Below are positions 1 through 64,000 of a DNA stretch of 64,000 bases, piece after piece. Below the pieces are notes generated by a model. The model did no database searches. It was given only the letters and a program-made list of their open reading frames with translations, and had not been told where the DNA came from. Position numbers and translations under genes: made by a program. The stretch is taken from assembly GCA_963823555.1 (NCBI GenBank), contig CAWGMA010000004.1, positions 384,001 through 448,000 on the forward strand, written 5' to 3'. The stretch is from Candidatus Eiseniibacteriota bacterium. Lineage in GTDB: Bacteria > Eisenbacteria > RBG-16-71-46 > CAVPCR01. How positions within the stretch are numbered: the first letter of the stretch is position 1; each line of letters opens with the position of its first letter.

Positions 1-1
1 C

Positions 2-2140
2 CTCATCCAGTCGAGCTTCACCGCCAACCGGGGGGTCGCGCAGTCCGTGGGCGCTTCCTTCCTGCTCAAGGGGTCGCCGACGTACTTGCATCGGCTCAGC
101 CGGTTCATGATGCAGAACTTCAGCTTCGGAGACTTCATCTTCCGGCTCCAAGACGGCACCGAAGTCGGCCGCGCCACCGATCTCAAGACGCTCGAGGAAC
201 TTCTGGGCAAGGTGCCCGCGGAGAGCCTGGGCTTTCACGGCGAACGAAATCACTTCTCGAACTGGCTCAAGGCGCGCACCGAGTTCACGCTTGCTGACAA
301 GCTCCGGCCGCGCAAGGTCTCGGACTTCGCCTCGCTCGAGGACCTCCGGCGGGACCTCATTCGCTCGATTCAGGAGTATCGCGAGGAACGGAACCGCGGC
401 ATTGTCGCCGACTTCGACCGCCATACCTTCGATGGCAGCGCGAGGTTTCTGCGCATCGGAGCCGGATCGCTCGGCGGGAAGGCGCGGGGACTCGCTTTCG
501 TCAACCGATTGCTCAACGACCACAACGTTGCGGCGCGCTTTCCCGACGTGGAGATCTCGGTGCCGCCGTCCGTCGTTCTCGGTACCGATGTCTTCGACGA
601 GTTCCTCGCCGCGAACGATCTCCGCGATTTCGCCATCGACAGCCCCGACCACGAGGAGGTGCTGGCTCGGTTTCTCGCCGCCAAGTTTCCTGCGGCCTAT
701 CGCGACGATCTCCGTGCTTTCCTCAAGCTCGCCCGCTACCCGCTCGCCGTGCGGTCGTCGAGCCTGCTCGAGGACTCGCCGTACCAGCCGTTCGCCGGGA
801 TCTACGCCACCTACATGCTGCCCAACAGCCATCCCGACCTCCAGGTCCGGCTGCGGCACTTGATCGATGCGATCAAGCGCGTCTACGCCTCGACCTTCTC
901 CGAGCAAGCCAAGTCCTATCTGCAGGCCACTCCCTATCGGCTCGAGGAAGAGAAGATGGCCGTCATATTGCAGAAGGTCGTGGGAGCGGCGCACGAGGAT
1001 CGCTTCTATCCCGATTTCGCCGGGGTGGCGCGTTCCCACAACTTCTATCCGACCCCGCCGATGACGACGGACGACGGGGTCGCCGCCGTGGCGCTCGGGC
1101 TCGGTGAGACCGTGGTGGACGGTGGGCTCTGCATCCGTTTCTGCCCGCGTTACCCGCAGCACCTGGTCCAGTTCTCATCGGTGAAGGACATTCTCCGCAA
1201 CTCGCAGCGTGAGTTCTATGCGCTCGCCCTGCGCGAGTCGTCCGGCAGCGCCCCCTCGCACGAAGCGTTCGAGCTCCGCCAGTTCGGGCTCGAGGCTGCC
1301 GAGTCCGACGGGGCGCTGGTCTGGGTCGGCTCGACCTATTCGCCGGAGAACCATGCTGTCTACGACGGCCTGTCACGAAGCGGCGTTCGCCTGGTCAGCT
1401 TCGCGCCGATCCTCAAGCATGGCTTGTTCCCCCTGGCCGAGATCCTCGATCTCATGCTCGAGATCGGCCGCGCCGGCACCAGCGGTCCGGTCGAGATCGA
1501 GTTCGCGGCGAATCTGTCGAAAGGCCAGGGGGAGCGCCCGGAGTTCGGCTTCCTCCAGCTGCGCCCCCTCGCCCTCAGCCGCGAGATGGCGGATGTCGAG
1601 ATCGGAGATGTCGATGCCACGGAACTCATCTGCCGGAGCTCCACCGTCCTCGGGCATGGCAAGATCGAGGATCTGCGCGACCTGGTCCTGGTCGACATCC
1701 ATCGCTTCGAGCGCGCGCGCTCGCAGGAGGTGGCTCAGGAGGTGGCTCGGTTCAACGCCGAGTTGACCGCGCGCGGTACGAACTACGCGCTGATCGGCGT
1801 CGGCCGCTGGGGTTCCGCCGATCCTTTCCTCGGGATTCCGGTGACCTGGGACCAGATCGCCGCAGCGCGAGTCATCGTCGAGGCCGGCTTTCACGATTTC
1901 AAGGTGACTCCGTCGCAGGGAACGCACTTCTTCCAGAACCTGACCACATCGCGCGTGGGCTACTTCACCGTCAATCCCGACGAGGGAGAGGGGTTTGTCG
2001 ACTGGGAGTGGCTGTCCAAGCAGCCGGCGGTTCGTGAGACGGACTTCGTTCGCCATCTCAAGTTCGCCGAGGCGATCGTGGTCAAGATGGACGGCAAGCA
2101 GAATGCGGGCGTGATCTTGAAGCCCAAGAGCCGGTCGTGA
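2..2140 (+). CDS. PEP/pyruvate-binding (PPDK_N, ATP-grasp) domain protein, 5'-truncated by window edge
   Basis: Frame is open from base 2. Motifs [32 protein letters not shown] and LQLRP match the PEP synthase N-terminal domain. C-terminal [11 protein letters not shown] is present. No PEP-binding TIM barrel. Confidence 0.85.
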   Translation, partial: LIQSSFTANRGVAQSVGASFLLKGSPTYLHRLSRFMMQNFSFGDFIFRLQDGTEVGRATDLKTLEELLGKVPAESLGFHGERNHFSNWLKARTEFTLADKLRPRKVSDFASLEDLRRDLIRSIQEYREERNRGIVADFDRHTFDGSARFLRIGAGSLGGKARGLAFVNRLLNDHNVAARFPDVEISVPPSVVLGTDVFDEFLAANDLRDFAIDSPDHEEVLARFLAAKFPAAYRDDLRAFLKLARYPLAVRSSSLLEDSPYQPFAGIYATYMLPNSHPDLQVRLRHLIDAIKRVYASTFSEQAKSYLQATPYRLEEEKMAVILQKVVGAAHEDRFYPDFAGVARSHNFYPTPPMTTDDGVAAVALGLGETVVDGGLCIRFCPRYPQHLVQFSSVKDILRNSQREFYALALRESSGSAPSHEAFELRQFGLEAAESDGALVWVGSTYSPENHAVYDGLSRSGVRLVSFAPILKHGLFPLAEILDLMLEIGRAGTSGPVEIEFAANLSKGQGERPEFGFLQLRPLALSREMADVEIGDVDATELICRSSTVLGHGKIEDLRDLVLVDIHRFERARSQEVAQEVARFNAELTARGTNYALIGVGRWGSADPFLGIPVTWDQIAAARVIVEAGFHDFKVTPSQGTHFFQNLTTSRVGYFTVNPDEGEGFVDWEWLSKQPAVRETDFVRHLKFAEAIVVKMDGKQNAGVILKPKSRS

Positions 2141-3000
2141 CCGACCGCTGCTACTTCGTTTCGGATCTGCATGGCCGGCGGGATCGCTACGAGAAGCTGT
2201 TTGCCGCCATCCGCGGCCGGCGGCCCGCGGGCGTGTTCCTCGGCGGGGACCTCCTGCCGTCAGGCGTCTTCCTCGCCGGAGGGGGCGCCGACCCCGAGGA
2301 CTTCGTCTCCGGCTTTCTCGCCGCCGAGTTCAGGAGCCTGCGCGCCGAGCTCGGCGCCGGCGCGCCGCGGGTATTCGTCATCCTCGGCAACGATGATCCG
2401 CGCCGCGAGGAGGAGGGGGTCCTGGCGGCCGCCGCCGCCGGGGTCTGGGAGTACGCGCACCAGCGCCGGACCCAGTTCGGGAGCCACCTCGTCCTCGGCT
2501 ATGCCTGCATCCCGCCGACTCCGTTCCTGCTCAAGGACTGGGAACGCTACGATGTGTCCCGGCACGTGGATCCTGGCAGCGTGTCGCCGGAAGAAGGATG
2601 GCGGACGACTCCCGCCGAGGCGCACGAGCTCAGATACGGCACCATCCAGAAGGACCTCGAGGCCCTCGCCGGCGCCGAGGATCTGTCACGAGCCGTGTGT
2701 CTCTTTCACTCGCCGCCCTACCAGACGCCGCTCGACCGCGCCGCCCTCGACGGCATGATGGTGGAGCACGTCCCGCTGGATGTGCACATCGGGAGCATCG
2801 CGATCCGCCGCTTCATCGAGTCGCGGCAGCCGCTCCTCACGCTGCACGGCCATGTGCACGAGTCGGCGCGCCTGAGCGGGGCCTGGATGGCACGCCTGGG
2901 CCGGACCGTTTGCCTCTCCGCGGCCCACGACGGCCCCGAGCTCGCCCTCGTCGAGTTCGACCTCGACGATCCGGCCGGGGCCGAGCGTCACCTGCTCTAG
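2137..3000 (+). CDS. Calcineurin-like metallophosphoesterase
   Basis: Motifs SDLHG, GGDLL, GNDD, FHSPP and HGHVHE. GTGA start/stop overlap with the upstream gene. Confidence 0.85.
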   Translation: MTDRCYFVSDLHGRRDRYEKLFAAIRGRRPAGVFLGGDLLPSGVFLAGGGADPEDFVSGFLAAEFRSLRAELGAGAPRVFVILGNDDPRREEEGVLAAAAAGVWEYAHQRRTQFGSHLVLGYACIPPTPFLLKDWERYDVSRHVDPGSVSPEEGWRTTPAEAHELRYGTIQKDLEALAGAEDLSRAVCLFHSPPYQTPLDRAALDGMMVEHVPLDVHIGSIAIRRFIESRQPLLTLHGHVHESARLSGAWMARLGRTVCLSAAHDGPELALVEFDLDDPAGAERHLL

Positions 3001-6000
3001 GTCGCGGGGCGGGCACCTGCGGGGCGCAGCGGCAGGAGCCGCGCCGGATCGGTCACGGCCCCGATCTTGGCGGCGTAGGAGTTGTGCTCGGCGATGTCCT
3101 CATCGGTGACGATATGGACATCGAGAATCCCGTCCACGCGGCAGCCGGTACGCAGGAAGTTGAACTCGGACAGGCACAGGCTCCAGCCGTCGAGCCAGGA
3201 GAGGAGGTCCTGTCTCTGCTCCTCCGTCCCGTCGAAGTGGACGAGGAGATCGATATCGCTCGCCGGTCCGGCGCTGGCGTTCTTGGTGCTGCCAAAGACG
3301 TACAGCGCCTTGACCCCGAAGCGGTCCGGATCCAGCCGCCCGGCGAGCCGCTCGGCGAACTGCATCCGCCACTTCCAGTGATTATCGGCCCGTGTCCGTT
3401 CCTCCTCCGCCCGGGCGTCGGTCTCCTCGGGGACTTCGGCGCGCGGCGCCAGGAAGGCGATGGCCTCGTCGAGGTTCGCGTTCATGAGGACGTGCATCAC
3501 CATCCCTTTCGTGACCCGCGAGACGTCGATCACACGTATGGTGTCGGCGAGAGCCGCGTACTCCGGGAGCAACTCGGCTAGGATGTTCGGCGAGCGGCCG
3601 AGGAAGGCCTCGTTGAAAACGATGCCAGGATCATCGGGATACAACGGTAGATAGCGGATCTCGGCCTCGACGAGATCCTGGAAGAAGTGGGTGCCGAAGG
3701 AGAGATCAGGCAGGTAGTTGCCCTTCTTGCGCGCCACCTCGATCAGGACGGATGTGTTGTTGATGTCCGAGTAGGTGACGTTGACCCCCATCTTGATGTC
3801 GCCCCGGCTCCCCCAGCGCCCCGGTCCGATCAGCACGAACTGGCGCTTGGGCAGGATCTTGTTGAGCCGCCCCACGGCCCGCCCTACGGCGCGCAGCTCC
3901 TCGATGGTTTCGAGCTCGTTGTAGTGATCGGGGTCGACATAGACGACGTGGGTGATGTTGTTGGCGCTTCCGTTCGAGATGAAGCGGCGGGCGGTGAAGA
4001 TGACCTGTTCGGGTAGCGTGTCGTGCGGGATCACCGCCGCCTTGGCCATGCGGCCCGAGCTCTGCGGCCGGCACTGGAGAAGATAGAGATCCTGCCCGTC
4101 CGAGGCGAACTCGATGTCGACCGGGGTCCCCATCTCGCGTTCGAGGATCTCGAGCATGGCCCGGATCTGGCGTACGAACGGGGTGGCGGTGGCGAGCCCC
4201 TCGAAGGTGAAGACCACGCGCTTGGGATCGAGATCCATCTCGCGCCCGAGCGGCCGGCGCACCCGGTCCTCCTCGAGGATCGAGATCATGTTGGCGAGCT
4301 GCGGGAGATCGGAGCCGACCTCGGCCAGGAACTCGTGCAGGGGCACGGTCTCGAAGGTCCCGTTCTCCATGTCGATGACGTCGATCTTGCTCGGTGAGTA
4401 TCGGACGATCTCGTCGAGGGTGACATTGACGCGGAGGTTCGGCTGTCCGGGAGCCATCAGCACCGGGTAGTCATCCCGCAGCCGGTCGACAGCACGGGTG
4501 CCCAGCCCCGGAACCAGGCGCAGGAGCCCATCGTCGCGCTGGATGCGGGCCGACCACCGGAACTCGTTGTGGCTGAACGCCACCCCGGAGAACGTGGGCA
4601 GGAAGTAGCGCCCGAGCCGCGTCCCCACCACCTCCTGCACCATGATCCCCATCTCCTCGTAGACATCGAGGAGGCCTCGTTCCATGCGGTACTCGATGGG
4701 GTCCGGGCCGAAGACCGAGGCGTACACCTCCGCGATGGCATCCATCAGAGCGGCCAGCCGCTCCTGCTTGGTGCCGATGTTGGCCAGGAAGAGGCTCTTG
4801 TACTTGCCGGAGAAGGCAGCATCGAAGCGGTCCTCGAGCAGGCTCGACGACCGGACGATGAGCGGACGACCCTCGAGATCGTCGAGGATCACCGCCAGGC
4901 CCTTGATCACTTCGGGCGAGAACATCGAGCTCTTGAAGATCTGGATGATGTGCGGGTACTCGTGCCGCACCTGATCCAGATCGGCGTACTTCTGGTTGTA
5001 GACGTCTTCCAGGTTGTTGTACTGGATGAAATCGATGACCCCGTCGGTGGTGAGGTACCAGCTGCGCGGGGTCTTGATCTCTCCCAGCTCGGGCGGCGGG
5101 TCTTTCAGGTTGCGCAAGATGGCCATGGCCAGGACGAGCCCGGATGCCTTCCCACCCAGCTTGCCCCGGCTCTTGGCCGGGAAGATCATGTGCTGAACGA
5201 TGTCGTAGTAGTCGCTGATATCGATGTGTCGCTTGGCGATGTTGACGTAACGAAGGTGATTGGTGAAGAAGTGGGAGATCAGGGACACGCGCAGGCCCTT
5301 CTGCACCGCTGGAGGGAACTCGATCTCCTCGGCCGGGATGTGGTGCAGGCGCCGGATGGCCTCGGTGACCTCGTCGAGGGAGGAATCGGGGTTGCCGACG
5401 GCATTGGCGAAGAAGCGGGCGCGGTCCTGGCGGATCCATTGCTGGATGCTGGAGAGGATGTCGTCCTCGCTCAAGTGGTTGGCCGCGATGGCGAAGGTAT
5501 CGTCCGTCATGTCGAGGAGTCGCAGCTTGCCAAATGACTCGCTCGGGCGATTGTCGTCGCCGGTCTCGACGTCGATGTCCTCCTCGGGTTCATAGACGAC
5601 CTGATGCAGCAGGTCGATGGCCTCAGGGATGCCGATCCAGCACAGGTGGTTGAGCATCTTGCGCGTGATGCGCAGCAGCAGTGTCTGATCGGTGCGCTTC
5701 AGGAAGTCGAGGATGATGCGCCATTGGCCGCGGGAGGTGGGTGATAGCTCGTGGCGGGCGGTTTCCAGGCTCTCGAAGGCGGTCTGCAGCTTCTTGTGGG
5801 TGAGGAAGTGACCCAGCCGATCGGCAATGGTGTCGATGAGCTTGCGCTCCTCCTTGAGGAAGGGCCCTTCATCAGCCTTCAAGGGCATCTCCCGGTAGTA
5901 GACCTCGAGGGAACCATGGCGTTCGCCGTCAACGGCGATGGGGGCCGACTGCACCCAGGGCGTCACCTGGAAATCCGGCGACTCGTGGGTCTGCCCGCCG

Positions 6001-6197
6001 TAGGTGATTCGCACCTGGCATATCTGCGAAAACTGGTAACCAGGGGGGATGGCCTGGATCACTCCGGAGAAGACCTCGGGGAGGGGAGTCTCGGTGTGTT
6101 TCAGGAACTCATCGATGCGATACAGGCAGTCGAGCTCCTTGGCCCTCTCCTGAAGTGCCTTGAGGACTCTCTCGATGGGGGTTTCCTGGGAAGTCAT
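2997..6197 (-). CDS. GAF-like + PPDK_N (ATP-grasp) + C-terminal nucleotidyltransferase fusion protein
   Basis: N-terminal sensor-like segment (ERAKELDCLY...EGPFLKEER). Core motifs [31 protein letters not shown] and SFGTHFFQDL. C-terminal YVFGS...SDIDLLVH is a Pol-beta-type NTase motif. Confidence 0.85.
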   Translation of the reverse strand: MTSQETPIERVLKALQERAKELDCLYRIDEFLKHTETPLPEVFSGVIQAIPPGYQFSQICQVRITYGGQTHESPDFQVTPWVQSAPIAVDGERHGSLEVYYREMPLKADEGPFLKEERKLIDTIADRLGHFLTHKKLQTAFESLETARHELSPTSRGQWRIILDFLKRTDQTLLLRITRKMLNHLCWIGIPEAIDLLHQVVYEPEEDIDVETGDDNRPSESFGKLRLLDMTDDTFAIAANHLSEDDILSSIQQWIRQDRARFFANAVGNPDSSLDEVTEAIRRLHHIPAEEIEFPPAVQKGLRVSLISHFFTNHLRYVNIAKRHIDISDYYDIVQHMIFPAKSRGKLGGKASGLVLAMAILRNLKDPPPELGEIKTPRSWYLTTDGVIDFIQYNNLEDVYNQKYADLDQVRHEYPHIIQIFKSSMFSPEVIKGLAVILDDLEGRPLIVRSSSLLEDRFDAAFSGKYKSLFLANIGTKQERLAALMDAIAEVYASVFGPDPIEYRMERGLLDVYEEMGIMVQEVVGTRLGRYFLPTFSGVAFSHNEFRWSARIQRDDGLLRLVPGLGTRAVDRLRDDYPVLMAPGQPNLRVNVTLDEIVRYSPSKIDVIDMENGTFETVPLHEFLAEVGSDLPQLANMISILEEDRVRRPLGREMDLDPKRVVFTFEGLATATPFVRQIRAMLEILEREMGTPVDIEFASDGQDLYLLQCRPQSSGRMAKAAVIPHDTLPEQVIFTARRFISNGSANNITHVVYVDPDHYNELETIEELRAVGRAVGRLNKILPKRQFVLIGPGRWGSRGDIKMGVNVTYSDINNTSVLIEVARKKGNYLPDLSFGTHFFQDLVEAEIRYLPLYPDDPGIVFNEAFLGRSPNILAELLPEYAALADTIRVIDVSRVTKGMVMHVLMNANLDEAIAFLAPRAEVPEETDARAEEERTRADNHWKWRMQFAERLAGRLDPDRFGVKALYVFGSTKNASAGPASDIDLLVHFDGTEEQRQDLLSWLDGWSLCLSEFNFLRTGCRVDGILDVHIVTDEDIAEHNSYAAKIGAVTDPARLLPLRPAGARPAT

Positions 6198-6243
6198 GGT
6201 CCCTCGCTCGCTCTGCCGGGGGTGCCGGCGGCATCGCCGGGCC

Positions 6244-8058
6244 TCACCCGGGCAGGAGGATCACACCGCGGCTCGTCCGGCCGTCCACACGGACTCGGAG
6301 CGGTGCCGGGAGCCGAACATGCCGCACCAGCTCGGTCTCCTTCACCGCGGGCTGGCGGGCGAGCCATGCCCAGTTGATGCCGAAGGCGCCGGTGTGTCGC
6401 ACGGTGAAGTAGCAGACACGGAAACTGGTCAAATTGTGGAAGAAGTGTGTTCCCTGGCTCGGGTCGGGGCTGGCCTCGGGCAGCGAGGATTCGATGATGA
6501 CCTTGGCTCCCGAGATCTGACTCCAGGCGACCGGCACCCCGAGCCAGGGGTCCGTGGATCCCCAGCGGCCGAAGCCGATGAGGAGATAGGGTCGCTTCTC
6601 CTCGCTCAAGTCGCGATCGATCTCCTCGATCTCGGCGGCGATCCGCTGCGTGTGCGTCATGGCGAAGGCCTCGGGGCGCAGGTAGACGACATCGCAGATG
6701 TTATCGACGGTGCCGTTTCCCAGAGCCGACTCCGAAGCGGTGAGGACATCGCCGCCGCTCATCTCCTCCTCCGTCACGGTCACGGTCTCGTCAGAGACCA
6801 CGAGCGGGCGTACCTGCAGGAATCCGAATCGCGCCGGCTCGGATGTGGAGTCAGGAAGCGTCACCGCGAATTCGATCTCCACCTCCGCGCCGAGCGCCCG
6901 CTCGCATTCTTCGAGGAGATGGCGCACGAGCGCGTTGAGCGGGTAGACCTCGACCGCGAGGAGCGGAGCGAAGGTGATCACTCGTGGCCCCGAGGGGCCG
7001 GTGCCGATCGAGAGTCGATCCGACTGCAGATCATAGGTCGAGGCGATGTGGCGTAGCGTATCGTCGCTTTCGGCGTCGGCCAGGGAGGCGTGGACCAGGT
7101 ACTCCACCTCGGTGGTCGGATCGTAGGCCGGCGGCTTGCCCATGTTCACGGCCCAGAACTCGCGCTGGGTCTGCCACATGAGCTCGCGGACCGTGGCGTA
7201 GGGCGGGTTCGCGCGCGGGTGGGCTGGCGAGTAGTTCCAGCCGATGCCGTCGTCGACGATCGTTCGCCCGAGCCCGAGGGCGAGGCTCACCACCCCGTCC
7301 CGGGGCCTGGCATGTCCGATCGGGTAGAAATTGAAAGAGCGCGCGACACCGGCGACCTCCGGATAGAAGCGCTCCTCATGGCGACGGCCCACCACCTCCT
7401 GGATGATCACGGCCATCTTCTCGTCGCGTACCGTGCTTGCGGTGGAACGGATGTAGGCCTTGGCATCGTGAAAGAAGGTGGATGCCCAGACGAACTTGAT
7501 CGCCTCGACCAGCTTGCGGAAGCGGGTGTCCGCGTCGATCTGGTTGTTGGGGATCATCTTGGTGGCATAGACGCCGGCGAACGGGCGGAACATCGCATCC
7601 TCGAGCAAACTCGAGGAGCGGATGGCGAGCGGTTGGTGCACGCTCTCGACCATGGCTCGCAGATCGCCGGCGATCTCGACCGGCAGGCTCGCTCGCTGGA
7701 AGGCGTGAGCGATGTGCGAGTCCGACTCGTTGGAGTAGGCGAGTTCCCGGAGCTTGTTGCCGTCGAGGAAGAGATCGAAGAGGTCGGTGGCGAGGACCGT
7801 CAGGCGGGGGATCGAGACCGTGAAGCCGGGCACATCCTGCCAGGCGCCGGGTGCGGCCAGGATTCGCTTGATGAAGGCGAGCCCTTGCGCCTTGCCCCCG
7901 ATCGACCCCGAGCCGATCACGGTGAAGTCCTCGCTCGAGCTGAAGAACTCCCGGTCGAACTGGGGGAAGTGCCGGGCTGCCGCCGGGGCCATGGGCTCCG
8001 GCGGGCTCGATCGGCGCGGATCGGGAGGCGATCCCGTTCCGTTCATGGCGCGCTCCAT
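6244..8058 (-). CDS. Stand-alone PPDK_N (ATP-grasp) domain protein
   Basis: Motifs [36 protein letters not shown] and [11 protein letters not shown]. Clear paralogue of 2..2140. Confidence 0.85.
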
Positions 8059-8072
8059 CGCGGCCGGACCGT

Positions 8073-9363
8073 CTAGATCCAGCCGCGGTCCTTGCAGGCC
8101 TGGGCGACACGGCCGATGGCGATGACGTAGGCGGCGTCGCGCATGAAGATCTTCTGCTTCCTGGCCACTTCACTGAACGGCGAGGAAGGCCGAGGTCATC
8201 TTGACGTCGAGCTCGACCCAGGACCTCGTCCTTCTCCCAGAAGTAGTTCATGTTGCTCTGCACCTGCTCGAAGTAGCTGCAGGTAACCCCTCCGGCATTG
8301 GCGAGGAAGTCGGGGATCAGGAAGATGCCCCGCTCCTGGATCACGCGGTCGGCATCGGGGGTGGTGGGACCGTTGGCGCCCTCGGCGATGAGCTTCACTT
8401 TGGGGCCGATGCGGTCGACGTTCTCGCTCGTGATCTGGTTCTCGAGGGCAGCCGGGATCAGGATATCGACATCCTGGGCGATCCAATCGTCGCCCGGCAG
8501 CACCTCGTAGCCCAGTGCGGCGGCCTTGGTCTTGTCGATGCCGCCGAAGCGGTCGCGTGATGCCGAGGAGCTGGTCGAGGTCGATGCCATCCTTGCGGGT
8601 GAACGAGTAGGACGTCTGGTCCTGCTGATCCCAGCAGGAGACGCAGGTCACCTTGCCGCCGATCTGCTCGTAGAGGCGTATCGCATACTGGGCCACGTTC
8701 CCGAAGCCCTGGACGCTGGCCCGCGTCGCGGCGGGGGCGATGCCGAGCTCCTTGAGCGCCTCGCGGATCGTGAAGACGACTCCGAATCCGGTCGCCTCGG
8801 CGCGTCCCAGCGAGCCGCCCATCCCCACCGGTTTCCCGGTGATGACGCCGGGATAGCGCCCGCGATGGATCGCACTCGTACTCATCGAGCATCCACAGCA
8901 TGTGCTGGGCGGATGTCATGACATCTGGCGCCGGCACGTCGATGACGGGGCCGATATCGCGCGAAATCTGCCGCACCCAGCCCCGGCAGATGAACTCCTG
9001 CTCATGGGCGCTCAGGTGATGCGGATCGCACACCACGCCGCCCTTGCTGCCGCCGAGCGGAATGTCGACAACGGCACACTTCCAGGTCATCCACATGGCC
9101 AGGGCGCGTACGGTGTCGATGGTCTCCTGCGGGTGGAAGCGCACGCCGCCCTTGCCGGGGCCGCGGGCGTCGTTGTGCTGGACGCGGAAGCCGCGGAACA
9201 CGTGCACGTTGCCGTCGTCCATGCGGACCGGGATGGAGAACGCATACTCCCGCATGGGAACACGCAGGAGTTCCCGCGAGGAGGCGTCGAGACCGATGGT
9301 CTCCGCCACCTTGTCGAACTGCGCCTGGGCAACCTGGAATGAGTTGTAAGCTTTCTCTCTCAC
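8073..9363 (-). CDS. gdhA: Glu/Leu/Phe/Val dehydrogenase (glutamate dehydrogenase), interrupted by four apparent 1-bp insertions
   Basis: GTG start after GGAGG. Motifs [48 protein letters not shown] and [10 protein letters not shown] are spread over successive frames. Removing insertions near 8874, 8556, 8212 and 8176 gives 428 aa ending RGWI-stop. Confidence 0.88.
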
Positions 9364-9653
9364 GTCATCCTCCCTTCCACACCCCCGTCCCCGAGCGAGA
9401 AGCTTCAAGGCGAGCGAGGAAGGCGACTCGAATGGTCGTCGACCGGCGAAGGCCCTGGCCGGGCGCCCCCGGTGCGCCGCGCGGCGGAGCCGCCGCTGAC
9501 ATATCCATGCTCTTGTGATGAAACGACTTAGCGATGCCGCCCGGTTCCCGGAGGGGAGCCCAGAGCGGCCCCTGCCCCGGACCCGTTCAGCGCACCCGAG
9601 ATTAGCGCATCCGGGCTCGTCCAGGTGAACCGCTCGCGGGGCGGCCGGTACGG

Positions 9654-9689
9654 AAAGGGGCGGGCAAGCCCCCTGGCCTGCCCGCCCCC
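9654..9689 (-). terminator. GC-rich hairpin downstream of gap, possible intrinsic terminator
   Basis: GGGGCGGGCA...TGCCCGCCCC inverted repeat with only a short TTT tail on the minus strand. Confidence 0.45.
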
Positions 9690-9761
9690 ACCCTGATTGG
9701 GCCCGAGCCCCGGGAACGCCGGTGGAGCGCATCGCCGGTGGCCGGTAACCGGTAGCCGGCG

Positions 9762-10775
9762 CTACTTGAGCTTCTTCGCCATCATCGCCGCCAGGTCGGC
9801 CGTGCGGCACGCATACCCCCATTCGTTGTCGTACCAGGCGACCAGCTTGACCATGTTGCCGAGGACGAGGGTGTCGGGGGCGCTGAAGGTCGACGATGCC
9901 GTGCTGCCGCGGAGGTCCGTCGAGACCAGGGGCTCATCGGTGACTTCGAGGATTCCCTTCATCGGGCCGTTGGCATACTCGAGCATCGCCTGCCGGATCT
10001 CGTCCGCGGTCGCCTCGCGCCTCAGGATGGCGGTGAAGTCGATGACCGACACCGTCGGCGTGGGAATCCGGAAGGCCATCCCCCCGAACTTGCCCTTCAG
10101 CTCCGGGATGACGAGGCCGACGGCCTTGGCGGCGCCGGTCGAGGACGGGACGATGTTCTGCGCCGCGGCGCGCGCGTCGCGCAGATCCTTGGCGCCGACG
10201 TCTTGCAGCTTCTGCGAGTTGGTGTAGGCATGGACGGTGGTGAGGAGCCCCTTCTCGATGCCAAAGCGGTCGTTCAGGACCTTGGCGACCGGAGCCAGGC
10301 CATTGGTGGTGCACGAGGCGTTCGACACCACATGGTGCTTGGCCGAGTCGTACATCTGATCATTGACGCCGAGGACCATCGTCAGATCCTCGTTCTTCCC
10401 CGGGGCGGAGATGATGACCTTCCTGGCGCCGCCGGAATCGATGTGGGCCCGGGACTTGGTGGCATCGGTGAACAGGCCCGTGGACTCGATGACGACCTCG
10501 ACTCCCATCTCCTTCCACTTGATGGCACCCGGATCGCGCTCCGCGGTCACCGTGATCGTCTTGCCGTCGATGACGATGTGGCCGTCCTTGGTCCCCACCT
10601 TTCCGGCGAAGGGGCCGTAGGTCGAGTCGTACTTGAACAGGTGGGCATTGGTCGCGGCATCGAAGAGATCGTTGACCGCAACGACCTGGAGCTCCTTGGG
10701 ATAGCGCTCGCTCATGGCGCGGAGCACGAGGCGTCCGATGCGACCGAACCCGTTGATCCCGATCTTGGCGGGCAT
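9762..10775 (-). CDS. gap: Type I glyceraldehyde-3-phosphate dehydrogenase
   Basis: [10 protein letters not shown], catalytic ASCTTN and [16 protein letters not shown] upstream. Confidence 0.97.
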
Positions 10776-11042
10776 GGGCCTAACCTCCTGTTTGGCGGCT
10801 TGTGTCCATTGAGACGCTGTGGCTGGGCGGATCCTTCCCTGGCGGCCCCGCTCGAGCCCCGCCGGCGAGCGGGGCGCACGACTTCACAAGGGGCGGCCAG
10901 TATAGGTCAAGCGGCCCGGATTCCCAATCTGCTAAGATCGACAAGTCTCGGTCCCTCTTCCCGGCTTGGCGGAGACACGCCGCGGTGCTCCCCTCCTCCC
11001 AGGAAGTCCCGGTTCGCAAACAGCAGCACATCCGGAGGTCTC

Positions 11043-11474
11043 ATGTTCAGGGCGATTCGCCATGCGGTCGTTTTGCTGGGCATTGTCGGTCTCGTCGGTT
11101 CCCTCGCCGCCCTCGCGGCGGTGGATTCCCCCTCTGATCCCGAACCCGCTACAAAGGTCGAGCATTCGACCATCGTCCCGGCTCCCGCCGGACTGACGGC
11201 GCAGGAAGTCCTCAAGACGCAGTCGGTGCCTCAAGCCCCCGCTGCCGCCGCGCAGGGAGTGCCTGCCCCGGGCCTGGTGCTAGGGACGAAAGAACGCGAC
11301 GTGTCGACCATCGAGATCCGCACCGCCGTCGGTCCGAGCCCCGAGGATCTGGCAAAGCTCGCCGCGGTCCGTTCCGCGGCTCCCCCAGACGCCCCGGTCG
11401 CATCCCCGTCTACCGCAGCCGCTCCGACCCCGACGGCTCCGGCCGCCCCAACCGACAACGCCAGCGGCGAATAG
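11043..11474 (+). CDS. Small secreted Ala/Pro-rich hypothetical protein
   Basis: ATG after GGAGG, N-terminal signal-peptide-like stretch, stop 14 bp before the next gene. Confidence 0.6.
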   Translation: MFRAIRHAVVLLGIVGLVGSLAALAAVDSPSDPEPATKVEHSTIVPAPAGLTAQEVLKTQSVPQAPAAAAQGVPAPGLVLGTKERDVSTIEIRTAVGPSPEDLAKLAAVRSAAPPDAPVASPSTAAAPTPTAPAAPTDNASGE

Positions 11475-11488
11475 GAGAGGAACACACC

Positions 11489-14400
11489 ATGCGTGCCATC
11501 TCCCATGTTGTAGCGCGCCTTGGCGCCGGTGTCGTCGTGTCTCTCCTCGCCCTGGTTCTGATCCTCGCCGCTCCCGCGGCGACCGCCGGCATCATCGATC
11601 CTGCGTTCGATGATCATCTCGATACCTTGCCTGCGGATGCCAAGGTCTCGGTTCTCATCTACCTTGCCGATCAGGTTCCGATCGCCAGTCTCGATGCGGA
11701 GCTCAGGGCCGAAGAGGCCACACTCCCCGAGCGGCACGAACGCGTGATCACCGATCTCCGCGCCGTGGCCGAGGCGACGCAGGGCCCGCTCCGCGCCGAG
11801 CTCGAGGCTCGAAGGAGCACGGCCGCGGTCACCGACTACACGCCCTACTGGATCGCCAACCTGATCGTGGCCGAGATGACGGTCGCTGCGGTGCGCGAGA
11901 TCGCCGCCCGTCCCGACGTCGGCATCGTCTACGCCAACTTCACCGCCTCGCTCATCGAGCCGGTGGGCGGCACTCCCAAGGCCGACGATCCGGCCGGTGC
12001 CGGGCCTCAGGGCATCGGTGTCACGCCGGGTCTGCGTGCCATCAACGCGACACGGGTGTGGTACGAGCTCGGCATCAACGGCAGCGGCCGCCTCGTCGGC
12101 GGGCTGGACACGGGCGTCATGGGCACGCACGTCGCCCTTGCCTCGCGCTGGCGCGGCAATCAGGGTGGTATCCCCTGGCAGTGGGCCTGGCGGGACCTGA
12201 TCGGGACCAACACCACGACCCCCATCGACACCAACGGCCACGGCACCCACACCATGGGCACCATGGTCGGGCTCGGCGCCACCACCCAGGACACGGTCGG
12301 CGTGGCCTGGGCCGCGCAGTGGATCGCCTGCAACGCCATCAACCAGGGCGTCGGCAGCGCGTTCGACAATGACATCATCAATGCCTTCCAGTGGTTCGCC
12401 GATCCTGACGGCAATCCGCAGACCTCGAACGACGTGCCCGATGTGTTGCAGAACTCGTGGCGGATCAACGAGAACTTCCCGGGCGGCTACACGGACTGCG
12501 ATCCCCGCTGGTGGGCGGTGATGGATGCCCTCGAGGCCGCCGGCTGCGCGGTCGTGTTCTCGGCGGGCAACGAGGGGCCCTCCGCCCAGACCATCGGTTC
12601 ACCGCCCGATCGCATCACGACCCTCACCAACGCCTATGCGGTGGGTGCCGTCGACGCCACCAGCTTCCCGTTCCCGTATCCGATCGCGAGCTTCTCGAGC
12701 CGCGGACCCTCGGGATGCGCGGGGTCGACGCAGCAGCGCATCAAGCCGGAGGTGGTGGCTCCTGGCGTCACGGTCTACTCATCCACCAACAACGGCGGGT
12801 ACCAGCAGAGCGGCTGGAACGGCACATCGATGGCCGGCCCGCACGTGTCGGGCGTGATGGCCCTGATGCGGCAAGCCAATCCGAACATCGACGTCGTGAC
12901 CATGAAGAACATCGTCATGAGCACGGCGCGCGATCTCGGCACGGCGGGCGAGGACAACACGTACGGTTGGGGCGTCATCGACGCCTACGCCGCGGTGCGC
13001 CAGGCGCTCCTGTGTGGCACTCCGGTCGAGCTCGCCTCCGGGGTCAGCGCGCCGACGACCGCGCCGGCCAGCTACCACCGGTTCAACCAGCCGACGATCT
13101 ACTGGTCGGCGGCGGCGGTTCGCGGGGACGATCCGGCGGCTGACTACGACATCGGTGTCTACCAGAACGGGACCGGCGGCCCGGGCGATTTCTGCTTCAG
13201 CGGTCCCCTCGCCTCCTCGACCTACGTGGCCGGGACCACTGATTTCGTGATCGGGGACTTCAACCACAACCCGCTCGGCAACTACTACGTGCACTCCTAC
13301 CGTTACTCGGGGACCGGCAATGCCCGCACCGAGTGGGACAACGGCGCGGATCAGCTCGTCGTGAACGGGGCCTGGCCCCAGCGGACGACTGACGCCTCGG
13401 ATCTCATCGAGGTCTGGGATGTGTTCCTCGAGGCGGGGAAGACCTACTCCGTCTACTTCAACGGCTACGGTGCCAGCATGAAGCTGCTTCTGTACCGCAA
13501 TTCGGGGAGCACCTATTGGGTCTCGCGCAGCCTGCGGGAACTGGAGATGTCCTTCGGGGTGTCCACCTACACCCCGCCGGTGAGCGACTGGCACGGTTTG
13601 GTCGTGGCGAACGACGACGGCGGGACCGGCGCCTACGAGCTCGGTATCGGCGCCTGTGAAGCGCCGGTGGCCCTCGCGAGCGGGGTCAGCGTGCCGACAC
13701 CGCAGATCGCCGGTCTCTACAGCTTCAATCAGCAGGCCGGTTACTGGTCGGCGGTCGGTGTGCGGTCGGTGGGTTCCGACTGGGATCTCGGCGTCTATCA
13801 GAATCCGTCGGGCGGGAACTGGCCGGTCTGTCTCAGCGGCACTCTCGGGACGTCGACTCGGGTCGCGGGCGTCGACTTCGTGATCGGCGACTTCAACTCC
13901 GGGCAGAATCCGCTCGGCACCTACTATGCGAGCGCATATCGCTTCTCGGGGCCCGATGATGCGGTCACGGAGTGGGACGACGGCGTCGATGCGATCGGGG
14001 TGGGGAATCCTCCTCTCATCCGTACCACCGGTCCCGGCGATGTGCTCGAGGTCTGGGACGTGTTCCTCCTGCAGGGAACCGACTACGACTTCTTCTTCGA
14101 ACGGATCGGCGGCGGCGATACCAAGCTCCTCCTGTTCCAGAGCTTTGGCGGTGCCTACTGGACCGGACGCAACAGCGCTGTGTTCGAGACCGCGAGCCTG
14201 CACACGCCGTTCACCGCACCGGCGACCGACTGGTACGGGGTCGTCGTCGTCAACGACGATGGACAGAACGGGCAGTACCGCCTCGGCATCTCGCCGGCCT
14301 CGGCGGCGGTGGCCGACGGTGGCGCCGGCGCTCCGCCGGCGGCCACACGGCTGCGTCCCGTGGTGCCCAACCCGAGCTCGGGCGAGGTCCAGATCGGCTT

Positions 14401-14620
14401 CGATCTGGCGGAACCGGGTGAGGTGGATCTGACGATTCACGACGTCACCGGCCGCGCCGTGGTCTCACTGCCGGCGCGCACCTGGGGGGCGGGGAGCTGG
14501 GAGATGCGCTGGAACGGCAAGGACGCCGGCGGTCGCCCGTTGCCGGCCGGCGTCTACTGGGTGCGGATGGCGATTGGCTCCCGCGAGGTCGGGCAGTCGA
14601 AGCTCCTCCTCGTGCGCTGA
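11489..14620 (+). CDS. S8 (subtilisin-like) serine peptidase with propeptide, duplicated accessory module and FlgD-like C-terminal domain
   Basis: Signal peptide. Catalytic triad LDTG / HGTHTMG / GTSMAGPH. Tail PNPS...WNGKDAGG...GVYW. Confidence 0.9.
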   Translation: MRAISHVVARLGAGVVVSLLALVLILAAPAATAGIIDPAFDDHLDTLPADAKVSVLIYLADQVPIASLDAELRAEEATLPERHERVITDLRAVAEATQGPLRAELEARRSTAAVTDYTPYWIANLIVAEMTVAAVREIAARPDVGIVYANFTASLIEPVGGTPKADDPAGAGPQGIGVTPGLRAINATRVWYELGINGSGRLVGGLDTGVMGTHVALASRWRGNQGGIPWQWAWRDLIGTNTTTPIDTNGHGTHTMGTMVGLGATTQDTVGVAWAAQWIACNAINQGVGSAFDNDIINAFQWFADPDGNPQTSNDVPDVLQNSWRINENFPGGYTDCDPRWWAVMDALEAAGCAVVFSAGNEGPSAQTIGSPPDRITTLTNAYAVGAVDATSFPFPYPIASFSSRGPSGCAGSTQQRIKPEVVAPGVTVYSSTNNGGYQQSGWNGTSMAGPHVSGVMALMRQANPNIDVVTMKNIVMSTARDLGTAGEDNTYGWGVIDAYAAVRQALLCGTPVELASGVSAPTTAPASYHRFNQPTIYWSAAAVRGDDPAADYDIGVYQNGTGGPGDFCFSGPLASSTYVAGTTDFVIGDFNHNPLGNYYVHSYRYSGTGNARTEWDNGADQLVVNGAWPQRTTDASDLIEVWDVFLEAGKTYSVYFNGYGASMKLLLYRNSGSTYWVSRSLRELEMSFGVSTYTPPVSDWHGLVVANDDGGTGAYELGIGACEAPVALASGVSVPTPQIAGLYSFNQQAGYWSAVGVRSVGSDWDLGVYQNPSGGNWPVCLSGTLGTSTRVAGVDFVIGDFNSGQNPLGTYYASAYRFSGPDDAVTEWDDGVDAIGVGNPPLIRTTGPGDVLEVWDVFLLQGTDYDFFFERIGGGDTKLLLFQSFGGAYWTGRNSAVFETASLHTPFTAPATDWYGVVVVNDDGQNGQYRLGISPASAAVADGGAGAPPAATRLRPVVPNPSSGEVQIGFDLAEPGEVDLTIHDVTGRAVVSLPARTWGAGSWEMRWNGKDAGGRPLPAGVYWVRMAIGSREVGQSKLLLVR

Positions 14621-14661
14621 TCGGACGCGAGGTCCCGATGGTCGCCGTCGGGGCGTGAATG

Positions 14662-14696
14662 AGGGCCGGTGTCCGCCTGGACGCCGGCCCTTTTTT
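14662..14696 (+). terminator. Rho-independent terminator
   Basis: GGGCCGGTGTCC-GCCT-GGACGCCGGCCC stem-loop followed by TTTTTT. Confidence 0.85.
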
Positions 14697-14814
14697 CTCT
14701 CTCATGCGGGTGGCGCAATCCGCGGCTCGATCGCTATACTACGCCGGCCACGGAGCCGACCGGTTTCCGGCCAGTGGCCGCCGCCGAGCGCGGCCCGAGC
14801 GGAAGGGAGGGAGG

Positions 14815-15599
14815 TTGGAGTACTTCGATGCGTCACGTTTGAACGCACTTCTGCTGTTCATCTTCTTCTGCGTGGTCGTGACTCGGCTTCATCCTCAAGG
14901 CCCATGGCGGCCAGCACCTCTTCATCCGCCGCATCGCCGGCCTCAACGCCATCGACGAGGCGGTCGGCCGCGCCACCGAGCTGGGCAAGAAGGTCCTCTA
15001 CGTCCCCGGCATCATGTCGATCGACGAGAACCAGACGATCGCCTCCCTCGCGGTTCTCACCCACGTCGCCCGCATGACGGCCCGCTACGGCACCGATCTC
15101 GACGTTCCCAACAAGGACCCGCTCACCTTCGCCTCCGCCCGCGAGACGGTCAAGGAGGCCTACATGCAGGAGGGGCGGCCCGACCTCTACAACGAGTCGA
15201 TGGTCCACTACGTGACCTACGACCAGTTCGCCTACACCGCCGCGGTCTCGGGCATCATGGTGCGCGAGAACGCCCGGCGGCGAACTTCCTGATCGGCTCC
15301 TTCTACGCCGAATCGCTGCTCCTGGCCGAGACCGGACAGGCGAGCGGCGCCATCCAGATCGCCGGCACCGCCGAGGTCGCGCAGCTCCCGTTCTTCGTCT
15401 GCGCCTGCGACTACACGCTGATCGGCGAGGAGCTCTACGCCGCCGGCGCCTACCTCTCGCGGCGAGCCGGCCATGCTCGGCAGCATCAAGGGGCAGGACT
15501 GGACCAAGGCGGCGGTCGGCGCCGCCATCATCCTCGGTGCCATCCTCCAGACCCTTCACGTGTGGCCTTCTTTCCAGCGCTTCTTCTCCGTTTCAATAG
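14815..15599 (+). CDS. DUF6754-like membrane-anchored protein (frameshifted in this sequence)
   Basis: TTG start after a GGAGG-rich leader. Reconstructed IRRIAGLNAIDEAVGRATELGK...PAANFLIGSFYAESLLLAETG...QLPFFVCACDYTLIGEELYAAGAYLS across several frames. Confidence 0.7.
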
Positions 15600-15612
15600 G
15601 CGGAGGACACCG

Positions 15613-16291
15613 ATGTTCTTGCGACTGCAGGCTCCCGCTGGTCTTGACGTTCATCGCCGGCCTGATCCCGATCGTCGCCTTCTTCTTCAAGGACGAGGCG
15701 ACCGTGATCAAGGGGCCCGCCAACTGGCTCGAGCAGGACATGGTGATCATCGCCGGGTTCGCCCTCTTGCTCGGCGTCGTCAACGTCGATCCAGAGCAAC
15801 TCGCGAAAGATCGAGCGGCGGGAGAAGGGATGGCTCTACGCCGCCGTGCTGCTGGCCGGGATGGTCGATCATCGGCTTCGCCGGGATCCTGGGCGCCTTC
15901 CGCGCCTTCGGCCTGCCCGGGGATCGGCAACTACCCGGACGGCACGCCGACCCCCTTCGGCTGGGCGGCGAACTACCTCTTCACGCCGCTCCAGGCGACC
16001 ATGTTCAGCCTCCTCGCCTTCTACATTGCCTCCGCCGCCTTCCGCGCCTTCCGCGTGCGCAACGTCGAGGCGACGATTCTCCTGATCGCGGCGGTGGTCG
16101 TCATGCTGGGCCGGATTCCGCTCGGGGAGCGGCGCTCGTTCGGCCGCTTCACCGAATGGCTGATGCAGGTGCCGAACGGGGCGGCGCAGCGCGGCATCAT
16201 CATCGGGGCGGCGCTGGGGGCGGCCTCGCTCTCGCTCCGTGTCATCCTCGGGATCGAGCGCTCCTACCTGGGCCTCGAGAAGAGCGAGTAG
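15613..16291 (+). CDS. Conserved polytopic membrane protein of the DUF6754 cluster (frameshifted)
   Basis: GGAGG then ATG. Hydrophobic segments and PLQATMFSLLAFYIASAAFRAFRVRN...SLRVILGIERSYLG. Confidence 0.65.
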
Positions 16292-16300
16292 GGGGCGACC

Positions 16301-17197
16301 ATGGCAAACGCATGGTCTACGCGACTTGCAGACGATCGATCGGCGCTGGATCTTCCTCCTGATCGCCCTCGGCACGCTGGTCCCGATCGTCTGTCCCATC
16401 GGCTTCCCGGTGCGCGATCACGCCTCCGGTCAAGAGCGTCTACGACAAGATCGAGACCCTGGGGCCCGACGACGTGGTCATCCTCTCCTACGACTACGGC
16501 CCGACCACGGCTCCGGAGAACGATCCCGATGGCCGACGGCATCCTCCGCCACTGCTTCCTGCGCCGGGTGAAGGTGATCGCACTCGCCCTCTACCCGCTC
16601 GGCGGTCTCACCACGCTCAACAACTCGCTCAACCGGGTCCTCGGCGAGTTTCCCGGATCTCGAGTACGGGATCGACTACGTCAATCTCGGCTACAAGGAC
16701 GGCGGCCAGGCCTCGATGAAGCTCCTGGCCGAGAACTTCTCCGACGCCTTCCCCGCCGATACCAACGGCCGGCCGCTCGCGGAGCTCCCGCTGATGCAAC
16801 GGATCGCGGGTGCGCAGGAGGCCAAGCTCGCCGTTTCGGTCGCAACCGGGATCATCGGCGAGTGGTGGGCCAACCTGATCAACGCCCAGTTCGGTCTGCC
16901 GGTGGCCGTGGGCTGCACGGCGGTCTCGGCGCCCAAGTACTACGCCTATCTCGAGGCCGGTCAGATGATCGGTCTGATCGGCGGACTCAAGGGGGCCTCG
17001 GAGTACGAGAAGCTGCTCAAGGACAACTATCCACAGACGCGTGAGGCCTACGCCAACCCGTTGCTCCAGACGGCGAGCAAGGGGATGGACGCCCAGACCA
17101 TCGACCACGTGATCGTGATCGTGTTCATCGTGATCGGCAACATCGCTTACTTCTGGGACGCCGCGCCAGGTCGAGCGCCGGCGGAACCCGGGTGTAG
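16301..17197 (+). CDS. Conserved membrane-anchored protein of the DUF6754 cluster (frameshifted)
   Basis: Reconstructed IDRRWIFLL...SYDYGP...EYGIDYVNLGY...GCTAVSAP...GQMIGLIGGLKGASEYE across frames. Confidence 0.65.
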
Positions 17198-17211
17198 GGG
17201 AGGGGAAGTCG

Positions 17212-17876
17212 ATGCCAGCCTACCAACTGATCGGAACCTGGGTGGCGGCGCTCCTCACGCTCTGCCTGATGAGCTTCCTCTACCGGGACAATCCGATTCT
17301 TCCGCTTCGCGGAGGCTCTCTTCGCCGGGGTCTCGCTCGGCTACTACATCGGCATCACGCTCGACCAGACGCTGCGCCCGAACCTGGTCGAGCCCCTGAT
17401 GCAGCAGGGACTCACGCCCTCGAACTTCCATCTCCTCTTCGCCGGCCTGGTGGGGCTCAACCTCTACACGCGCTACATCCGCAAGATCGCCTGGTTCGCA
17501 CGATCGTCGCTGGCCATCTACGTCGGCTACTACGTCGGCGATCAACATGGTGCAGAAGCTCCAGGGCGAGGTGCTGCCCCAGAGCGCGGCCACCATGCTC
17601 GATCTCGCCGGGGGCGGCGCGGGAGGGCTCGCCGCCTTCAACAACATCGTGGTGTTCGTCGGCGTGCTCTCCGTTCTCGTCTACTTCTTCTTCTCGGTGG
17701 AACACAACGGGGGTGTGGGGAAGGTGAGCCGGCTCGGAATCTGGTTTCTCATGCTCGGATTCGGCGCCGCCTTCGGCTACACGGTCATGGGCCGCATCTC
17801 GCTCCTCATCGGGCGGTTCAACTTCCTCGTGATCGACTGGATCGGCGGGACGATGCGGGGACTCGGCGGAGGTTAG
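17212..17876 (+). CDS. Conserved polytopic membrane protein of the DUF6754 cluster (frameshifted)
   Basis: IGTWVAALLTLCLMSFLYRDNP...LVYFFFSVEH...LGIWFLMLGFGAAFGYTVMGRISLLIGR. RBS upstream. Confidence 0.65.
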
Positions 17877-17885
17877 GAGGGGGTC

Positions 17886-20800
17886 GTGAACGGAACGTCG
17901 CTGGGTCGGCGCTCGGCGGGGGCCGTGTGCATCCTGTTGCTGATGGCCTTTGCAGCTCAGGGCATCGTGCTTGCGGACGAGGGCTGGGTGCCACCGGAGG
18001 AGCCTGATACCAAGTCCATGGGCTTTCCGCGCCACTGGCGGCCGAGCGTGGGTGCCATGCTCGACTGGGAGCGGCGCGGCCCGGGGAGCGAGCTGGGCGG
18101 CGAGATCCATGGCGCCATCTACAAGGATCTGATCAATCCCGCCACCAACGTCGCCGGAATCACTGGCGAGGGCTATGCAACCTGGGTGGATGACGACACG
18201 GATGGCGGGCTGCGTCTCTTCCTCTCGAGCCCGGCGGCCATGTTCCATCTCGGGCTCGACTACTCGTTCGGCAACGATCAGGTCGACTTCGTCTTCTCCC
18301 TGACTCCCGCCTTCCGCCGCGGCGGGCTCTTCGGTCTGGGCGATCACCTCAGGATCGACTGGTATCCCGAGCGCGACCACTCCTTCATGTTCGGGTTCGG
18401 CATTCCGCTCGAGAAGAACATGGGGAAGACCCGCCCCAAGGCGAAGAAGGTCACGCTGCCAAAGAAGTCGGGAAGCCCCTCCGATGAGATCGAGCTAGCA
18501 GCGGATGTGCAGAACGCCCTCGAGAATCTGGACCATGCCGCGAGATGGGTGCAGGTCTACACCGCTCCCTTCCTCGATCTGGAAATGGGCACCGATGAGA
18601 AGCGCCTCGCCGCGATCCAGGAGCGCATCGACGCGGCCAAGGCCCACTACCATCAGCAGGGCGACCTCTACCCGGCGGGGCACACGGCGGCTGCCGAGCG
18701 CGCGGTCTACCACCAGGAGCTCGAACGAGCGTTCGCGCTCGCCGGCGCCGGTGATGCAGCGGCCCATGTTGCCGCGGAAGCGCGGGCGATCCTCCTCGAT
18801 CAAGTCTTCGTGCCCTACAACCGCCTCCTCGGTCAGCGGAAGGAGCGGGACTCGCTCCTCGGCTATGCGGCCGACGCCGAGCGGGATTTCGCTGCCTGGC
18901 TCGAGACGACGCCGGAGATCGCTGCCAACAAGCGTCCCGCGCTGGCGCAGGTCTTCCATCAGGTGGTGCGGATTCTCGATGACTGCCGGGAACTGACCCA
19001 CAAGCGCTGGGAGGACTCGCGCCTGGTGTGGATGTCGCTCGACCTCGTGCTCCAGCCCGAGGATCACGACAGCCAGGGCGAGCTCGATGCCCTGCTGGCC
19101 AAGGTGGTCGACGAGCCCTTCTCGGACGCCAACGACATCCTCTATCTCAAGAACGAGCTCTTCCAGATCGAGCTCGCCAAGGGGGTGCTCGCCGCTCGCG
19201 ACTATCACGTCCTCTGGATTCACGACTACCGCGGCCTCAATGCAATCAAGGAGCCGGATCGCGTCGCCTTCTTGCAGACCGTGCAGGTCTACCTGCGCGC
19301 GCTGACGGAGAGGGTCCGCGAGTTCGACCAGACCAAGCAGCTCGCGAGTTACTTCATCTTTCTCGACCAGATGTACTACGAGGCCAACCAGGGCCAGCTG
19401 TGGCTCGCGCTGCTGGCCGATCCGCTCCATCATGAGGTCGATCTGCCCGAGGGATACGAGGACTGGGAAGCGGAGATCGAGAGCGCCCAGGAGAGTCTCC
19501 GTGCCGCCGTCGACAGCTCGGCCGCGCTCAGCGCGGGACGGGAGCTCTACGGCGACGATTGGCTCCGCAATCGGGTCTCGGTCCACGTCAACATCACCAA
19601 TCCCGCCGACGTCTCCTTCCGCAGTGATGACCTCGCCAAGTACATCAACTTCGCGCCCGATCTCGTCATGCGGGATCACCGCAAGATCGCCTTCTACGAC
19701 ATCAGCGAGCTCGATCCGGGGCGCGGCGCGGCGATCTTCACCGGCGAGGGAGTGGGGGAACACTACGCCGGCCCCACCTGGGACGACCGGGCCATGCTCG
19801 TGCGCGGCCCGGCGATCCTGGGCCTCAAGGAGGCGGCGCGGGATCTCCTTCGGTCTCAGGGATTCAAGGCGGAGGAGATCCCGGCCCCGTTCCGGGCGCA
19901 GGCCTTGCCCGATGACTACGACCTCAAGCTCGTCGCCTTGCGCGAGAAGGGCTGGCGGGCGACCGCGCTCCAGGTGCACAACGTGACGGGCTTCGGGCCC
20001 AAGGCCGCCACCGTGGCCAAGGCGGCGCAGTACAACCTGATGCCGGCCGGATCCTTCCTCATGATCCCGGATTCGCTGTGGAACTCGACGCTGTGGGGTT
20101 CGATGCTCTGCGGCGCCGCGCTTCGTGGCTGCCAGGTCGCGGTCGTCTGTCCGTCCCTCACCAACGCGCCGAGCGACGGTCTGCCGCAGATGTCGCGCAC
20201 GACCGAGCTGTATACACGATTCCTTCTGATCAACCGCGAGTTCGGCGACGAGCTCAGGGCCGCCGGCGGCTCGCTGCACACAGGCATCTACGATCACGAC
20301 GTGGCGTCCGGCGATCACGCTCGTAGCATGCGTATGCTGAGCGAGAACCTGGCCCGGAACGCCTTCCTGCGCCAGGCCTTCCCATTCGACGACGAGGTGA
20401 TCGCGGGCCTCGCCGCGATGGCGGACACGCTCGACGCAATGGGCTATTCAGAGCGACATCTGGCCGAGGATGTGCTCGAGCGCAAGCCCAAGCTCCATCT
20501 CAAGGTCCAGTTCATGGCCACGCGCGAAGTGATCCCCAATCTCGCTCCCCGCCCGGAGTGGCTGGACTTCCTCCGCGAATACACCATGGTCCACGTCCAG
20601 CAAGTTGAGGAGCGGGGCATGCCGGTCGACGCCCGCGGGATCCGGGAGGCGATCCGGGAGCCGGCGACGGCGCTCATCGAAAACTGGTGGCAGGGGTTGA
20701 CGAACGAGGAACGCGAGCACGCGGCCCTCTACATGACCATCGGCTCGCACAACCAGAACTACCGCTCCGTGATCATGGACGGCGAGGTGCTGGTGGCGGT

Positions 20801-20942
20801 CTCCGGCTATCGTGCGCTGTGGGCCTACGTCGATTTCGTGCGCACGTTCGGGCTCTCGACCTGGGTCACGGATCAGGATCAGCTCGAGCAGCTCCTCCCC
20901 AAGCCGACCGGAATCGGGCGCTGGATGCGGAACGCGATCTAG
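17886..20942 (+). CDS. Large exported phospholipase D / cardiolipin-synthase-fold protein with beta-strand-rich N-terminal region
   Basis: HRKIAFYD (HxKx4D) followed by Cls-like GVGEHY...WDD...RGPA. Second half has AALRG, HLK and GSHNQNYRS. Signal-peptide-like N-terminus. Confidence 0.7.
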   Translation: MNGTSLGRRSAGAVCILLLMAFAAQGIVLADEGWVPPEEPDTKSMGFPRHWRPSVGAMLDWERRGPGSELGGEIHGAIYKDLINPATNVAGITGEGYATWVDDDTDGGLRLFLSSPAAMFHLGLDYSFGNDQVDFVFSLTPAFRRGGLFGLGDHLRIDWYPERDHSFMFGFGIPLEKNMGKTRPKAKKVTLPKKSGSPSDEIELAADVQNALENLDHAARWVQVYTAPFLDLEMGTDEKRLAAIQERIDAAKAHYHQQGDLYPAGHTAAAERAVYHQELERAFALAGAGDAAAHVAAEARAILLDQVFVPYNRLLGQRKERDSLLGYAADAERDFAAWLETTPEIAANKRPALAQVFHQVVRILDDCRELTHKRWEDSRLVWMSLDLVLQPEDHDSQGELDALLAKVVDEPFSDANDILYLKNELFQIELAKGVLAARDYHVLWIHDYRGLNAIKEPDRVAFLQTVQVYLRALTERVREFDQTKQLASYFIFLDQMYYEANQGQLWLALLADPLHHEVDLPEGYEDWEAEIESAQESLRAAVDSSAALSAGRELYGDDWLRNRVSVHVNITNPADVSFRSDDLAKYINFAPDLVMRDHRKIAFYDISELDPGRGAAIFTGEGVGEHYAGPTWDDRAMLVRGPAILGLKEAARDLLRSQGFKAEEIPAPFRAQALPDDYDLKLVALREKGWRATALQVHNVTGFGPKAATVAKAAQYNLMPAGSFLMIPDSLWNSTLWGSMLCGAALRGCQVAVVCPSLTNAPSDGLPQMSRTTELYTRFLLINREFGDELRAAGGSLHTGIYDHDVASGDHARSMRMLSENLARNAFLRQAFPFDDEVIAGLAAMADTLDAMGYSERHLAEDVLERKPKLHLKVQFMATREVIPNLAPRPEWLDFLREYTMVHVQQVEERGMPVDARGIREAIREPATALIENWWQGLTNEEREHAALYMTIGSHNQNYRSVIMDGEVLVAVSGYRALWAYVDFVRTFGLSTWVTDQDQLEQLLPKPTGIGRWMRNAI

Positions 20943-20964
20943 GTCGGGCCAGGAGCGAAGGCCG

Positions 20965-22284
20965 ATGTACTCATTCCCGCGGCGCCTCATCCTGCCCGCT
21001 GCGTTCCTCGCGGGTCTCCTCCTCGGCGCACTCCCTGCGCCGCCGGCGGCAGGCGGTGCGGGGTGGACCACGCTGCCCAATGCCCCGCCGGTGGGGGGGC
21101 ATGAGGACATCTTCTTCGTCAACCCCGATGTCGGCTGGGTGGTGAACGGGGCGGGAATGATCAATCGGACTACCGACGGCGGCGACAGCTGGGAGCTGCA
21201 GGATGACAAGCCGTCCTATCTGCGGAGCGTCGGCTTTGCGGACACGCTCACCGGCTGGGTGGGGAGCCTCGATGGCGTGCCGCTTCTCTATGCCACGACC
21301 GATGGCGGGGTGGCGTGGTCCCCGGTGCTCGATATCCCGGAACCCCAACCCACCGGGATCTGCGGTATCTGGGTCGTCAATCGATCGGTCGTCTATGCTT
21401 GCGGGAAATATAACGGCTCGTCGGCGCGCGTGATCAAAACCACGGACGGCGGATCGAGCTGGACATCCCAGGACCTGGTCCCGCTCGCCAACAGCCTCAT
21501 CGATTGCTTCTTCTTCGACGAGAATCACGGCTTCGTGGTGGGGGGGATCGGCCTCGGAGATGCCCGCCGGGCTGTGATCCTGGGCACCACCGATGGCGGC
21601 GCCACCTGGACCACGCGCCACACGACCGACCGCACCGCCGAGTGGTGCTGGAAGATCTCCTTTCCCACGGCGAGCGTGGGTTACGTCTCGATCGAGCGCT
21701 TCAACGGACCGACCTATTTCCTCAAGACCACTGACGGCGGCGAGACCTGGGAAGACCACCTCTTCAACAGCGCCTACATCGTGCAGGGCATCGGTTTCTC
21801 GACCCCCGACCTGGGCTGGATCGGTGGGCCGACCGGCCCCACCTACGAGAGCACCGACGGCGGCGAGACCTGGCAGCTGGCGGGGTTCGGCGTCCACATC
21901 AACCGCTTCCGCTTTCTCGGACCCTCGATCGGCTACGCCGCGGGCTCGACGGTGTACAAGTACACGACGAGCACCGGGATCGCCGGAGCGGCACCGCCGC
22001 CGCCGGAGCCCATCGAGCTCGCCCCGAACCATCCCAACCCGTTTCGGGGCTCGACCACGCTCTCCTACACGCTCCCTCGCGAGGCCGACGTCCGGATGAG
22101 CCTGGTCGACGTGCAGGGAAGATGGATCGCCACCCTGGTCGATGCCCATCGACAGGCGGGCACGCACGATGTGCGCTGGGACGGGCGGGACTCGAGCGGC
22201 CGTCCGGTAGGCGCCGGGATCTACTGGTACCGTCTGGAATCGGGTCGCCAGGTCGAGGCCCGGAAGCTGATGATCGTCAAGTAG
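20965..22284 (+). CDS. YCF48/BNR-repeat beta-propeller protein with FlgD-like C-terminal domain
   Basis: Six T/S-T-D-G-G-x-x-W repeats, signal peptide, and NHPNPF...WDGRD...GIYW tail. Confidence 0.85.
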   Translation: MYSFPRRLILPAAFLAGLLLGALPAPPAAGGAGWTTLPNAPPVGGHEDIFFVNPDVGWVVNGAGMINRTTDGGDSWELQDDKPSYLRSVGFADTLTGWVGSLDGVPLLYATTDGGVAWSPVLDIPEPQPTGICGIWVVNRSVVYACGKYNGSSARVIKTTDGGSSWTSQDLVPLANSLIDCFFFDENHGFVVGGIGLGDARRAVILGTTDGGATWTTRHTTDRTAEWCWKISFPTASVGYVSIERFNGPTYFLKTTDGGETWEDHLFNSAYIVQGIGFSTPDLGWIGGPTGPTYESTDGGETWQLAGFGVHINRFRFLGPSIGYAAGSTVYKYTTSTGIAGAAPPPPEPIELAPNHPNPFRGSTTLSYTLPREADVRMSLVDVQGRWIATLVDAHRQAGTHDVRWDGRDSSGRPVGAGIYWYRLESGRQVEARKLMIVK

Positions 22285-22521
22285 CCGAGCCGGCCTCGCG
22301 CGATGATCACCCGCCGCGGGCGTCCCTGGAGCACGGGGGAGCCTTGTTCGACCAGGTTCGTCCTCATCGGGTGAGATTGGACGCTCCGGAGAGGGCCAGG
22401 ATCCATGGCTCCGCCCCTGCCGGCTGGCACCCGGCGGCGATATGTTTCCGCGGAAACACCTGACTCCCGCGTCACCTGTTTCCGCGGAAGCGAGTTCCCG
22501 TAGCCAATCCGACCCTTGGCG

Positions 22522-22577
22522 AAAAGAAAGATCCCGGCCTGACGGGGCTGTGCCCAATCCGTTCAGGCCGGGATCTC
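22522..22577 (-). terminator. Intrinsic terminator downstream of the tRNA pair
   Basis: AGATCCCGGCCTGA / TCAGGCCGGGATCT inverted repeat followed by TTCTTTT on the minus strand. Confidence 0.75.
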
Positions 22578-22583
22578 TTCTGT

Positions 22584-22660
<77 letters not shown>

Positions 22661-22676
22661 TCAAGTAGGGAAACGG

Positions 22677-22705
22677 ACCCTACCGGGGGGCCCAGCTGGT
22701 GTCAA
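22677..22705 (-). promoter_or_regulatory. Sigma70-type promoter of tRNA-fMet
   Basis: TTGACA-N17-TAGGGT just upstream of the tRNA. Confidence 0.65.
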
Positions 22706-22768
22706 GGTGTGTTGCGGGACCGGGCCCCGAGCTCACCTTGATCGTCTTCCCTGGCAGTAAGTTAGTGC

Positions 22769-22858
22769 TGGCGGAGGGGGTGGGATTCGAACCCACGGTC
22801 CGCTTACGCGGACAACGGTTTTCGAGACCGCCCCGTTCGACCTCTCCGGCACCCCTCC
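22769..22858 (-). tRNA. tRNA-Ser (CGA)
   Basis: 90-nt cloverleaf with long variable arm, anticodon loop CT-CGA-AA, GGTTCGAATCC T-arm and encoded CCA. Confidence 0.95.
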
Positions 22859-23130
22859 AAGTGCGGATTGTATAACCGATTGCGCTCTCCGGTGCAATCG
22901 CCTGCACGGGCCGACCTATCTCCATGCGGGGCGAAGCCGGACGGTCCCCTCCTTTCGCCTGTGGCTCATCCAAGGTCCCGGCCGGCCGATAAGTCGAAGG
23001 GGTCCGGGCTCGCCCGGCCCCGAACCGCCGCCGGCGACCCGGGACCTGGGGCAGAGTTCTCCCCGCCGCACCTGCCCGCCGCTTTCGCCGGCCCACCTAG
23101 GGCACCCACTTGCGAGGCAGGGCAAGAACC

Positions 23131-24444
23131 ATGGCTCGTCCTCAGCCATCCCCTTGGGTTCCGATCCAGCAAGCCACCGAGACCGCCCGCGAGGCGATCG
23201 ATTCCGCCGCCCGCAGTCTCGCCGCGGGGCATCCCCGCGATGCGCTGCGTGCCGCCGGCTGGGCCTGGCACGAGCAGCGCTACCTGCGGGAGGCCTACGA
23301 GGTGGCCACCCGCGCCGCCAACGAGGTGGGGGAGGAGGAGATCGCCCGCGCGCTGAACGCGGTCCTCGGCCAGCCCCTGAGCGCCGGCATGTGGCTCCAG
23401 GCCGGATGGGCGCTCATCGATCAGGGCGCCAGCGATCTCGCCGTGCCGCTCCTCGAGGAGGCCTACCGCCTCGATCCGGAAAACCCGGAAGTGCGCGAGT
23501 CCCTCGTCATCGCCTACTCGGACGAGGGGCGCCATCATGATGTCGTGACGCTCGCGACCAGCATGACGCTTGCCGAGCGGCCGTCGCTCGCCTTCCCGCT
23601 GGCCTGGTCGGCGCTCATGACACGCCGCGCGGAAACCGCGGAACGCGCGCTCGCCATGCTCACCAAGGTGGCCGAGAAGACGCCCGAGCTCCGGGGCATC
23701 CAGGGCAAGGCATCCGCTGCGCTGGAGCGCTATCGCGCCTTTCCCCCGGCCGATGATGTTCGCCACTGGCACTACATTCAATATGGGGGGGTCACGCTCG
23801 ACGTGGCCTCCGATCTGGACCTGGCCGGGGGTCGCTACAATCTCATGAGCTTCACGCAGCCGCATGTGGCGAGCATTCTCCTGCGCCTGATCCGGGTCTG
23901 CGAGGTGCTGGAAGTGCCGCTCGGGCCCTGGGGCTTCGTCTCGCGCGATGGTGAGGTGATCGCGCGCACGCTGGGCCTCCTCACCAACACCCCGATCGTC
24001 TACGGCATTCCGGCCGAGGGCTGGCTTGTTCTCGGCGACCCACGCGAAGTCGATCCCAAGCGTCACCAGGGATTCAGCCCATCCGATCCGGCGCTACGCA
24101 CGTTCGCGCTCAGCTTTCCCTGGACCCACTGGGGACCGCGCGTGACCGACGTGACCGGGGCCTGGACGGAGCTGGCCGTGTTCCCGTGGAACGGTGGCTG
24201 GCGAAGCGCGGCCGGAGGGCGGATCGTTCGCGACGTCCCCATGGACCGGCGCCCGCCGGCGGAGATCGCCATCGATCTGGCCGCCGTGGCCGGGACCGTG
24301 CCTCCACTCGGCCAGGAGCTGGCCGACTTCGTCCTACCGCGGCGGAGCCTCCTCGTTCTGACACAGCGGAACGTGCTCCGCGGGTTGCCCTACGTGCCCG
24401 ACGCACCGCTTCCGGCGGCGTCGATGAACGGGATGCTCGAGTAG
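23131..24444 (+). CDS. Hypothetical protein with TPR-like N-terminal half
   Basis: Long ORF with host-like codon usage and TPR-like LAVPLLEEAYRLDPENPEVRESLVIAY. Confidence 0.6.
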   Translation: MARPQPSPWVPIQQATETAREAIDSAARSLAAGHPRDALRAAGWAWHEQRYLREAYEVATRAANEVGEEEIARALNAVLGQPLSAGMWLQAGWALIDQGASDLAVPLLEEAYRLDPENPEVRESLVIAYSDEGRHHDVVTLATSMTLAERPSLAFPLAWSALMTRRAETAERALAMLTKVAEKTPELRGIQGKASAALERYRAFPPADDVRHWHYIQYGGVTLDVASDLDLAGGRYNLMSFTQPHVASILLRLIRVCEVLEVPLGPWGFVSRDGEVIARTLGLLTNTPIVYGIPAEGWLVLGDPREVDPKRHQGFSPSDPALRTFALSFPWTHWGPRVTDVTGAWTELAVFPWNGGWRSAAGGRIVRDVPMDRRPPAEIAIDLAAVAGTVPPLGQELADFVLPRRSLLVLTQRNVLRGLPYVPDAPLPAASMNGMLE

Positions 24445-24462
24445 GGGACGAGCGCCCCCTCC

Positions 24463-25407
24463 CTAGAAGGTGAGGTACGCGCGCGCCGGCGGAGGCGTGG
24501 AGCGGATTCCGGTCAGCTCATGAGCAAAGGAGGCGAACGATACGTTCGTCACTCCTGCTGTTCCGGGCTCCGCGTGCTCAGCCTCGATCCTGGCCGTGTC
24601 CCCGTAGCGGACCATGTGCCCGGCCAGATCCGCGATATGCACGGCGCGGTTGGATGGAACCCCCGCCCTTTCGAGACGCTGTGCGTACTCCCGCTCGCTG
24701 ACCTCGACCGCTTCCACTTCGTGCCCCAGCGCCTCGGCCAGCACGAGGGCCATTTCCCCTGGAGTGAGCACTTCGGGGGCGACCAGGTTCATCGACTCGG
24801 CCCCGGTCGGTCCCCGCGCCAGCGCCATGAGCGCGGCGCTGGCCACATCGGAGGCGGCGACCAGGGGGAAGGGTGCGTCCACGGGGGCGGGAAGAGCGAG
24901 CGTGCCGCCCTCGATCTCCCCCCACAGGAGGGACAGGTTCTCCATGAGGAACGCCGTGCGCAGGAAGCTGTAATCGATCCCGGTGTCCGCCAGCTGTTGC
25001 TCGAACTCGGCCTTGGCGGAGACCACCGCACGGCGCGCCGCCGGCCCATGCTCCGCCCTGCCCGATGTCTCCTTCGCGCCGCCGGCCACTCCGAGCACGG
25101 AGAGGTAGACCACATGGTCGATGGTCGATCCGAGGTGAGCTTCGGCCACGGTCCGGCCCAGCTTCACCTCATCGGCGGGGTTCTCCAGGAGCGGTGTGGC
25201 AATGAAGCTCGCCAGTGCTTCGCGCAGGAAGAGGGCGAGACGATCGGATTCGAAGAGGCTGCCCTTGATGACCTGGACGCCGAGATCGATCAGGTGGTCG
25301 GCACGGAAGGGGGAGCGGCAGAGCACGCGCACAGGGTGGCCGCGGCGGCACAGGCGCGGCACCAGGAGGCCTGCGATCCGCCCGGCGGGGCACGTAACGG
25401 CAATCAT
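24463..25407 (-). CDS. NmrA-family NAD(P)-binding protein (atypical SDR)
   Basis: MIAVTCPAGRIAG degenerate Rossmann start, HVVYLS, LRTAFLMEN and VAASDVA. Confidence 0.8.
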   Translation of the reverse strand: MIAVTCPAGRIAGLLVPRLCRRGHPVRVLCRSPFRADHLIDLGVQVIKGSLFESDRLALFLREALASFIATPLLENPADEVKLGRTVAEAHLGSTIDHVVYLSVLGVAGGAKETSGRAEHGPAARRAVVSAKAEFEQQLADTGIDYSFLRTAFLMENLSLLWGEIEGGTLALPAPVDAPFPLVAASDVASAALMALARGPTGAESMNLVAPEVLTPGEMALVLAEALGHEVEAVEVSEREYAQRLERAGVPSNRAVHIADLAGHMVRYGDTARIEAEHAEPGTAGVTNVSFASFAHELTGIRSTPPPARAYLTF

Positions 25408-25636
25408 GCGTCCCCCCGTTCCGACTGCTCCCTGCAGTCGCGAGAGGCGAGCGGGCGCGCACCGCGGCCGGGATGGCCTTTTCAGGACGGCGGCACCCGT
25501 CCCGATCGAGAGCATGAAGTCCCGGGCAGGGCGTGGACTTCGATTCCACGCTACGCCCGCGGGCAGGGCTTGTCCAGCGGATTGGGGTTCCGCTGACCAT
25601 GAGGTGCGGGCTACCTCGGAGTCGATGACGTCGCGG

Positions 25637-26005
25637 CTACTTCTTCTTGCTGGCCGGCTGTAGCTCGCTGTAGATGTAGATCTCCTCGCCCTCGCGCGAG
25701 TACCCGTGGACCTCGCGCGCCACTTCCTCGACGGCCTCGCCGGATTCGAGCCGTTGGCGTTGGGTCTTCGATTGCTCGTGTTCGGCCTCGAGAGCGGCGA
25801 GCTCGGCCTCGAGCTGCGTCTTCTTGTGCTCGAGGCGCCAGACCGAGAAGAAGCCGCGCGGCGAGAAGACGAGTTCCCAGGCGAGGACACCGAGCACGAG
25901 CAGGAGGAGCCACTTGCGGATGGGGATGGGGGCCCGCCGGCGGTCCTCCGGGTGCCAGTAGTTGTTCTCACCCGGGAAGGAGCCCTGGTTGATCGGCTGT
26001 CCCAT
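25637..26005 (-). CDS. ftsB: Septum formation initiator (FtsB/DivIC family)
   Basis: One TM segment, coiled coil and VEEVAREVHGYSREGE. Lies directly downstream of eno, a common arrangement. Confidence 0.75.
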   Translation of the reverse strand: MGQPINQGSFPGENNYWHPEDRRRAPIPIRKWLLLLVLGVLAWELVFSPRGFFSVWRLEHKKTQLEAELAALEAEHEQSKTQRQRLESGEAVEEVAREVHGYSREGEEIYIYSELQPASKKK

Positions 26006-26065
26006 CGCGTTGCCCCTCTCTGCCGGTCGGGCCGCCCGCCGGCCTTCAAGTCGAAAGACGCGGTT

Positions 26066-27448
<1,383 letters not shown>

Positions 27449-27571
27449 TCATCCGATCATGCGGCGGACTGCCGGGGACCGGCAATGCTCGTCGGCTGCT
27501 TGTTGGGAAACGGTCGGCTCGCGCTGGCGAGCAGGTGGGGCACGGGCGGCGAGGTTGCTTGCCGCGACGGC

Positions 27572-27600
27572 ACGCTAGCGCGCTGGCCGGGCGGTGTCAA
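27572..27600 (-). promoter_or_regulatory. Sigma70-type promoter of eno-ftsB
   Basis: TTGACA-N17-TAGCGT about 125 bp upstream of eno. Confidence 0.6.
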
Positions 27601-27778
27601 GGTGAGCGCCACTCCCTGGCAGACGGCATGTCGAGGTCCGTCACGATGGGATAGAGCAGAGGGCGGCGAGACACCTGTTCCTTGGTTCCCGCCGCCCTCT
27701 CGTGCCGGTGGCGCGCGCTCGGTTGCCGGCGCTCGAGTCCCCCGGCAGGGGCGATGATCTCGCCTCGCTGGAGCCCTG

Positions 27779-28771
27779 CTAGCGCATCAGCTGGCGGCGC
27801 TCCGAGCGGGTCGGGATCCCGTACTTCTTGAGCTTGCGATACAGGGTCGCGCGGCCAATCCGGAGCTCGCGCGCCGCCCGCACCAGATTTCCGTTGTTGC
27901 CGTCGATGGCGGCCCGGATCGCTTCGTCTTCGATCTCCGACATGGTCCGTGGCCGGTGCCCGGCCGACGGCGTCTCGCGCAGCGGCGGCTGGAGAGCCAG
28001 TGGCAGGTTGTCCGAGTCGATCTCGACCTGGTCCGGCGGGGAGAGAAGACAGGCTCGCTCCAGAAGCGAGTGGAGCTCGGTCAGGTTCCCGGGCCAGTGG
28101 TAGGCGCGTAGCGCCGAGAGCGCATCGGGAGTCAATCGCCTGACCGTGAGGCCTTCGTGCGACGCGATTTCCTCGAGGATGGCCTGGGCGAACGCGTCGA
28201 GGGACTCGCGCTGCGCACGCAGCGGCGGGATCGCCACCTGCATCCTCCCCAGGGCTTGCCCGAGTGCCGGCAAGACGAGACCGCCGCGGACCAGGGCGGT
28301 GACGCCACTCTGGGACCAGGCCATGACGCGGGGGAAGGGAGTCACCGTCCGCAGCCCTTCGAGATGACGCAGATCGGTGCGCTGCAGGTAGGCGAGGATC
28401 TCCTCCTGATGCTCCGGCAAGAGGCGCTCGGGAGAGCAGAAGAACAGGGTGCCGCGGCCCTGGATGAGCTTCGGCGATCGGCCCGGCGCGCAGTCCTCGC
28501 GCTGAAAGGAACCGCTCTCGGTCGCCGCGTCGTGAATGACCTGTGCCAGCCAGGCCGCTCCCGTGCCGATCTCCCCGGTGATCCATAGCGGCTCGTGCGA
28601 TCGCGCGACCTTCTCGATCGCCTCCATCGCCCGCACCTCACGCGGCTCATTCTGGCCGGGAAGCGTCAGCATGACATGGAGCGGTCCCAGGAGACGGTAG
28701 AGATCCTGGTTCGACTCCTTGCGGCCCGGGTTGGCTCTCGTCTCCTTCTCGGTCAGTCCGGAAATCAGCAT
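27779..28771 (-). CDS. Degenerate sigma54-activator-like (bEBP AAA+/Fis-HTH) regulator
   Basis: Retains ITGEIGTG, PPLR, YHWPGN..EL and a Fis HTH (GNLVRAARELRIGRATLYRKL). Lacks the Walker A Lys, Walker B DE and GAFTGA. Confidence 0.75.
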   Translation of the reverse strand: MLISGLTEKETRANPGRKESNQDLYRLLGPLHVMLTLPGQNEPREVRAMEAIEKVARSHEPLWITGEIGTGAAWLAQVIHDAATESGSFQREDCAPGRSPKLIQGRGTLFFCSPERLLPEHQEEILAYLQRTDLRHLEGLRTVTPFPRVMAWSQSGVTALVRGGLVLPALGQALGRMQVAIPPLRAQRESLDAFAQAILEEIASHEGLTVRRLTPDALSALRAYHWPGNLTELHSLLERACLLSPPDQVEIDSDNLPLALQPPLRETPSAGHRPRTMSEIEDEAIRAAIDGNNGNLVRAARELRIGRATLYRKLKKYGIPTRSERRQLMR

Positions 28772-29219
28772 GGTTCCCTCCCAGGGCCGCTCCTCACCCG
28801 CGCCCCGGCCCACAGGCTGGGGGGGCTCGCCTGGCCCCGATCCTCAGGGTTCAATGTTCGGTTCTGGTCAAGCGGCAAGCCTGGTGAGGCCCAGGGCCGG
28901 CCCATGCCTCCGCCTCGCGTGGCCGCACCGGTCAGGCATTCCCAAGGGCGCAAGGAGGGAGGGCTGTGGATGGATCCCCCGCGGAAGCCTCGACGGTGCA
29001 GCGGGTCGGGTCACCGGCAGCCGGTCACCTGACCCAACTCATGTTTCGACCGGTGTGGAGATGTCCCTTAGGGAAACGTTCTTGATATGAGGCGGCACGA
29101 CTCGATTGGAGGCAGCTCGCGGAACCCCGGGCGGAGGGAGGATGCGGGGGAAAAACTGCGAGCGGCCGGGCCTGGGCACCGACCGCTCGCTCCGGGGGGA
29201 GAACCGGATGAAGGCGAAG

Positions 29220-29555
29220 TTAACGGAGGGAGTGTTTCGAGAGCTTGTAGCGCAGCGTGGCCTCCGGCACCTTCAGCGTGTCGGCCGCGACGGCGATGTT
29301 TCCCTTGGCCTGCTGCATGGCGGCCTGAATGAAGTACGACTCGACATGATCGAGGACTTCTCTCAGGCCGTAGCGCGGGCTTCCGGCCTCGATATCCAAT
29401 CGGTACTGCTCGAGGAGTCCGGCCAGCGAAGTGCGGAACGTCATCTCGCTGGTCACTTCGTCGACGAGGCGAAGTAGACGCTGATTGGTGTCGAGGGCAT
29501 CGCGGCTGGCCTTGTGCAGTTCCGCCGCCACTGATTGCAACGAACGTCGTTTCAT
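29220..29555 (-). CDS. Small Fis-type helix-turn-helix protein
   Basis: ESYFIQAAMQQAKGNIAVAADTLKVPEATLRYKL. Confidence 0.75.
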   Translation of the reverse strand: MKRRSLQSVAAELHKASRDALDTNQRLLRLVDEVTSEMTFRTSLAGLLEQYRLDIEAGSPRYGLREVLDHVESYFIQAAMQQAKGNIAVAADTLKVPEATLRYKLSKHSLR

Positions 29556-30075
29556 TTTCTCTCAGCTCGATTCTTCAGCGGGAATGTGGATTGTTCGTGC
29601 CGGCCAGCCGGCTCTCAACTGGTATATGGTAGCGCCGGATGGCGCCGGCCGCAAACCTGAAAATCCTGCGCCTGGGAGCCAACAGTGGCAGTCGGCGGTT
29701 GGCAGCAAGGATTTGAGGGCGGGGTGCTGGGCCCGGTCTGGGGGCCCGGCCTCGGGTCGTGCCGGGCCTCGGCGGTTGGCCCGTTTGGGGGGCCGCCCGG
29801 AACGCTCCTCGCGGCTCTCACCGGGCTCGACTGCCCCCTGGCTCGGGCGCCGGCCCGCCGGCCCGCGGGCGGGCCGGCCGCGGGTCGGCGGGTCCGGCAG
29901 CCGCCCCGCGGCCTCACCGCGGATCCCGCCGCGAGAGGAGCCATCCGAGCTGAGGGCCTTGGGAGGCACGGTAGCCGGCGGCCAACGCTTGACGCCTCCC
30001 CCTGGTATCGGGTTCTCTCCACCTCGTGCAGCGCATGCTATCGGCCTTTCATGGCCGGCGGTCGGCTCCCAGTCC

Positions 30076-30675
30076 ATGAGCGCATCTCAATCACCCTCCT
30101 CTCAGGATGATGCCCGTTTCATCGCGCGCGCCCTGGCCGGCGATGAAGCGGCATACAGCGAGCTTCTGACTCGCTATCGCGCCCGTGTCATGGGGCTGGC
30201 TCTGCGGATGGTGCAGAACTCCGATGACGCCGCCGATATCGCCCAGGAGGCATTCGTCCGGGCGTTTCAGTCCCTTGCGAACTTCGATGTCACCAAGTCG
30301 TTCGGAGCCTGGATCGCCAAGATCACGGCGAATCTGTGCATCGATCACTTCAGGCGGCGGCGCGTGCCGATCGTCTCCATGGATATGCCGTTCGACACAG
30401 AACGTGGTGAGCGCCCGCGCGAGTATCCCGATGAGCGCCCGATCGCCGACGAGATCGTCAGTCGCCACGAGGCCGAGCAACGACTCGATGCGATCATCGC
30501 CGCGCTCCCTCCCCGCTATCGCGTCGTGGTGCTGCTGCGCTACAAGCAAGACCTGGCCTATGAGGAGATCGCCGAGACCCTCGGCATCCCCCTCGGTACG
30601 GTGAAGGCGCGGCTCCACCGCGCCCATCACCTGCTCAAGCGGCGCCTGGCCGGGGTCCGGGAGGAAACGCCATGA
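30076..30675 (+). CDS. ECF RNA polymerase sigma factor
   Basis: DAADIAQEAF, FGAWIAKITANLCID and YEEIAETLGIPLGTVKARLHRA. Confidence 0.92.
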   Translation: MSASQSPSSQDDARFIARALAGDEAAYSELLTRYRARVMGLALRMVQNSDDAADIAQEAFVRAFQSLANFDVTKSFGAWIAKITANLCIDHFRRRRVPIVSMDMPFDTERGERPREYPDERPIADEIVSRHEAEQRLDAIIAALPPRYRVVVLLRYKQDLAYEEIAETLGIPLGTVKARLHRAHHLLKRRLAGVREETP

Positions 30676-30712
30676 CGCTCCGGAGCCCCGCGGCGTCCCG
30701 TTTCCAGGCAGG

Positions 30713-30774
30713 GGAACCGGGTGATTGGGGTCCGGCGTCGCGGCACCTGCAACCCGGGTCCCGGCCCCGGCGTA
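30713..30774 (+). promoter_or_regulatory. Two tandem ECF-type promoter motifs
   Basis: GGAACC-N17-CGTC at 30713-30739 and TGCAAC-N17-CGTA at 30748-30774. Confidence 0.45.
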
Positions 30775-30838
30775 TGGTGATGGTAGAAACGATGTTGATA
30801 GCCCCCAGGCTTCATAAGGGTGGAACCGAGCGTCGAAG

Positions 30839-31627
30839 ATGAGCTGTAAGTTGTGGAAAGAGAAGGCATTCGCCTACACTGAAGGCCTCCTGAGCGCCTC
30901 CGAGGCAAAGGCCTACCGCGAGCACATGGCCGGATGCGCCATTTGCAGCGCCGAGGTGACAGCCAGCCTGGGTCTCAGCCGGTCGCTCCGGGCCCTGCCT
31001 GATCCCGCTCTGAGCCGTGAGGCCGCGCGAGCCTTTGACGACGCCGTTCTGGCTCGAGTCAACACCTCCGCGTCCAGTTTGCCGGCGGCTGCCGCGGTGT
31101 CGCCTGAGAGCCGGGTGGCTCAGGTCCTGGCTCTGGCCGCTGCCAGGCGCGCTCGCCCTCGGGTTCCCATCGCGCCCGATGTGCGCTCGGAGGCTGCCCG
31201 CACCATTGCCGCTCGCAGTCGCCTGGCGGTGCGTCCGGCCTCGCCACCGGCTCCTTCCTTCATGCTGGCCTCGCTGGCCCTGGCTGCTCTCTCCATCGCC
31301 GTCACGGTCTTCTTCGGGGAGTGGATGGTCAGCACGATCGGCACCAGCCTCACCCTGGCGCTGGGTGCCCTGGGTGAGGGCGGCGGCTGGTTGGCCGAGG
31401 GAGTGGGAGCCCGGGTCATTGAACTCGTCGCCGTGTTTCGGGTCGTCCGTGTCCTGGCCGATGACGTCGGGCCTGTCTTCGATGGTGTACGTCAGCTGGC
31501 CAGTGTGCGGGGCTCCGAACTCATGGTGGTCTCCGTCCTCGCTGCTCTCTTGCTTGGCCTTGCCGGTTTCATCGTGCGCCGAGATCGATCGGTGGCGCGT
31601 GAGCGGACGCGTGGCGGCATGTCCTGA
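30839..31627 (+). CDS. Zinc-binding (zf-HC2) membrane anti-sigma factor
   Basis: HMAGCAIC (HxxxCxxC) near the N-terminus, C-terminal TM segments, follows the ECF sigma gene. Confidence 0.8.
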   Translation: MSCKLWKEKAFAYTEGLLSASEAKAYREHMAGCAICSAEVTASLGLSRSLRALPDPALSREAARAFDDAVLARVNTSASSLPAAAAVSPESRVAQVLALAAARRARPRVPIAPDVRSEAARTIAARSRLAVRPASPPAPSFMLASLALAALSIAVTVFFGEWMVSTIGTSLTLALGALGEGGGWLAEGVGARVIELVAVFRVVRVLADDVGPVFDGVRQLASVRGSELMVVSVLAALLLGLAGFIVRRDRSVARERTRGGMS

Positions 31628-31661
31628 TGCCCGAGGTGATTGTCAGCCGTCGAGGGTCATC

Positions 31662-33128
31662 ATGAAACGAATGTGCATCACCCGACTCCAAGTTGCCGCG
31701 ATCGTGACATTCATGGTCCTTGCTCTCATCCCGTGGGCGACCACAGTGGAGGCGGCTCGGCCATCGTCACAGGCTCCTTCGGGCGAGCCCGGCATCGAGA
31801 TCGGGCCGGATCCCGATGCGCCACCACCCAAGCCCAGGCCACCCCAGGAGAGGACGCCGGAGACGCCCGCGACCCCGAGCACTCCTGTGCCCCCGCTCGA
31901 CGAGACCAAGGAGGCGCTGGAGCGTACCCAGGCAGATGTCGAGAGGATGCGCGAGGAAGTCGAGGCGGAGCGACGCAGGGCCGAAGAGGTGCTGCGGGCC
32001 GAGGACGCGCTCCGCGAAGTCGAAGAGCAACTCAAGCGGGAACGCATCATCAAGCATCGCACGGATGGGGAGGAAGAGTGGGACACTCACGGTGGTCAAG
32101 TGGTGCGGATGGGGCAGGACGTGGTGGTCGAGCCGGGCGAGTCGGTGGATGAGGCCGTCGTCATCGGTGGCGATCTCATCGTCAAGGGTTACGTTGCCGG
32201 CGATGCGGTCTCTGTCGGCGGTGATGTCCTCGTCAAACCTGGCGGACACGTGACCGGGGATGCCGTGAGCATCGGTGGTGATCTCGAGGTCGAACCCGGT
32301 GGGCTCGTCGACGGAGACGAGGTACAGGTCGGTAACATCGGGCCGATCTTCATTCCCGGGTTCGGTCGCCAGCACAATGGCCCCGGCGGATGGATGCAAG
32401 CCATCAAGAGCCTGCTCACGTTGCTCGTCCTTCTGTTCATCGGTTGGCTGGCCATGGTGCTCATCGGCGGGCGTTTGTCGACCTTGGCCGACGTCGTCCA
32501 GAACGACTTCTGGCGCTCGCTCCTGGTCGGCGTCCTCGTGCTCGTGCTGTGGCTGCCGGCCGTGTTCCTGACGACGATCACCGTGATCGGGATTCCAGTG
32601 GCGATCGTGCTCGTCATCGGCGTGCCGCTGGCCATGTTCTTCGGCTACCTGGTCGGTGCGCTCGCCTTTGGCCGACGCTTGGTTGCTGGCTTGCGCTTCG
32701 ACCAGGGTAGCGAGCTCATGCACCTCCTCGCCGGTCTGGCGGCCATCGGGCTCCTCGGGTTGCTCGGCAAGCTGCTCGGCATCTTCGACATTCTCGGCCC
32801 GGTGGCGCTGGCCTTCCGCATCGTGAGCTGGGCGCTTCTGAGTTTCGCAGCGATCCTCGGCCTCGGAGCGCTGACCATGACGTGGATCAGTCTCCTGCAA
32901 ACGAGGCGTGGCGCCCGTGCCGAGACGCCGCCAGCGGCGGGAGGCGCGCCGCCACCTCCGCCGCCCCCGGGCCCCGAGCCGCCGCCGAGCGGAGGGCCGC
33001 CGCAGCGGGGCAAGCTGGTCTGGGAGCCGAAGCCGGCCGGCGATCCGCTGCCGGAATCGCCGGGTGGTTCCGAGAGCACCCGGGCGATGACCGGGCCCGA
33101 GGCTCCGCCGCTTCCCGGGCCCGCCTAG
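31662..33128 (+). CDS. Membrane protein with bactofilin-like (polymer-forming) beta-helix repeats
   Basis: Signal peptide, repeated (D/E)AV(S/V)(I/V)GGD...V.G.V.GD units, several TM helices and Pro-rich termini. Confidence 0.75.
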   Translation: MKRMCITRLQVAAIVTFMVLALIPWATTVEAARPSSQAPSGEPGIEIGPDPDAPPPKPRPPQERTPETPATPSTPVPPLDETKEALERTQADVERMREEVEAERRRAEEVLRAEDALREVEEQLKRERIIKHRTDGEEEWDTHGGQVVRMGQDVVVEPGESVDEAVVIGGDLIVKGYVAGDAVSVGGDVLVKPGGHVTGDAVSIGGDLEVEPGGLVDGDEVQVGNIGPIFIPGFGRQHNGPGGWMQAIKSLLTLLVLLFIGWLAMVLIGGRLSTLADVVQNDFWRSLLVGVLVLVLWLPAVFLTTITVIGIPVAIVLVIGVPLAMFFGYLVGALAFGRRLVAGLRFDQGSELMHLLAGLAAIGLLGLLGKLLGIFDILGPVALAFRIVSWALLSFAAILGLGALTMTWISLLQTRRGARAETPPAAGGAPPPPPPPGPEPPPSGGPPQRGKLVWEPKPAGDPLPESPGGSESTRAMTGPEAPPLPGPA

Positions 33129-33133
33129 CGACC

Positions 33134-34018
33134 ATGCCGGCGTCTCAGCCCCCAGCGTCAGCCGGAGTTTCGCAGCTTCGAGCCGCAGCCTCCTGCAAGG
33201 GAGCTGCGGCTCTCGTCTGCCTGGGGTTGCTCCTCCTGGGTGCGGTTGGTCGGTCCGCTCCCGCGGCAGCCCGTGTTCTCCGCGTCGAGGGCGGTAGCTC
33301 GGCCGCGGCGGCCGTGTCGCGCGCCGCCGCCGGGGACACCATTCTCCTTGGCGCCGGTTCATTCAACGAGACGATCGAGATCAACACCGGCGTTCGCATC
33401 CGGGGTGCGGGGGAAGGCCGCACCGTGCTCACGCGGCCTGGAGGCGAGGGAGTGCGCGTGCATTCGGGCGTGCACGGGGCGGAACTCGTTGATCTGACCG
33501 TGCGGCGGGCCGCTGTCGGGATCCGAGTCGATGCTGCGGATCTGAAGATCGATGGCTGCCGCATCGAGGACTGCGATGACTATGGCCTGAGCGCCCGCGG
33601 CGAGTCCCGGATCGAGATCGCGAACAGTTTTCTCCGCAGCAACAAGGCCAGCGCGCTCAATGCCCGCTCCGGGGTAGAGGTTCACCTTGCCGACTGCCAG
33701 GTCACCGGCAATCAGACCGGCCTCGAGCTCGACGGCGCCCGAGCAGTGGTCGTGGGGAGCGAGATCTCGGGCAATGTGATCGGCGCTCTGGTCCGGGGCT
33801 CGGGTCATCTCGTCCTGGGCGATCGTCCGGGAGCAGGCAATCGAATCCATCGCAACCGGCTCGCCACGGTGAAGAACCTGACGTCCTCCCCGGTCGCTGC
33901 TCGCTACAACTACTGGGGGGACATGGAATGCGCCTTCGTGCGCGGGTTCACCGGCCCGATCCGCTACCAGCCCTTCATGAACCTGGCGCTCGACGACTCG
34001 CTCGCGACTTGCCCTTGA
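33134..34018 (+). CDS. Right-handed parallel beta-helix protein (secreted)
   Basis: AAAGDTILLGAGSF, repeated I/V-x-G/N-N strands and C-terminal ARYNYWG. Confidence 0.7.
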   Translation: MPASQPPASAGVSQLRAAASCKGAAALVCLGLLLLGAVGRSAPAAARVLRVEGGSSAAAAVSRAAAGDTILLGAGSFNETIEINTGVRIRGAGEGRTVLTRPGGEGVRVHSGVHGAELVDLTVRRAAVGIRVDAADLKIDGCRIEDCDDYGLSARGESRIEIANSFLRSNKASALNARSGVEVHLADCQVTGNQTGLELDGARAVVVGSEISGNVIGALVRGSGHLVLGDRPGAGNRIHRNRLATVKNLTSSPVAARYNYWGDMECAFVRGFTGPIRYQPFMNLALDDSLATCP

Positions 34019-34764
34019 TCGCGCCCTGGGGCGCTCGATCCCTCCACGGCTACCTCGGCGCGGTTGAAGCTCGGCGTGCGCAACACGTCGTTTCGGTCCT
34101 GGAAGCCGGTGACCCCCATGACCAGGCCGAAGAACGCCTTGGGCAGTCCCAGGAGCCCGAAACCATCCCCACCGTCGGTCTCGGTCTCGCCCGATAGCCA
34201 GTCCTCGAGTTCTTCCACGTCCTCCATGGTGAGAGGCTTGAGGGCGGCGGTGACGACCAGATAGTAGTTGTCGTCATCGCGCAGGACGGAGAGTGGAGCA
34301 ATGTGCAGATCGCGTCGGGACTCGAGAGCGCCGCGCGCCTCGGCAAGATCGAGAAAGATCTCCTGCCGACCTTCCTTGTCCCGTACCACGTAGACCTCGT
34401 CCCAGGCATCGAGCTGGAGCTTGTAGGCCAGGTGCCGTGAGGCCTCCCGCCGATCGAACCAGGCCGATCGCTCGCGCCAGACCTCGATGTCGAGGATCAG
34501 CGTCACCGGCACTCCGCGCTCGAGGATCTCCTCGGTCGGGGCGTCGATGAGGTTGACGAGCGTGAGGTCCACGGCCAGATCATCGCCGGCGGCGGCGATG
34601 CGCTCCAGGCGAACACCGATCTCGTGCTCTGCGTCGTCCGGCATGTTCTCGGGCGCCACTGCCTTCACGGTGCTGTCCGTCTGGGCGTGGGCGACTCCCA
34701 CCGCGGTCGTGCCGGCGAATCCGGAGAGGCCGCAGGCCAGGACCAGGACGAGGGTCCGGGGCAT
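33964..34764 (-). CDS. DUF4390-family exported protein
   Basis: Signal peptide, LERGVPVTL...WRERSAWFD...YKLQLDAWDEVY. Start uncertain (34764 or 34863). Confidence 0.7.
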   Translation of the reverse strand: MPRTLVLVLACGLSGFAGTTAVGVAHAQTDSTVKAVAPENMPDDAEHEIGVRLERIAAAGDDLAVDLTLVNLIDAPTEEILERGVPVTLILDIEVWRERSAWFDRREASRHLAYKLQLDAWDEVYVVRDKEGRQEIFLDLAEARGALESRRDLHIAPLSVLRDDDNYYLVVTAALKPLTMEDVEELEDWLSGETETDGGDGFGLLGLPKAFFGLVMGVTGFQDRNDVLRTPSFNRAEVAVEGSSAPGRDQGQVASESSSARFMKGW

Positions 34765-35213
34765 GAGCCCCTGTGCCCTCTTTCCTCCGCGCCGCCAGCG
34801 GTGGATGGCCAGCGGCGAGGTCGCGGGCCTCTGGCCGCAGCCGAACATCCGACCCATGATCACGACCCTCCGCGGTTCATCACCGCGCCTCCTCGAATTC
34901 AGTCCGAACCGCTCGGCTTCGCGCCGCCGGCCCGGGAGGTCTCGCTCGGGGCAGCGATCGGGGGCTGCCCGACCGCAATGATGGCCATTGCATGGGACGT
35001 ACCACCCTCAAGTGGCGGAATCGCTTCCTCGTGTCGGTGGAAATGCTTGTCCCGACACATGTTGGTCAGGTTCGCGGTCCGCTCCGGCGGGATCAAGGGT
35101 GCCGCCGTGGCCGGAGCGTGCCAGCTGTTGCATCACCGCATCAGTATTCCGGTTCCCGCCCACTGGTCCGGCGCGGTCGCTCGGCCCCAGACGTCCAGAT
35201 TCTCGACAGTCTC

Positions 35214-36599
35214 TCAGCTTCCAGTGCCCCCGCCACGGCTGATCCCATGGCGCTTCATCTTCCGGTGCAGGCTTGCGCGATCGATGCCCAGATTCTTGGC
35301 GGCGGCGGAGACGTTCCAGGCCGCCCGCTCCAGCTCGGCCCTGAGCACCTCTCGTTCCGCAGCGTCCAGCTGCCCGCGCAGGTTGGACGGGTTCTCGATC
35401 TCCTCGGCGCTGGGTGGAACCTCTTCCAGGTACGAAGAGAGGACCGCGCCGGTCAGCTCCTCGGCATCGCTCATGATGGAGATCCGCTCCATCAGGTTTC
35501 GCAGCTCGCGGATATTCCCCGGCCAGTCATGAGCCCGGAGGCGGCGGGCGGCCTCCGCCGAGAGTCGGATCGGCGGGCGGCGGTTGTCGGCGGCGGCGCG
35601 GCCGAGGAAGTGCTCGGCCAGGAGGGGGATGTCGTCCCCGCGCTCGCGCAGGGCCGGCACGACGATGGGCACGACGCTCAGTCGGTAGTAGAGGTCCTCG
35701 CGGAAGCGGCCGGCTGCGATCTCCGCTTTCAGGTCCTTGTTGGTGGCGGCGATCACGCGCACATCGAAGCGGATGGCGCGACTGCCGCCGACGCGTTCCG
35801 CCTCGCCGGTCTCGAGCGCACGCAGCAGCTTGGCCTGGGCTTCCGCCGACATGTCGCCCACCTCGTCGAGGAACAGCGTGCCCTGATCGGCCAGCTCGAA
35901 CTTGCCCTTGCGCGTGGCGGTGGCTCCGGTGAAGGAGCCGCGCTCGTGCCCGAAGAGCTCTGATTCGACCAGGTCGCGCGGAATGGCGGCGCAGTTCACC
36001 TTGATGAAAGGACCGCGAGCCCGCGATGAAGCATCATGGATAGCGCGCGCCACGAGCTCCTTGCCGGTGCCGTTCTCGCCGAGGATGAGCACCTTGGCCT
36101 GCGTCGGGGCCACGCGCCGGATCGCCTCGCGCACCGTCCCGGCCGCAGCGCTCTGGCCGACCATCTCGAAGTCCGCCACGCGGTCACCACGCTCGGCGCG
36201 GAGCCCAGCGTTCTCCCGGCCCAGCGCGTGGAAGGCGAGCGCCCGCTCGATGGTGACGAGGAGCTTCTCCGGCGCGATGGGCTTCTCGAGGAAATCGTAC
36301 GCGCCAAGGCGGACCGCGCTCACGGCGCGCTCGATCGTCGCCTCGCCGGAGAGCATGACCACCGGCTGGTCCGGATAGCGCTCCCGCAGGCGCTCGAGCG
36401 CGGCCAGGCCATCGAGCCCCGGCATCACGATATCCAGGACGACGAGATCGGGCTGGCGGCTGTCGAGGCGGGCCAGGAGATCCGCGCCGTCCTCCAGCTC
36501 GTCGACCGTATAGCCTTCGTCGCGCAAGAAGCCGCCCACCGAGCGACGCACACCGGCGTCATCATCGACGAGGAGCACGGTTTCTCCCCGCGCGCTCAT
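35214..36599 (-). CDS. Sigma54-dependent response regulator (NtrC/NtrX family)
   Basis: REC domain (LVDDD, LDIVMP), [29 protein letters not shown] and Fis HTH. Confidence 0.93.
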
Positions 36600-36886
36600 G
36601 GGGCGCCCCCGGACCGCTGGGACAAGCCGCGACCTCTCATCAGATGGACCCCCCTCTCGTTCTCCTGGTCGACCGCCAACCCAACCATAGCACCAGCCCC
36701 CGTCGCGCCGGTGCCGGCGGTGCGAGGTCCCACCCGGCCGGCATGGCCCTGTCCAGGCCTTCGATCGTCATCGTGTTGTGCTAAAATGTCCATGATAGCC
36801 GGGTCCCCCGTGGATAGTTAAGCGATTTCGATATAATGGGTTACGGGATTGCTCGCGCCATCCTGGCGGGAGCTGGGAGGTCAACC

Positions 36887-38917
36887 ATGGCGCGATGCTC
36901 TCTGCGGACGCCCCTCATCCTGGTTCTTCTGGCCTCCGCGCTCGCCCTTTCCGTCATCCCGGCCCAGGCTGCCCGTCGAATCGTCCTCTTCGAGGAGTCG
37001 ACCAACTGGGGTTGCCCGCCGTGCTACACCTCCAATCCGACCATCCATCAGTTCCTCGAGGATTACTCGGTGGCCCAGGTGGTGGCCGTCAAGTGGCACG
37101 TGTGGTGGCCGTCCTCCACCGATCCGTTCTACAACCACAACCAGGCTCCCGTGCAGACCCGGATGGGGTACTACGGGATCACCACTGCGCCTGATGTGAC
37201 CGTGGACGGCCGGAACGGGCCGATCCCCGGCTCCTACGGCAGCATGCAGACCTGGGTCGAGGACCGGCTCGCCCTCGAGAGCCCGCTCGCCATCTCCGTC
37301 ACCGGCGGCATCAACGGGTCGAACTTCGACGTCACGATCACCGTCGATGTCGAGCAGGTTCCCCCGGCTGGTGATTACCGGCTCTTCTGCATCCTCGGTG
37401 AGCACCACATCCATCTGCCGAGCCCCAACGGCGAACAGGACCACTATGATGTCTTTCGCCACACCACGAACAACTCGGGCGAACCCATCGATCTCAGCGC
37501 GACCGGCATCCAGGTCTTCAACCGGAGCCTGCCCTTCGATGCCAGCGAGACTCCCGACAACTTGCAGGTCGTGGCCTGGATCCAGAACTACAACACGCGA
37601 GAGGTCCTGAACGCCGGTACCACGTGGCCCAGGCCGGATTACTATCTCCGCCTCTCGGGCGGGACTCCGGGCGTGGTCGATGATCCGAACTCGGTCGCCG
37701 TCTTGACCCGTGATTTCACCAATCTGGGCACGCAGGACGATGTCTATGACATCACGATCGATCTGCTCACCACCCGCATTCCGCTGGAATGGAGCTGGGA
37801 GTACACGACGTCACAGGGAACCTTCAGCGGACCCAGCTCGCTCCCGATCACTGCGGATGCCACGGAGACCATGACGGTCAACATCGATTCACAGGGGGCT
37901 CCGGGTGGCGGCATGCTCGAGCTCGTCATGACCTCGCAGAACGATCCGACCATGGTGCGCCGGCAGCGTTTCTCCAAGATCTCCGGACCCACGGTGATCG
38001 TGGTCGACGATGACGGGGGGACCCACGACGAATCCATGCTGACCCTGAGTCTCGACGCCGCCGGCATCGGCTGGGGACTGTGGGAGGATGCCTGGGGCAA
38101 GCTGGATGGGACCCAGCTCTCGACGGCCCCCGCCGTGTTCTGGACCTGCGGCCTCTCCTATCCGACCCTCGACAGCCAGGATCGCCCGGCCCTCACCCAG
38201 TTCCTGGCGGGTGGCGGCAAGCTGTTCGTGACCGGCCAGGACATCGGCTGGGAGCTCAACACGTCGAGCAGCGGCAACTACGACCCGACCTGGTACCGGA
38301 ACAACCTGCACGCCAACTACGGTACCGATGCGGCCGGCCTCCTGCTTTCCGGGATCAACGGGGACCCGATCGGGAACGGGATCAACTACACCCTGAGCGC
38401 GCAGAGCCAGCCCTATCCCGACGGGATCAACCCCTACGGGACCGGCGCGGTCGCTGCGATCCAGTACAACGCCACCTACAAGGGAGTCGTGCGCTGGGAC
38501 GACGGCAACGCCAAGGTCGTCACCATGGGGCACGGCTTCGAGGGCATCACGGATCCGTCCGTCCAGATCACGCTCGTCCAGCGCATCATCGACTGGTTCG
38601 GCGTGGCCACCGGGATCCAGGTCGAGGAGTCGGCGCCGATCCGCCCGACCCTCGCCCAGAACTACCCCAATCCGTTCAACCCGACCACGGCGATCCCGTA
38701 TGCGCTCGCCCGCGAGGGTGAAGCGCGCCTCGTGATCTACGATGTGGCGGGACGCGAGGTGCGTGAGCTGGTGAGCGGCAGCCAGGTGGCCGGGTCGCAC
38801 GAAGCCATCTGGGATGGTCGCGATGATGCCGGCCGGCCGCTGGCCAGCGGGACCTACTTCTATCGTCTCGAGACTCCGGAGGTCGAAGCGACGCGGAGCA
38901 TGGTGCTCGTGAAGTGA
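36887..38917 (+). CDS. Omp28-like thioredoxin-fold secreted protein with FlgD-like C-terminal domain
   Basis: LFEESTNWGCPPC (CxxC), NLQVVAWIQN, and NYPNPFNP...WDGRD...GTYF tail. Confidence 0.75.
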   Translation: MARCSLRTPLILVLLASALALSVIPAQAARRIVLFEESTNWGCPPCYTSNPTIHQFLEDYSVAQVVAVKWHVWWPSSTDPFYNHNQAPVQTRMGYYGITTAPDVTVDGRNGPIPGSYGSMQTWVEDRLALESPLAISVTGGINGSNFDVTITVDVEQVPPAGDYRLFCILGEHHIHLPSPNGEQDHYDVFRHTTNNSGEPIDLSATGIQVFNRSLPFDASETPDNLQVVAWIQNYNTREVLNAGTTWPRPDYYLRLSGGTPGVVDDPNSVAVLTRDFTNLGTQDDVYDITIDLLTTRIPLEWSWEYTTSQGTFSGPSSLPITADATETMTVNIDSQGAPGGGMLELVMTSQNDPTMVRRQRFSKISGPTVIVVDDDGGTHDESMLTLSLDAAGIGWGLWEDAWGKLDGTQLSTAPAVFWTCGLSYPTLDSQDRPALTQFLAGGGKLFVTGQDIGWELNTSSSGNYDPTWYRNNLHANYGTDAAGLLLSGINGDPIGNGINYTLSAQSQPYPDGINPYGTGAVAAIQYNATYKGVVRWDDGNAKVVTMGHGFEGITDPSVQITLVQRIIDWFGVATGIQVEESAPIRPTLAQNYPNPFNPTTAIPYALAREGEARLVIYDVAGREVRELVSGSQVAGSHEAIWDGRDDAGRPLASGTYFYRLETPEVEATRSMVLVK

Positions 38918-38924
38918 GGCGGCG

Positions 38925-40214
38925 ATGATCTTGAGCGGGAGTACCGGCCTTCGGGCCAGAGGAGAGCGTGGACGTTCGGGTCTCGCTGCGGCGGGCTTGC
39001 TGGCAATCCTCGTTTTCCTCTCCTGCGGTCAGGAGGACCCCACTTTTCGCCCGGACGGCGGCGGAACGGTGCCCAAGGGATCGATCGCCGTCTCCTCGTC
39101 GGTTCCGGGGGCCCTCATCTCGCTCGATGGGGTGGGGACCGGCCGCGTCACTCCCGACACCCTGCGGGAAGTGGATGAGGGCGAGCATCGGATCGGGGTG
39201 TTCCTCGCCGGGTTCTTCCCGCCCGATGACCAGGTGATCACCGTGATCGCCGATTCGCTCGAGGCCGTGCACTTCGAGCTCACGCAGATCCCGGTTTCGG
39301 GCGGGATCGCGGTGACCGCGCCCTACCCGGCATCGATCCTCGTCGACGGGGCACCGACCGGGCTCGCTGCGCCGGATACCGTGAGTGGTCTGGCGCCCGG
39401 CGAGCATGCGGTCACGCTCGTGCTTGCCGGTTTCCGGAGCACACCCGAGGAGCATCGCATCACGGTCGTGGCGGGCGAGGTGGCGGCGGCCGAGTTCGAC
39501 CTCGTCGTGCCCAAGGTCGTCGTCTGCGAGGACTTCTCCAACTATGCCTGCATCCCCTGTCCGGCGGCGGATGCCGCGCTCCAGGAGGTGCTGCTCGACT
39601 ACGCGAATGGGCGCGCCTTCTCGGTCAATCCGCACGTCAACTTCCCGGGTCAGGGGGACCCCTTCTTTCAGTTCAACCCCGCCGCAGCCAACGCGCGCAT
39701 CTTCCTGAACCAGGTTTCCACCGCGCCCACCATCACCGTTGACGGGGTCGCAGTGCCGATGGGGCCGCCCTGGGTCGAGCCGATCCGGACCGCGATCGAG
39801 GCCCGGCTCCAGGTCGAACCTACGCTCGCGATCGGCGTGCGCTCCGCGCTGGGTGCCAGCGAGCTCCGGGCCACGGTGGACGTGTGGGTGGTGGCAACAT
39901 CCACATCTTTGCCGCCGTCCAATCTCCTGCTCTACACCTGGATCGTGGAGCGCGAGGTGATTCTCGAGCCGCCGGGCCCGAACGGGCAGTCCGAGTACAG
40001 GAACGTGATGCGCCACCTGTTCCCGACGCCGGCATCCGGCACCATCGGCGGCGAGCCGCTCGGCACGCTGACGGAGGGAGAGCGCCGAACTTTCGAATAT
40101 GTCTGGCCGCTCGCTGGCAATGTCGACCCGAGTCAGCTCGCCGTCGCCGCCTTCGCCCAGGAGAACGGCGGCCAGCGGCGGGTCATCCAGAGCGGGAGCA
40201 CGCTCGTGCCATGA
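38925..40214 (+). CDS. Lipoprotein with two PEGA domains and an Omp28-like CxxC domain
   Basis: Lipobox-like FLSC, two PEGA-like repeats (I..DG..TG..PDT...GEH), EDFSNYACIPC and QLAVAAFAQ. Confidence 0.75.
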   Translation: MILSGSTGLRARGERGRSGLAAAGLLAILVFLSCGQEDPTFRPDGGGTVPKGSIAVSSSVPGALISLDGVGTGRVTPDTLREVDEGEHRIGVFLAGFFPPDDQVITVIADSLEAVHFELTQIPVSGGIAVTAPYPASILVDGAPTGLAAPDTVSGLAPGEHAVTLVLAGFRSTPEEHRITVVAGEVAAAEFDLVVPKVVVCEDFSNYACIPCPAADAALQEVLLDYANGRAFSVNPHVNFPGQGDPFFQFNPAAANARIFLNQVSTAPTITVDGVAVPMGPPWVEPIRTAIEARLQVEPTLAIGVRSALGASELRATVDVWVVATSTSLPPSNLLLYTWIVEREVILEPPGPNGQSEYRNVMRHLFPTPASGTIGGEPLGTLTEGERRTFEYVWPLAGNVDPSQLAVAAFAQENGGQRRVIQSGSTLVP

Positions 40215-40339
40215 TTCGCTCGCCGCTGCCGTCTTGCTCTCGAGTTTCGCCCCGCGGCGCCAGCCGTCGCGGAGGACTCAATTGCCGCAGCCGATCCGAT
40301 GGCTCCGGCGCATTCCGATTCCGCGGAGGAGTACGACCG

Positions 40340-41815
40340 ATGCGCTTCAACCTGTTGCATCCCACTGCTTCAGCCCGGGCCATCCTGTGCCTGGGGCTCG
40401 TCCTCGGCACCGCCATTGCCGGCAGTGCCTGGGCCACCATCGACTTCACCTTCACGACCTCGAAGGCGGTTCTGGTCGGCGAGACGGGTCTCGATTACGT
40501 GAAGCTCCACTGCGAGGTCACCAACACCGGAACCGAGGCCGACCAGTACGACATCCTCCGCATCGTGCAGAACCTGCCGGCCGGCTGGCAGAGTTCGATC
40601 TGCGTCGGCGGCGAGGATGGCATCTGCCAGGCGCCATTCGTCGACTCTCTCTACGCCGGGACGCCGCCCTGTCCCTTCCCCTCGTGCGGCGGGCCCAGCG
40701 GTTTCGGCCTGGCCCCGGCCGCGATGGACTCGATCTCCTGCTACATCACGCCCGATGGTCCGGAAGGCAGCGGTTATGTGACCTTCCGCGTGCGCTCGGT
40801 CGCCAATCCGGCGGTGGCCCGCGATCTCACCGTGGGCTGCGTGACCGATGGCGTGATCGTGCTGCTCGTCGATGACGACGGCACGCAGACGCTCGAGACC
40901 TACTACCAGGCGGCCGTCCCCACCGGGGTTCCCCATGGCACCTGGCGGCGCTCGGCCCAGAGCTTGACCGCCGCCGACTTGCAGAACTTCTCCTCGGTCG
41001 TGTGGTTCACCGGCAACGCCACGCCGACGCTCGATGCCAGCGATCGCACCGCCATCACGGGCTACCTCGCCGGCAACCGCGGGCTCGTCCTCTCCGGCCA
41101 GGACATCGCCTACGATCTGTGCGACCCGGCAAGTCCCAACTACTCGGCGGCCAACGTCACCTGGTACGAGACCACGCTCAAGAGCCGCTACGTGAACGAC
41201 AACTCGGCGAGCTTGAACCTCGTCGGCGTGGCCGGCGATCCGGTCTCCAACGGCCTCAACCTCGCGATCCAGGGTGGGAGCGGGGCCAACAACCAGACCG
41301 ACCCCGACGTCATCCGGCCCCTCACCGGCGCCGGAACGATCTGGACCTATCAGACCGGGGGCGGCACGGCGGCGACGCGGGTCCTCGGTAGTGGCTACCG
41401 TGCCGTCAACCTGGGGTTCGGGTTCGAGGCCATCGCGAATGCGGCCAACCGCGAGGCGGTGATGACGCAGGCCCTGACCTGGATGGCCGGGAGCCCGATC
41501 GGGATCGAGGATCAGGCCGCGGGCTCGGTGCCCGGCGCCTTCCGTCTCGAGCCGGCGCGCCCGAATCCCTTCAACCCGCACACCGAGATTGCCTTCGCGC
41601 TCGACCGCCCGGCGACCCTCCGCTTGCGCATCCTGGATGCCACGGGGCGCACGGTTCGTGTGCTCGCGGCCGGTGATTTCGCCGCCGGGCGCCATGCCCG
41701 GGCCTGGGACGGACGGGATGGCTCGGGACGCGAGATGGCCTCCGGCATGTATCTGGCCGAGCTCACGGTCGATGGTGGGCCGAGCCAGCAGGTGAAGCTC
41801 AACCTCGTTCGCTAG
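40340..41815 (+). CDS. Secreted Cys-rich protein with FlgD-like C-terminal domain
   Basis: GGAGG RBS, signal peptide, ICVGGEDGIC, a domain shared with 36887..38917, and PNPFNP...WDGRD...GMY tail. Confidence 0.75.
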   Translation: MRFNLLHPTASARAILCLGLVLGTAIAGSAWATIDFTFTTSKAVLVGETGLDYVKLHCEVTNTGTEADQYDILRIVQNLPAGWQSSICVGGEDGICQAPFVDSLYAGTPPCPFPSCGGPSGFGLAPAAMDSISCYITPDGPEGSGYVTFRVRSVANPAVARDLTVGCVTDGVIVLLVDDDGTQTLETYYQAAVPTGVPHGTWRRSAQSLTAADLQNFSSVVWFTGNATPTLDASDRTAITGYLAGNRGLVLSGQDIAYDLCDPASPNYSAANVTWYETTLKSRYVNDNSASLNLVGVAGDPVSNGLNLAIQGGSGANNQTDPDVIRPLTGAGTIWTYQTGGGTAATRVLGSGYRAVNLGFGFEAIANAANREAVMTQALTWMAGSPIGIEDQAAGSVPGAFRLEPARPNPFNPHTEIAFALDRPATLRLRILDATGRTVRVLAAGDFAAGRHARAWDGRDGSGREMASGMYLAELTVDGGPSQQVKLNLVR

Positions 41816-41847
41816 CCTTCGGGACTCGTGAGCAAGAGAATCAGGAG

Positions 41848-42495
41848 ATGGAACCCGTGGTGAAGAACCGATTCATCCGCTCGGTGCATCCGCTCACGGC
41901 ACGTGCCTGGTATCTGCCGGTCGTTGTCGTGCTGGTTCAGCTGCTGGCGCTCGCCGTCTTGACGCCGGGGCCCGCGGTGGCCGCCGACAAGGCCGACGTC
42001 CCCAACTTCGTGCTCAAGGACCTCGATGGCAAGGACGTCTCGCTCGCTGAACTCCGGGCCAAGGGGCCGGTGGTCATCGACTTCTGGGCCACATGGTGCA
42101 AGCCGTGCCTGCGTGAGCTGCCATACGTCGATTCGCTCCGCGTCAAGTACGCGGATCAGGGACTCGAGGTGGTGGCGGTCTCGATCGATGAGACGCGAAG
42201 TCTGGCCAAGGTCAAGTCGTACGTGAAGACCCACGATTACGGGTTCCGCGTGCTGCTCGACCCCAACCAGCGCACGCTGCGTCAGCTCCAGGGAGTCAAC
42301 GTGCCCTACGTTGTCGTGGTCTCGAAGGATGGGCAGCGCCTCTACACGCACTCCGGCTACCGCGAGGGCGACGAGAAGGAACTGGCCCGCGTGGTGGCCG
42401 AGGTGCTATCCGGGAAGACGCCCGCGGATGATGAGGCGGGGATGACGGGAGAGGTCGAGTCCGGAGGCGGGCAGGAGTCCGCTGGCGGCGAATGA
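41848..42495 (+). CDS. TlpA/ResA-family thiol-disulfide oxidoreductase
   Basis: DFWATWCKPCLRELP and cis-Pro motif VP. N-terminal TM or signal segment. Confidence 0.9.
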   Translation: MEPVVKNRFIRSVHPLTARAWYLPVVVVLVQLLALAVLTPGPAVAADKADVPNFVLKDLDGKDVSLAELRAKGPVVIDFWATWCKPCLRELPYVDSLRVKYADQGLEVVAVSIDETRSLAKVKSYVKTHDYGFRVLLDPNQRTLRQLQGVNVPYVVVVSKDGQRLYTHSGYREGDEKELARVVAEVLSGKTPADDEAGMTGEVESGGGQESAGGE

Positions 42496-44099
42496 AACCA
42501 GCGCTCTCCGTGGCGGACCGTTTGTCTCCTGACCGCCCCGCATGGTCCTGCTGGATCGCGGCGAGCGCGTTGGCGCTCGCCGCGATCCTCGCCTCGCCCG
42601 TCGAGGCGCAGTTCCGCCTCCCCGGCGGATTCAGCGCCATCTACCAGACCGAGTACTCCTACGGGGAGTCGCAGATCGGGGGCGGGAGCGAAGGGGCGGC
42701 CTCGATCTTCGAGAACTGGCTCAATCTCGATTACACGCGGGGCGACTTCAACGCCGGCGTGCGTTTCGTCGCCTTTGCCCCGCCCGACCCGGTGATCTAT
42801 CCCGGAGGACCCAACAGCGCCGGGATCGACTTCGGCTTCGGCGAGTACGTGACCACCCGCGGTAGCCTGCGGGGCGGCAGCTTCTATGCGCTCTTCGGGC
42901 GCGGACTGGCGCTTCGCTCCTACGAGAACCGGCAACTCCGCGTCGATACCAACCTCCTCGGCGGAAAGGGCGTCTTGAGCCTCCCCGACGGCGAGGTGAG
43001 TGCCCTCATCGGAAGCTCGGTCGAGGGCAATGCCGAGGATGCCGATCGGGGGCGCACCGAGGCGCTCAGCGGAGTCGATTTCGAATACGGGATCCCGCTC
43101 GGGTTCCGTCCGGGCGTGAGCTTCGTCACGACGGATGTGCCCAGCCAGGGCACCGACCAGTACGAGCCGCAGCGGATGAAGGCCGCCCGTCTCGCCAATA
43201 CCGTGGCCGAGGTCGATCTCTACGCGGAGTTTGCTCGCGTCGACGGGCCCGCGACGCGGGCCGGGGCGACCGCCCCCAACGTCCACGGCCACGGGTTCTA
43301 CGGCGTGGCGGCCACGGCCATCGGTCGCCTCGGGCTCCTCGGGGAATACAAGGACTACGAGCGGCTGGTCTTCGAGAACGATGCAGGGATCGCTTACATC
43401 CTGCCGCCCGCCGGGCTGCGCGAGCATCAGTACAATCTCCTCAACCGGCACCCCCACCAGCTCGACACCCGCGACGAGGTGGGTTTCCAGGCCGAGGTGA
43501 CCTACAACACGGAAGCCATCACCGAGCGCGGCCAGAGCTCGTTCCTCTTCAACTGGGGCTACACGCGCAACCATGAACCGGAGGAGCAGCAAGGGAATCA
43601 CTTCGACGACGTCTACTTCGAGATCCAGCAGGAGCTCGGCGGCGACAAGCTCCTCGTCGGTGGACTCTCCTACCAGCGCAGCTTCGACTCGATCGAGACG
43701 CCCGACCCGCTCCTGACGCTGTGGACGCCGCTCGCCGATCTGCGCATGCCGATCGGAGAGCGGCATGGTCTCCATCTGCAGTACGAGCACCAGCACTCGA
43801 GCTCGGATCGGCTGGGGAGCTTCGATACCGAGTTCATCGTCATCGAGGGCAGCCGCAGTCCGAATCTGACCGCATCATTGCTCCTCGAGATCTCGAACAA
43901 GTCGGATGTCCAGCTCGAGCTCCAGGGCGAGGAAGAGACGACCTTCGTCGGCGGCGAGATCTCCTACACCCTCTTCGATCAGCACGAGCTCACGCTCTTC
44001 GTCGGATCGCGGAATGCCGGCTTTGTCTGTGTCGGCGGGGTGTGTCGCTACGAACCGGCGTTCGATGGGGCGGAACTGCGACTGGTCAGCCGCTTCTGA
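42492..44099 (+). CDS. DUF6029-like outer-membrane beta-barrel protein
   Basis: Signal peptide, FYALFGRGLALRSYE, alternating beta strands, and C-terminal GFVCVGGVCRYEPAF...RF ending in Phe. ATGA overlap with the TlpA gene. Confidence 0.75.
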   Translation: MKPALSVADRLSPDRPAWSCWIAASALALAAILASPVEAQFRLPGGFSAIYQTEYSYGESQIGGGSEGAASIFENWLNLDYTRGDFNAGVRFVAFAPPDPVIYPGGPNSAGIDFGFGEYVTTRGSLRGGSFYALFGRGLALRSYENRQLRVDTNLLGGKGVLSLPDGEVSALIGSSVEGNAEDADRGRTEALSGVDFEYGIPLGFRPGVSFVTTDVPSQGTDQYEPQRMKAARLANTVAEVDLYAEFARVDGPATRAGATAPNVHGHGFYGVAATAIGRLGLLGEYKDYERLVFENDAGIAYILPPAGLREHQYNLLNRHPHQLDTRDEVGFQAEVTYNTEAITERGQSSFLFNWGYTRNHEPEEQQGNHFDDVYFEIQQELGGDKLLVGGLSYQRSFDSIETPDPLLTLWTPLADLRMPIGERHGLHLQYEHQHSSSDRLGSFDTEFIVIEGSRSPNLTASLLLEISNKSDVQLELQGEEETTFVGGEISYTLFDQHELTLFVGSRNAGFVCVGGVCRYEPAFDGAELRLVSRF

Positions 44100-44384
44100 T
44101 CTGCATCCAGCGTCATCGCCGGTGCCTCAGTTTCGACTTGCTACCGCGGGTTTTTGCTGGTACATCGGAACCGGAAGTGGCCGGATAGCCCCGTCCGGCT
44201 GGTCGCCCGCCGGCCTGCCTGTGCCCCGTTCGCGGGCGACCCCTCAGACGCGCGCCGTCGCCTCGAGCGCTCGCGCGCGCGGGCAGCACTCGATCAGCAC
44301 GGGCGCCTGTATTCGCCCGTCTCGGCGCCGCAGCGGCGGCGCCGTGGGAACCACCATCCAAGTCCCTTGGCCAAGGAGGCCCCA

Positions 44385-45224
44385 GTGTTCCTCCTGCTCA
44401 TGCTCGTGAGCCTGACGGTGGCGATCTTGACCACCGCCCTCGTGATTGTCCTGTTCCGCGGTCCGATTGCCGGCATCCTCGGCCGGATCGTTGCCGAGCC
44501 GGTGGCCGCAGCCTGGCGGCGCTACCTGAGCTTCGCCCTGCTCGTCGTCGGCATCTCCTCCGGCGTGTCCATGTGGACGCTGGAGCGCCACTTCGAGGGT
44601 CCGGCCCGTCCCGATGCGGTGACGGCGCCGGGCGCCGTCGCCGCCGCCTTCGGGCCGACGACCCTCTCCACCGAGGCCTGGGTGTTCGAGGTCTACCGCA
44701 CCGTGCTCGGCTCGCTGCGCGGTCTCTCCGGGGCGCTGCTCCTCTTCTTCGGCATCGCCCTCGTCGTTTCCGGGATCCAGCGGGGTCTCGGCGATCGTGG
44801 CGGGAGTCCTGCGGGCGTGGCCGGGAGCGGCCGCGGCGACCGGGAACGAGGTCGCCCGCGCGGGTCGCAGGTCATCGCCGGCGGGAGAGCCGAGGGGCGC
44901 CGTCCGTCCGCCCAGGGTGGTTCCTCCTCAGGAAGGCGAGGCGGGGAAGGGCGCGGGCGCGACTCCGAGCCGCGCCGCGATCAGAGGGGAGGGGAGCCGC
45001 GGCGCGATCTGCGTTACGGCCGGACGGGGGATGGCCGGAGCGCGGACAACCGCTCCGGGAATGGTCGCACGAGCTTCAGCCGGGCCAGCAATGGCCGGAG
45101 CCAGGACAGCCGGGCGGACGACACCCACTCCACCGAAGGCGACCCTGGTCCCGCGGAAGCGCGTCCCGGTAACGGGGATCCGACACGCCGCGCGGTCTTC
45201 GAGCGCCGCCCGCTCGGGGGATAG
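44385..45224 (+). CDS. Three-TM membrane protein with disordered Arg/Gly-rich tail
   Basis: AAGGAGG then GTG. Three hydrophobic segments followed by a low-complexity C-terminus. Confidence 0.65.
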   Translation: MFLLLMLVSLTVAILTTALVIVLFRGPIAGILGRIVAEPVAAAWRRYLSFALLVVGISSGVSMWTLERHFEGPARPDAVTAPGAVAAAFGPTTLSTEAWVFEVYRTVLGSLRGLSGALLLFFGIALVVSGIQRGLGDRGGSPAGVAGSGRGDRERGRPRGSQVIAGGRAEGRRPSAQGGSSSGRRGGEGRGRDSEPRRDQRGGEPRRDLRYGRTGDGRSADNRSGNGRTSFSRASNGRSQDSRADDTHSTEGDPGPAEARPGNGDPTRRAVFERRPLGG

Positions 45225-45248
45225 GCCGGCGCCCGGGCAGCCCACCCG

Positions 45249-48200
45249 CTAACGCAGGAGAGCGATCTTGCCGGTGCGCACCTCGCCGGCAAAGTCGAGG
45301 CGGTAGAAGTAGATGCCGGAGGGCACTGCACTCCGGCTGCCGGTTGCCGGACCGCCGCCACCCAGGCGGGCGGAACCATCCCAGCTCACCTCATAGAATC
45401 CGGGCGACATCTCCGTGTCGACGAGCTCGGCCACGGCGCGCCCGGCCGCGTTGTAGACCACGAGCCGGACATGCCCGCGCGCCGGGAGGCCGAAGGGGAT
45501 CGTGGTGCGTCCGGCGGTGGGATTCGGGCGTCCGGGTCCGAGCACGAGCACCGCCGGGGCCGGTGCGTTCGTGGGCTCGACCCCCGTGGCTGCGTTCGGC
45601 GTCCCCGGGGTCGGCGGATGGAGCGGGAGGAAAGGTCGCGATTCGCCATCCGGCAGCCGGCCGAAGGAGATGTCGGGTAGCTGCGGCCCGAAGGTCACGG
45701 TGTCGATCACGGCGAAGGAGGCCGTCGCGTCCGCGAACAGGCCCACCCGTTCCCCGGTCGCCGACAGCCGGAAGTTGGCGTGGAACGGTCCCTGCCACGC
45801 ATCGTTGTCGCACCAGACGAGGAGGAAGTCGCCGGGGGCGAGCGTGGTGTCCGGGAACACGTACTTGTTCGGGATGGCGAAGTTGTCCGTCAGACAGAAC
45901 CCGAGGAGCGGGATCGGCAGGGTCCCGTTGTTGTAGATCTCCACCCAGTCATCGTACTCGCCGAATTCGTCGGTGTTGGTGGCGACGTTGTCGGCGAGGA
46001 ACTCGTTCACCACGACCTCGGGTGGAATGTAGGCCACCGTGTAGGCATGGGTCTCGAGCGGGGCGTCGCGCGGATCGGTGTAGGTCCGCCCATCCACGTC
46101 CTCGGCCCAGATGTAGTACGAGACGATGATCGGCGCCGGCTGAGCGGGGAGCTGGGCGGTGTAGATGTTGTCCCCGGCGATGGGATCGCCGCCCGTCCCG
46201 TCATCGGCCATCACGACCTCGGTAAACGTCGAGCCCGTGCCGTAGAAGCAGCTCGCCGCCGCCACCCCGGTGTCATCCAGGATCCGAGCCGTGACGAGCA
46301 CGGGTTCGTTGAGCCCGGGGGTCGCGGGTATGGTCTCGACCTGCGAGATCGCGGGCGGCAGGTTCCCCTGCGGCAGGTTCGCATCCCAGGGGGTCGGCGT
46401 TCCCATCAGCGTCCAGTTGTAGCCGCCGTCGGGGTAGCGGCCGTAGGACACGTCCTTGACCTGCCCGCCGAAGCTCTTCGAGTCGATCGGGTGATTGCCG
46501 TCCTGGTCCGGACCGAAGAGGCCGACCCACTCGCCCGTCTTCTCGAGAGCGAAGTTCGTGTGCGTGGGGCCCTGGAGCGTGTCCCTGTCGCACCAGAAGA
46601 GGATGTGCCCGCCGGGCGGCACGGTGGTGTCGGGGACCGCCCACTTGGTCGGCAGCGCGATGTCGTCCGTCAGGTAGTGGCCGGCGAGACTCACCGGCGA
46701 GGCGCCGAGGTTCACGAACTCGATCCAGTCTTCGTATTCGCCCATCTCGTCGGCGAGCACCGAGTCGTTGTCCGCCATGATCTCGTTCAGGAAGAAGGTC
46801 TGCGGCGGCATGTATTGCGGCGTGGGTGCACGCAGCGCGACATAGTCCTGGCGGAGAGGAATGTAGCCCTTGATCTCGGCCGCCCCGCCGTCGGTCCAGG
46901 TCGGATCCTCCCAGCCCCACTTCCTCCAGTCGAGGCGAGCGTCTCCCGCCATGCGGACGTGGGCCGCATCGATGACGGGGTCCATCCGGGCCGGCGCCAT
47001 GTCCTCCTCCATCATCTCGAGCAGACGCTCGTAGACGCGCCGGCGGACATGCGGTGAGTTGATCAGCCGTCTGATGAGTTCGTTGCTCAGTCCCCCCTCG
47101 TCCAGAGGGTTGTTGAAGTTGACATTCGACTCGTAGATCCCCAGGTGGCCGAAGGTCGTGTCCAGATCGTCGGGGAGATAGGTCCAGCGGCCGGTGACGA
47201 ATTCGTCGTGATAGAGATAGTAGTTGCGACAGAAGAAGCTGTCGTTGGAGAGAGCGATCATCGCGGCGTAATACTCGATGAACGACTCGATGTCGAAGAC
47301 CGGGGCGAGCACGTTGTAGATCTCGCTCGCCGGCGTGTTGTTGATGAGCTCGATGAACTGGATCAGATGGCCGTAGCCCGTGGACTCGTTGGTCTTCTTG
47401 GGATAGTAGATCTGGTAGAGGCTGTCCGCTGCGAGCGGCTTCAGGTCGGCACACTCGTCGCCGGGGCCTCCTTCCACCTCGTAGAGGCTGCCGCCGGTGT
47501 CGAAGCCATTCTCCCTGAGCCAGCGCCCGTCGACGTTCTCGACCGCGGTGTAGACTCCGAAGAACTCGCCGTTGACCCGGAGCTGGGCGTGCTTCGCATT
47601 GTATACGGGGATGCCCACGAGCTCGCAGAAGTCGGATCCGAGCTTCTCCCTGAGGAGCGTGCGCTCGCCGTGGGTCGAGTCGAGATTGAGCTCGGTCTGC
47701 CCATCCAGGAACTCCTGGCCGGCAATGAACTCATTGAACTTGATCTTCCAGGACTTCTTCGCCACCGAGCGCGAGGTGTTGCCCCGATACCGGACCCCGA
47801 CGTTGTTCCAGACCTGCCCGTTGTAAGTGAAGCTGGCCGGGTAGTAGTTGTCGAAGTTGACGTTCTGGTTCAGGAGCTTCCAGATGCCCGGATCGATCGT
47901 GATCCGGTAGGTGGGAAGGCTGGTCGCCGAGTCGAGCAGGACCTCCCCCGTGAGCGGGGTGCTGGCAGCGCTCGAGTTGCCCCAGACATCGGCGGCGATC
48001 ACCCGGTAGTGGTACGGCGGATGGGTTGGCAGGGCGGTCAGGTCCTCGTGTCGCGAGCGGCGGGCCAGGTTCGGGGTCAGACGCTGCCAGGGGCCGCTCA
48101 CGCTCTCAGCCCGCTCCACGTGATAGCCGGCGAGATCCTCTTCCATGTTGTCCTGCCAGTCGATGAGCACGCCGGCGTAGCTCGAGCGGACGATGACGCC

Positions 48201-48839
48201 GGCCGGTGTCGCCGGCGCTTCGGCATCCGGGGTGGCATCCCAGACCTCGATCGCGTTGAGCTGGATCAAGCCGAGGACCGGAGTCGCCGTGACGTTGAGC
48301 TGGCCGTCGTTCACCGTCACCGCAAACGGGTAGGTGACGGCATAGTGCCCGCCGGCCCTGGCATGGAGATCGAAGTCATCGAGGACGATCTGCCCTTCGA
48401 TGGCCAGATCGAAGATGTTGATCCCCGGCCCATGCGTCGGTAGGTCGGCGAAGTCGAGGCGGACGATGTAGGTCCCGTTCGGAACATCGAAACGGTACTC
48501 GTTCCAGTTCTCACGCGTCTTCATGAAGATCTGGGGATCGGGTGTGCCGCCGATCGGTTGCCAGGTTGACTGGTCGAAACCGCCGATGAAGCCCGCTCCG
48601 TTCTGTGCCGTGTAGGCGATGTCCGGGGTGAACGTGTCCCCGCGCGAGCTCACGAACACAGTATTCAGCTCGCCGCAGTTGATCCGCTTCTCGTAGGCGG
48701 ATGCCGCAGCCGGTTGCAGCGCCGTGGTGGCCAGGATCGCCAGCCACACAGCCATGGGGCCGAGTCGGGGCCCCGAGCCGCAGGCGTGACCGGGCTTCGG
48801 GGACGGGGCTGATCGCGGTGATAACCGGGAGCAAGGCAT
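45249..48839 (-). CDS. CotH-family kinase with malectin-like, FN3-like, two lamin-tail and FlgD-like domains
   Basis: GVRYRGNTSR...KKSWKIKF, NYYLY and DLDTTFG (CotH). LNEIMADN and VNEFLADN...DW(I/V)E (two LTDs). Start may be 48755. Confidence 0.85.
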   Translation of the reverse strand: MPCSRLSPRSAPSPKPGHACGSGPRLGPMAVWLAILATTALQPAAASAYEKRINCGELNTVFVSSRGDTFTPDIAYTAQNGAGFIGGFDQSTWQPIGGTPDPQIFMKTRENWNEYRFDVPNGTYIVRLDFADLPTHGPGINIFDLAIEGQIVLDDFDLHARAGGHYAVTYPFAVTVNDGQLNVTATPVLGLIQLNAIEVWDATPDAEAPATPAGVIVRSSYAGVLIDWQDNMEEDLAGYHVERAESVSGPWQRLTPNLARRSRHEDLTALPTHPPYHYRVIAADVWGNSSAASTPLTGEVLLDSATSLPTYRITIDPGIWKLLNQNVNFDNYYPASFTYNGQVWNNVGVRYRGNTSRSVAKKSWKIKFNEFIAGQEFLDGQTELNLDSTHGERTLLREKLGSDFCELVGIPVYNAKHAQLRVNGEFFGVYTAVENVDGRWLRENGFDTGGSLYEVEGGPGDECADLKPLAADSLYQIYYPKKTNESTGYGHLIQFIELINNTPASEIYNVLAPVFDIESFIEYYAAMIALSNDSFFCRNYYLYHDEFVTGRWTYLPDDLDTTFGHLGIYESNVNFNNPLDEGGLSNELIRRLINSPHVRRRVYERLLEMMEEDMAPARMDPVIDAAHVRMAGDARLDWRKWGWEDPTWTDGGAAEIKGYIPLRQDYVALRAPTPQYMPPQTFFLNEIMADNDSVLADEMGEYEDWIEFVNLGASPVSLAGHYLTDDIALPTKWAVPDTTVPPGGHILFWCDRDTLQGPTHTNFALEKTGEWVGLFGPDQDGNHPIDSKSFGGQVKDVSYGRYPDGGYNWTLMGTPTPWDANLPQGNLPPAISQVETIPATPGLNEPVLVTARILDDTGVAAASCFYGTGSTFTEVVMADDGTGGDPIAGDNIYTAQLPAQPAPIIVSYYIWAEDVDGRTYTDPRDAPLETHAYTVAYIPPEVVVNEFLADNVATNTDEFGEYDDWVEIYNNGTLPIPLLGFCLTDNFAIPNKYVFPDTTLAPGDFLLVWCDNDAWQGPFHANFRLSATGERVGLFADATASFAVIDTVTFGPQLPDISFGRLPDGESRPFLPLHPPTPGTPNAATGVEPTNAPAPAVLVLGPGRPNPTAGRTTIPFGLPARGHVRLVVYNAAGRAVAELVDTEMSPGFYEVSWDGSARLGGGGPATGSRSAVPSGIYFYRLDFAGEVRTGKIALLR

Positions 48840-49012
48840 CTAGAGTCCTCGGAATCGGCTGCCGATCGGCGATGGAGCCAAATCACCCAGCACGCCCGTG
48901 GCGGCGACCTCTGGACGCCTGGGTATGTTGCCATCCTCACCTGCGCCGGGGTGGGCGCCCGGAGGCAGGATCGAAATCGATGCGGGCTCGAGGGGGACCT
49001 GGAATGACCCCT

Positions 49013-51013
49013 CTATTCTAGCTCATCGGCCTTGTTCCGCCTAGGGGCACCCACTGCCGGGCGGGGCTGTACGATGCACGGCGTGTATTCCGGGTACATC
49101 CGAGCCAGGGCGCTGTCAGCGGCCGGGCCGCGGCTCAGGGCCACCACCCGTGGGCCATGGAAGTCCGGTGCGTTGAAGAAATAGGCGCTCGAGTAGTCCG
49201 GCCAGCGCGGCCCTTGAATGAAGGCCAGAGCGGGTGTCGGAGCCGCGGCAACCTGGCGCACGATATCGGGATCCACGCCGCGCAGGCCGCGGTACTCGAT
49301 GGCGACCTTGAGCGGCAGGTAGAGAACGAGGGCGCAACCCATGGAGAAGGCGATGGCGGTGCGAACCCTTCTCGCCATGTTCTGATCCGGCCACGATCTT
49401 TCGAGCCATGTGGCCAGCGCCTCGGCCCCGCGCCACGTGAAGATCATGAACCCCGGGATCAATCCCGCCAGGAAGCGCGGGCCGAGGACGACCCCGTGGT
49501 ACCAGTAGAGAGCGTAGAGCCCGAGCACGAACGCCGCATGAAGGAGCAGGAGCTCCTCGAGGCGGGTCTTCTTCACGGCAAACAGGAACAGGAGCGGGAG
49601 CATCAGCGAGCCCGCGGGCCATCCACCGAGGTGGCGGTTCAGCTGCTCGAGATTCAGACACAGATTCCACAGGGCTTCGATCGGGGTGTGCCCGGGGAGG
49701 GATGAATCCCAGGTGAGACCGCGGTCGGGACCGAACCCGAGCTGGTTGGCGCCCGGGAGGAAGTGGGTATCGAAGTAGCGGTTTACCGGCGGGACCAGCG
49801 GAGAGCCAGTGATGCGCGCCTGATCGGCGAGGAGGAGGAGGGCGCCCGCGGCCAGTCCGGCGCCGAGGATCAGGACCGCCCGCCCGCCGCGCCGTGCGGC
49901 GAGGACTGCTGACAGGCAGGCCAGAGCGAATGCCGCCGCCTCGATGGGGCGGGTGAGAACGAGAAGGGTGGCGGCCAGGATCAAGGCCAGGGCCAGGCTC
50001 AGGGAGGAGCCACGGCCTCGGGGCCCACCCGAGAGGGGGGCCGAGGCCATGCCGGAGAGCGAGGCAAAGCTCACGAGAGCGATCACCGTCCAGAGGAGCG
50101 CGGCGACATGCGCCATCAGGCTCCCGGCCAGGACCAGGAGGAAGGGACTCGTGGCGGCCAGCCAGGCGGGAAGGAGCGGCGAGATGAGCCTGCCACTCAT
50201 CTCCGGGAGACCGGCGGGCTCTCCGGCTCGGCCAAGCCGGGCCAGCCGAGCCGTATAGAGAACGATGAGTGCGGCTGCGATCGCGTTCACGATGCCCGGG
50301 AACCCGAGGCGCACCCCGAGGGCCAGGAGGAACGGCCATCCTGGCGGGAAGACCCCGTAGGTCCGGCTGGTCTCGATCTCGATCCACTCCGGAGCGGGGA
50401 AGGCCGCGGCCAGCGGCGGCGGCTCAGCGAACCGGCGCCCCGCCGCGAAGACCCGGGCATCGAAGAGATAGGCGACCTCATCCGGGATGTGGGGAGCCCA
50501 TCCGAAGGCGAATGCTGCCATCGCGAGAGCTCCGCCCGCGGTCAGGGCGGCAGCGAGGACGAGAGCCAGAGGCGCTGCCAGGCGGCGCGCCGGGCCTTCG
50601 CGGGCGGGAGCGAGGTGCGCGGCCGCGAACACGGTGAGGATCGCTCCCGCGAGGGGGGCGAGCAGGCTCGCGGCCACACGGTAGAACTCGGTCTGGTTCA
50701 GGTGATCGACCGGTACCGGGTGCACGGCGGCGAAGATCCAGACCAGCGCAGCGGCCGAGACCGTGATCGGCCGTCTCGAGTAGATATCTGCGATTAGGCG
50801 CTGTTTATTGCGATCGCCAAGAAGGCGACCCAGACCAAGGACAACGGTGGCGGCCAGGAGAGCCAGCGTGACGAGAGCCAGGGCGGCGCCCCAGGGCCGG
50901 GAGAAGGGAACGAGCGCCGGCAGGTCCGGTGCCGAGACCACGGCGGCCAAGGCGACGAGGAAGACCACGGCGCGGCCCGTGGTGGCGAGGTGTGTGGCGG
51001 CGGCATGACGCAT
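49013..51013 (-). CDS. Polytopic membrane protein, probable GT-C (ArnT/PMT-like) glycosyltransferase
   Basis: HIPDEVAYLF loop motif, FPPGWPFLLA, LTRP and GPRF, with more than ten hydrophobic segments. Confidence 0.65.
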   Translation of the reverse strand: MRHAAATHLATTGRAVVFLVALAAVVSAPDLPALVPFSRPWGAALALVTLALLAATVVLGLGRLLGDRNKQRLIADIYSRRPITVSAAALVWIFAAVHPVPVDHLNQTEFYRVAASLLAPLAGAILTVFAAAHLAPAREGPARRLAAPLALVLAAALTAGGALAMAAFAFGWAPHIPDEVAYLFDARVFAAGRRFAEPPPLAAAFPAPEWIEIETSRTYGVFPPGWPFLLALGVRLGFPGIVNAIAAALIVLYTARLARLGRAGEPAGLPEMSGRLISPLLPAWLAATSPFLLVLAGSLMAHVAALLWTVIALVSFASLSGMASAPLSGGPRGRGSSLSLALALILAATLLVLTRPIEAAAFALACLSAVLAARRGGRAVLILGAGLAAGALLLLADQARITGSPLVPPVNRYFDTHFLPGANQLGFGPDRGLTWDSSLPGHTPIEALWNLCLNLEQLNRHLGGWPAGSLMLPLLFLFAVKKTRLEELLLLHAAFVLGLYALYWYHGVVLGPRFLAGLIPGFMIFTWRGAEALATWLERSWPDQNMARRVRTAIAFSMGCALVLYLPLKVAIEYRGLRGVDPDIVRQVAAAPTPALAFIQGPRWPDYSSAYFFNAPDFHGPRVVALSRGPAADSALARMYPEYTPCIVQPRPAVGAPRRNKADELE

Positions 51014-51222
51014 GGTTTCGGTTGGTGGCGGCTGGCAAACGGCCGCCAGGATCCGCTTCCTCCTTCTGACCCGGCCCGATTCCGGATCGGAGGTCTGCTC
51101 CACGCTCGCGGGTCCGGCGGCGGGCGCGCCCGCTATACTGGCAGAGGACCCCGCCCCCCGGACCCACAGCGCCCGACACCTTAGCGGCATATCGCCCCTG
51201 CGGCCAGACGGAGTTCGGCATC

Positions 51223-52278
51223 ATGCTCCGCAGCCCGTTGATGGTGGTCCCATCCCCCCCAGCCGCCGGAAGGTGCAGAGCCCCCTGGCTCGTGTTCGCT
51301 CTGATCGTTCTCATCCCCCTCGCGTCGGAGCCCGCCCTTGCCGGAGAGCACCTGGTTTCCGACCCGGAAAGCCCGGGTGGGGGAGGATCCCGCGCGGTGC
51401 ACGAACCGGGAACGGGAGGTGGCGGCGAGCGGGGAGCCGAGGAACGCATTCTCTCCGCAGTCAATACGCCGGTACCGGGCCGGAGTCGGCTCGAGCGCTT
51501 GACCACCACAGTTCCTCCCGATGAGCTGACCTTCGGTATCGAGCGGGCTCTCGATCCCGGAGTGGTCAAGCGTTTCGGAGGTCCCGGGCTCGATCTCGAG
51601 GCCCTGCAGGCCGCGGTCAACCATGACCTCCGGAACGGGGGGCACCCGCACCTGACGCTGGTCATGGGCCTCGCCGTGCACGCCGGACTGAACCAGCTCC
51701 AGCGCTTGCCGCTCCCCGCTGTTCGTCTCGGTCCCGTGGGAGCGGGGTACGGTGTCGCCACCCGCTTGCCGCAGGCAACGGCTGGGTTCTATCTGGCTCC
51801 GGCCGCAAGCCCGGGCGGGCCGATGGCTCGCGGCGTGAGCATGAAGATCCGGGGGCCGGCCGTGCCGTTGCCGGCGGGACGCAACGAGGCCAGCAGGGTG
51901 GAGTTCGCCCTGACCGGGGAGCAGCGTCCGGATCCGATCCTTCCGGGCGAGTCGGCGAGCCTCAGGTTTACGCTACCGGTCCACCTCTCGGGGTGCCGGG
52001 TCGGCCTCAGCGGAGCGGCAACCCGGATCCGCTCCGGCGAGGTGCGGACTCACATCCTGGGACTGGGGCCCGCGGTCGCGGGCGGGCGCTTCACGTTCCA
52101 GGGTGAGCTTCGGCTGGTCGACCGGGGAGGGACCCGGTATCTGGATCTCAGTCTGCGCGCAGCGCGTCCGCCGTTCACGGTCGCGCTGCGCTGCTATCAG
52201 GATCCCGATCACGAATTGCCGCCGTCCTGCGACATTCGCTTCCAGGTGGCCAACGCCCTGCCGCGCCTCGGCCCGTGA
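51223..52278 (+). CDS. Hypothetical exported protein
   Basis: Long ORF filling the gap, with a signal-peptide-like segment. No recognisable motif. Confidence 0.45.
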   Translation: MLRSPLMVVPSPPAAGRCRAPWLVFALIVLIPLASEPALAGEHLVSDPESPGGGGSRAVHEPGTGGGGERGAEERILSAVNTPVPGRSRLERLTTTVPPDELTFGIERALDPGVVKRFGGPGLDLEALQAAVNHDLRNGGHPHLTLVMGLAVHAGLNQLQRLPLPAVRLGPVGAGYGVATRLPQATAGFYLAPAASPGGPMARGVSMKIRGPAVPLPAGRNEASRVEFALTGEQRPDPILPGESASLRFTLPVHLSGCRVGLSGAATRIRSGEVRTHILGLGPAVAGGRFTFQGELRLVDRGGTRYLDLSLRAARPPFTVALRCYQDPDHELPPSCDIRFQVANALPRLGP

Positions 52279-52384
52279 TCGGGTATTCTGCCCCGCGGCC
52301 CGGGTTGGGCCGGCCGCGGCATGGCGACCCTCGGGTCAGGACAGGATGCGACATCGTGTCACAACGCGAATGAGTGAATAGGCA

Positions 52385-53074
52385 ATGACCCGCCTCTATC
52401 TCGTGCGACATGGCAAGACAGCGGCGAACGAGTCGAGACGCGTGATGGGCCACGAGCCCGAGCCCCTGAGTGTCGCCGGACGGGAGGATGTGCGAGCGCT
52501 GGCCGGCTGGCTGTCGAATCAGGGTCCCTTCGCTGCGCTCGTCTCGAGCGAGATGGAGCGCGCGCGGGAAACCGCGGAGATCATCGCCGCCGTTCTCGGT
52601 CGCGAGTACGCCACCGAACCCGGCCTCAACGAGCCCGCGTTCGATGGCTGGATCGGGAAATCCGTGGAGCAGCTGGCGCGGGAGGACGCACGCTTCAAGC
52701 GCTATCTAGCAGATCCCACCGAGGTGCCCATCGAGGGCGAGCTCACCCTGCGTTCGCTCGTGGCGCGGGCCGTGCGCGCCATCCACCACCTGGCCCTGGC
52801 GCATCCGGGCGAGCCGATCCTGGCTGTGTCGCACGGCGACATCATCCGCGGCGTCATCGCTTCCTACATGGGGATCGCTCTCGAGAGGATATTCAGGCTG
52901 TGGATCGACACCGCCTCGGTGTCGGTGCTCGAGGTCGACTCCGGAGGCTCGGGCCGCCTTCGCCTCCTCAACTGGGTCCCGGCGGCGCCGGACCTCCGGC
53001 TACAGAGTCCGGGCGCCGAGTTCCGGACTGCCGTCGAGCCCGAGGCGCCCCTGCCGGCCCCGTCGAGCGACTAG
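52385..53074 (+). CDS. Histidine phosphatase (phosphoglycerate mutase family)
   Basis: LYLVRHG, SS...RARETA and VSHG. Confidence 0.9.
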   Translation: MTRLYLVRHGKTAANESRRVMGHEPEPLSVAGREDVRALAGWLSNQGPFAALVSSEMERARETAEIIAAVLGREYATEPGLNEPAFDGWIGKSVEQLAREDARFKRYLADPTEVPIEGELTLRSLVARAVRAIHHLALAHPGEPILAVSHGDIIRGVIASYMGIALERIFRLWIDTASVSVLEVDSGGSGRLRLLNWVPAAPDLRLQSPGAEFRTAVEPEAPLPAPSSD

Positions 53075-53101
53075 AGAGAGCGTCCGGGAGCCAGCGCTGG
53101 C

Positions 53102-54289
53102 TCATGCGGCTTCGAGGGCCTGACCGAGATCGGCGATCAGATCGGTTTCGTTCTCGATGCCCACGGACAGCCGGACCAGCCCGTCGGTGATACCGCCGGC
53201 GAGGCGCACCTCACGCGGGATCGGGGCGTGCGTGGTCGAGGCGGCATGCGTCACCAGGCTCTCGACACCCCCGAGGCTCACTGCCAGTTTCACCATCTCG
53301 ACCGCCTCGACGAAGCGCCGTCCCGCTTCCAGGCCGCCCCGCAGTTCGAACGAGACCATGCCCCCGAACCCCGTCATGAGGCGTCGCGCGAGCGCGTGCT
53401 GCGGGTGATCCTCGAGCCCGGGATAGTGGACGCGCTCGACCTTGGAATGCCCCGCGAGGTAACGGGCGACGGCGAGGCCGTTGCGATTGTGACGCTCCAT
53501 GCGCGCCGGGAAGGTGCGCAGGCCGCGCAGGAGGAGCCAGGCATCGAACGGCGAGGGCACGGGACCGAGGATCTTCTGCTGATACCAGATTGCCTCGATG
53601 AGCGCGCGCGAGGCGACGACGGCGCCGCCGATCACGTCGGCGTGCCCGTTCAGGTACTTGGTCACGCTGTGCAAGACAACGTCGAAGCCGTGCTCGATGG
53701 GGCGCACGTTCATCGGGGTGGCGAAGGTGTTGTCGATGAGAGAGAGGATCCCGGCATCGCGGGCGATCGCGGCCAGACTGTCCAGATCGGCCACCTTCAG
53801 CGTCGGATTGGTGACGGTCTCGATGTAGAGAAAGCGCGTGCGACCTGGACGGATCGCCGCCTTCACCGCCGCGGCATGGGTCTGGTCGACGAAGGTCGTT
53901 TCGACGCCGAAGCGCGGCAGGAGCTCGCGGAAGAACTCCGTGGTCCCCGCGTAGAGCGAGTGTCCGGCGACCACATGGTCGCCGGACTTGAGAAGGCTCA
54001 GCATGGTCGTTGTGATCGCCCCCATGCCGGAGCTCATGCAGAGGGCGGCCTCGCCGCCTTCCAGGCTCGCGAGCACGGCCTCGGCCTGCTTGGTCGTCGG
54101 GTTTCCCCACCGTGTATAGAGCTCGGCTGGCGCGATGGCGGCCGTGATCTCCGCCCCTCGCGCGGCTGTTCCGAGCTCGAACGTCGAGCTCTGGACGATC
54201 GGAGGCACGACGGAAGGGAGCGGATTCAGATCGTCCCCCGCATGAATCGCCCGTGTGTCGAGATGCAGCTCGCGCGAATGATATTTCAT
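53102..54289 (-). CDS. Cys/Met metabolism PLP enzyme (methionine gamma-lyase / cystathionine gamma-lyase or synthase family)
   Basis: YTRWGNPT, SSGMGA, DNTFATP, HSVTKYLNGHAD (PLP Lys) and AVSLGGVESL. Confidence 0.92.
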   Translation of the reverse strand: MKYHSRELHLDTRAIHAGDDLNPLPSVVPPIVQSSTFELGTAARGAEITAAIAPAELYTRWGNPTTKQAEAVLASLEGGEAALCMSSGMGAITTTMLSLLKSGDHVVAGHSLYAGTTEFFRELLPRFGVETTFVDQTHAAAVKAAIRPGRTRFLYIETVTNPTLKVADLDSLAAIARDAGILSLIDNTFATPMNVRPIEHGFDVVLHSVTKYLNGHADVIGGAVVASRALIEAIWYQQKILGPVPSPFDAWLLLRGLRTFPARMERHNRNGLAVARYLAGHSKVERVHYPGLEDHPQHALARRLMTGFGGMVSFELRGGLEAGRRFVEAVEMVKLAVSLGGVESLVTHAASTTHAPIPREVRLAGGITDGLVRLSVGIENETDLIADLGQALEAA

Positions 54290-54344
54290 CGAAGCTCCAG
54301 TCTGAACCCATTGGGATGGGCTCTGGTCCTACCCGTTGCCGACG

Positions 54345-55151
54345 CTAGTTCAGTTGCGCCGAGGCTTCCCCGTGCAACAGCCGAAGCAAGTTCATCGCTC
54401 CGATCACGACCGCCATGCCGAGAACGAAGACGGCGAACGCCTGCTCGAGGCGGCGAGCCGGCAAGTGCCGCGCGAGCCGCAGTCCCCCGGCCATGCCGAG
54501 AATCGCCATCGCGACGTAGACTGCCGCCTGGGTCCACAGCACCGGTTCCCCGCGCGAGTGACCCCACAGGCCCGCCGCGGAGTTGATGACGATCACAGCC
54601 AGCGAGGTCCCGGTCGCCCGCTTCATGTCGAGACCGCCGGCCAGAGTGAGCGCGGGAACGATGAGGAACCCACCCCCCACGCCGAGGAATCCGGTGAGCA
54701 CGCCGATGCCGAGCCCGATCGGGAGCAGGCGCAGCAGCGAGTGACTCGGAGGGTGAACACGCTCGCCTCCGGGCTGCGGAGTCGCCCTCGGTGCGTTCGC
54801 CCGTTGGCTCCGTCGCCACATGGCGACCCCGGCCACCGCCATGACGGCGGCAAAGAACAAGAGCAGGACCTCGTTCGGCACGCGGGGGGAGAGGGCGGCT
54901 CCCAGGTGCGCCCCCGGGATGCCGCCGGCGCCGATCGAGAGCGCCGCCCGGGTGGCCACCCTGCCTTGCCTCGCGCTCAACACAGCTCCGAAGAGGCTGG
55001 CTGTGCCGACGATGGCCAGGGAGAGGGGTACGGCCTCGTGCGCATCCATGCCCGCGAAATGGACGAGCAATGGAAGCGTCAAGATGCCGCCACCGGCTCC
55101 CAGGAGGCCCAGGCAGAGGCCGACGAGAACGAAGAGCAAGAGGACGATCAG
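54345..55151 (-). CDS. TauE/SafE (TSUP) sulfur-compound transporter
   Basis: Duplicated GLLGAGGG / GFLGVGGG motifs, ATGTSL and about eight TM segments. Start uncertain (CTG 55151 or TTG 55139). Confidence 0.88.
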   Translation of the reverse strand: MIVLLLFVLVGLCLGLLGAGGGILTLPLLVHFAGMDAHEAVPLSLAIVGTASLFGAVLSARQGRVATRAALSIGAGGIPGAHLGAALSPRVPNEVLLLFFAAVMAVAGVAMWRRSQRANAPRATPQPGGERVHPPSHSLLRLLPIGLGIGVLTGFLGVGGGFLIVPALTLAGGLDMKRATGTSLAVIVINSAAGLWGHSRGEPVLWTQAAVYVAMAILGMAGGLRLARHLPARRLEQAFAVFVLGMAVVIGAMNLLRLLHGEASAQLN

Positions 55152-55180
55152 GTTGTGGCTCCTTCACCAGCCGGGGCCGG

Positions 55181-57322
55181 CTACTTGAGCATGGCCATGC
55201 GCCGGGTGATCGTCTCCCCGTTGGCGTTGAGGCGGTACAGATAGATGCCCGAGGGAGCCTGCGAGCCGTTGGCGTCCCGGCCATCCCAGACCACATCGTG
55301 CTGGCCCGCGGGCAGCGTCCCGTTGACGAGCGGCCGCACCAGACGACCGCTCACATCGAAGACGGCGAGCGAGACCTCTTGATCGGTAGGCAGCGCAAAA
55401 CCGATCGAGGTCGATGGGTTGAAGGGATTCGGCTGGTTCTGGGCCAACTCCACGCGGACCGGGACCGGTCCAGTTGCTTGATCGCCCACCGCCGCCGTGG
55501 CCGGCGTCATCGCCACGTCGAGGATGGTGACGGTCGCCGCGGCAATGGTGACCTGGGCCTGCTCCTCGAGGTAGTCGGGGTGCGTGAAGCGGAGCGTGTA
55601 GGTCTCGACCGGCAGGGAGAGCGAGTACTGGCCTCCCGGGTTGGTCGTTGTCGTCTCGGTGCCGCCGACCACCTCGATCAGCACTCCCTCGATCGTGGTC
55701 TCGGTCGTCATGTCGAACACGGTGCCGGTGACGGTCCCGACGCTGCTCATGCCGAGGGCGGCCTGCACCGCCTCGTAGCAATCGAGCTTGCCGGCGCCGT
55801 AGACATTGTCCTTGCCCGCCGGGCCGAGGTCGCCTGCCGTCGTTTGCAGGATCATCTCCATCTGCTCGGGGGTCAGGTTCGGATTGGCCTGAACGACGAG
55901 GGCCATGCCGCCGGCCACATGCGGCGTGGCCGCCGAGGTTCCGCTGAACGACATGTAGCCCGAGCCCAGGGCGGTCGTGCGCGTGTTGGGGCCGGGGGCG
56001 ATGACGTCCGGCTTCAGGAGCCCGGGCTGGCCGCCCCACCACGGGTAGTCCTGGTACTCCGGCAGCATCGTGTAGGGGTAGATGGGCCAGTGGGCGTTGA
56101 TATCCTCCCAGGCGAACGGACCGACCGATGAGTAAGCGGCGATCACGTTGTTCTGGTCGACAGCGCCGCAGGCGGTGATGGCGCTCACACCGGCTTGCAC
56201 CTGATCCGGATGCCGCCAGGGAGAGGGACAGCAACCCGGGGCGGCGATGTTGAAGGGAATGGGGTCGGTATTCTGATTGTCGCCCTCGTTGCCGATCGAG
56301 TTGGCGTGATGGATGCCGGTGAGAAGCTCGTTGTCGGTGTTGGTGCGCCACCACTCGTAGTTCGGTTTCGGGCTGAAGCGCCACTTCTCCGAGTTGCTGC
56401 AGGAGATGACATCGGCGCCGTTGTCGATCGCGTACTCGAAGCTCTGGACCATCTGGCCGAAGGTGCCGAAGCGGCAGGACATGAGGAGCGCGCGCGGCGC
56501 GACCCCGGTGTTGGTTCCTGCCGCGCCGTCCCCGGCGACGATGCCGGCGCAGCCGGTGCCGTGGCTGATGCCCGGGGAGGGATTGTTGTTGTTGTTCTGG
56601 AAGTTCCAGCCCCAGGTATCGTCGATGAAGCCGTTCTGATCGTCATCGATACCGTTCGCCGGGATCTCGTCCGTGTTGTTCCAGATGTGCGTGGTGAGAT
56701 CGGTGTGATTCCGATCGATGCCCGAATCGACGACGCAGACCGTCACTCCCTCGCCCTGATAGCCCAGGGCCCAGGTCTCGGGAGCGCGCACGTAGTCGAG
56801 CTGCCACCAGATCTGCGCTTCCTGGTCCGAGGTGGATACGGGTTCGGCCGGCTCGGTCAGATCCTGGAGCTCCTCGGCAGGGATCTCGGGGTCCCAGTAG
56901 ACCGTATGGATCTCATCGAAGGCGAGAAGGCCATCGATGGTGGCCGGGGTCATGTGGGCGAGGATGCCGTTCGAGAGCCAGAGGGGCTCTACTCGGGCCG
57001 CCTGGTCCTGGGCCTCGGCGGCGCGCAGGAACCCCCGGAGGCGTCCCTGACTCGCGTCTGCCAGGTGCTTGAGTTCACCCACGGCGAAGGCACGGCGCTC
57101 GGCGCGCCCGAGTCGCTGGGCGATGGGTAGCAAGGTCTCGACGTCGGCCTGATCATCCATGACGATGAGGACAGGGATGAGCTCCTCGGCGCTGGCGAGA
57201 CGGCGAACGACCTCGAGCTCGGGATCGATCGCGACGCCGGGGGTCGCCTGGGCCGCTCCGACCACCAGGCCGGCGGCGAGCAGGGCGACCGCGAGGGACG
57301 CTCGGTAAGGCATCTTCCGCAT
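55181..57322 (-). CDS. S8 serine peptidase with carboxypeptidase-regulatory-like and FlgD-like domains
   Basis: Catalytic triad VVDSG / HGTGCAG / GTSAATPH, DDDQNGFIDD Ca-binding loop, and NQPNPFNP tail. Confidence 0.9.
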   Translation of the reverse strand: MRKMPYRASLAVALLAAGLVVGAAQATPGVAIDPELEVVRRLASAEELIPVLIVMDDQADVETLLPIAQRLGRAERRAFAVGELKHLADASQGRLRGFLRAAEAQDQAARVEPLWLSNGILAHMTPATIDGLLAFDEIHTVYWDPEIPAEELQDLTEPAEPVSTSDQEAQIWWQLDYVRAPETWALGYQGEGVTVCVVDSGIDRNHTDLTTHIWNNTDEIPANGIDDDQNGFIDDTWGWNFQNNNNNPSPGISHGTGCAGIVAGDGAAGTNTGVAPRALLMSCRFGTFGQMVQSFEYAIDNGADVISCSNSEKWRFSPKPNYEWWRTNTDNELLTGIHHANSIGNEGDNQNTDPIPFNIAAPGCCPSPWRHPDQVQAGVSAITACGAVDQNNVIAAYSSVGPFAWEDINAHWPIYPYTMLPEYQDYPWWGGQPGLLKPDVIAPGPNTRTTALGSGYMSFSGTSAATPHVAGGMALVVQANPNLTPEQMEMILQTTAGDLGPAGKDNVYGAGKLDCYEAVQAALGMSSVGTVTGTVFDMTTETTIEGVLIEVVGGTETTTTNPGGQYSLSLPVETYTLRFTHPDYLEEQAQVTIAAATVTILDVAMTPATAAVGDQATGPVPVRVELAQNQPNPFNPSTSIGFALPTDQEVSLAVFDVSGRLVRPLVNGTLPAGQHDVVWDGRDANGSQAPSGIYLYRLNANGETITRRMAMLK

Positions 57323-57563
57323 GGGCTTGAGTCCTCCAGGAAGGCGAGTCGAAGAGTGTGGCATTCGGCGGTTCCGGGCGGAGGGAGGTCGCCCTGCCAG
57401 CGCAGGACCAGCTGATCCCATTGCCTGACGCTGGATAGCGAGGCAGGATCCACGGTCGATAGGCCATTATATCAGGAAACTCAAACGCCCATGGTAGGCG
57501 TTGGCGGGGTCCGGGGCATCGCGAGGCGCGAGGGGGAGTTACCTCGGCTGTTCGGGAGGGTTG

Positions 57564-60278
57564 ATGAGCGCGGAAAGCAAGGCATCCGGCGGCTCTGATG
57601 CCGGTGATGGCGCGAAGCCCCCTGCCGGTGGCGGATCGGGCGCTCCCTCCTCACGGCGCGGGCGTGAGGCCGACCCCCTGGCTGTCTACAAGGCCAAGCG
57701 CGACTTTGCCCGCACGCCCGAGCCTCTGACCGATGCCGACCCCACGGCCGAGGCCCCGGCGGAGGCCCCCATCTTCTGCGTCCAGAAGCACCAGGCGCGG
57801 CAGCTGCACTACGACTTCCGACTCGAGATGGGCGGTGTCCTCAAGTCCTGGGCCGTGCCGAAGGGGCCATCGCTCGATCCCGAGGAGAAGCGGTTCGCGG
57901 CTCGAACCGAGGATCACCCGCTCCCGTATGCCGACTTCGAGGGCGTGATTCCCGAGGGCAACTACGGGGCCGGGACGGTCATGCTGTGGGACCACGGGAC
58001 CTGGGAGCATCTGGGTCCGAGCTCCGACCCCGAGGCCGATCTCGCGACAGGCAAGCTCGACTTCGCTCTGCACGGGCGAAAGCTCGATGGGCGCTTCGCA
58101 CTCGTGCGCCTCAGAGGCGGCCGCTCCCCAGAGGGAGAGCCGCAACCCGGGCAGGAAGCGAAGGAGTGGCTTCTCCTCAAGAAGGGCGATGCGTTCGCTC
58201 GTCGCGGAAGCGACATCGCCGCGGAGGCCGATTTCTCGGCCAAGACCGGGCTCTCACTCGAGGAGATTGCGGTCGATTCGCCCGCGGTGTGGAACCCCGA
58301 AACCCGCCGCCTGCTCGTGTCCGAGCCCCGCGTGGAGCGCGTGCCGATGCCCGACTCGGTGGCGCCCATGCTGGCCACTCTGGCGGACACCCCACCGGCG
58401 GGAGACCGGTGGCTCCACGAGCTCAAGCATGATGGCGTGCGGGTCATCGCCTACCGCCGCCGCGAATCCACGGCGGTCGAAGATCATGCGTCGCCGGTCG
58501 AGCTCTCGAGCCGGAGTGGGCGCGATCAGACTCTCCTCTACCCGGAAATAGCCACGGCGCTCGGGAAGCTGGTCGCCACCGAGTTCATTCTCGACGGTGA
58601 GATCGTCACCCTCGATGCCGAGGGCCGGGCGAGCTTCCAGCGCTTGCAGCCGCGGATGCAGGCCTCTCCGCGCGATGTGGAGCGACTGCGGCGCGAAGCG
58701 CCCGTGGTCGCCTTCTGCTTCGATATCCTCTACCTCGATGGCGTCGATCTCAGGCGAATGCCCGTCGAGGAGCGCAAGCAAGTGCTTGCTGCGCTCCTCG
58801 AGGGCGCTCCCCCGGAGCTCATCTACTCGGATCACATCATCGGGCACGGAGCGGACTTCTTCGCCTTGGCGTCTCGGTCCGGAGTCGAGGGCATCGTCTC
58901 GAAGCGGCTCGGATCGTCCTACGTCGGCCGCCGATCCAGTTCGTGGATCAAGGTCAAGCGAGTCGAGGATCGCGAGTTCGTGGTCGGGGGGTTCACGGCG
59001 CCGCAGGGCTCACGCACGCACTTCGGCGCCCTGCTCATCGGACTCTACGATGCCGCGGGAGCGTTGCACTATGTCACACGAGTGGGATCGGGATTCGACG
59101 CGGCGCGCCTGGCCGCGATCCATGCCGAGCTCATTGCACGCGAGTGCGCCGAGTCTCCCTTTGCCGAGGCCCCGGCCATCGCCGATGCGCGATGGGTCCG
59201 ACCGGAACTCGTCGCCCGCGTCAAGTTCGCCGAGTGGACTCGCGATGGCGGGCTCAGGGCACCGGTGTTTCTCGGCATGGTTCCCGACCTGGCCCCGGGA
59301 GACTGTCGCCAGCCGACGGGTGGGGCCGAGCCGCAACCGGCAACCGCCGGGGCGGTCCGGCGCGGTGCGATCGTCGATCTCTCGCCGCCGCCGGGCGCAG
59401 TGCGCCTCGCCAATCCCGACAAGGTGCTCTTTCCCGAGGATGGAATCACCAAACGCGATGTCTTCGCCTACTTCCGGCTGGTGGCACCGCTCCTCCTCGA
59501 GCATCTGGCCGACCGTCCGCTGTCGTTGCAGCGTTGGCCCGATGGCATCCATGCCCCATCGTTCTTCCAGAAGGACGCGCCGGATGTCCTGCCGCCCTAT
59601 GTGCGCACCGAACCGATAGCGGGCGAGGAGGGCAAGCGGGTCACAAGGTTCATCATTGCCGACAACGAGGAAACGATACTCTGGCTGGCCAATCTGACCG
59701 CCTTCACGCTGCACCCATGGGGCTCGCGCATGGGGACGCTCGACCATCCGGACTTCATGATCGTGGATCTCGACCCCAAGGATGCTCCCTTCGCGCGCGT
59801 GGTGAGCGTTGCTTCCCGGTTGCGTGAAGTGCTGATCGCGATCGGGCTCCGCGGCTATCCGAAGGCGACGGGATCGAGCGGGCTGCACGTCTATGTGCCA
59901 CTGGCCCCGATCTACACGTACGAGCAAGTGCGGAGCTTCGCCGAGCTCCTCGGCCATGTCGTCGTGGCCCAGCTCCCGGAAGAAGCGACGCTCGAGATGA
60001 AGGTCAGCGATCGGGGTGGGAAGGTGTTCATCGACTACCTGCGGAACCAGAGGGGACAGACCGCGGCCGGTCCGTATGTCGTGCGCGCCTTGCCGGGAGC
60101 CCCGGTGTCCGCTCCTCTGGCCTGGGACGAGGTCAACAACGAGCTCTCGCCTCGCCCGTTCACGATACGCAACATGGAAGCGAGACTGGCCGCCGTCGGT
60201 GATCGGTGGGCGCCTGTGCTCACCGACCAGCAGCATCTCGAGGGTCCGCTCTCCGCGCTGGAACGCCTGATCGGCTGA
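57564..60278 (+). CDS. ligD: DNA ligase D (phosphoesterase + ATP-dependent ligase + polymerase)
   Basis: PE domain QKHQARQLHYDFRLE. Ligase ELKHDG, EGIVSK and WIKVK. Polymerase NPDKVLFP, DLDP and GLHVY. Confidence 0.95.
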   Translation: MSAESKASGGSDAGDGAKPPAGGGSGAPSSRRGREADPLAVYKAKRDFARTPEPLTDADPTAEAPAEAPIFCVQKHQARQLHYDFRLEMGGVLKSWAVPKGPSLDPEEKRFAARTEDHPLPYADFEGVIPEGNYGAGTVMLWDHGTWEHLGPSSDPEADLATGKLDFALHGRKLDGRFALVRLRGGRSPEGEPQPGQEAKEWLLLKKGDAFARRGSDIAAEADFSAKTGLSLEEIAVDSPAVWNPETRRLLVSEPRVERVPMPDSVAPMLATLADTPPAGDRWLHELKHDGVRVIAYRRRESTAVEDHASPVELSSRSGRDQTLLYPEIATALGKLVATEFILDGEIVTLDAEGRASFQRLQPRMQASPRDVERLRREAPVVAFCFDILYLDGVDLRRMPVEERKQVLAALLEGAPPELIYSDHIIGHGADFFALASRSGVEGIVSKRLGSSYVGRRSSSWIKVKRVEDREFVVGGFTAPQGSRTHFGALLIGLYDAAGALHYVTRVGSGFDAARLAAIHAELIARECAESPFAEAPAIADARWVRPELVARVKFAEWTRDGGLRAPVFLGMVPDLAPGDCRQPTGGAEPQPATAGAVRRGAIVDLSPPPGAVRLANPDKVLFPEDGITKRDVFAYFRLVAPLLLEHLADRPLSLQRWPDGIHAPSFFQKDAPDVLPPYVRTEPIAGEEGKRVTRFIIADNEETILWLANLTAFTLHPWGSRMGTLDHPDFMIVDLDPKDAPFARVVSVASRLREVLIAIGLRGYPKATGSSGLHVYVPLAPIYTYEQVRSFAELLGHVVVAQLPEEATLEMKVSDRGGKVFIDYLRNQRGQTAAGPYVVRALPGAPVSAPLAWDEVNNELSPRPFTIRNMEARLAAVGDRWAPVLTDQQHLEGPLSALERLIG

Positions 60279-60303
60279 CGCGGGGACGAACCGGCCGGTC
60301 CCG

Positions 60304-60531
60304 TCACTCGGCCGGTTCGTCCGGAGCGGGCGAGCCGGGATCCGGAGCCGGGTTCTTCCGCGCCCGGCCCCGCCGCTCTTCGACGGCTCGCCGCAGGATG
60401 AACTCGATCTGCCCGTTCACGCTGCGAAGCTCGGCATCCGCCCAGCGCCGGAGCTCCTCGTAGAGCTTACCGTCCAGCCGCAGGGGAAAGGCCTTGCGGG
60501 GCTTCTCCCCGCCGGCTCCCGTCCGTGGCAT
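60304..60531 (-). CDS. Arc/ribbon-helix-helix DNA-binding protein
   Basis: KAFPLRLD...WADAELRSVNGQIEFILRRA. Confidence 0.85.
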   Translation of the reverse strand: MPRTGAGGEKPRKAFPLRLDGKLYEELRRWADAELRSVNGQIEFILRRAVEERRGRARKNPAPDPGSPAPDEPAE

Positions 60532-60540
60532 GGCCCGCTC

Positions 60541-61407
60541 CTACGGGTACAGCGTCCCGGTGTTGACCACGGGAACGGTGTGATGGTCGCTGCACAGGAC
60601 GACGAGCAGGTTGGAGACCATGGCTGCCTTCCGCTCCTCGTCGAGCTGCACCAGCTTGGTCTTCGACAGCTCGGCGAGGGCGAGCTCGACCATGCCCACC
60701 GCTCCTTCGACGATCTTGGTGCGTGCCGCGACCACCGCGCTCGCCTGCTGGCGCTGCAGCATGGCCCCGGCGATCTCCGGCGAGTAGGCCAGGTGACTGA
60801 GGCGAGCCTCGATGATCTCCACGCCGGCGCGCCCGAGGCGCTCCTGGAGTTCGGCCTGCAGCCGGTGGCTCACCTCATCGGTGCTGCCGCGCAGCGTGAT
60901 GTCGTGCTCCTCGCCATCGTAGGTGTAGGCGCTGGCGAGGTGGCGGAGCGCGGATTCACTCTGCACCTTGACATACTCGAGGTAATCGTCGACCTCGAAC
61001 TCGGCTTCGAAGGTGTCCACGACCCGCCAGACGATGACCGCGGCGATCTCGATCGGATTCCCGGCCTTGTCGTTCACCTTCAGCTTCGCGCTCTCGTGGT
61101 TGCGCACGCGCAGCGAGATCTTGAGCTTTCTCATGAAAGGATTGGCCCAGAAGAACCCGTTGCTCTTGACCGATCCTTGGTAACGGCCGAAGAGAAGCAG
61201 CACGGCCGCCTGGTTGGGGTTGACGATGAAGAACCCGATGCTGGTGAAGATCGCTGCGGCCAGCACGATGAAGGCTGGAATGAGCTGCGCAGCTTCATCG
61301 TTGCGGCCAGCTTTCACGATGAGCCAGATGGCCACGACATAGAGAAGAATGTCGAGCCCGAGCATCAGCCATCCCGAGCGGGCCCGAACGACACGTTCCT
61401 GACTCAC
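60541..61407 (-). CDS. SPFH (band 7) domain membrane protein
   Basis: Two TM segments, [18 protein letters not shown] and [20 protein letters not shown] start after AAGGAGG. Confidence 0.92.
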
Positions 61408-61456
61408 GAGAGTCCTCCTTGCTGAGGCGACGGGCCATCCGTCGCTTAATACCAGG

Positions 61457-61502
61457 ATGATATCATAATGACATCGAGGTTACAATATATTCACAATCTA
61501 TT
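61457..61502. promoter_or_regulatory. AT-rich divergent promoter with TGATATCA palindrome and 11-bp-period direct repeats
   Basis: ATGATATCAT at 61457-61466. ACA at 61471, 61482 and 61493. TACAATATATT / CACAATCTATT tandem at 61481-61502. Confidence 0.55.
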
Positions 61503-61585
61503 CGAATCCAACGCATTTCAGCCCCCTCCAAAGGGGTGAACCAAGGGTCGAACTGCCGCACGAAGACAGCCAAGGAGATGAAGCC

Positions 61586-61825
61586 ATGAAGAAACTGGAC
61601 GTGCTCGCCGCCGTGCTCCTCGTGATCGGCGGTTTGAACTGGGGACTCATCGCTCTCACCAACACGGATCTTGTCGCGCTCATCTCGGGCGCCGGCGCCT
61701 TCGGCGCCAAGAACGTCTTGGGGTCCCTGATCTACGCACTCGTGGGAGCCGCTGCCATCTATCAGGCTCTCGGATGGCAGGCCATCCAGCGGCGGTGGGC
61801 GCCTGTCCGCATCCAAGGAGCCTGA
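61586..61825 (+). CDS. DUF378 small membrane protein
   Basis: LLVIGGLNWGL...DLVA...IYALVGAAAIY. Confidence 0.9.
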   Translation: MKKLDVLAAVLLVIGGLNWGLIALTNTDLVALISGAGAFGAKNVLGSLIYALVGAAAIYQALGWQAIQRRWAPVRIQGA

Positions 61826-61988
61826 AAGTCTGGGGGTACCCAGGAAAGGTGGTCTGCCCTGGTCCAATGGGGGGCGCCGGGGCAGACCTACCTGGGTCCT
61901 CATCATCGAAGTCTCGCGATTCGCTTGAATTCACCGGCCTTCACAGATGGGCCCGTTCGTCAAACCGAATGAAAGAGGAGCAACTCAC

Positions 61989-62561
61989 ATGGACCGTTCC
62001 CTTCGTATCACCTTTGCCAGCGCGCTGATCATCGCCTCTTCCAGCTCGTTCACCTACGCTGATCATTGCAACGATGGAGCGTCGCACAGCGCCACCAAGG
62101 CGGTGGCAACGACGCAGGTCGCGGCGACCCAGAGCGCCAACATCATCGCTACGGCCAGCGCTGCCGGCAGTTTCGGGACGCTGCTCACCGCCATCTCGGC
62201 CGCTGATCTCACCGATGCGCTGAAGGGTGAAGGACCCTTCACGGTGTTTGCGCCGACCGATGAAGCTTTCGCCAAGCTCCCTGACGGGACCGTGGACGCT
62301 CTGCTCAAGGACAAGGCCAGGCTGGCAGAGATCCTCAAGTACCACGTGGTCGCCGGTGAGGTGACGTCGGCGCAAGTCGTGAAGTTGACCGAGGCCAAGA
62401 CCCTGCAGGGGCAGAGTCTGACCATCGCCGCCAAGGACGGGGTGACCGTCGACGGAGCGAAGGTCGTGAAGGCGGACGTCATGGCGTCGAACGGTGTCAT
62501 TCATGTCATCGACCACGTTCTCATTCCGCATGCCGGTGAAACGCACGGCTCGGCTCAGTAG
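61989..62561 (+). CDS. Fasciclin (FAS1) domain secreted protein
   Basis: [20 protein letters not shown] and [13 protein letters not shown]. Confidence 0.93.
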
Positions 62562-62576
62562 GTCGCTCAGTAGGTC
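62553..62576 (+). repeat. 12-bp tandem duplication covering the fasciclin stop codon
   Basis: GCTCAGTAGGTC twice in tandem. Confidence 0.7.
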
Positions 62577-62726
62577 CCAGAGGGGTTGAATGGGCGCCCC
62601 TCAGGTCACGGCGTCGGGCTCAGGAAGTGGACGAAGGCGGCTCTCGTCCCCTCCGGGCTCGGCGCCCGATCTTTTTTTCGGAGCAGAAGACGGAGTAGAC
62701 TGCGCCCGGCGAGGAGGGCTTTACCG

Positions 62727-63731
62727 ATGCCAGATGCAACGCGCGATACGGACACGGGTGGACGGCTCACCATCGGGTCTCTGTCTCGCGCCACGGGCAT
62801 CCCGGTCGAGACCCTCCGCACCTGGGAGCAGCGCTACGGATTTCCCGAACCCGAGCGCAAGACTTCAGGTCATCGGGTCTACCCCCTTTCAATCGTGGGG
62901 CGGTTGCAGCGCATATCCGCAGCGCTGGCTCGCGGTCACCGGGCCGGGGAGGTGGTGCGGGCGAGCGATGAGGAGCTTGACGCTTTGCTGGCCACGCCCG
63001 TGGTGGGCCGCGCGGCGGGCGGAGGTGGGCGCGAGGCGGCCCGGCTCGCCGCGACCGCCGGGGATCGCCAGGCGCTCTCCGGCGAGGATCGGGCATCGCT
63101 TGCCGAATCGCTGGCCGCCGTCTCGGCTTTCGATGCCCCGCGCCTGACCCGGCATCTCGAACACGAGTGGGCGCGCCTTGGTCCCTTCGATTTCCTCCAC
63201 CGCCGGATCGCTCCCCTGGTTCATGCGGTGGGGGAGTGCTGGGCTCGCGGCGAGCTGGAGATCCGGCACGAGCACTTCCTGAGTGAGCGTGTGGCCGATC
63301 TCCTGCGGGCTCTACGCGTACCGTTCGAGGACATCGCACGGGGGCCGCTGGTCGTGCTCACGACGCTTCCTGGCGAGTCGCATTCGCTCGGCCTGCAGAT
63401 GAGCTCTCTGGTCATGGTCATCGGTGGATGTCGCGTCCTCTACCTCGGGCCGCAGATTCCACCGGAGGAGGCTGCCAACGTCGTGCGCGAGATGGGCGCG
63501 AGGGCCCTCGGGTTGAGCGTGTCTGTCGCCACCGCCGGGAAGGCGACGGCGGCGGCGATTGCGGAACTCAGACGGTTGCTCCCCCGGCGGAGCCTTCTCC
63601 TGGTGGGTGGGGCTGGCGCCCCGGAGGAGGTCCCGCGCGGGGTCGAGGTGATCGAGGACCTGGATCGGCTCCACGCCTGGGCCCAGCGTCTCTCACGCGT
63701 GGAAACGACTGCACCCCGGCGCTCGCAGTAG
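62727..63731 (+). CDS. CarH/LitR-like MerR-family cobalamin-binding regulator
   Basis: MerR HTH (TLRTWEQRYGFPEP.R..SGHRVY), W-x9-EH (WARGELEIRHEH), E-x-H-x2-G (ESHSLG) and YLG. Confidence 0.88.
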   Translation: MPDATRDTDTGGRLTIGSLSRATGIPVETLRTWEQRYGFPEPERKTSGHRVYPLSIVGRLQRISAALARGHRAGEVVRASDEELDALLATPVVGRAAGGGGREAARLAATAGDRQALSGEDRASLAESLAAVSAFDAPRLTRHLEHEWARLGPFDFLHRRIAPLVHAVGECWARGELEIRHEHFLSERVADLLRALRVPFEDIARGPLVVLTTLPGESHSLGLQMSSLVMVIGGCRVLYLGPQIPPEEAANVVREMGARALGLSVSVATAGKATAAAIAELRRLLPRRSLLLVGGAGAPEEVPRGVEVIEDLDRLHAWAQRLSRVETTAPRRSQ

Positions 63732-63757
63732 GTGGGTTGGGGTACGCCGAGGCGGCC

Positions 63758-64000
63758 ATGAAGACGGAGCTCCATGTGCATCGCTCGCACATCGCCGCCG
63801 ACGCCGGCGATGTCTACGACTGGCATATCCGTGACGGGGCCTTCGAGCGACTTGCTCCGCCATGGCAGCGGGTCGAGGTGGTGGAGCGAAGCGGCGGCAT
63901 CGAGGAGGGGGCCCGCGTTGTCATGCGAGTGGGCCCCTTTCGGCGCCGCTGGGTTGCGGTCCACGGGCGGCACATCCCGGGGCGGGAGTTCCGGGATGTT
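63758..64000 (+). CDS. SRPBCC-like N-terminus, probably of a TIGR01777-family oxidoreductase (3'-truncated)
   Basis: My translation MKTELHVHRSHIAADAGDVYDWHIRDGAFERLAPPW...RWVAVH...FRDV is open to the window end. Confidence 0.7.
   Translation, partial: MKTELHVHRSHIAADAGDVYDWHIRDGAFERLAPPWQRVEVVERSGGIEEGARVVMRVGPFRRRWVAVHGRHIPGREFRDV

Follow-up and report, generated by a model that had tools for sequence, protein, structure and literature searches.

Glutamine synthetase, at the ammonia-assimilation node, is controlled by GlnE/GlnD, in which a nucleotidyltransferase of the Pol-beta type acts as writer and a separate activity as eraser. Glutamate dehydrogenase (GDH), the junction of carbon and nitrogen metabolism, is controlled by direct protein binding, as with the FHA protein GarA and the GudB-GltAB counter-enzyme complex, in which the partner is glutamate synthase. 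A third described system is VadK (Rv1127c) of mycobacteria, a shortened relative of PPDK that consists of an ATP-binding and a His domain; the sections of the VadK report covered here describe His autophosphorylation with ATP/Mg, co-precipitation of the metabolic enzymes PrpC and PrpD, and tuning of their pathway flux (PMC13400623). We analyzed a locus in which barrel-less relatives of PEP synthase and PPDK are associated with GDH genes. No description of their family was found in the literature searched, a coverage from which subscription papers were mostly absent.

Organization of the locus and of its proteins

The window, i.e. the whole stretch of 64,000 nucleotides analyzed, starts inside a locus where two different glutamate dehydrogenase genes flank three paralogues (A, B and C) and a phosphoesterase gene (Table 1). 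Profile searches confirmed PPDK_N (PF01326) in A, B and C (E 1.5e-36, 9.1e-56 and 1e-32, respectively). The genes, gaps and overlaps listed in the original prediction are all present: 14 nt separate the gdh2 stop from C, 46 nt separate C from B, and there are two overlaps of 4 nt, start-stop between A and the phosphoesterase and stop-stop between the phosphoesterase and B. The locus is, however, larger than that prediction had it, and wired differently. The window edge cuts A, the whole gene of which (C4:383159-386140) encodes 993 aa. Just beyond that edge, and on the same strand as A, lies an intact NADP-type gdhA (C4:381613-382974) that stops 184 nt before A. These two genes form module 1, A contributing two receivers, an ATP-grasp and a His domain. 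Module 2 is composed of gdh2, C and B (GAF-like, ATP-grasp, His and nucleotidyltransferase domains), with the phosphoesterase facing B. Both gdhA and the nucleotidyltransferase of B were absent from the original prediction.

Genes for a 2-oxoacid:ferredoxin oxidoreductase are divergent from gdhA, on its upstream side. An Rfam scan of the 20-kb locus gave no match, and promoter and terminator scans there yielded hits at chance level only. A fourth, short B-type paralogue lies about 3.8 kb from a third GDH of the same genome. The gdh2 frame is broken near 8872, 8555, 8213 and 8175, the pieces being 82-92% identical to an intact relative; these frameshifts are probably assembly indels. Related gdh2 genes have intact frames of 424-428 aa in 19 of 20 cases, and the gdh2 of the same genus is also broken. 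No public contig ran across the whole gene; related contigs, mostly from other organisms, differ by single bases at 8216 and 8557, where two of the breaks are.

Table 1. Features of the locus, in window coordinates
Feature	Position	Strand	Remarks
Paralogue A, 3' part	2..2140	+	PF01326; gene continues past the window edge
Paralogue A, domain order			pseudo-receiver, receiver, DUF5752-like segment, ATP-grasp, swivel-like His domain
ATP-grasp (PPDK_N) domain of A	467..1591	+	inserts predicted to contact GdhA (residues 632-684, 710, 729-753)
C-terminal swivel-like domain of A	1580..2137	+	invariant His923
Calcineurin-like metallophosphoesterase, 287 aa	2137..3000	+	profile match, E 3.6e-08
Paralogue B, 1066 aa	2997..6197	-	PF01326; GAF-like N-domain, linker region, ATP-grasp, swivel-like domain (His837), minimal nucleotidyltransferase
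Nucleotidyltransferase domain of B	3024..3380	-	PF01909, E 5e-07, above cut-off
N-terminal GAF-like module of B	5778..6197	-	weak GAF matches (PF01590) in 6 of 24 members, best E 0.00095
Paralogue C, 604 aa	6244..8058	-	ATP-grasp and swivel-like domain (His538); no sensor
gdh2, family-II (archaeal-like) glutamate dehydrogenase	8073..9363	-	four frameshifts; first gene of the gdh2-C-B unit

As first reported, the ATP-grasp motifs are kept in the three paralogues, all above the PF01326 cut-off. The catalytic residues Lys441, Arg532, Glu779, Glu781, Gln800 and Arg802 are invariant in 50 A-type rows of the family alignments, as are Arg147, Glu394, Glu396, Gln415 and Arg417 in 16 C-type rows; the equivalent residues of B are at least 90% conserved (25 rows). 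None of the three proteins matches PEP-utilizers or PEP-utilizers_C in the HMM scan. The PEP/pyruvate TIM barrel (PF02896) gave no match in A, B or C or near the locus, and its two matches genome-wide are both on another contig, one of them in a complete PPDK. The lack of a barrel and the presence of a complete PPDK elsewhere in the genome support the earlier view that A, B and C are not metabolic PEP synthases. That they form an ordinary PEP synthase or PPDK, possibly split, is scarcely credible: the source names ('phosphoenolpyruvate synthase', 'PEP/pyruvate-binding domain') say so, but the missing barrel, the remote PF02896 matches and NCBIfam scores of at most 65 bits against cut-offs of at least 456 speak against it. 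The substrate-binding domain that RPH and PigC have between their ATP-grasp and His domains is absent in all three.

All three paralogues end, directly after the ATP-grasp domain, in a domain with an invariant His (127 of 127 rows), which belongs to a family of 2493 clusters at 50% identity and spans 183 residues in the C model. Its AlphaFold model has a pLDDT of 93. A VIA search of 48,161 chains returned phospho-His swivel carriers as five of its top six matches, at Z scores of 6.7-5.8 that lie below the Z 8 mark; among them are RPH 5hv1 (Z 6.7, rmsd 3.2, 112 aligned residues) and the PPDK carrier 2fm4 (Z 6.5, rmsd 3.8, 114 aligned residues). In the model the invariant His starts a helix after a strand-loop, which we take to be its place in known swivels too. 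Other searches with this domain were negative: Foldseek on the single domain found no match at E<=0.001, its profile showed no similarity to known swivels in the PDB, and hhalign and HMM comparisons with four swivels of the same genome showed none. PF00391 matched none of A, B and C, its five genome matches all lying away from the locus. With modest confidence, the domain is predicted to be a divergent swivel-type His carrier. No close family member was found in the PDB (best E 1.5e-08), the closest solved relatives being the small-molecule dikinases RPH and HpeI.

The second receiver of A has the acidic pair, phospho-acceptor Asp, Ser/Thr and Lys expected of a two-component receiver: Glu181, Asp251 and Lys304 are invariant, and Asp182 and Ser285 at least 90% conserved (50 rows). 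PF00072 matched whole A in two stretches (E 3.8e-08). A domain search found no DNA-binding output domain in A, and neither B nor C has a receiver. The nucleotidyltransferase of B follows the Pol-beta minimal pattern, i.e. a Gly-Ser motif and three acidic metal ligands (Atlas score 0.98); in 25 rows, conservation of Gly969, Ser970, Asp981, Asp983 and Asp1026 is 90% or higher. The GAF-like module of B has no PDB match by search; one to three copies of it are fused to some A-type proteins. C-B fusions occur in 3 of the best 150 clusters (50% identity). B separates cleanly in a tree of the cores, which is unrooted since outgroups sit on unreliable long branches.

Conservation of the linkage with GDH and the phosphoesterase

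The neighbourhood survey clearly indicates a strongly conserved gdh linkage, as had been anticipated. GDH is present in 68 of 80 A-centred GTDB loci (family-I gdhA in 64) and in 37 of the 39 that have complete 8-kb flanks. Of the 70 A loci with at least 600 nt upstream present, 45 have the end of gdhA within 500 nt upstream and on the same strand. A-type loci span 11 named lineages. In a 201-genome phylum sample, where kin are not independent, family-I gdhA was found in 36/36 A-positive and 31/165 A-negative genomes. The 30 loci with a full-length or near-full-length B contain C in 27 cases, gdh2 in 24, any GDH in 27 and a phosphoesterase in 24. Each subfamily of paralogues keeps its own GDH class across phyla. 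Sequence or genome context thus shows the domain content of the proteins, their intact catalytic residues, the C-B fusions, the conserved linkage and the co-occurrence.

Linkage is looser in a Bacteroidales-like order, where A-type genes are present in 222 of 251 genomes: it was seen at 11 of 20 picked loci, often in divergent orientation. In one genus A-type genes are linked to GDH at 16 of 20 loci, again often divergently. All 81 genomes of the genus that includes Bacteroides thetaiotaomicron proteins have A-type genes, and an A-type homologue lies downstream of B. thetaiotaomicron gdhA. By the title of their 1996 work, Baggio and Morrison reportedly dealt with a trans-acting factor from this downstream region. 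The A-type protein is a concrete candidate for that factor, testable in a tractable gut commensal.

The original prediction made the phosphoesterase a partner of A and an eraser of phospho-His. Its overlap with A is real, but the coupling is local: of 30 loci around a full-length or near-full-length B, only 4 have the phosphoesterase immediately after A. The phosphoesterase tracks B rather than A. Close phosphoesterases occur only with a nucleotidyltransferase-bearing B (13/13 among 41 relatives, 6/6 in the phylum sample), and none was found in three genomes whose B has no nucleotidyltransferase domain. As counterexamples, G033, G149 and G165 carry such a B without a close phosphoesterase; distant phosphoesterases (34-42% identity) are present in 11 relatives without full-length B. 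The metal ligands are kept. In 26 of 26 rows Asp86 replaces the motif-III His and the motif-II Arg is absent at position 42, so that the two residues of the monoesterase (protein phosphatase) type are both missing. Diesterase-only enzymes miss the motif-II Arg and have a non-His residue at motif III, monoesterase activity needing both, according to the part of the source consulted (PMC2190708). The protein, for which sequence search found no solved relative, thus looks diesterase-only and is a predicted phosphodiesterase. Since it also tracks B, it would more likely erase a nucleotidyl mark than phospho-His.

Predicted docking and possible mechanisms

The complex prediction with GDH that had been suggested was made for the A-GdhA pair. 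The model of A(429-988) with GdhA(12-451) scored 0.66 against 0.00 for the best of three controls; runs agreed in at least 66% of contacts and partner pLDDT was at least 88. Of 157 solved complexes, 116 reached the docking mark, as did 2 of 215 mismatched pairs; with the alignments used here these figures are only approximate. Among 44 blind gene neighbours, 7 passed the same complex test. In the model the A core is predicted to dock at the mouth of the GdhA active-site cleft (residues 133-139, 168-172, 196-206 and 285-289), a site that presumably takes in loops around the cofactor cleft. On the A side contacts come from ATP-grasp inserts, not from the His domain; the confident interface residues do not include His923, so the model gives no picture of transfer to GDH. 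Conservation is lower at the A interface (0.53) than in the core (0.63), and on the GDH side it is much the same whether or not a partner is present, so that it lends the docking no independent support. Ser32, present in 70 of 73 A-adjacent GDHs and in 7 of 31 GDHs of A-negative genomes, was considered as a partner-specific acceptor on GDH; it is no more than a weak lead, since the predicted interface does not include it and the two groups cluster by phylogeny.

GDH bracketing, conserved adjacency and predicted docking together point to a likely, hitherto undescribed chemical switch for GDH. In our preferred reading, whose chances we put at somewhat under even, the barrel-less dikinase proteins would be dedicated GDH regulators acting in two modules through His phosphorylation, docking, transfer and GDH switching. 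The ATP-grasp domain would phosphorylate the His of the divergent swivel domain, the protein would dock at the cleft mouth, as modelled for A and GdhA, and the phosphate would pass to an acceptor at the cleft, switching GDH activity (we infer both the acceptor and the sign of the effect). In module 1, A would probably act on the NADP-type GdhA, with the phosphorylatable second receiver as its gate; in module 2, C and B would likely form one complex on the family-II gdh2 product, gated by the GAF-like domain of B. The nucleotidyltransferase of B may add a second reversible mark, with B, C or GDH as putative target, which the phosphoesterase would remove as a phosphodiesterase. It is doubtful that all this amounts to a covalent GDH cascade paralleling GlnE/GlnD, in which His-carrier enzymes phosphorylate GDH, the nucleotidylation by C-B is erased by the phosphodiesterase, and the A-type protein is the 1996 trans-acting factor.

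The paralogues could instead autophosphorylate as sensors of ATP or of signals, their phosphorylation state setting binding over the GDH cleft, so that inhibition or activation is steric and GDH is never modified. The predicted interface, which covers the cleft mouth through ATP-grasp inserts rather than the His domain, would suit such a clamp, and so would VadK, which autophosphorylates and co-precipitates its targets with no transfer in the sections of the report covered (PMC13400623). We nevertheless regard a clamp as rather unlikely: the invariant His sits on a mobile carrier and the proteins have no acceptor domain, which suggests that the acceptor is external, and the nucleotidyltransferase and esterase indicate covalent chemistry in module 2. 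GDH might also be the substrate-binding subunit of a two-component small-molecule dikinase, the phospho-His phosphorylating a GDH-bound ligand (e.g. NAD(H) at the 2' position, glutamate or 2-oxoglutarate) so as to link the GDH reaction to ATP or to alter the cofactor pool. RPH and HpeI, the closest solved relatives, are small-molecule dikinases and the docking site includes what we take to be cofactor-cleft loops, but receiver, GAF-like inputs and nucleotidyltransferase better suit regulators and partnerless family-I GDHs have the same cleft residues, which makes this possibility decidedly unlikely.

A reverse flow, with GDH as sensor and the paralogues as atypical histidine kinases relaying phosphate from His to Asp on the receiver of A or on other regulators, would account for the conservation of that receiver; with no receiver in B and C and no output domain found in A, it seems very unlikely. 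The paralogues might finally be co-regulated neighbours only, i.e. nitrogen- or carbon-related kinases with another target such as the 2-oxoacid:ferredoxin oxidoreductase encoded upstream of gdhA, given that gdh is missing nearby in 2 of 39 fully flanked loci and in 9 of 20 picked Bacteroidales-like ones. The faithful pairing of each subfamily with its GDH class and the A-GdhA docking model, which passed, render this very improbable. If the preferred reading of dedicated GDH regulators is right, a GDH switch driven by ATP and by signals would extend a signalling chemistry hitherto known mainly from VadK, in which a dikinase His carrier acts on a protein partner, and many annotations would be corrected, as databases label A-type genes PEP synthases or leave them without a name.

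Comparison with known systems

Module 2 resembles GlnE/GlnD in pairing a nucleotidyltransferase writer with a separate eraser. It differs in its proposed target (GDH or its regulator), in the minimal transferase fused to a dikinase core, and in the free calcineurin-like esterase as eraser. GarA and GudB-GltAB likewise act on GDH, but as binding partners of unrelated family, whereas the proteins here are of ATP-grasp/His type. With RPH (5hv1), PigC/RedH, HpeHI, PEP synthase and PPDK the paralogues share an ATP-grasp domain with its catalytic residues and a predicted swivel-type His carrier; unlike them, they have neither PEP barrel nor small-molecule domain, and they show signalling domains and tight GDH linkage. 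The phosphoesterase recalls YfcE and MJ0936, described as diesterase-only in the part of the source consulted (PMC2190708), in having no equivalent of CthPnkp Arg237 and a non-His residue at the His264 position; that residue is here an Asp, and the diesterase activity is a predicted one. VadK is the closest precedent, the cores of C and of A/B sharing its ATP-binding and His domains without a barrel, as far as the covered sections describe it (PMC13400623). In a comparison with family models, A, B and C best match those of PEP synthase/RPH/PigC; the short PPDK model PRK05878 was matched only by B (E 0.0028), and TIGR01828 weakly or not at all. They further differ from VadK, as described there, by a His domain unseen by PF00391, by receiver, GAF-like and nucleotidyltransferase domains, and by having GDH as partner.

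Gene order around the three PPDK_N paralogues

The reanalysis bore out the ORFs, the strands, the gaps of 14 and 46 nt and the two 4-nt overlaps of the original prediction. Paralogue A extends past the edge of the window (C4:384001-448000); its entire product, of 993 aa, has two receiver-type domains. A gdhA of NADP type, intact and above the PRK09414 cut-off, stops 184 nt upstream of it. The complete order is gdhA > A > phosphoesterase >< B < C < gdh2, where B ends in a C-terminal nucleotidyltransferase domain. Over the core, A and C share 42% identity, and B shares 28% with each of them. The second dehydrogenase gene, gdh2, has its best matches among archaeal-type models, at scores under the cut-offs of those models; an intact gdh2 relative is 31% identical to GdhA. 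Four frameshifts break gdh2. As housekeeping genes nearby are also frameshifted, and related gdh2 genes are intact in 19 of 20 cases, assembly indels are the likely cause.

Coordinates of features (window positions unless a locus, L, or a contig, C, of the source genome, G000, is named)
Feature	Coordinates	Strand	Remark
Paralogue A	2-2140	+	cut by window edge
Phosphoesterase	2137-3000	+	calcineurin-like
Paralogue B	2997-6197	-	
Paralogue C	6244-8058	-	
gdh2	8073-9363	-	family II
GAPDH	9762-10775	-	just upstream of gdh2, same strand
Enolase	26066-27445	-	further on from GAPDH
Proteins with C-terminal FlgD-Ig domains	11489-14620, 20812-22284, 36836-41815	+	subtilase, BNR-repeat, Omp28-like; probably secreted
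2-oxoacid:ferredoxin oxidoreductase subunit genes	L001:5807-8581		outside window, upstream of and divergent from gdhA; frameshifted; possibly a 2-oxoglutarate enzyme
Further PPDK_N protein	G000:C2:665246-667705 (L125:5295-7754)	-	
Further PPDK_N protein	C2:680962		
Further PPDK_N protein	C1:601724		
Further PPDK_N protein	C1:2154830		
Third GDH and, ~3.8 kb downstream, fourth, short B-type paralogue	G000:C1:2141678-2148290 (L122)		both frameshifted; paralogue without nucleotidyltransferase
EEP-family phosphatase, nucleotidyltransferase, RapZ-like protein	L143:9006-12217		Parabacteroides distasonis, between A-type gene and second gdh

One of the further PPDK_N proteins (819 aa) has an RPH-like order of ATP-grasp, middle domain and canonical swivel. 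Short B-type genes adjoin gdh in loci L141 and L142 too.

Association with glutamate dehydrogenase genes

Conservation of the gdh linkage in other genomes was evident for both A and B. Of 588 loci confirmed in 13 of the 64 parts of the GTDB collection, the best 80 made up the A-centred set, a choice that biases it to close relatives (49-72% identity). Among these 80, GDH was found in 68 loci (37 of the 39 having full flanks) and family-I gdhA in 64; by record title, the loci with gdhA nearby belong to Acidobacteriota, Bacteroidota, Ignavibacteriota, Chlorobiota, Calditrichota, Eisenbacteria, Krumholzibacteria, Zixibacteria, Gammaproteobacteria, Spirochaetota and Bdellovibrionota. One phylum was sampled evenly, with 201 genomes; there, family-I gdhA occurred in 36/36 A-positive versus 31/165 A-negative genomes, a contrast inflated by kinship. 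The gdhA-A pair is duplicated in tandem in five loci (L024, L039, L044, L054, L059), with two GdhA clades and often a family-II gdh next.

A was found in 222 of 251 genomes of a Bacteroidales-like order, with gdh at most ~7 kb away in 11 of 20 loci chosen mainly for long contigs. A and gdhA are divergent in the Parabacteroides distasonis and Phocaeicola massiliensis records, and a Prevotella record has A with no gdh nearby. The phosphatase, nucleotidyltransferase and RapZ-like set of P. distasonis was absent from the other Bacteroidales-like loci checked. Locus L206 encodes a 444-aa GDH identical to DHE3_BACTN of Bacteroides thetaiotaomicron, which we take to be the enzyme of Baggio and Morrison (1996). 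Downstream of its stop codon lie a catalase, a convergent A-type gene spanning 2.1-5.1 kb and, at 5.4 kb, a second GDH; all three are candidates for the trans-acting factor of 1996, a lead rather than support. The downstream segment of that work is reportedly ~3 kb long; a piece of this size beginning at the gdh stop would include the catalase and just part of the A-type gene.

The B survey covered 30 loci, several cut by contig ends, in which B is full-length or nearly so. Of these, 27 have C, 24 have gdh2 and 27 have a GDH of any kind; the phosphoesterase is present in 24 and converges on B in 23 of them. The predicted coupling of the phosphoesterase to A holds in the window as a 4-nt overlap, but the phosphoesterase directly succeeds A in just 4 of the 30 loci. 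At L129 and L136 the place that A has in the window, immediately before the phosphoesterase, is taken by an A-like gene that has diverged strongly (24-28% identity). Close phosphoesterases were found solely in genomes whose B bears the nucleotidyltransferase (13/13 among 41 relatives, 6/6 in the phylum sample), and are absent from three genomes (G008, G015, G133) whose B lacks this domain. Three others (G033, G149, G165) have a nucleotidyltransferase-bearing B and no close phosphoesterase, so the reverse association fails; 11 relatives that lack a full-length B carry a more distant phosphoesterase. C-B fusions account for 3 of the best 150 clusters at 50% identity. The GAF-like N-terminal module of B is fused, in 1-3 copies, to the front of some A-type proteins (P0228, P0229, P0234).

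Predicted chemistry of the domains

A, B and C all end in a domain of ~185 residues with a His (His923, His837 and His538, respectively) invariant in 127/127 rows. Sequence methods did not place this domain among known folds and Foldseek gave no significant match. The top structural match of its model (pLDDT 93) among 48,161 chains was the RPH His domain (Z 6.7, rmsd 3.2, 112 aligned), tied with DRTGG (6.7) and followed by the PPDK carrier (6.5 and 6.2), the swivel of pyruvate kinase (5.9) and enzyme I (5.8), although Z below 8 may mirror no more than a common arrangement. Since the list is dominated by what we take to be swivelling beta/beta/alpha folds, the His sits at the start of a helix that a strand and loop precede, presumably as in known swivel carriers, and the domain directly follows an intact ATP-grasp, it is probably a divergent swivel.

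The phosphoesterase keeps its metal ligands Asp10, His12, Asp38, Asn85, His191 and His239 (Asp10 and His12 in 25 rows, one row being cut short). In 26/26 rows it has Asp86 at the His position of phosphatases and lacks the Arg after motif II. One report describes Arg237 and His264 of CthPnkp as required for Mn-dependent monoesterase and dispensable for diesterase activity, and MJ0936 and YfcE, which lack their equivalents, as diesterase-only (PMC2190708). The nucleotidyltransferase of B has intact catalytic residues. This residue pattern and the co-occurrence of the two proteins suggest, as the simplest reading, that one writes and the other erases a nucleotidyl mark; Asp86, the missing Arg and the company of the nucleotidyltransferase argue against the phospho-His eraser originally proposed.

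Candidate mechanisms and known systems

The PPDK_N fold is above the Pfam cut-off in all three paralogues, and neither PEP-utilizers nor the PEP barrel matched any of them in the domain scan. With the barrel absent and a complete PPDK encoded elsewhere in the genome, it is highly improbable that they are metabolic PEP synthases, in agreement with the original prediction, which had rejected that role. Mere co-regulation of neighbours would be consistent with the linkage to gdh; we consider it very improbable next to the predicted complex of A (residues 429-988) with GdhA (residues 12-451), built from 50-row alignments. This complex scored 0.66 (runs 0.66, 0.59, 0.66), with three controls at 0.00, at least 66% of contacts in common between runs and partner pLDDT of at least 88; the mark, which applies here roughly, was passed by 116/157 solved complexes and 2/215 mismatched pairs. 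Recall of a solved complex is unlikely, since the PDB holds no close member of the family. As a prediction, the model supports binding of A to GdhA.

The predicted interface joins ATP-grasp inserts of A (632-684, 710, 729-753) to GdhA loops 67-69, 133-139, 168-172, 196-206 and 285-289, which presumably line the cleft mouth. Phosphotransfer at the GDH cleft, consistent with this location and with the putative swivel, is our leading though tentative reading, at slightly less than an even chance. The confident interface excludes His923, which speaks against the model as a picture of transfer; a non-covalent clamp on GDH would allow this, and we give such a clamp a smaller but appreciable probability. 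A GDH-bound small molecule as phosphate acceptor would also suit a site at the cleft and seems rather unlikely; a reverse relay, with signal flowing from GDH, is a little more doubtful still. Conservation also speaks against the docking: in A it is lower at the interface than in the core, and the GdhA residues are conserved whether the partner is present or absent. The inserts of A and C share 5/23 consensus identities, against 51% across the core, which could reflect binding to different GDH classes or simply a variable surface.

The association of the A/B/C family with GDH is real and widespread, and uncharacterised as far as our searches reach; no description of the family was found in the literature searched. 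The nearest tested system is VadK (Rv1127c), a mycobacterial truncated PPDK reported to autophosphorylate His422 and to co-precipitate methylcitrate-cycle enzymes (PMC13400623). The A/B/C family is set apart from VadK by a different His domain and partner and by its sensor and nucleotidyltransferase domains.
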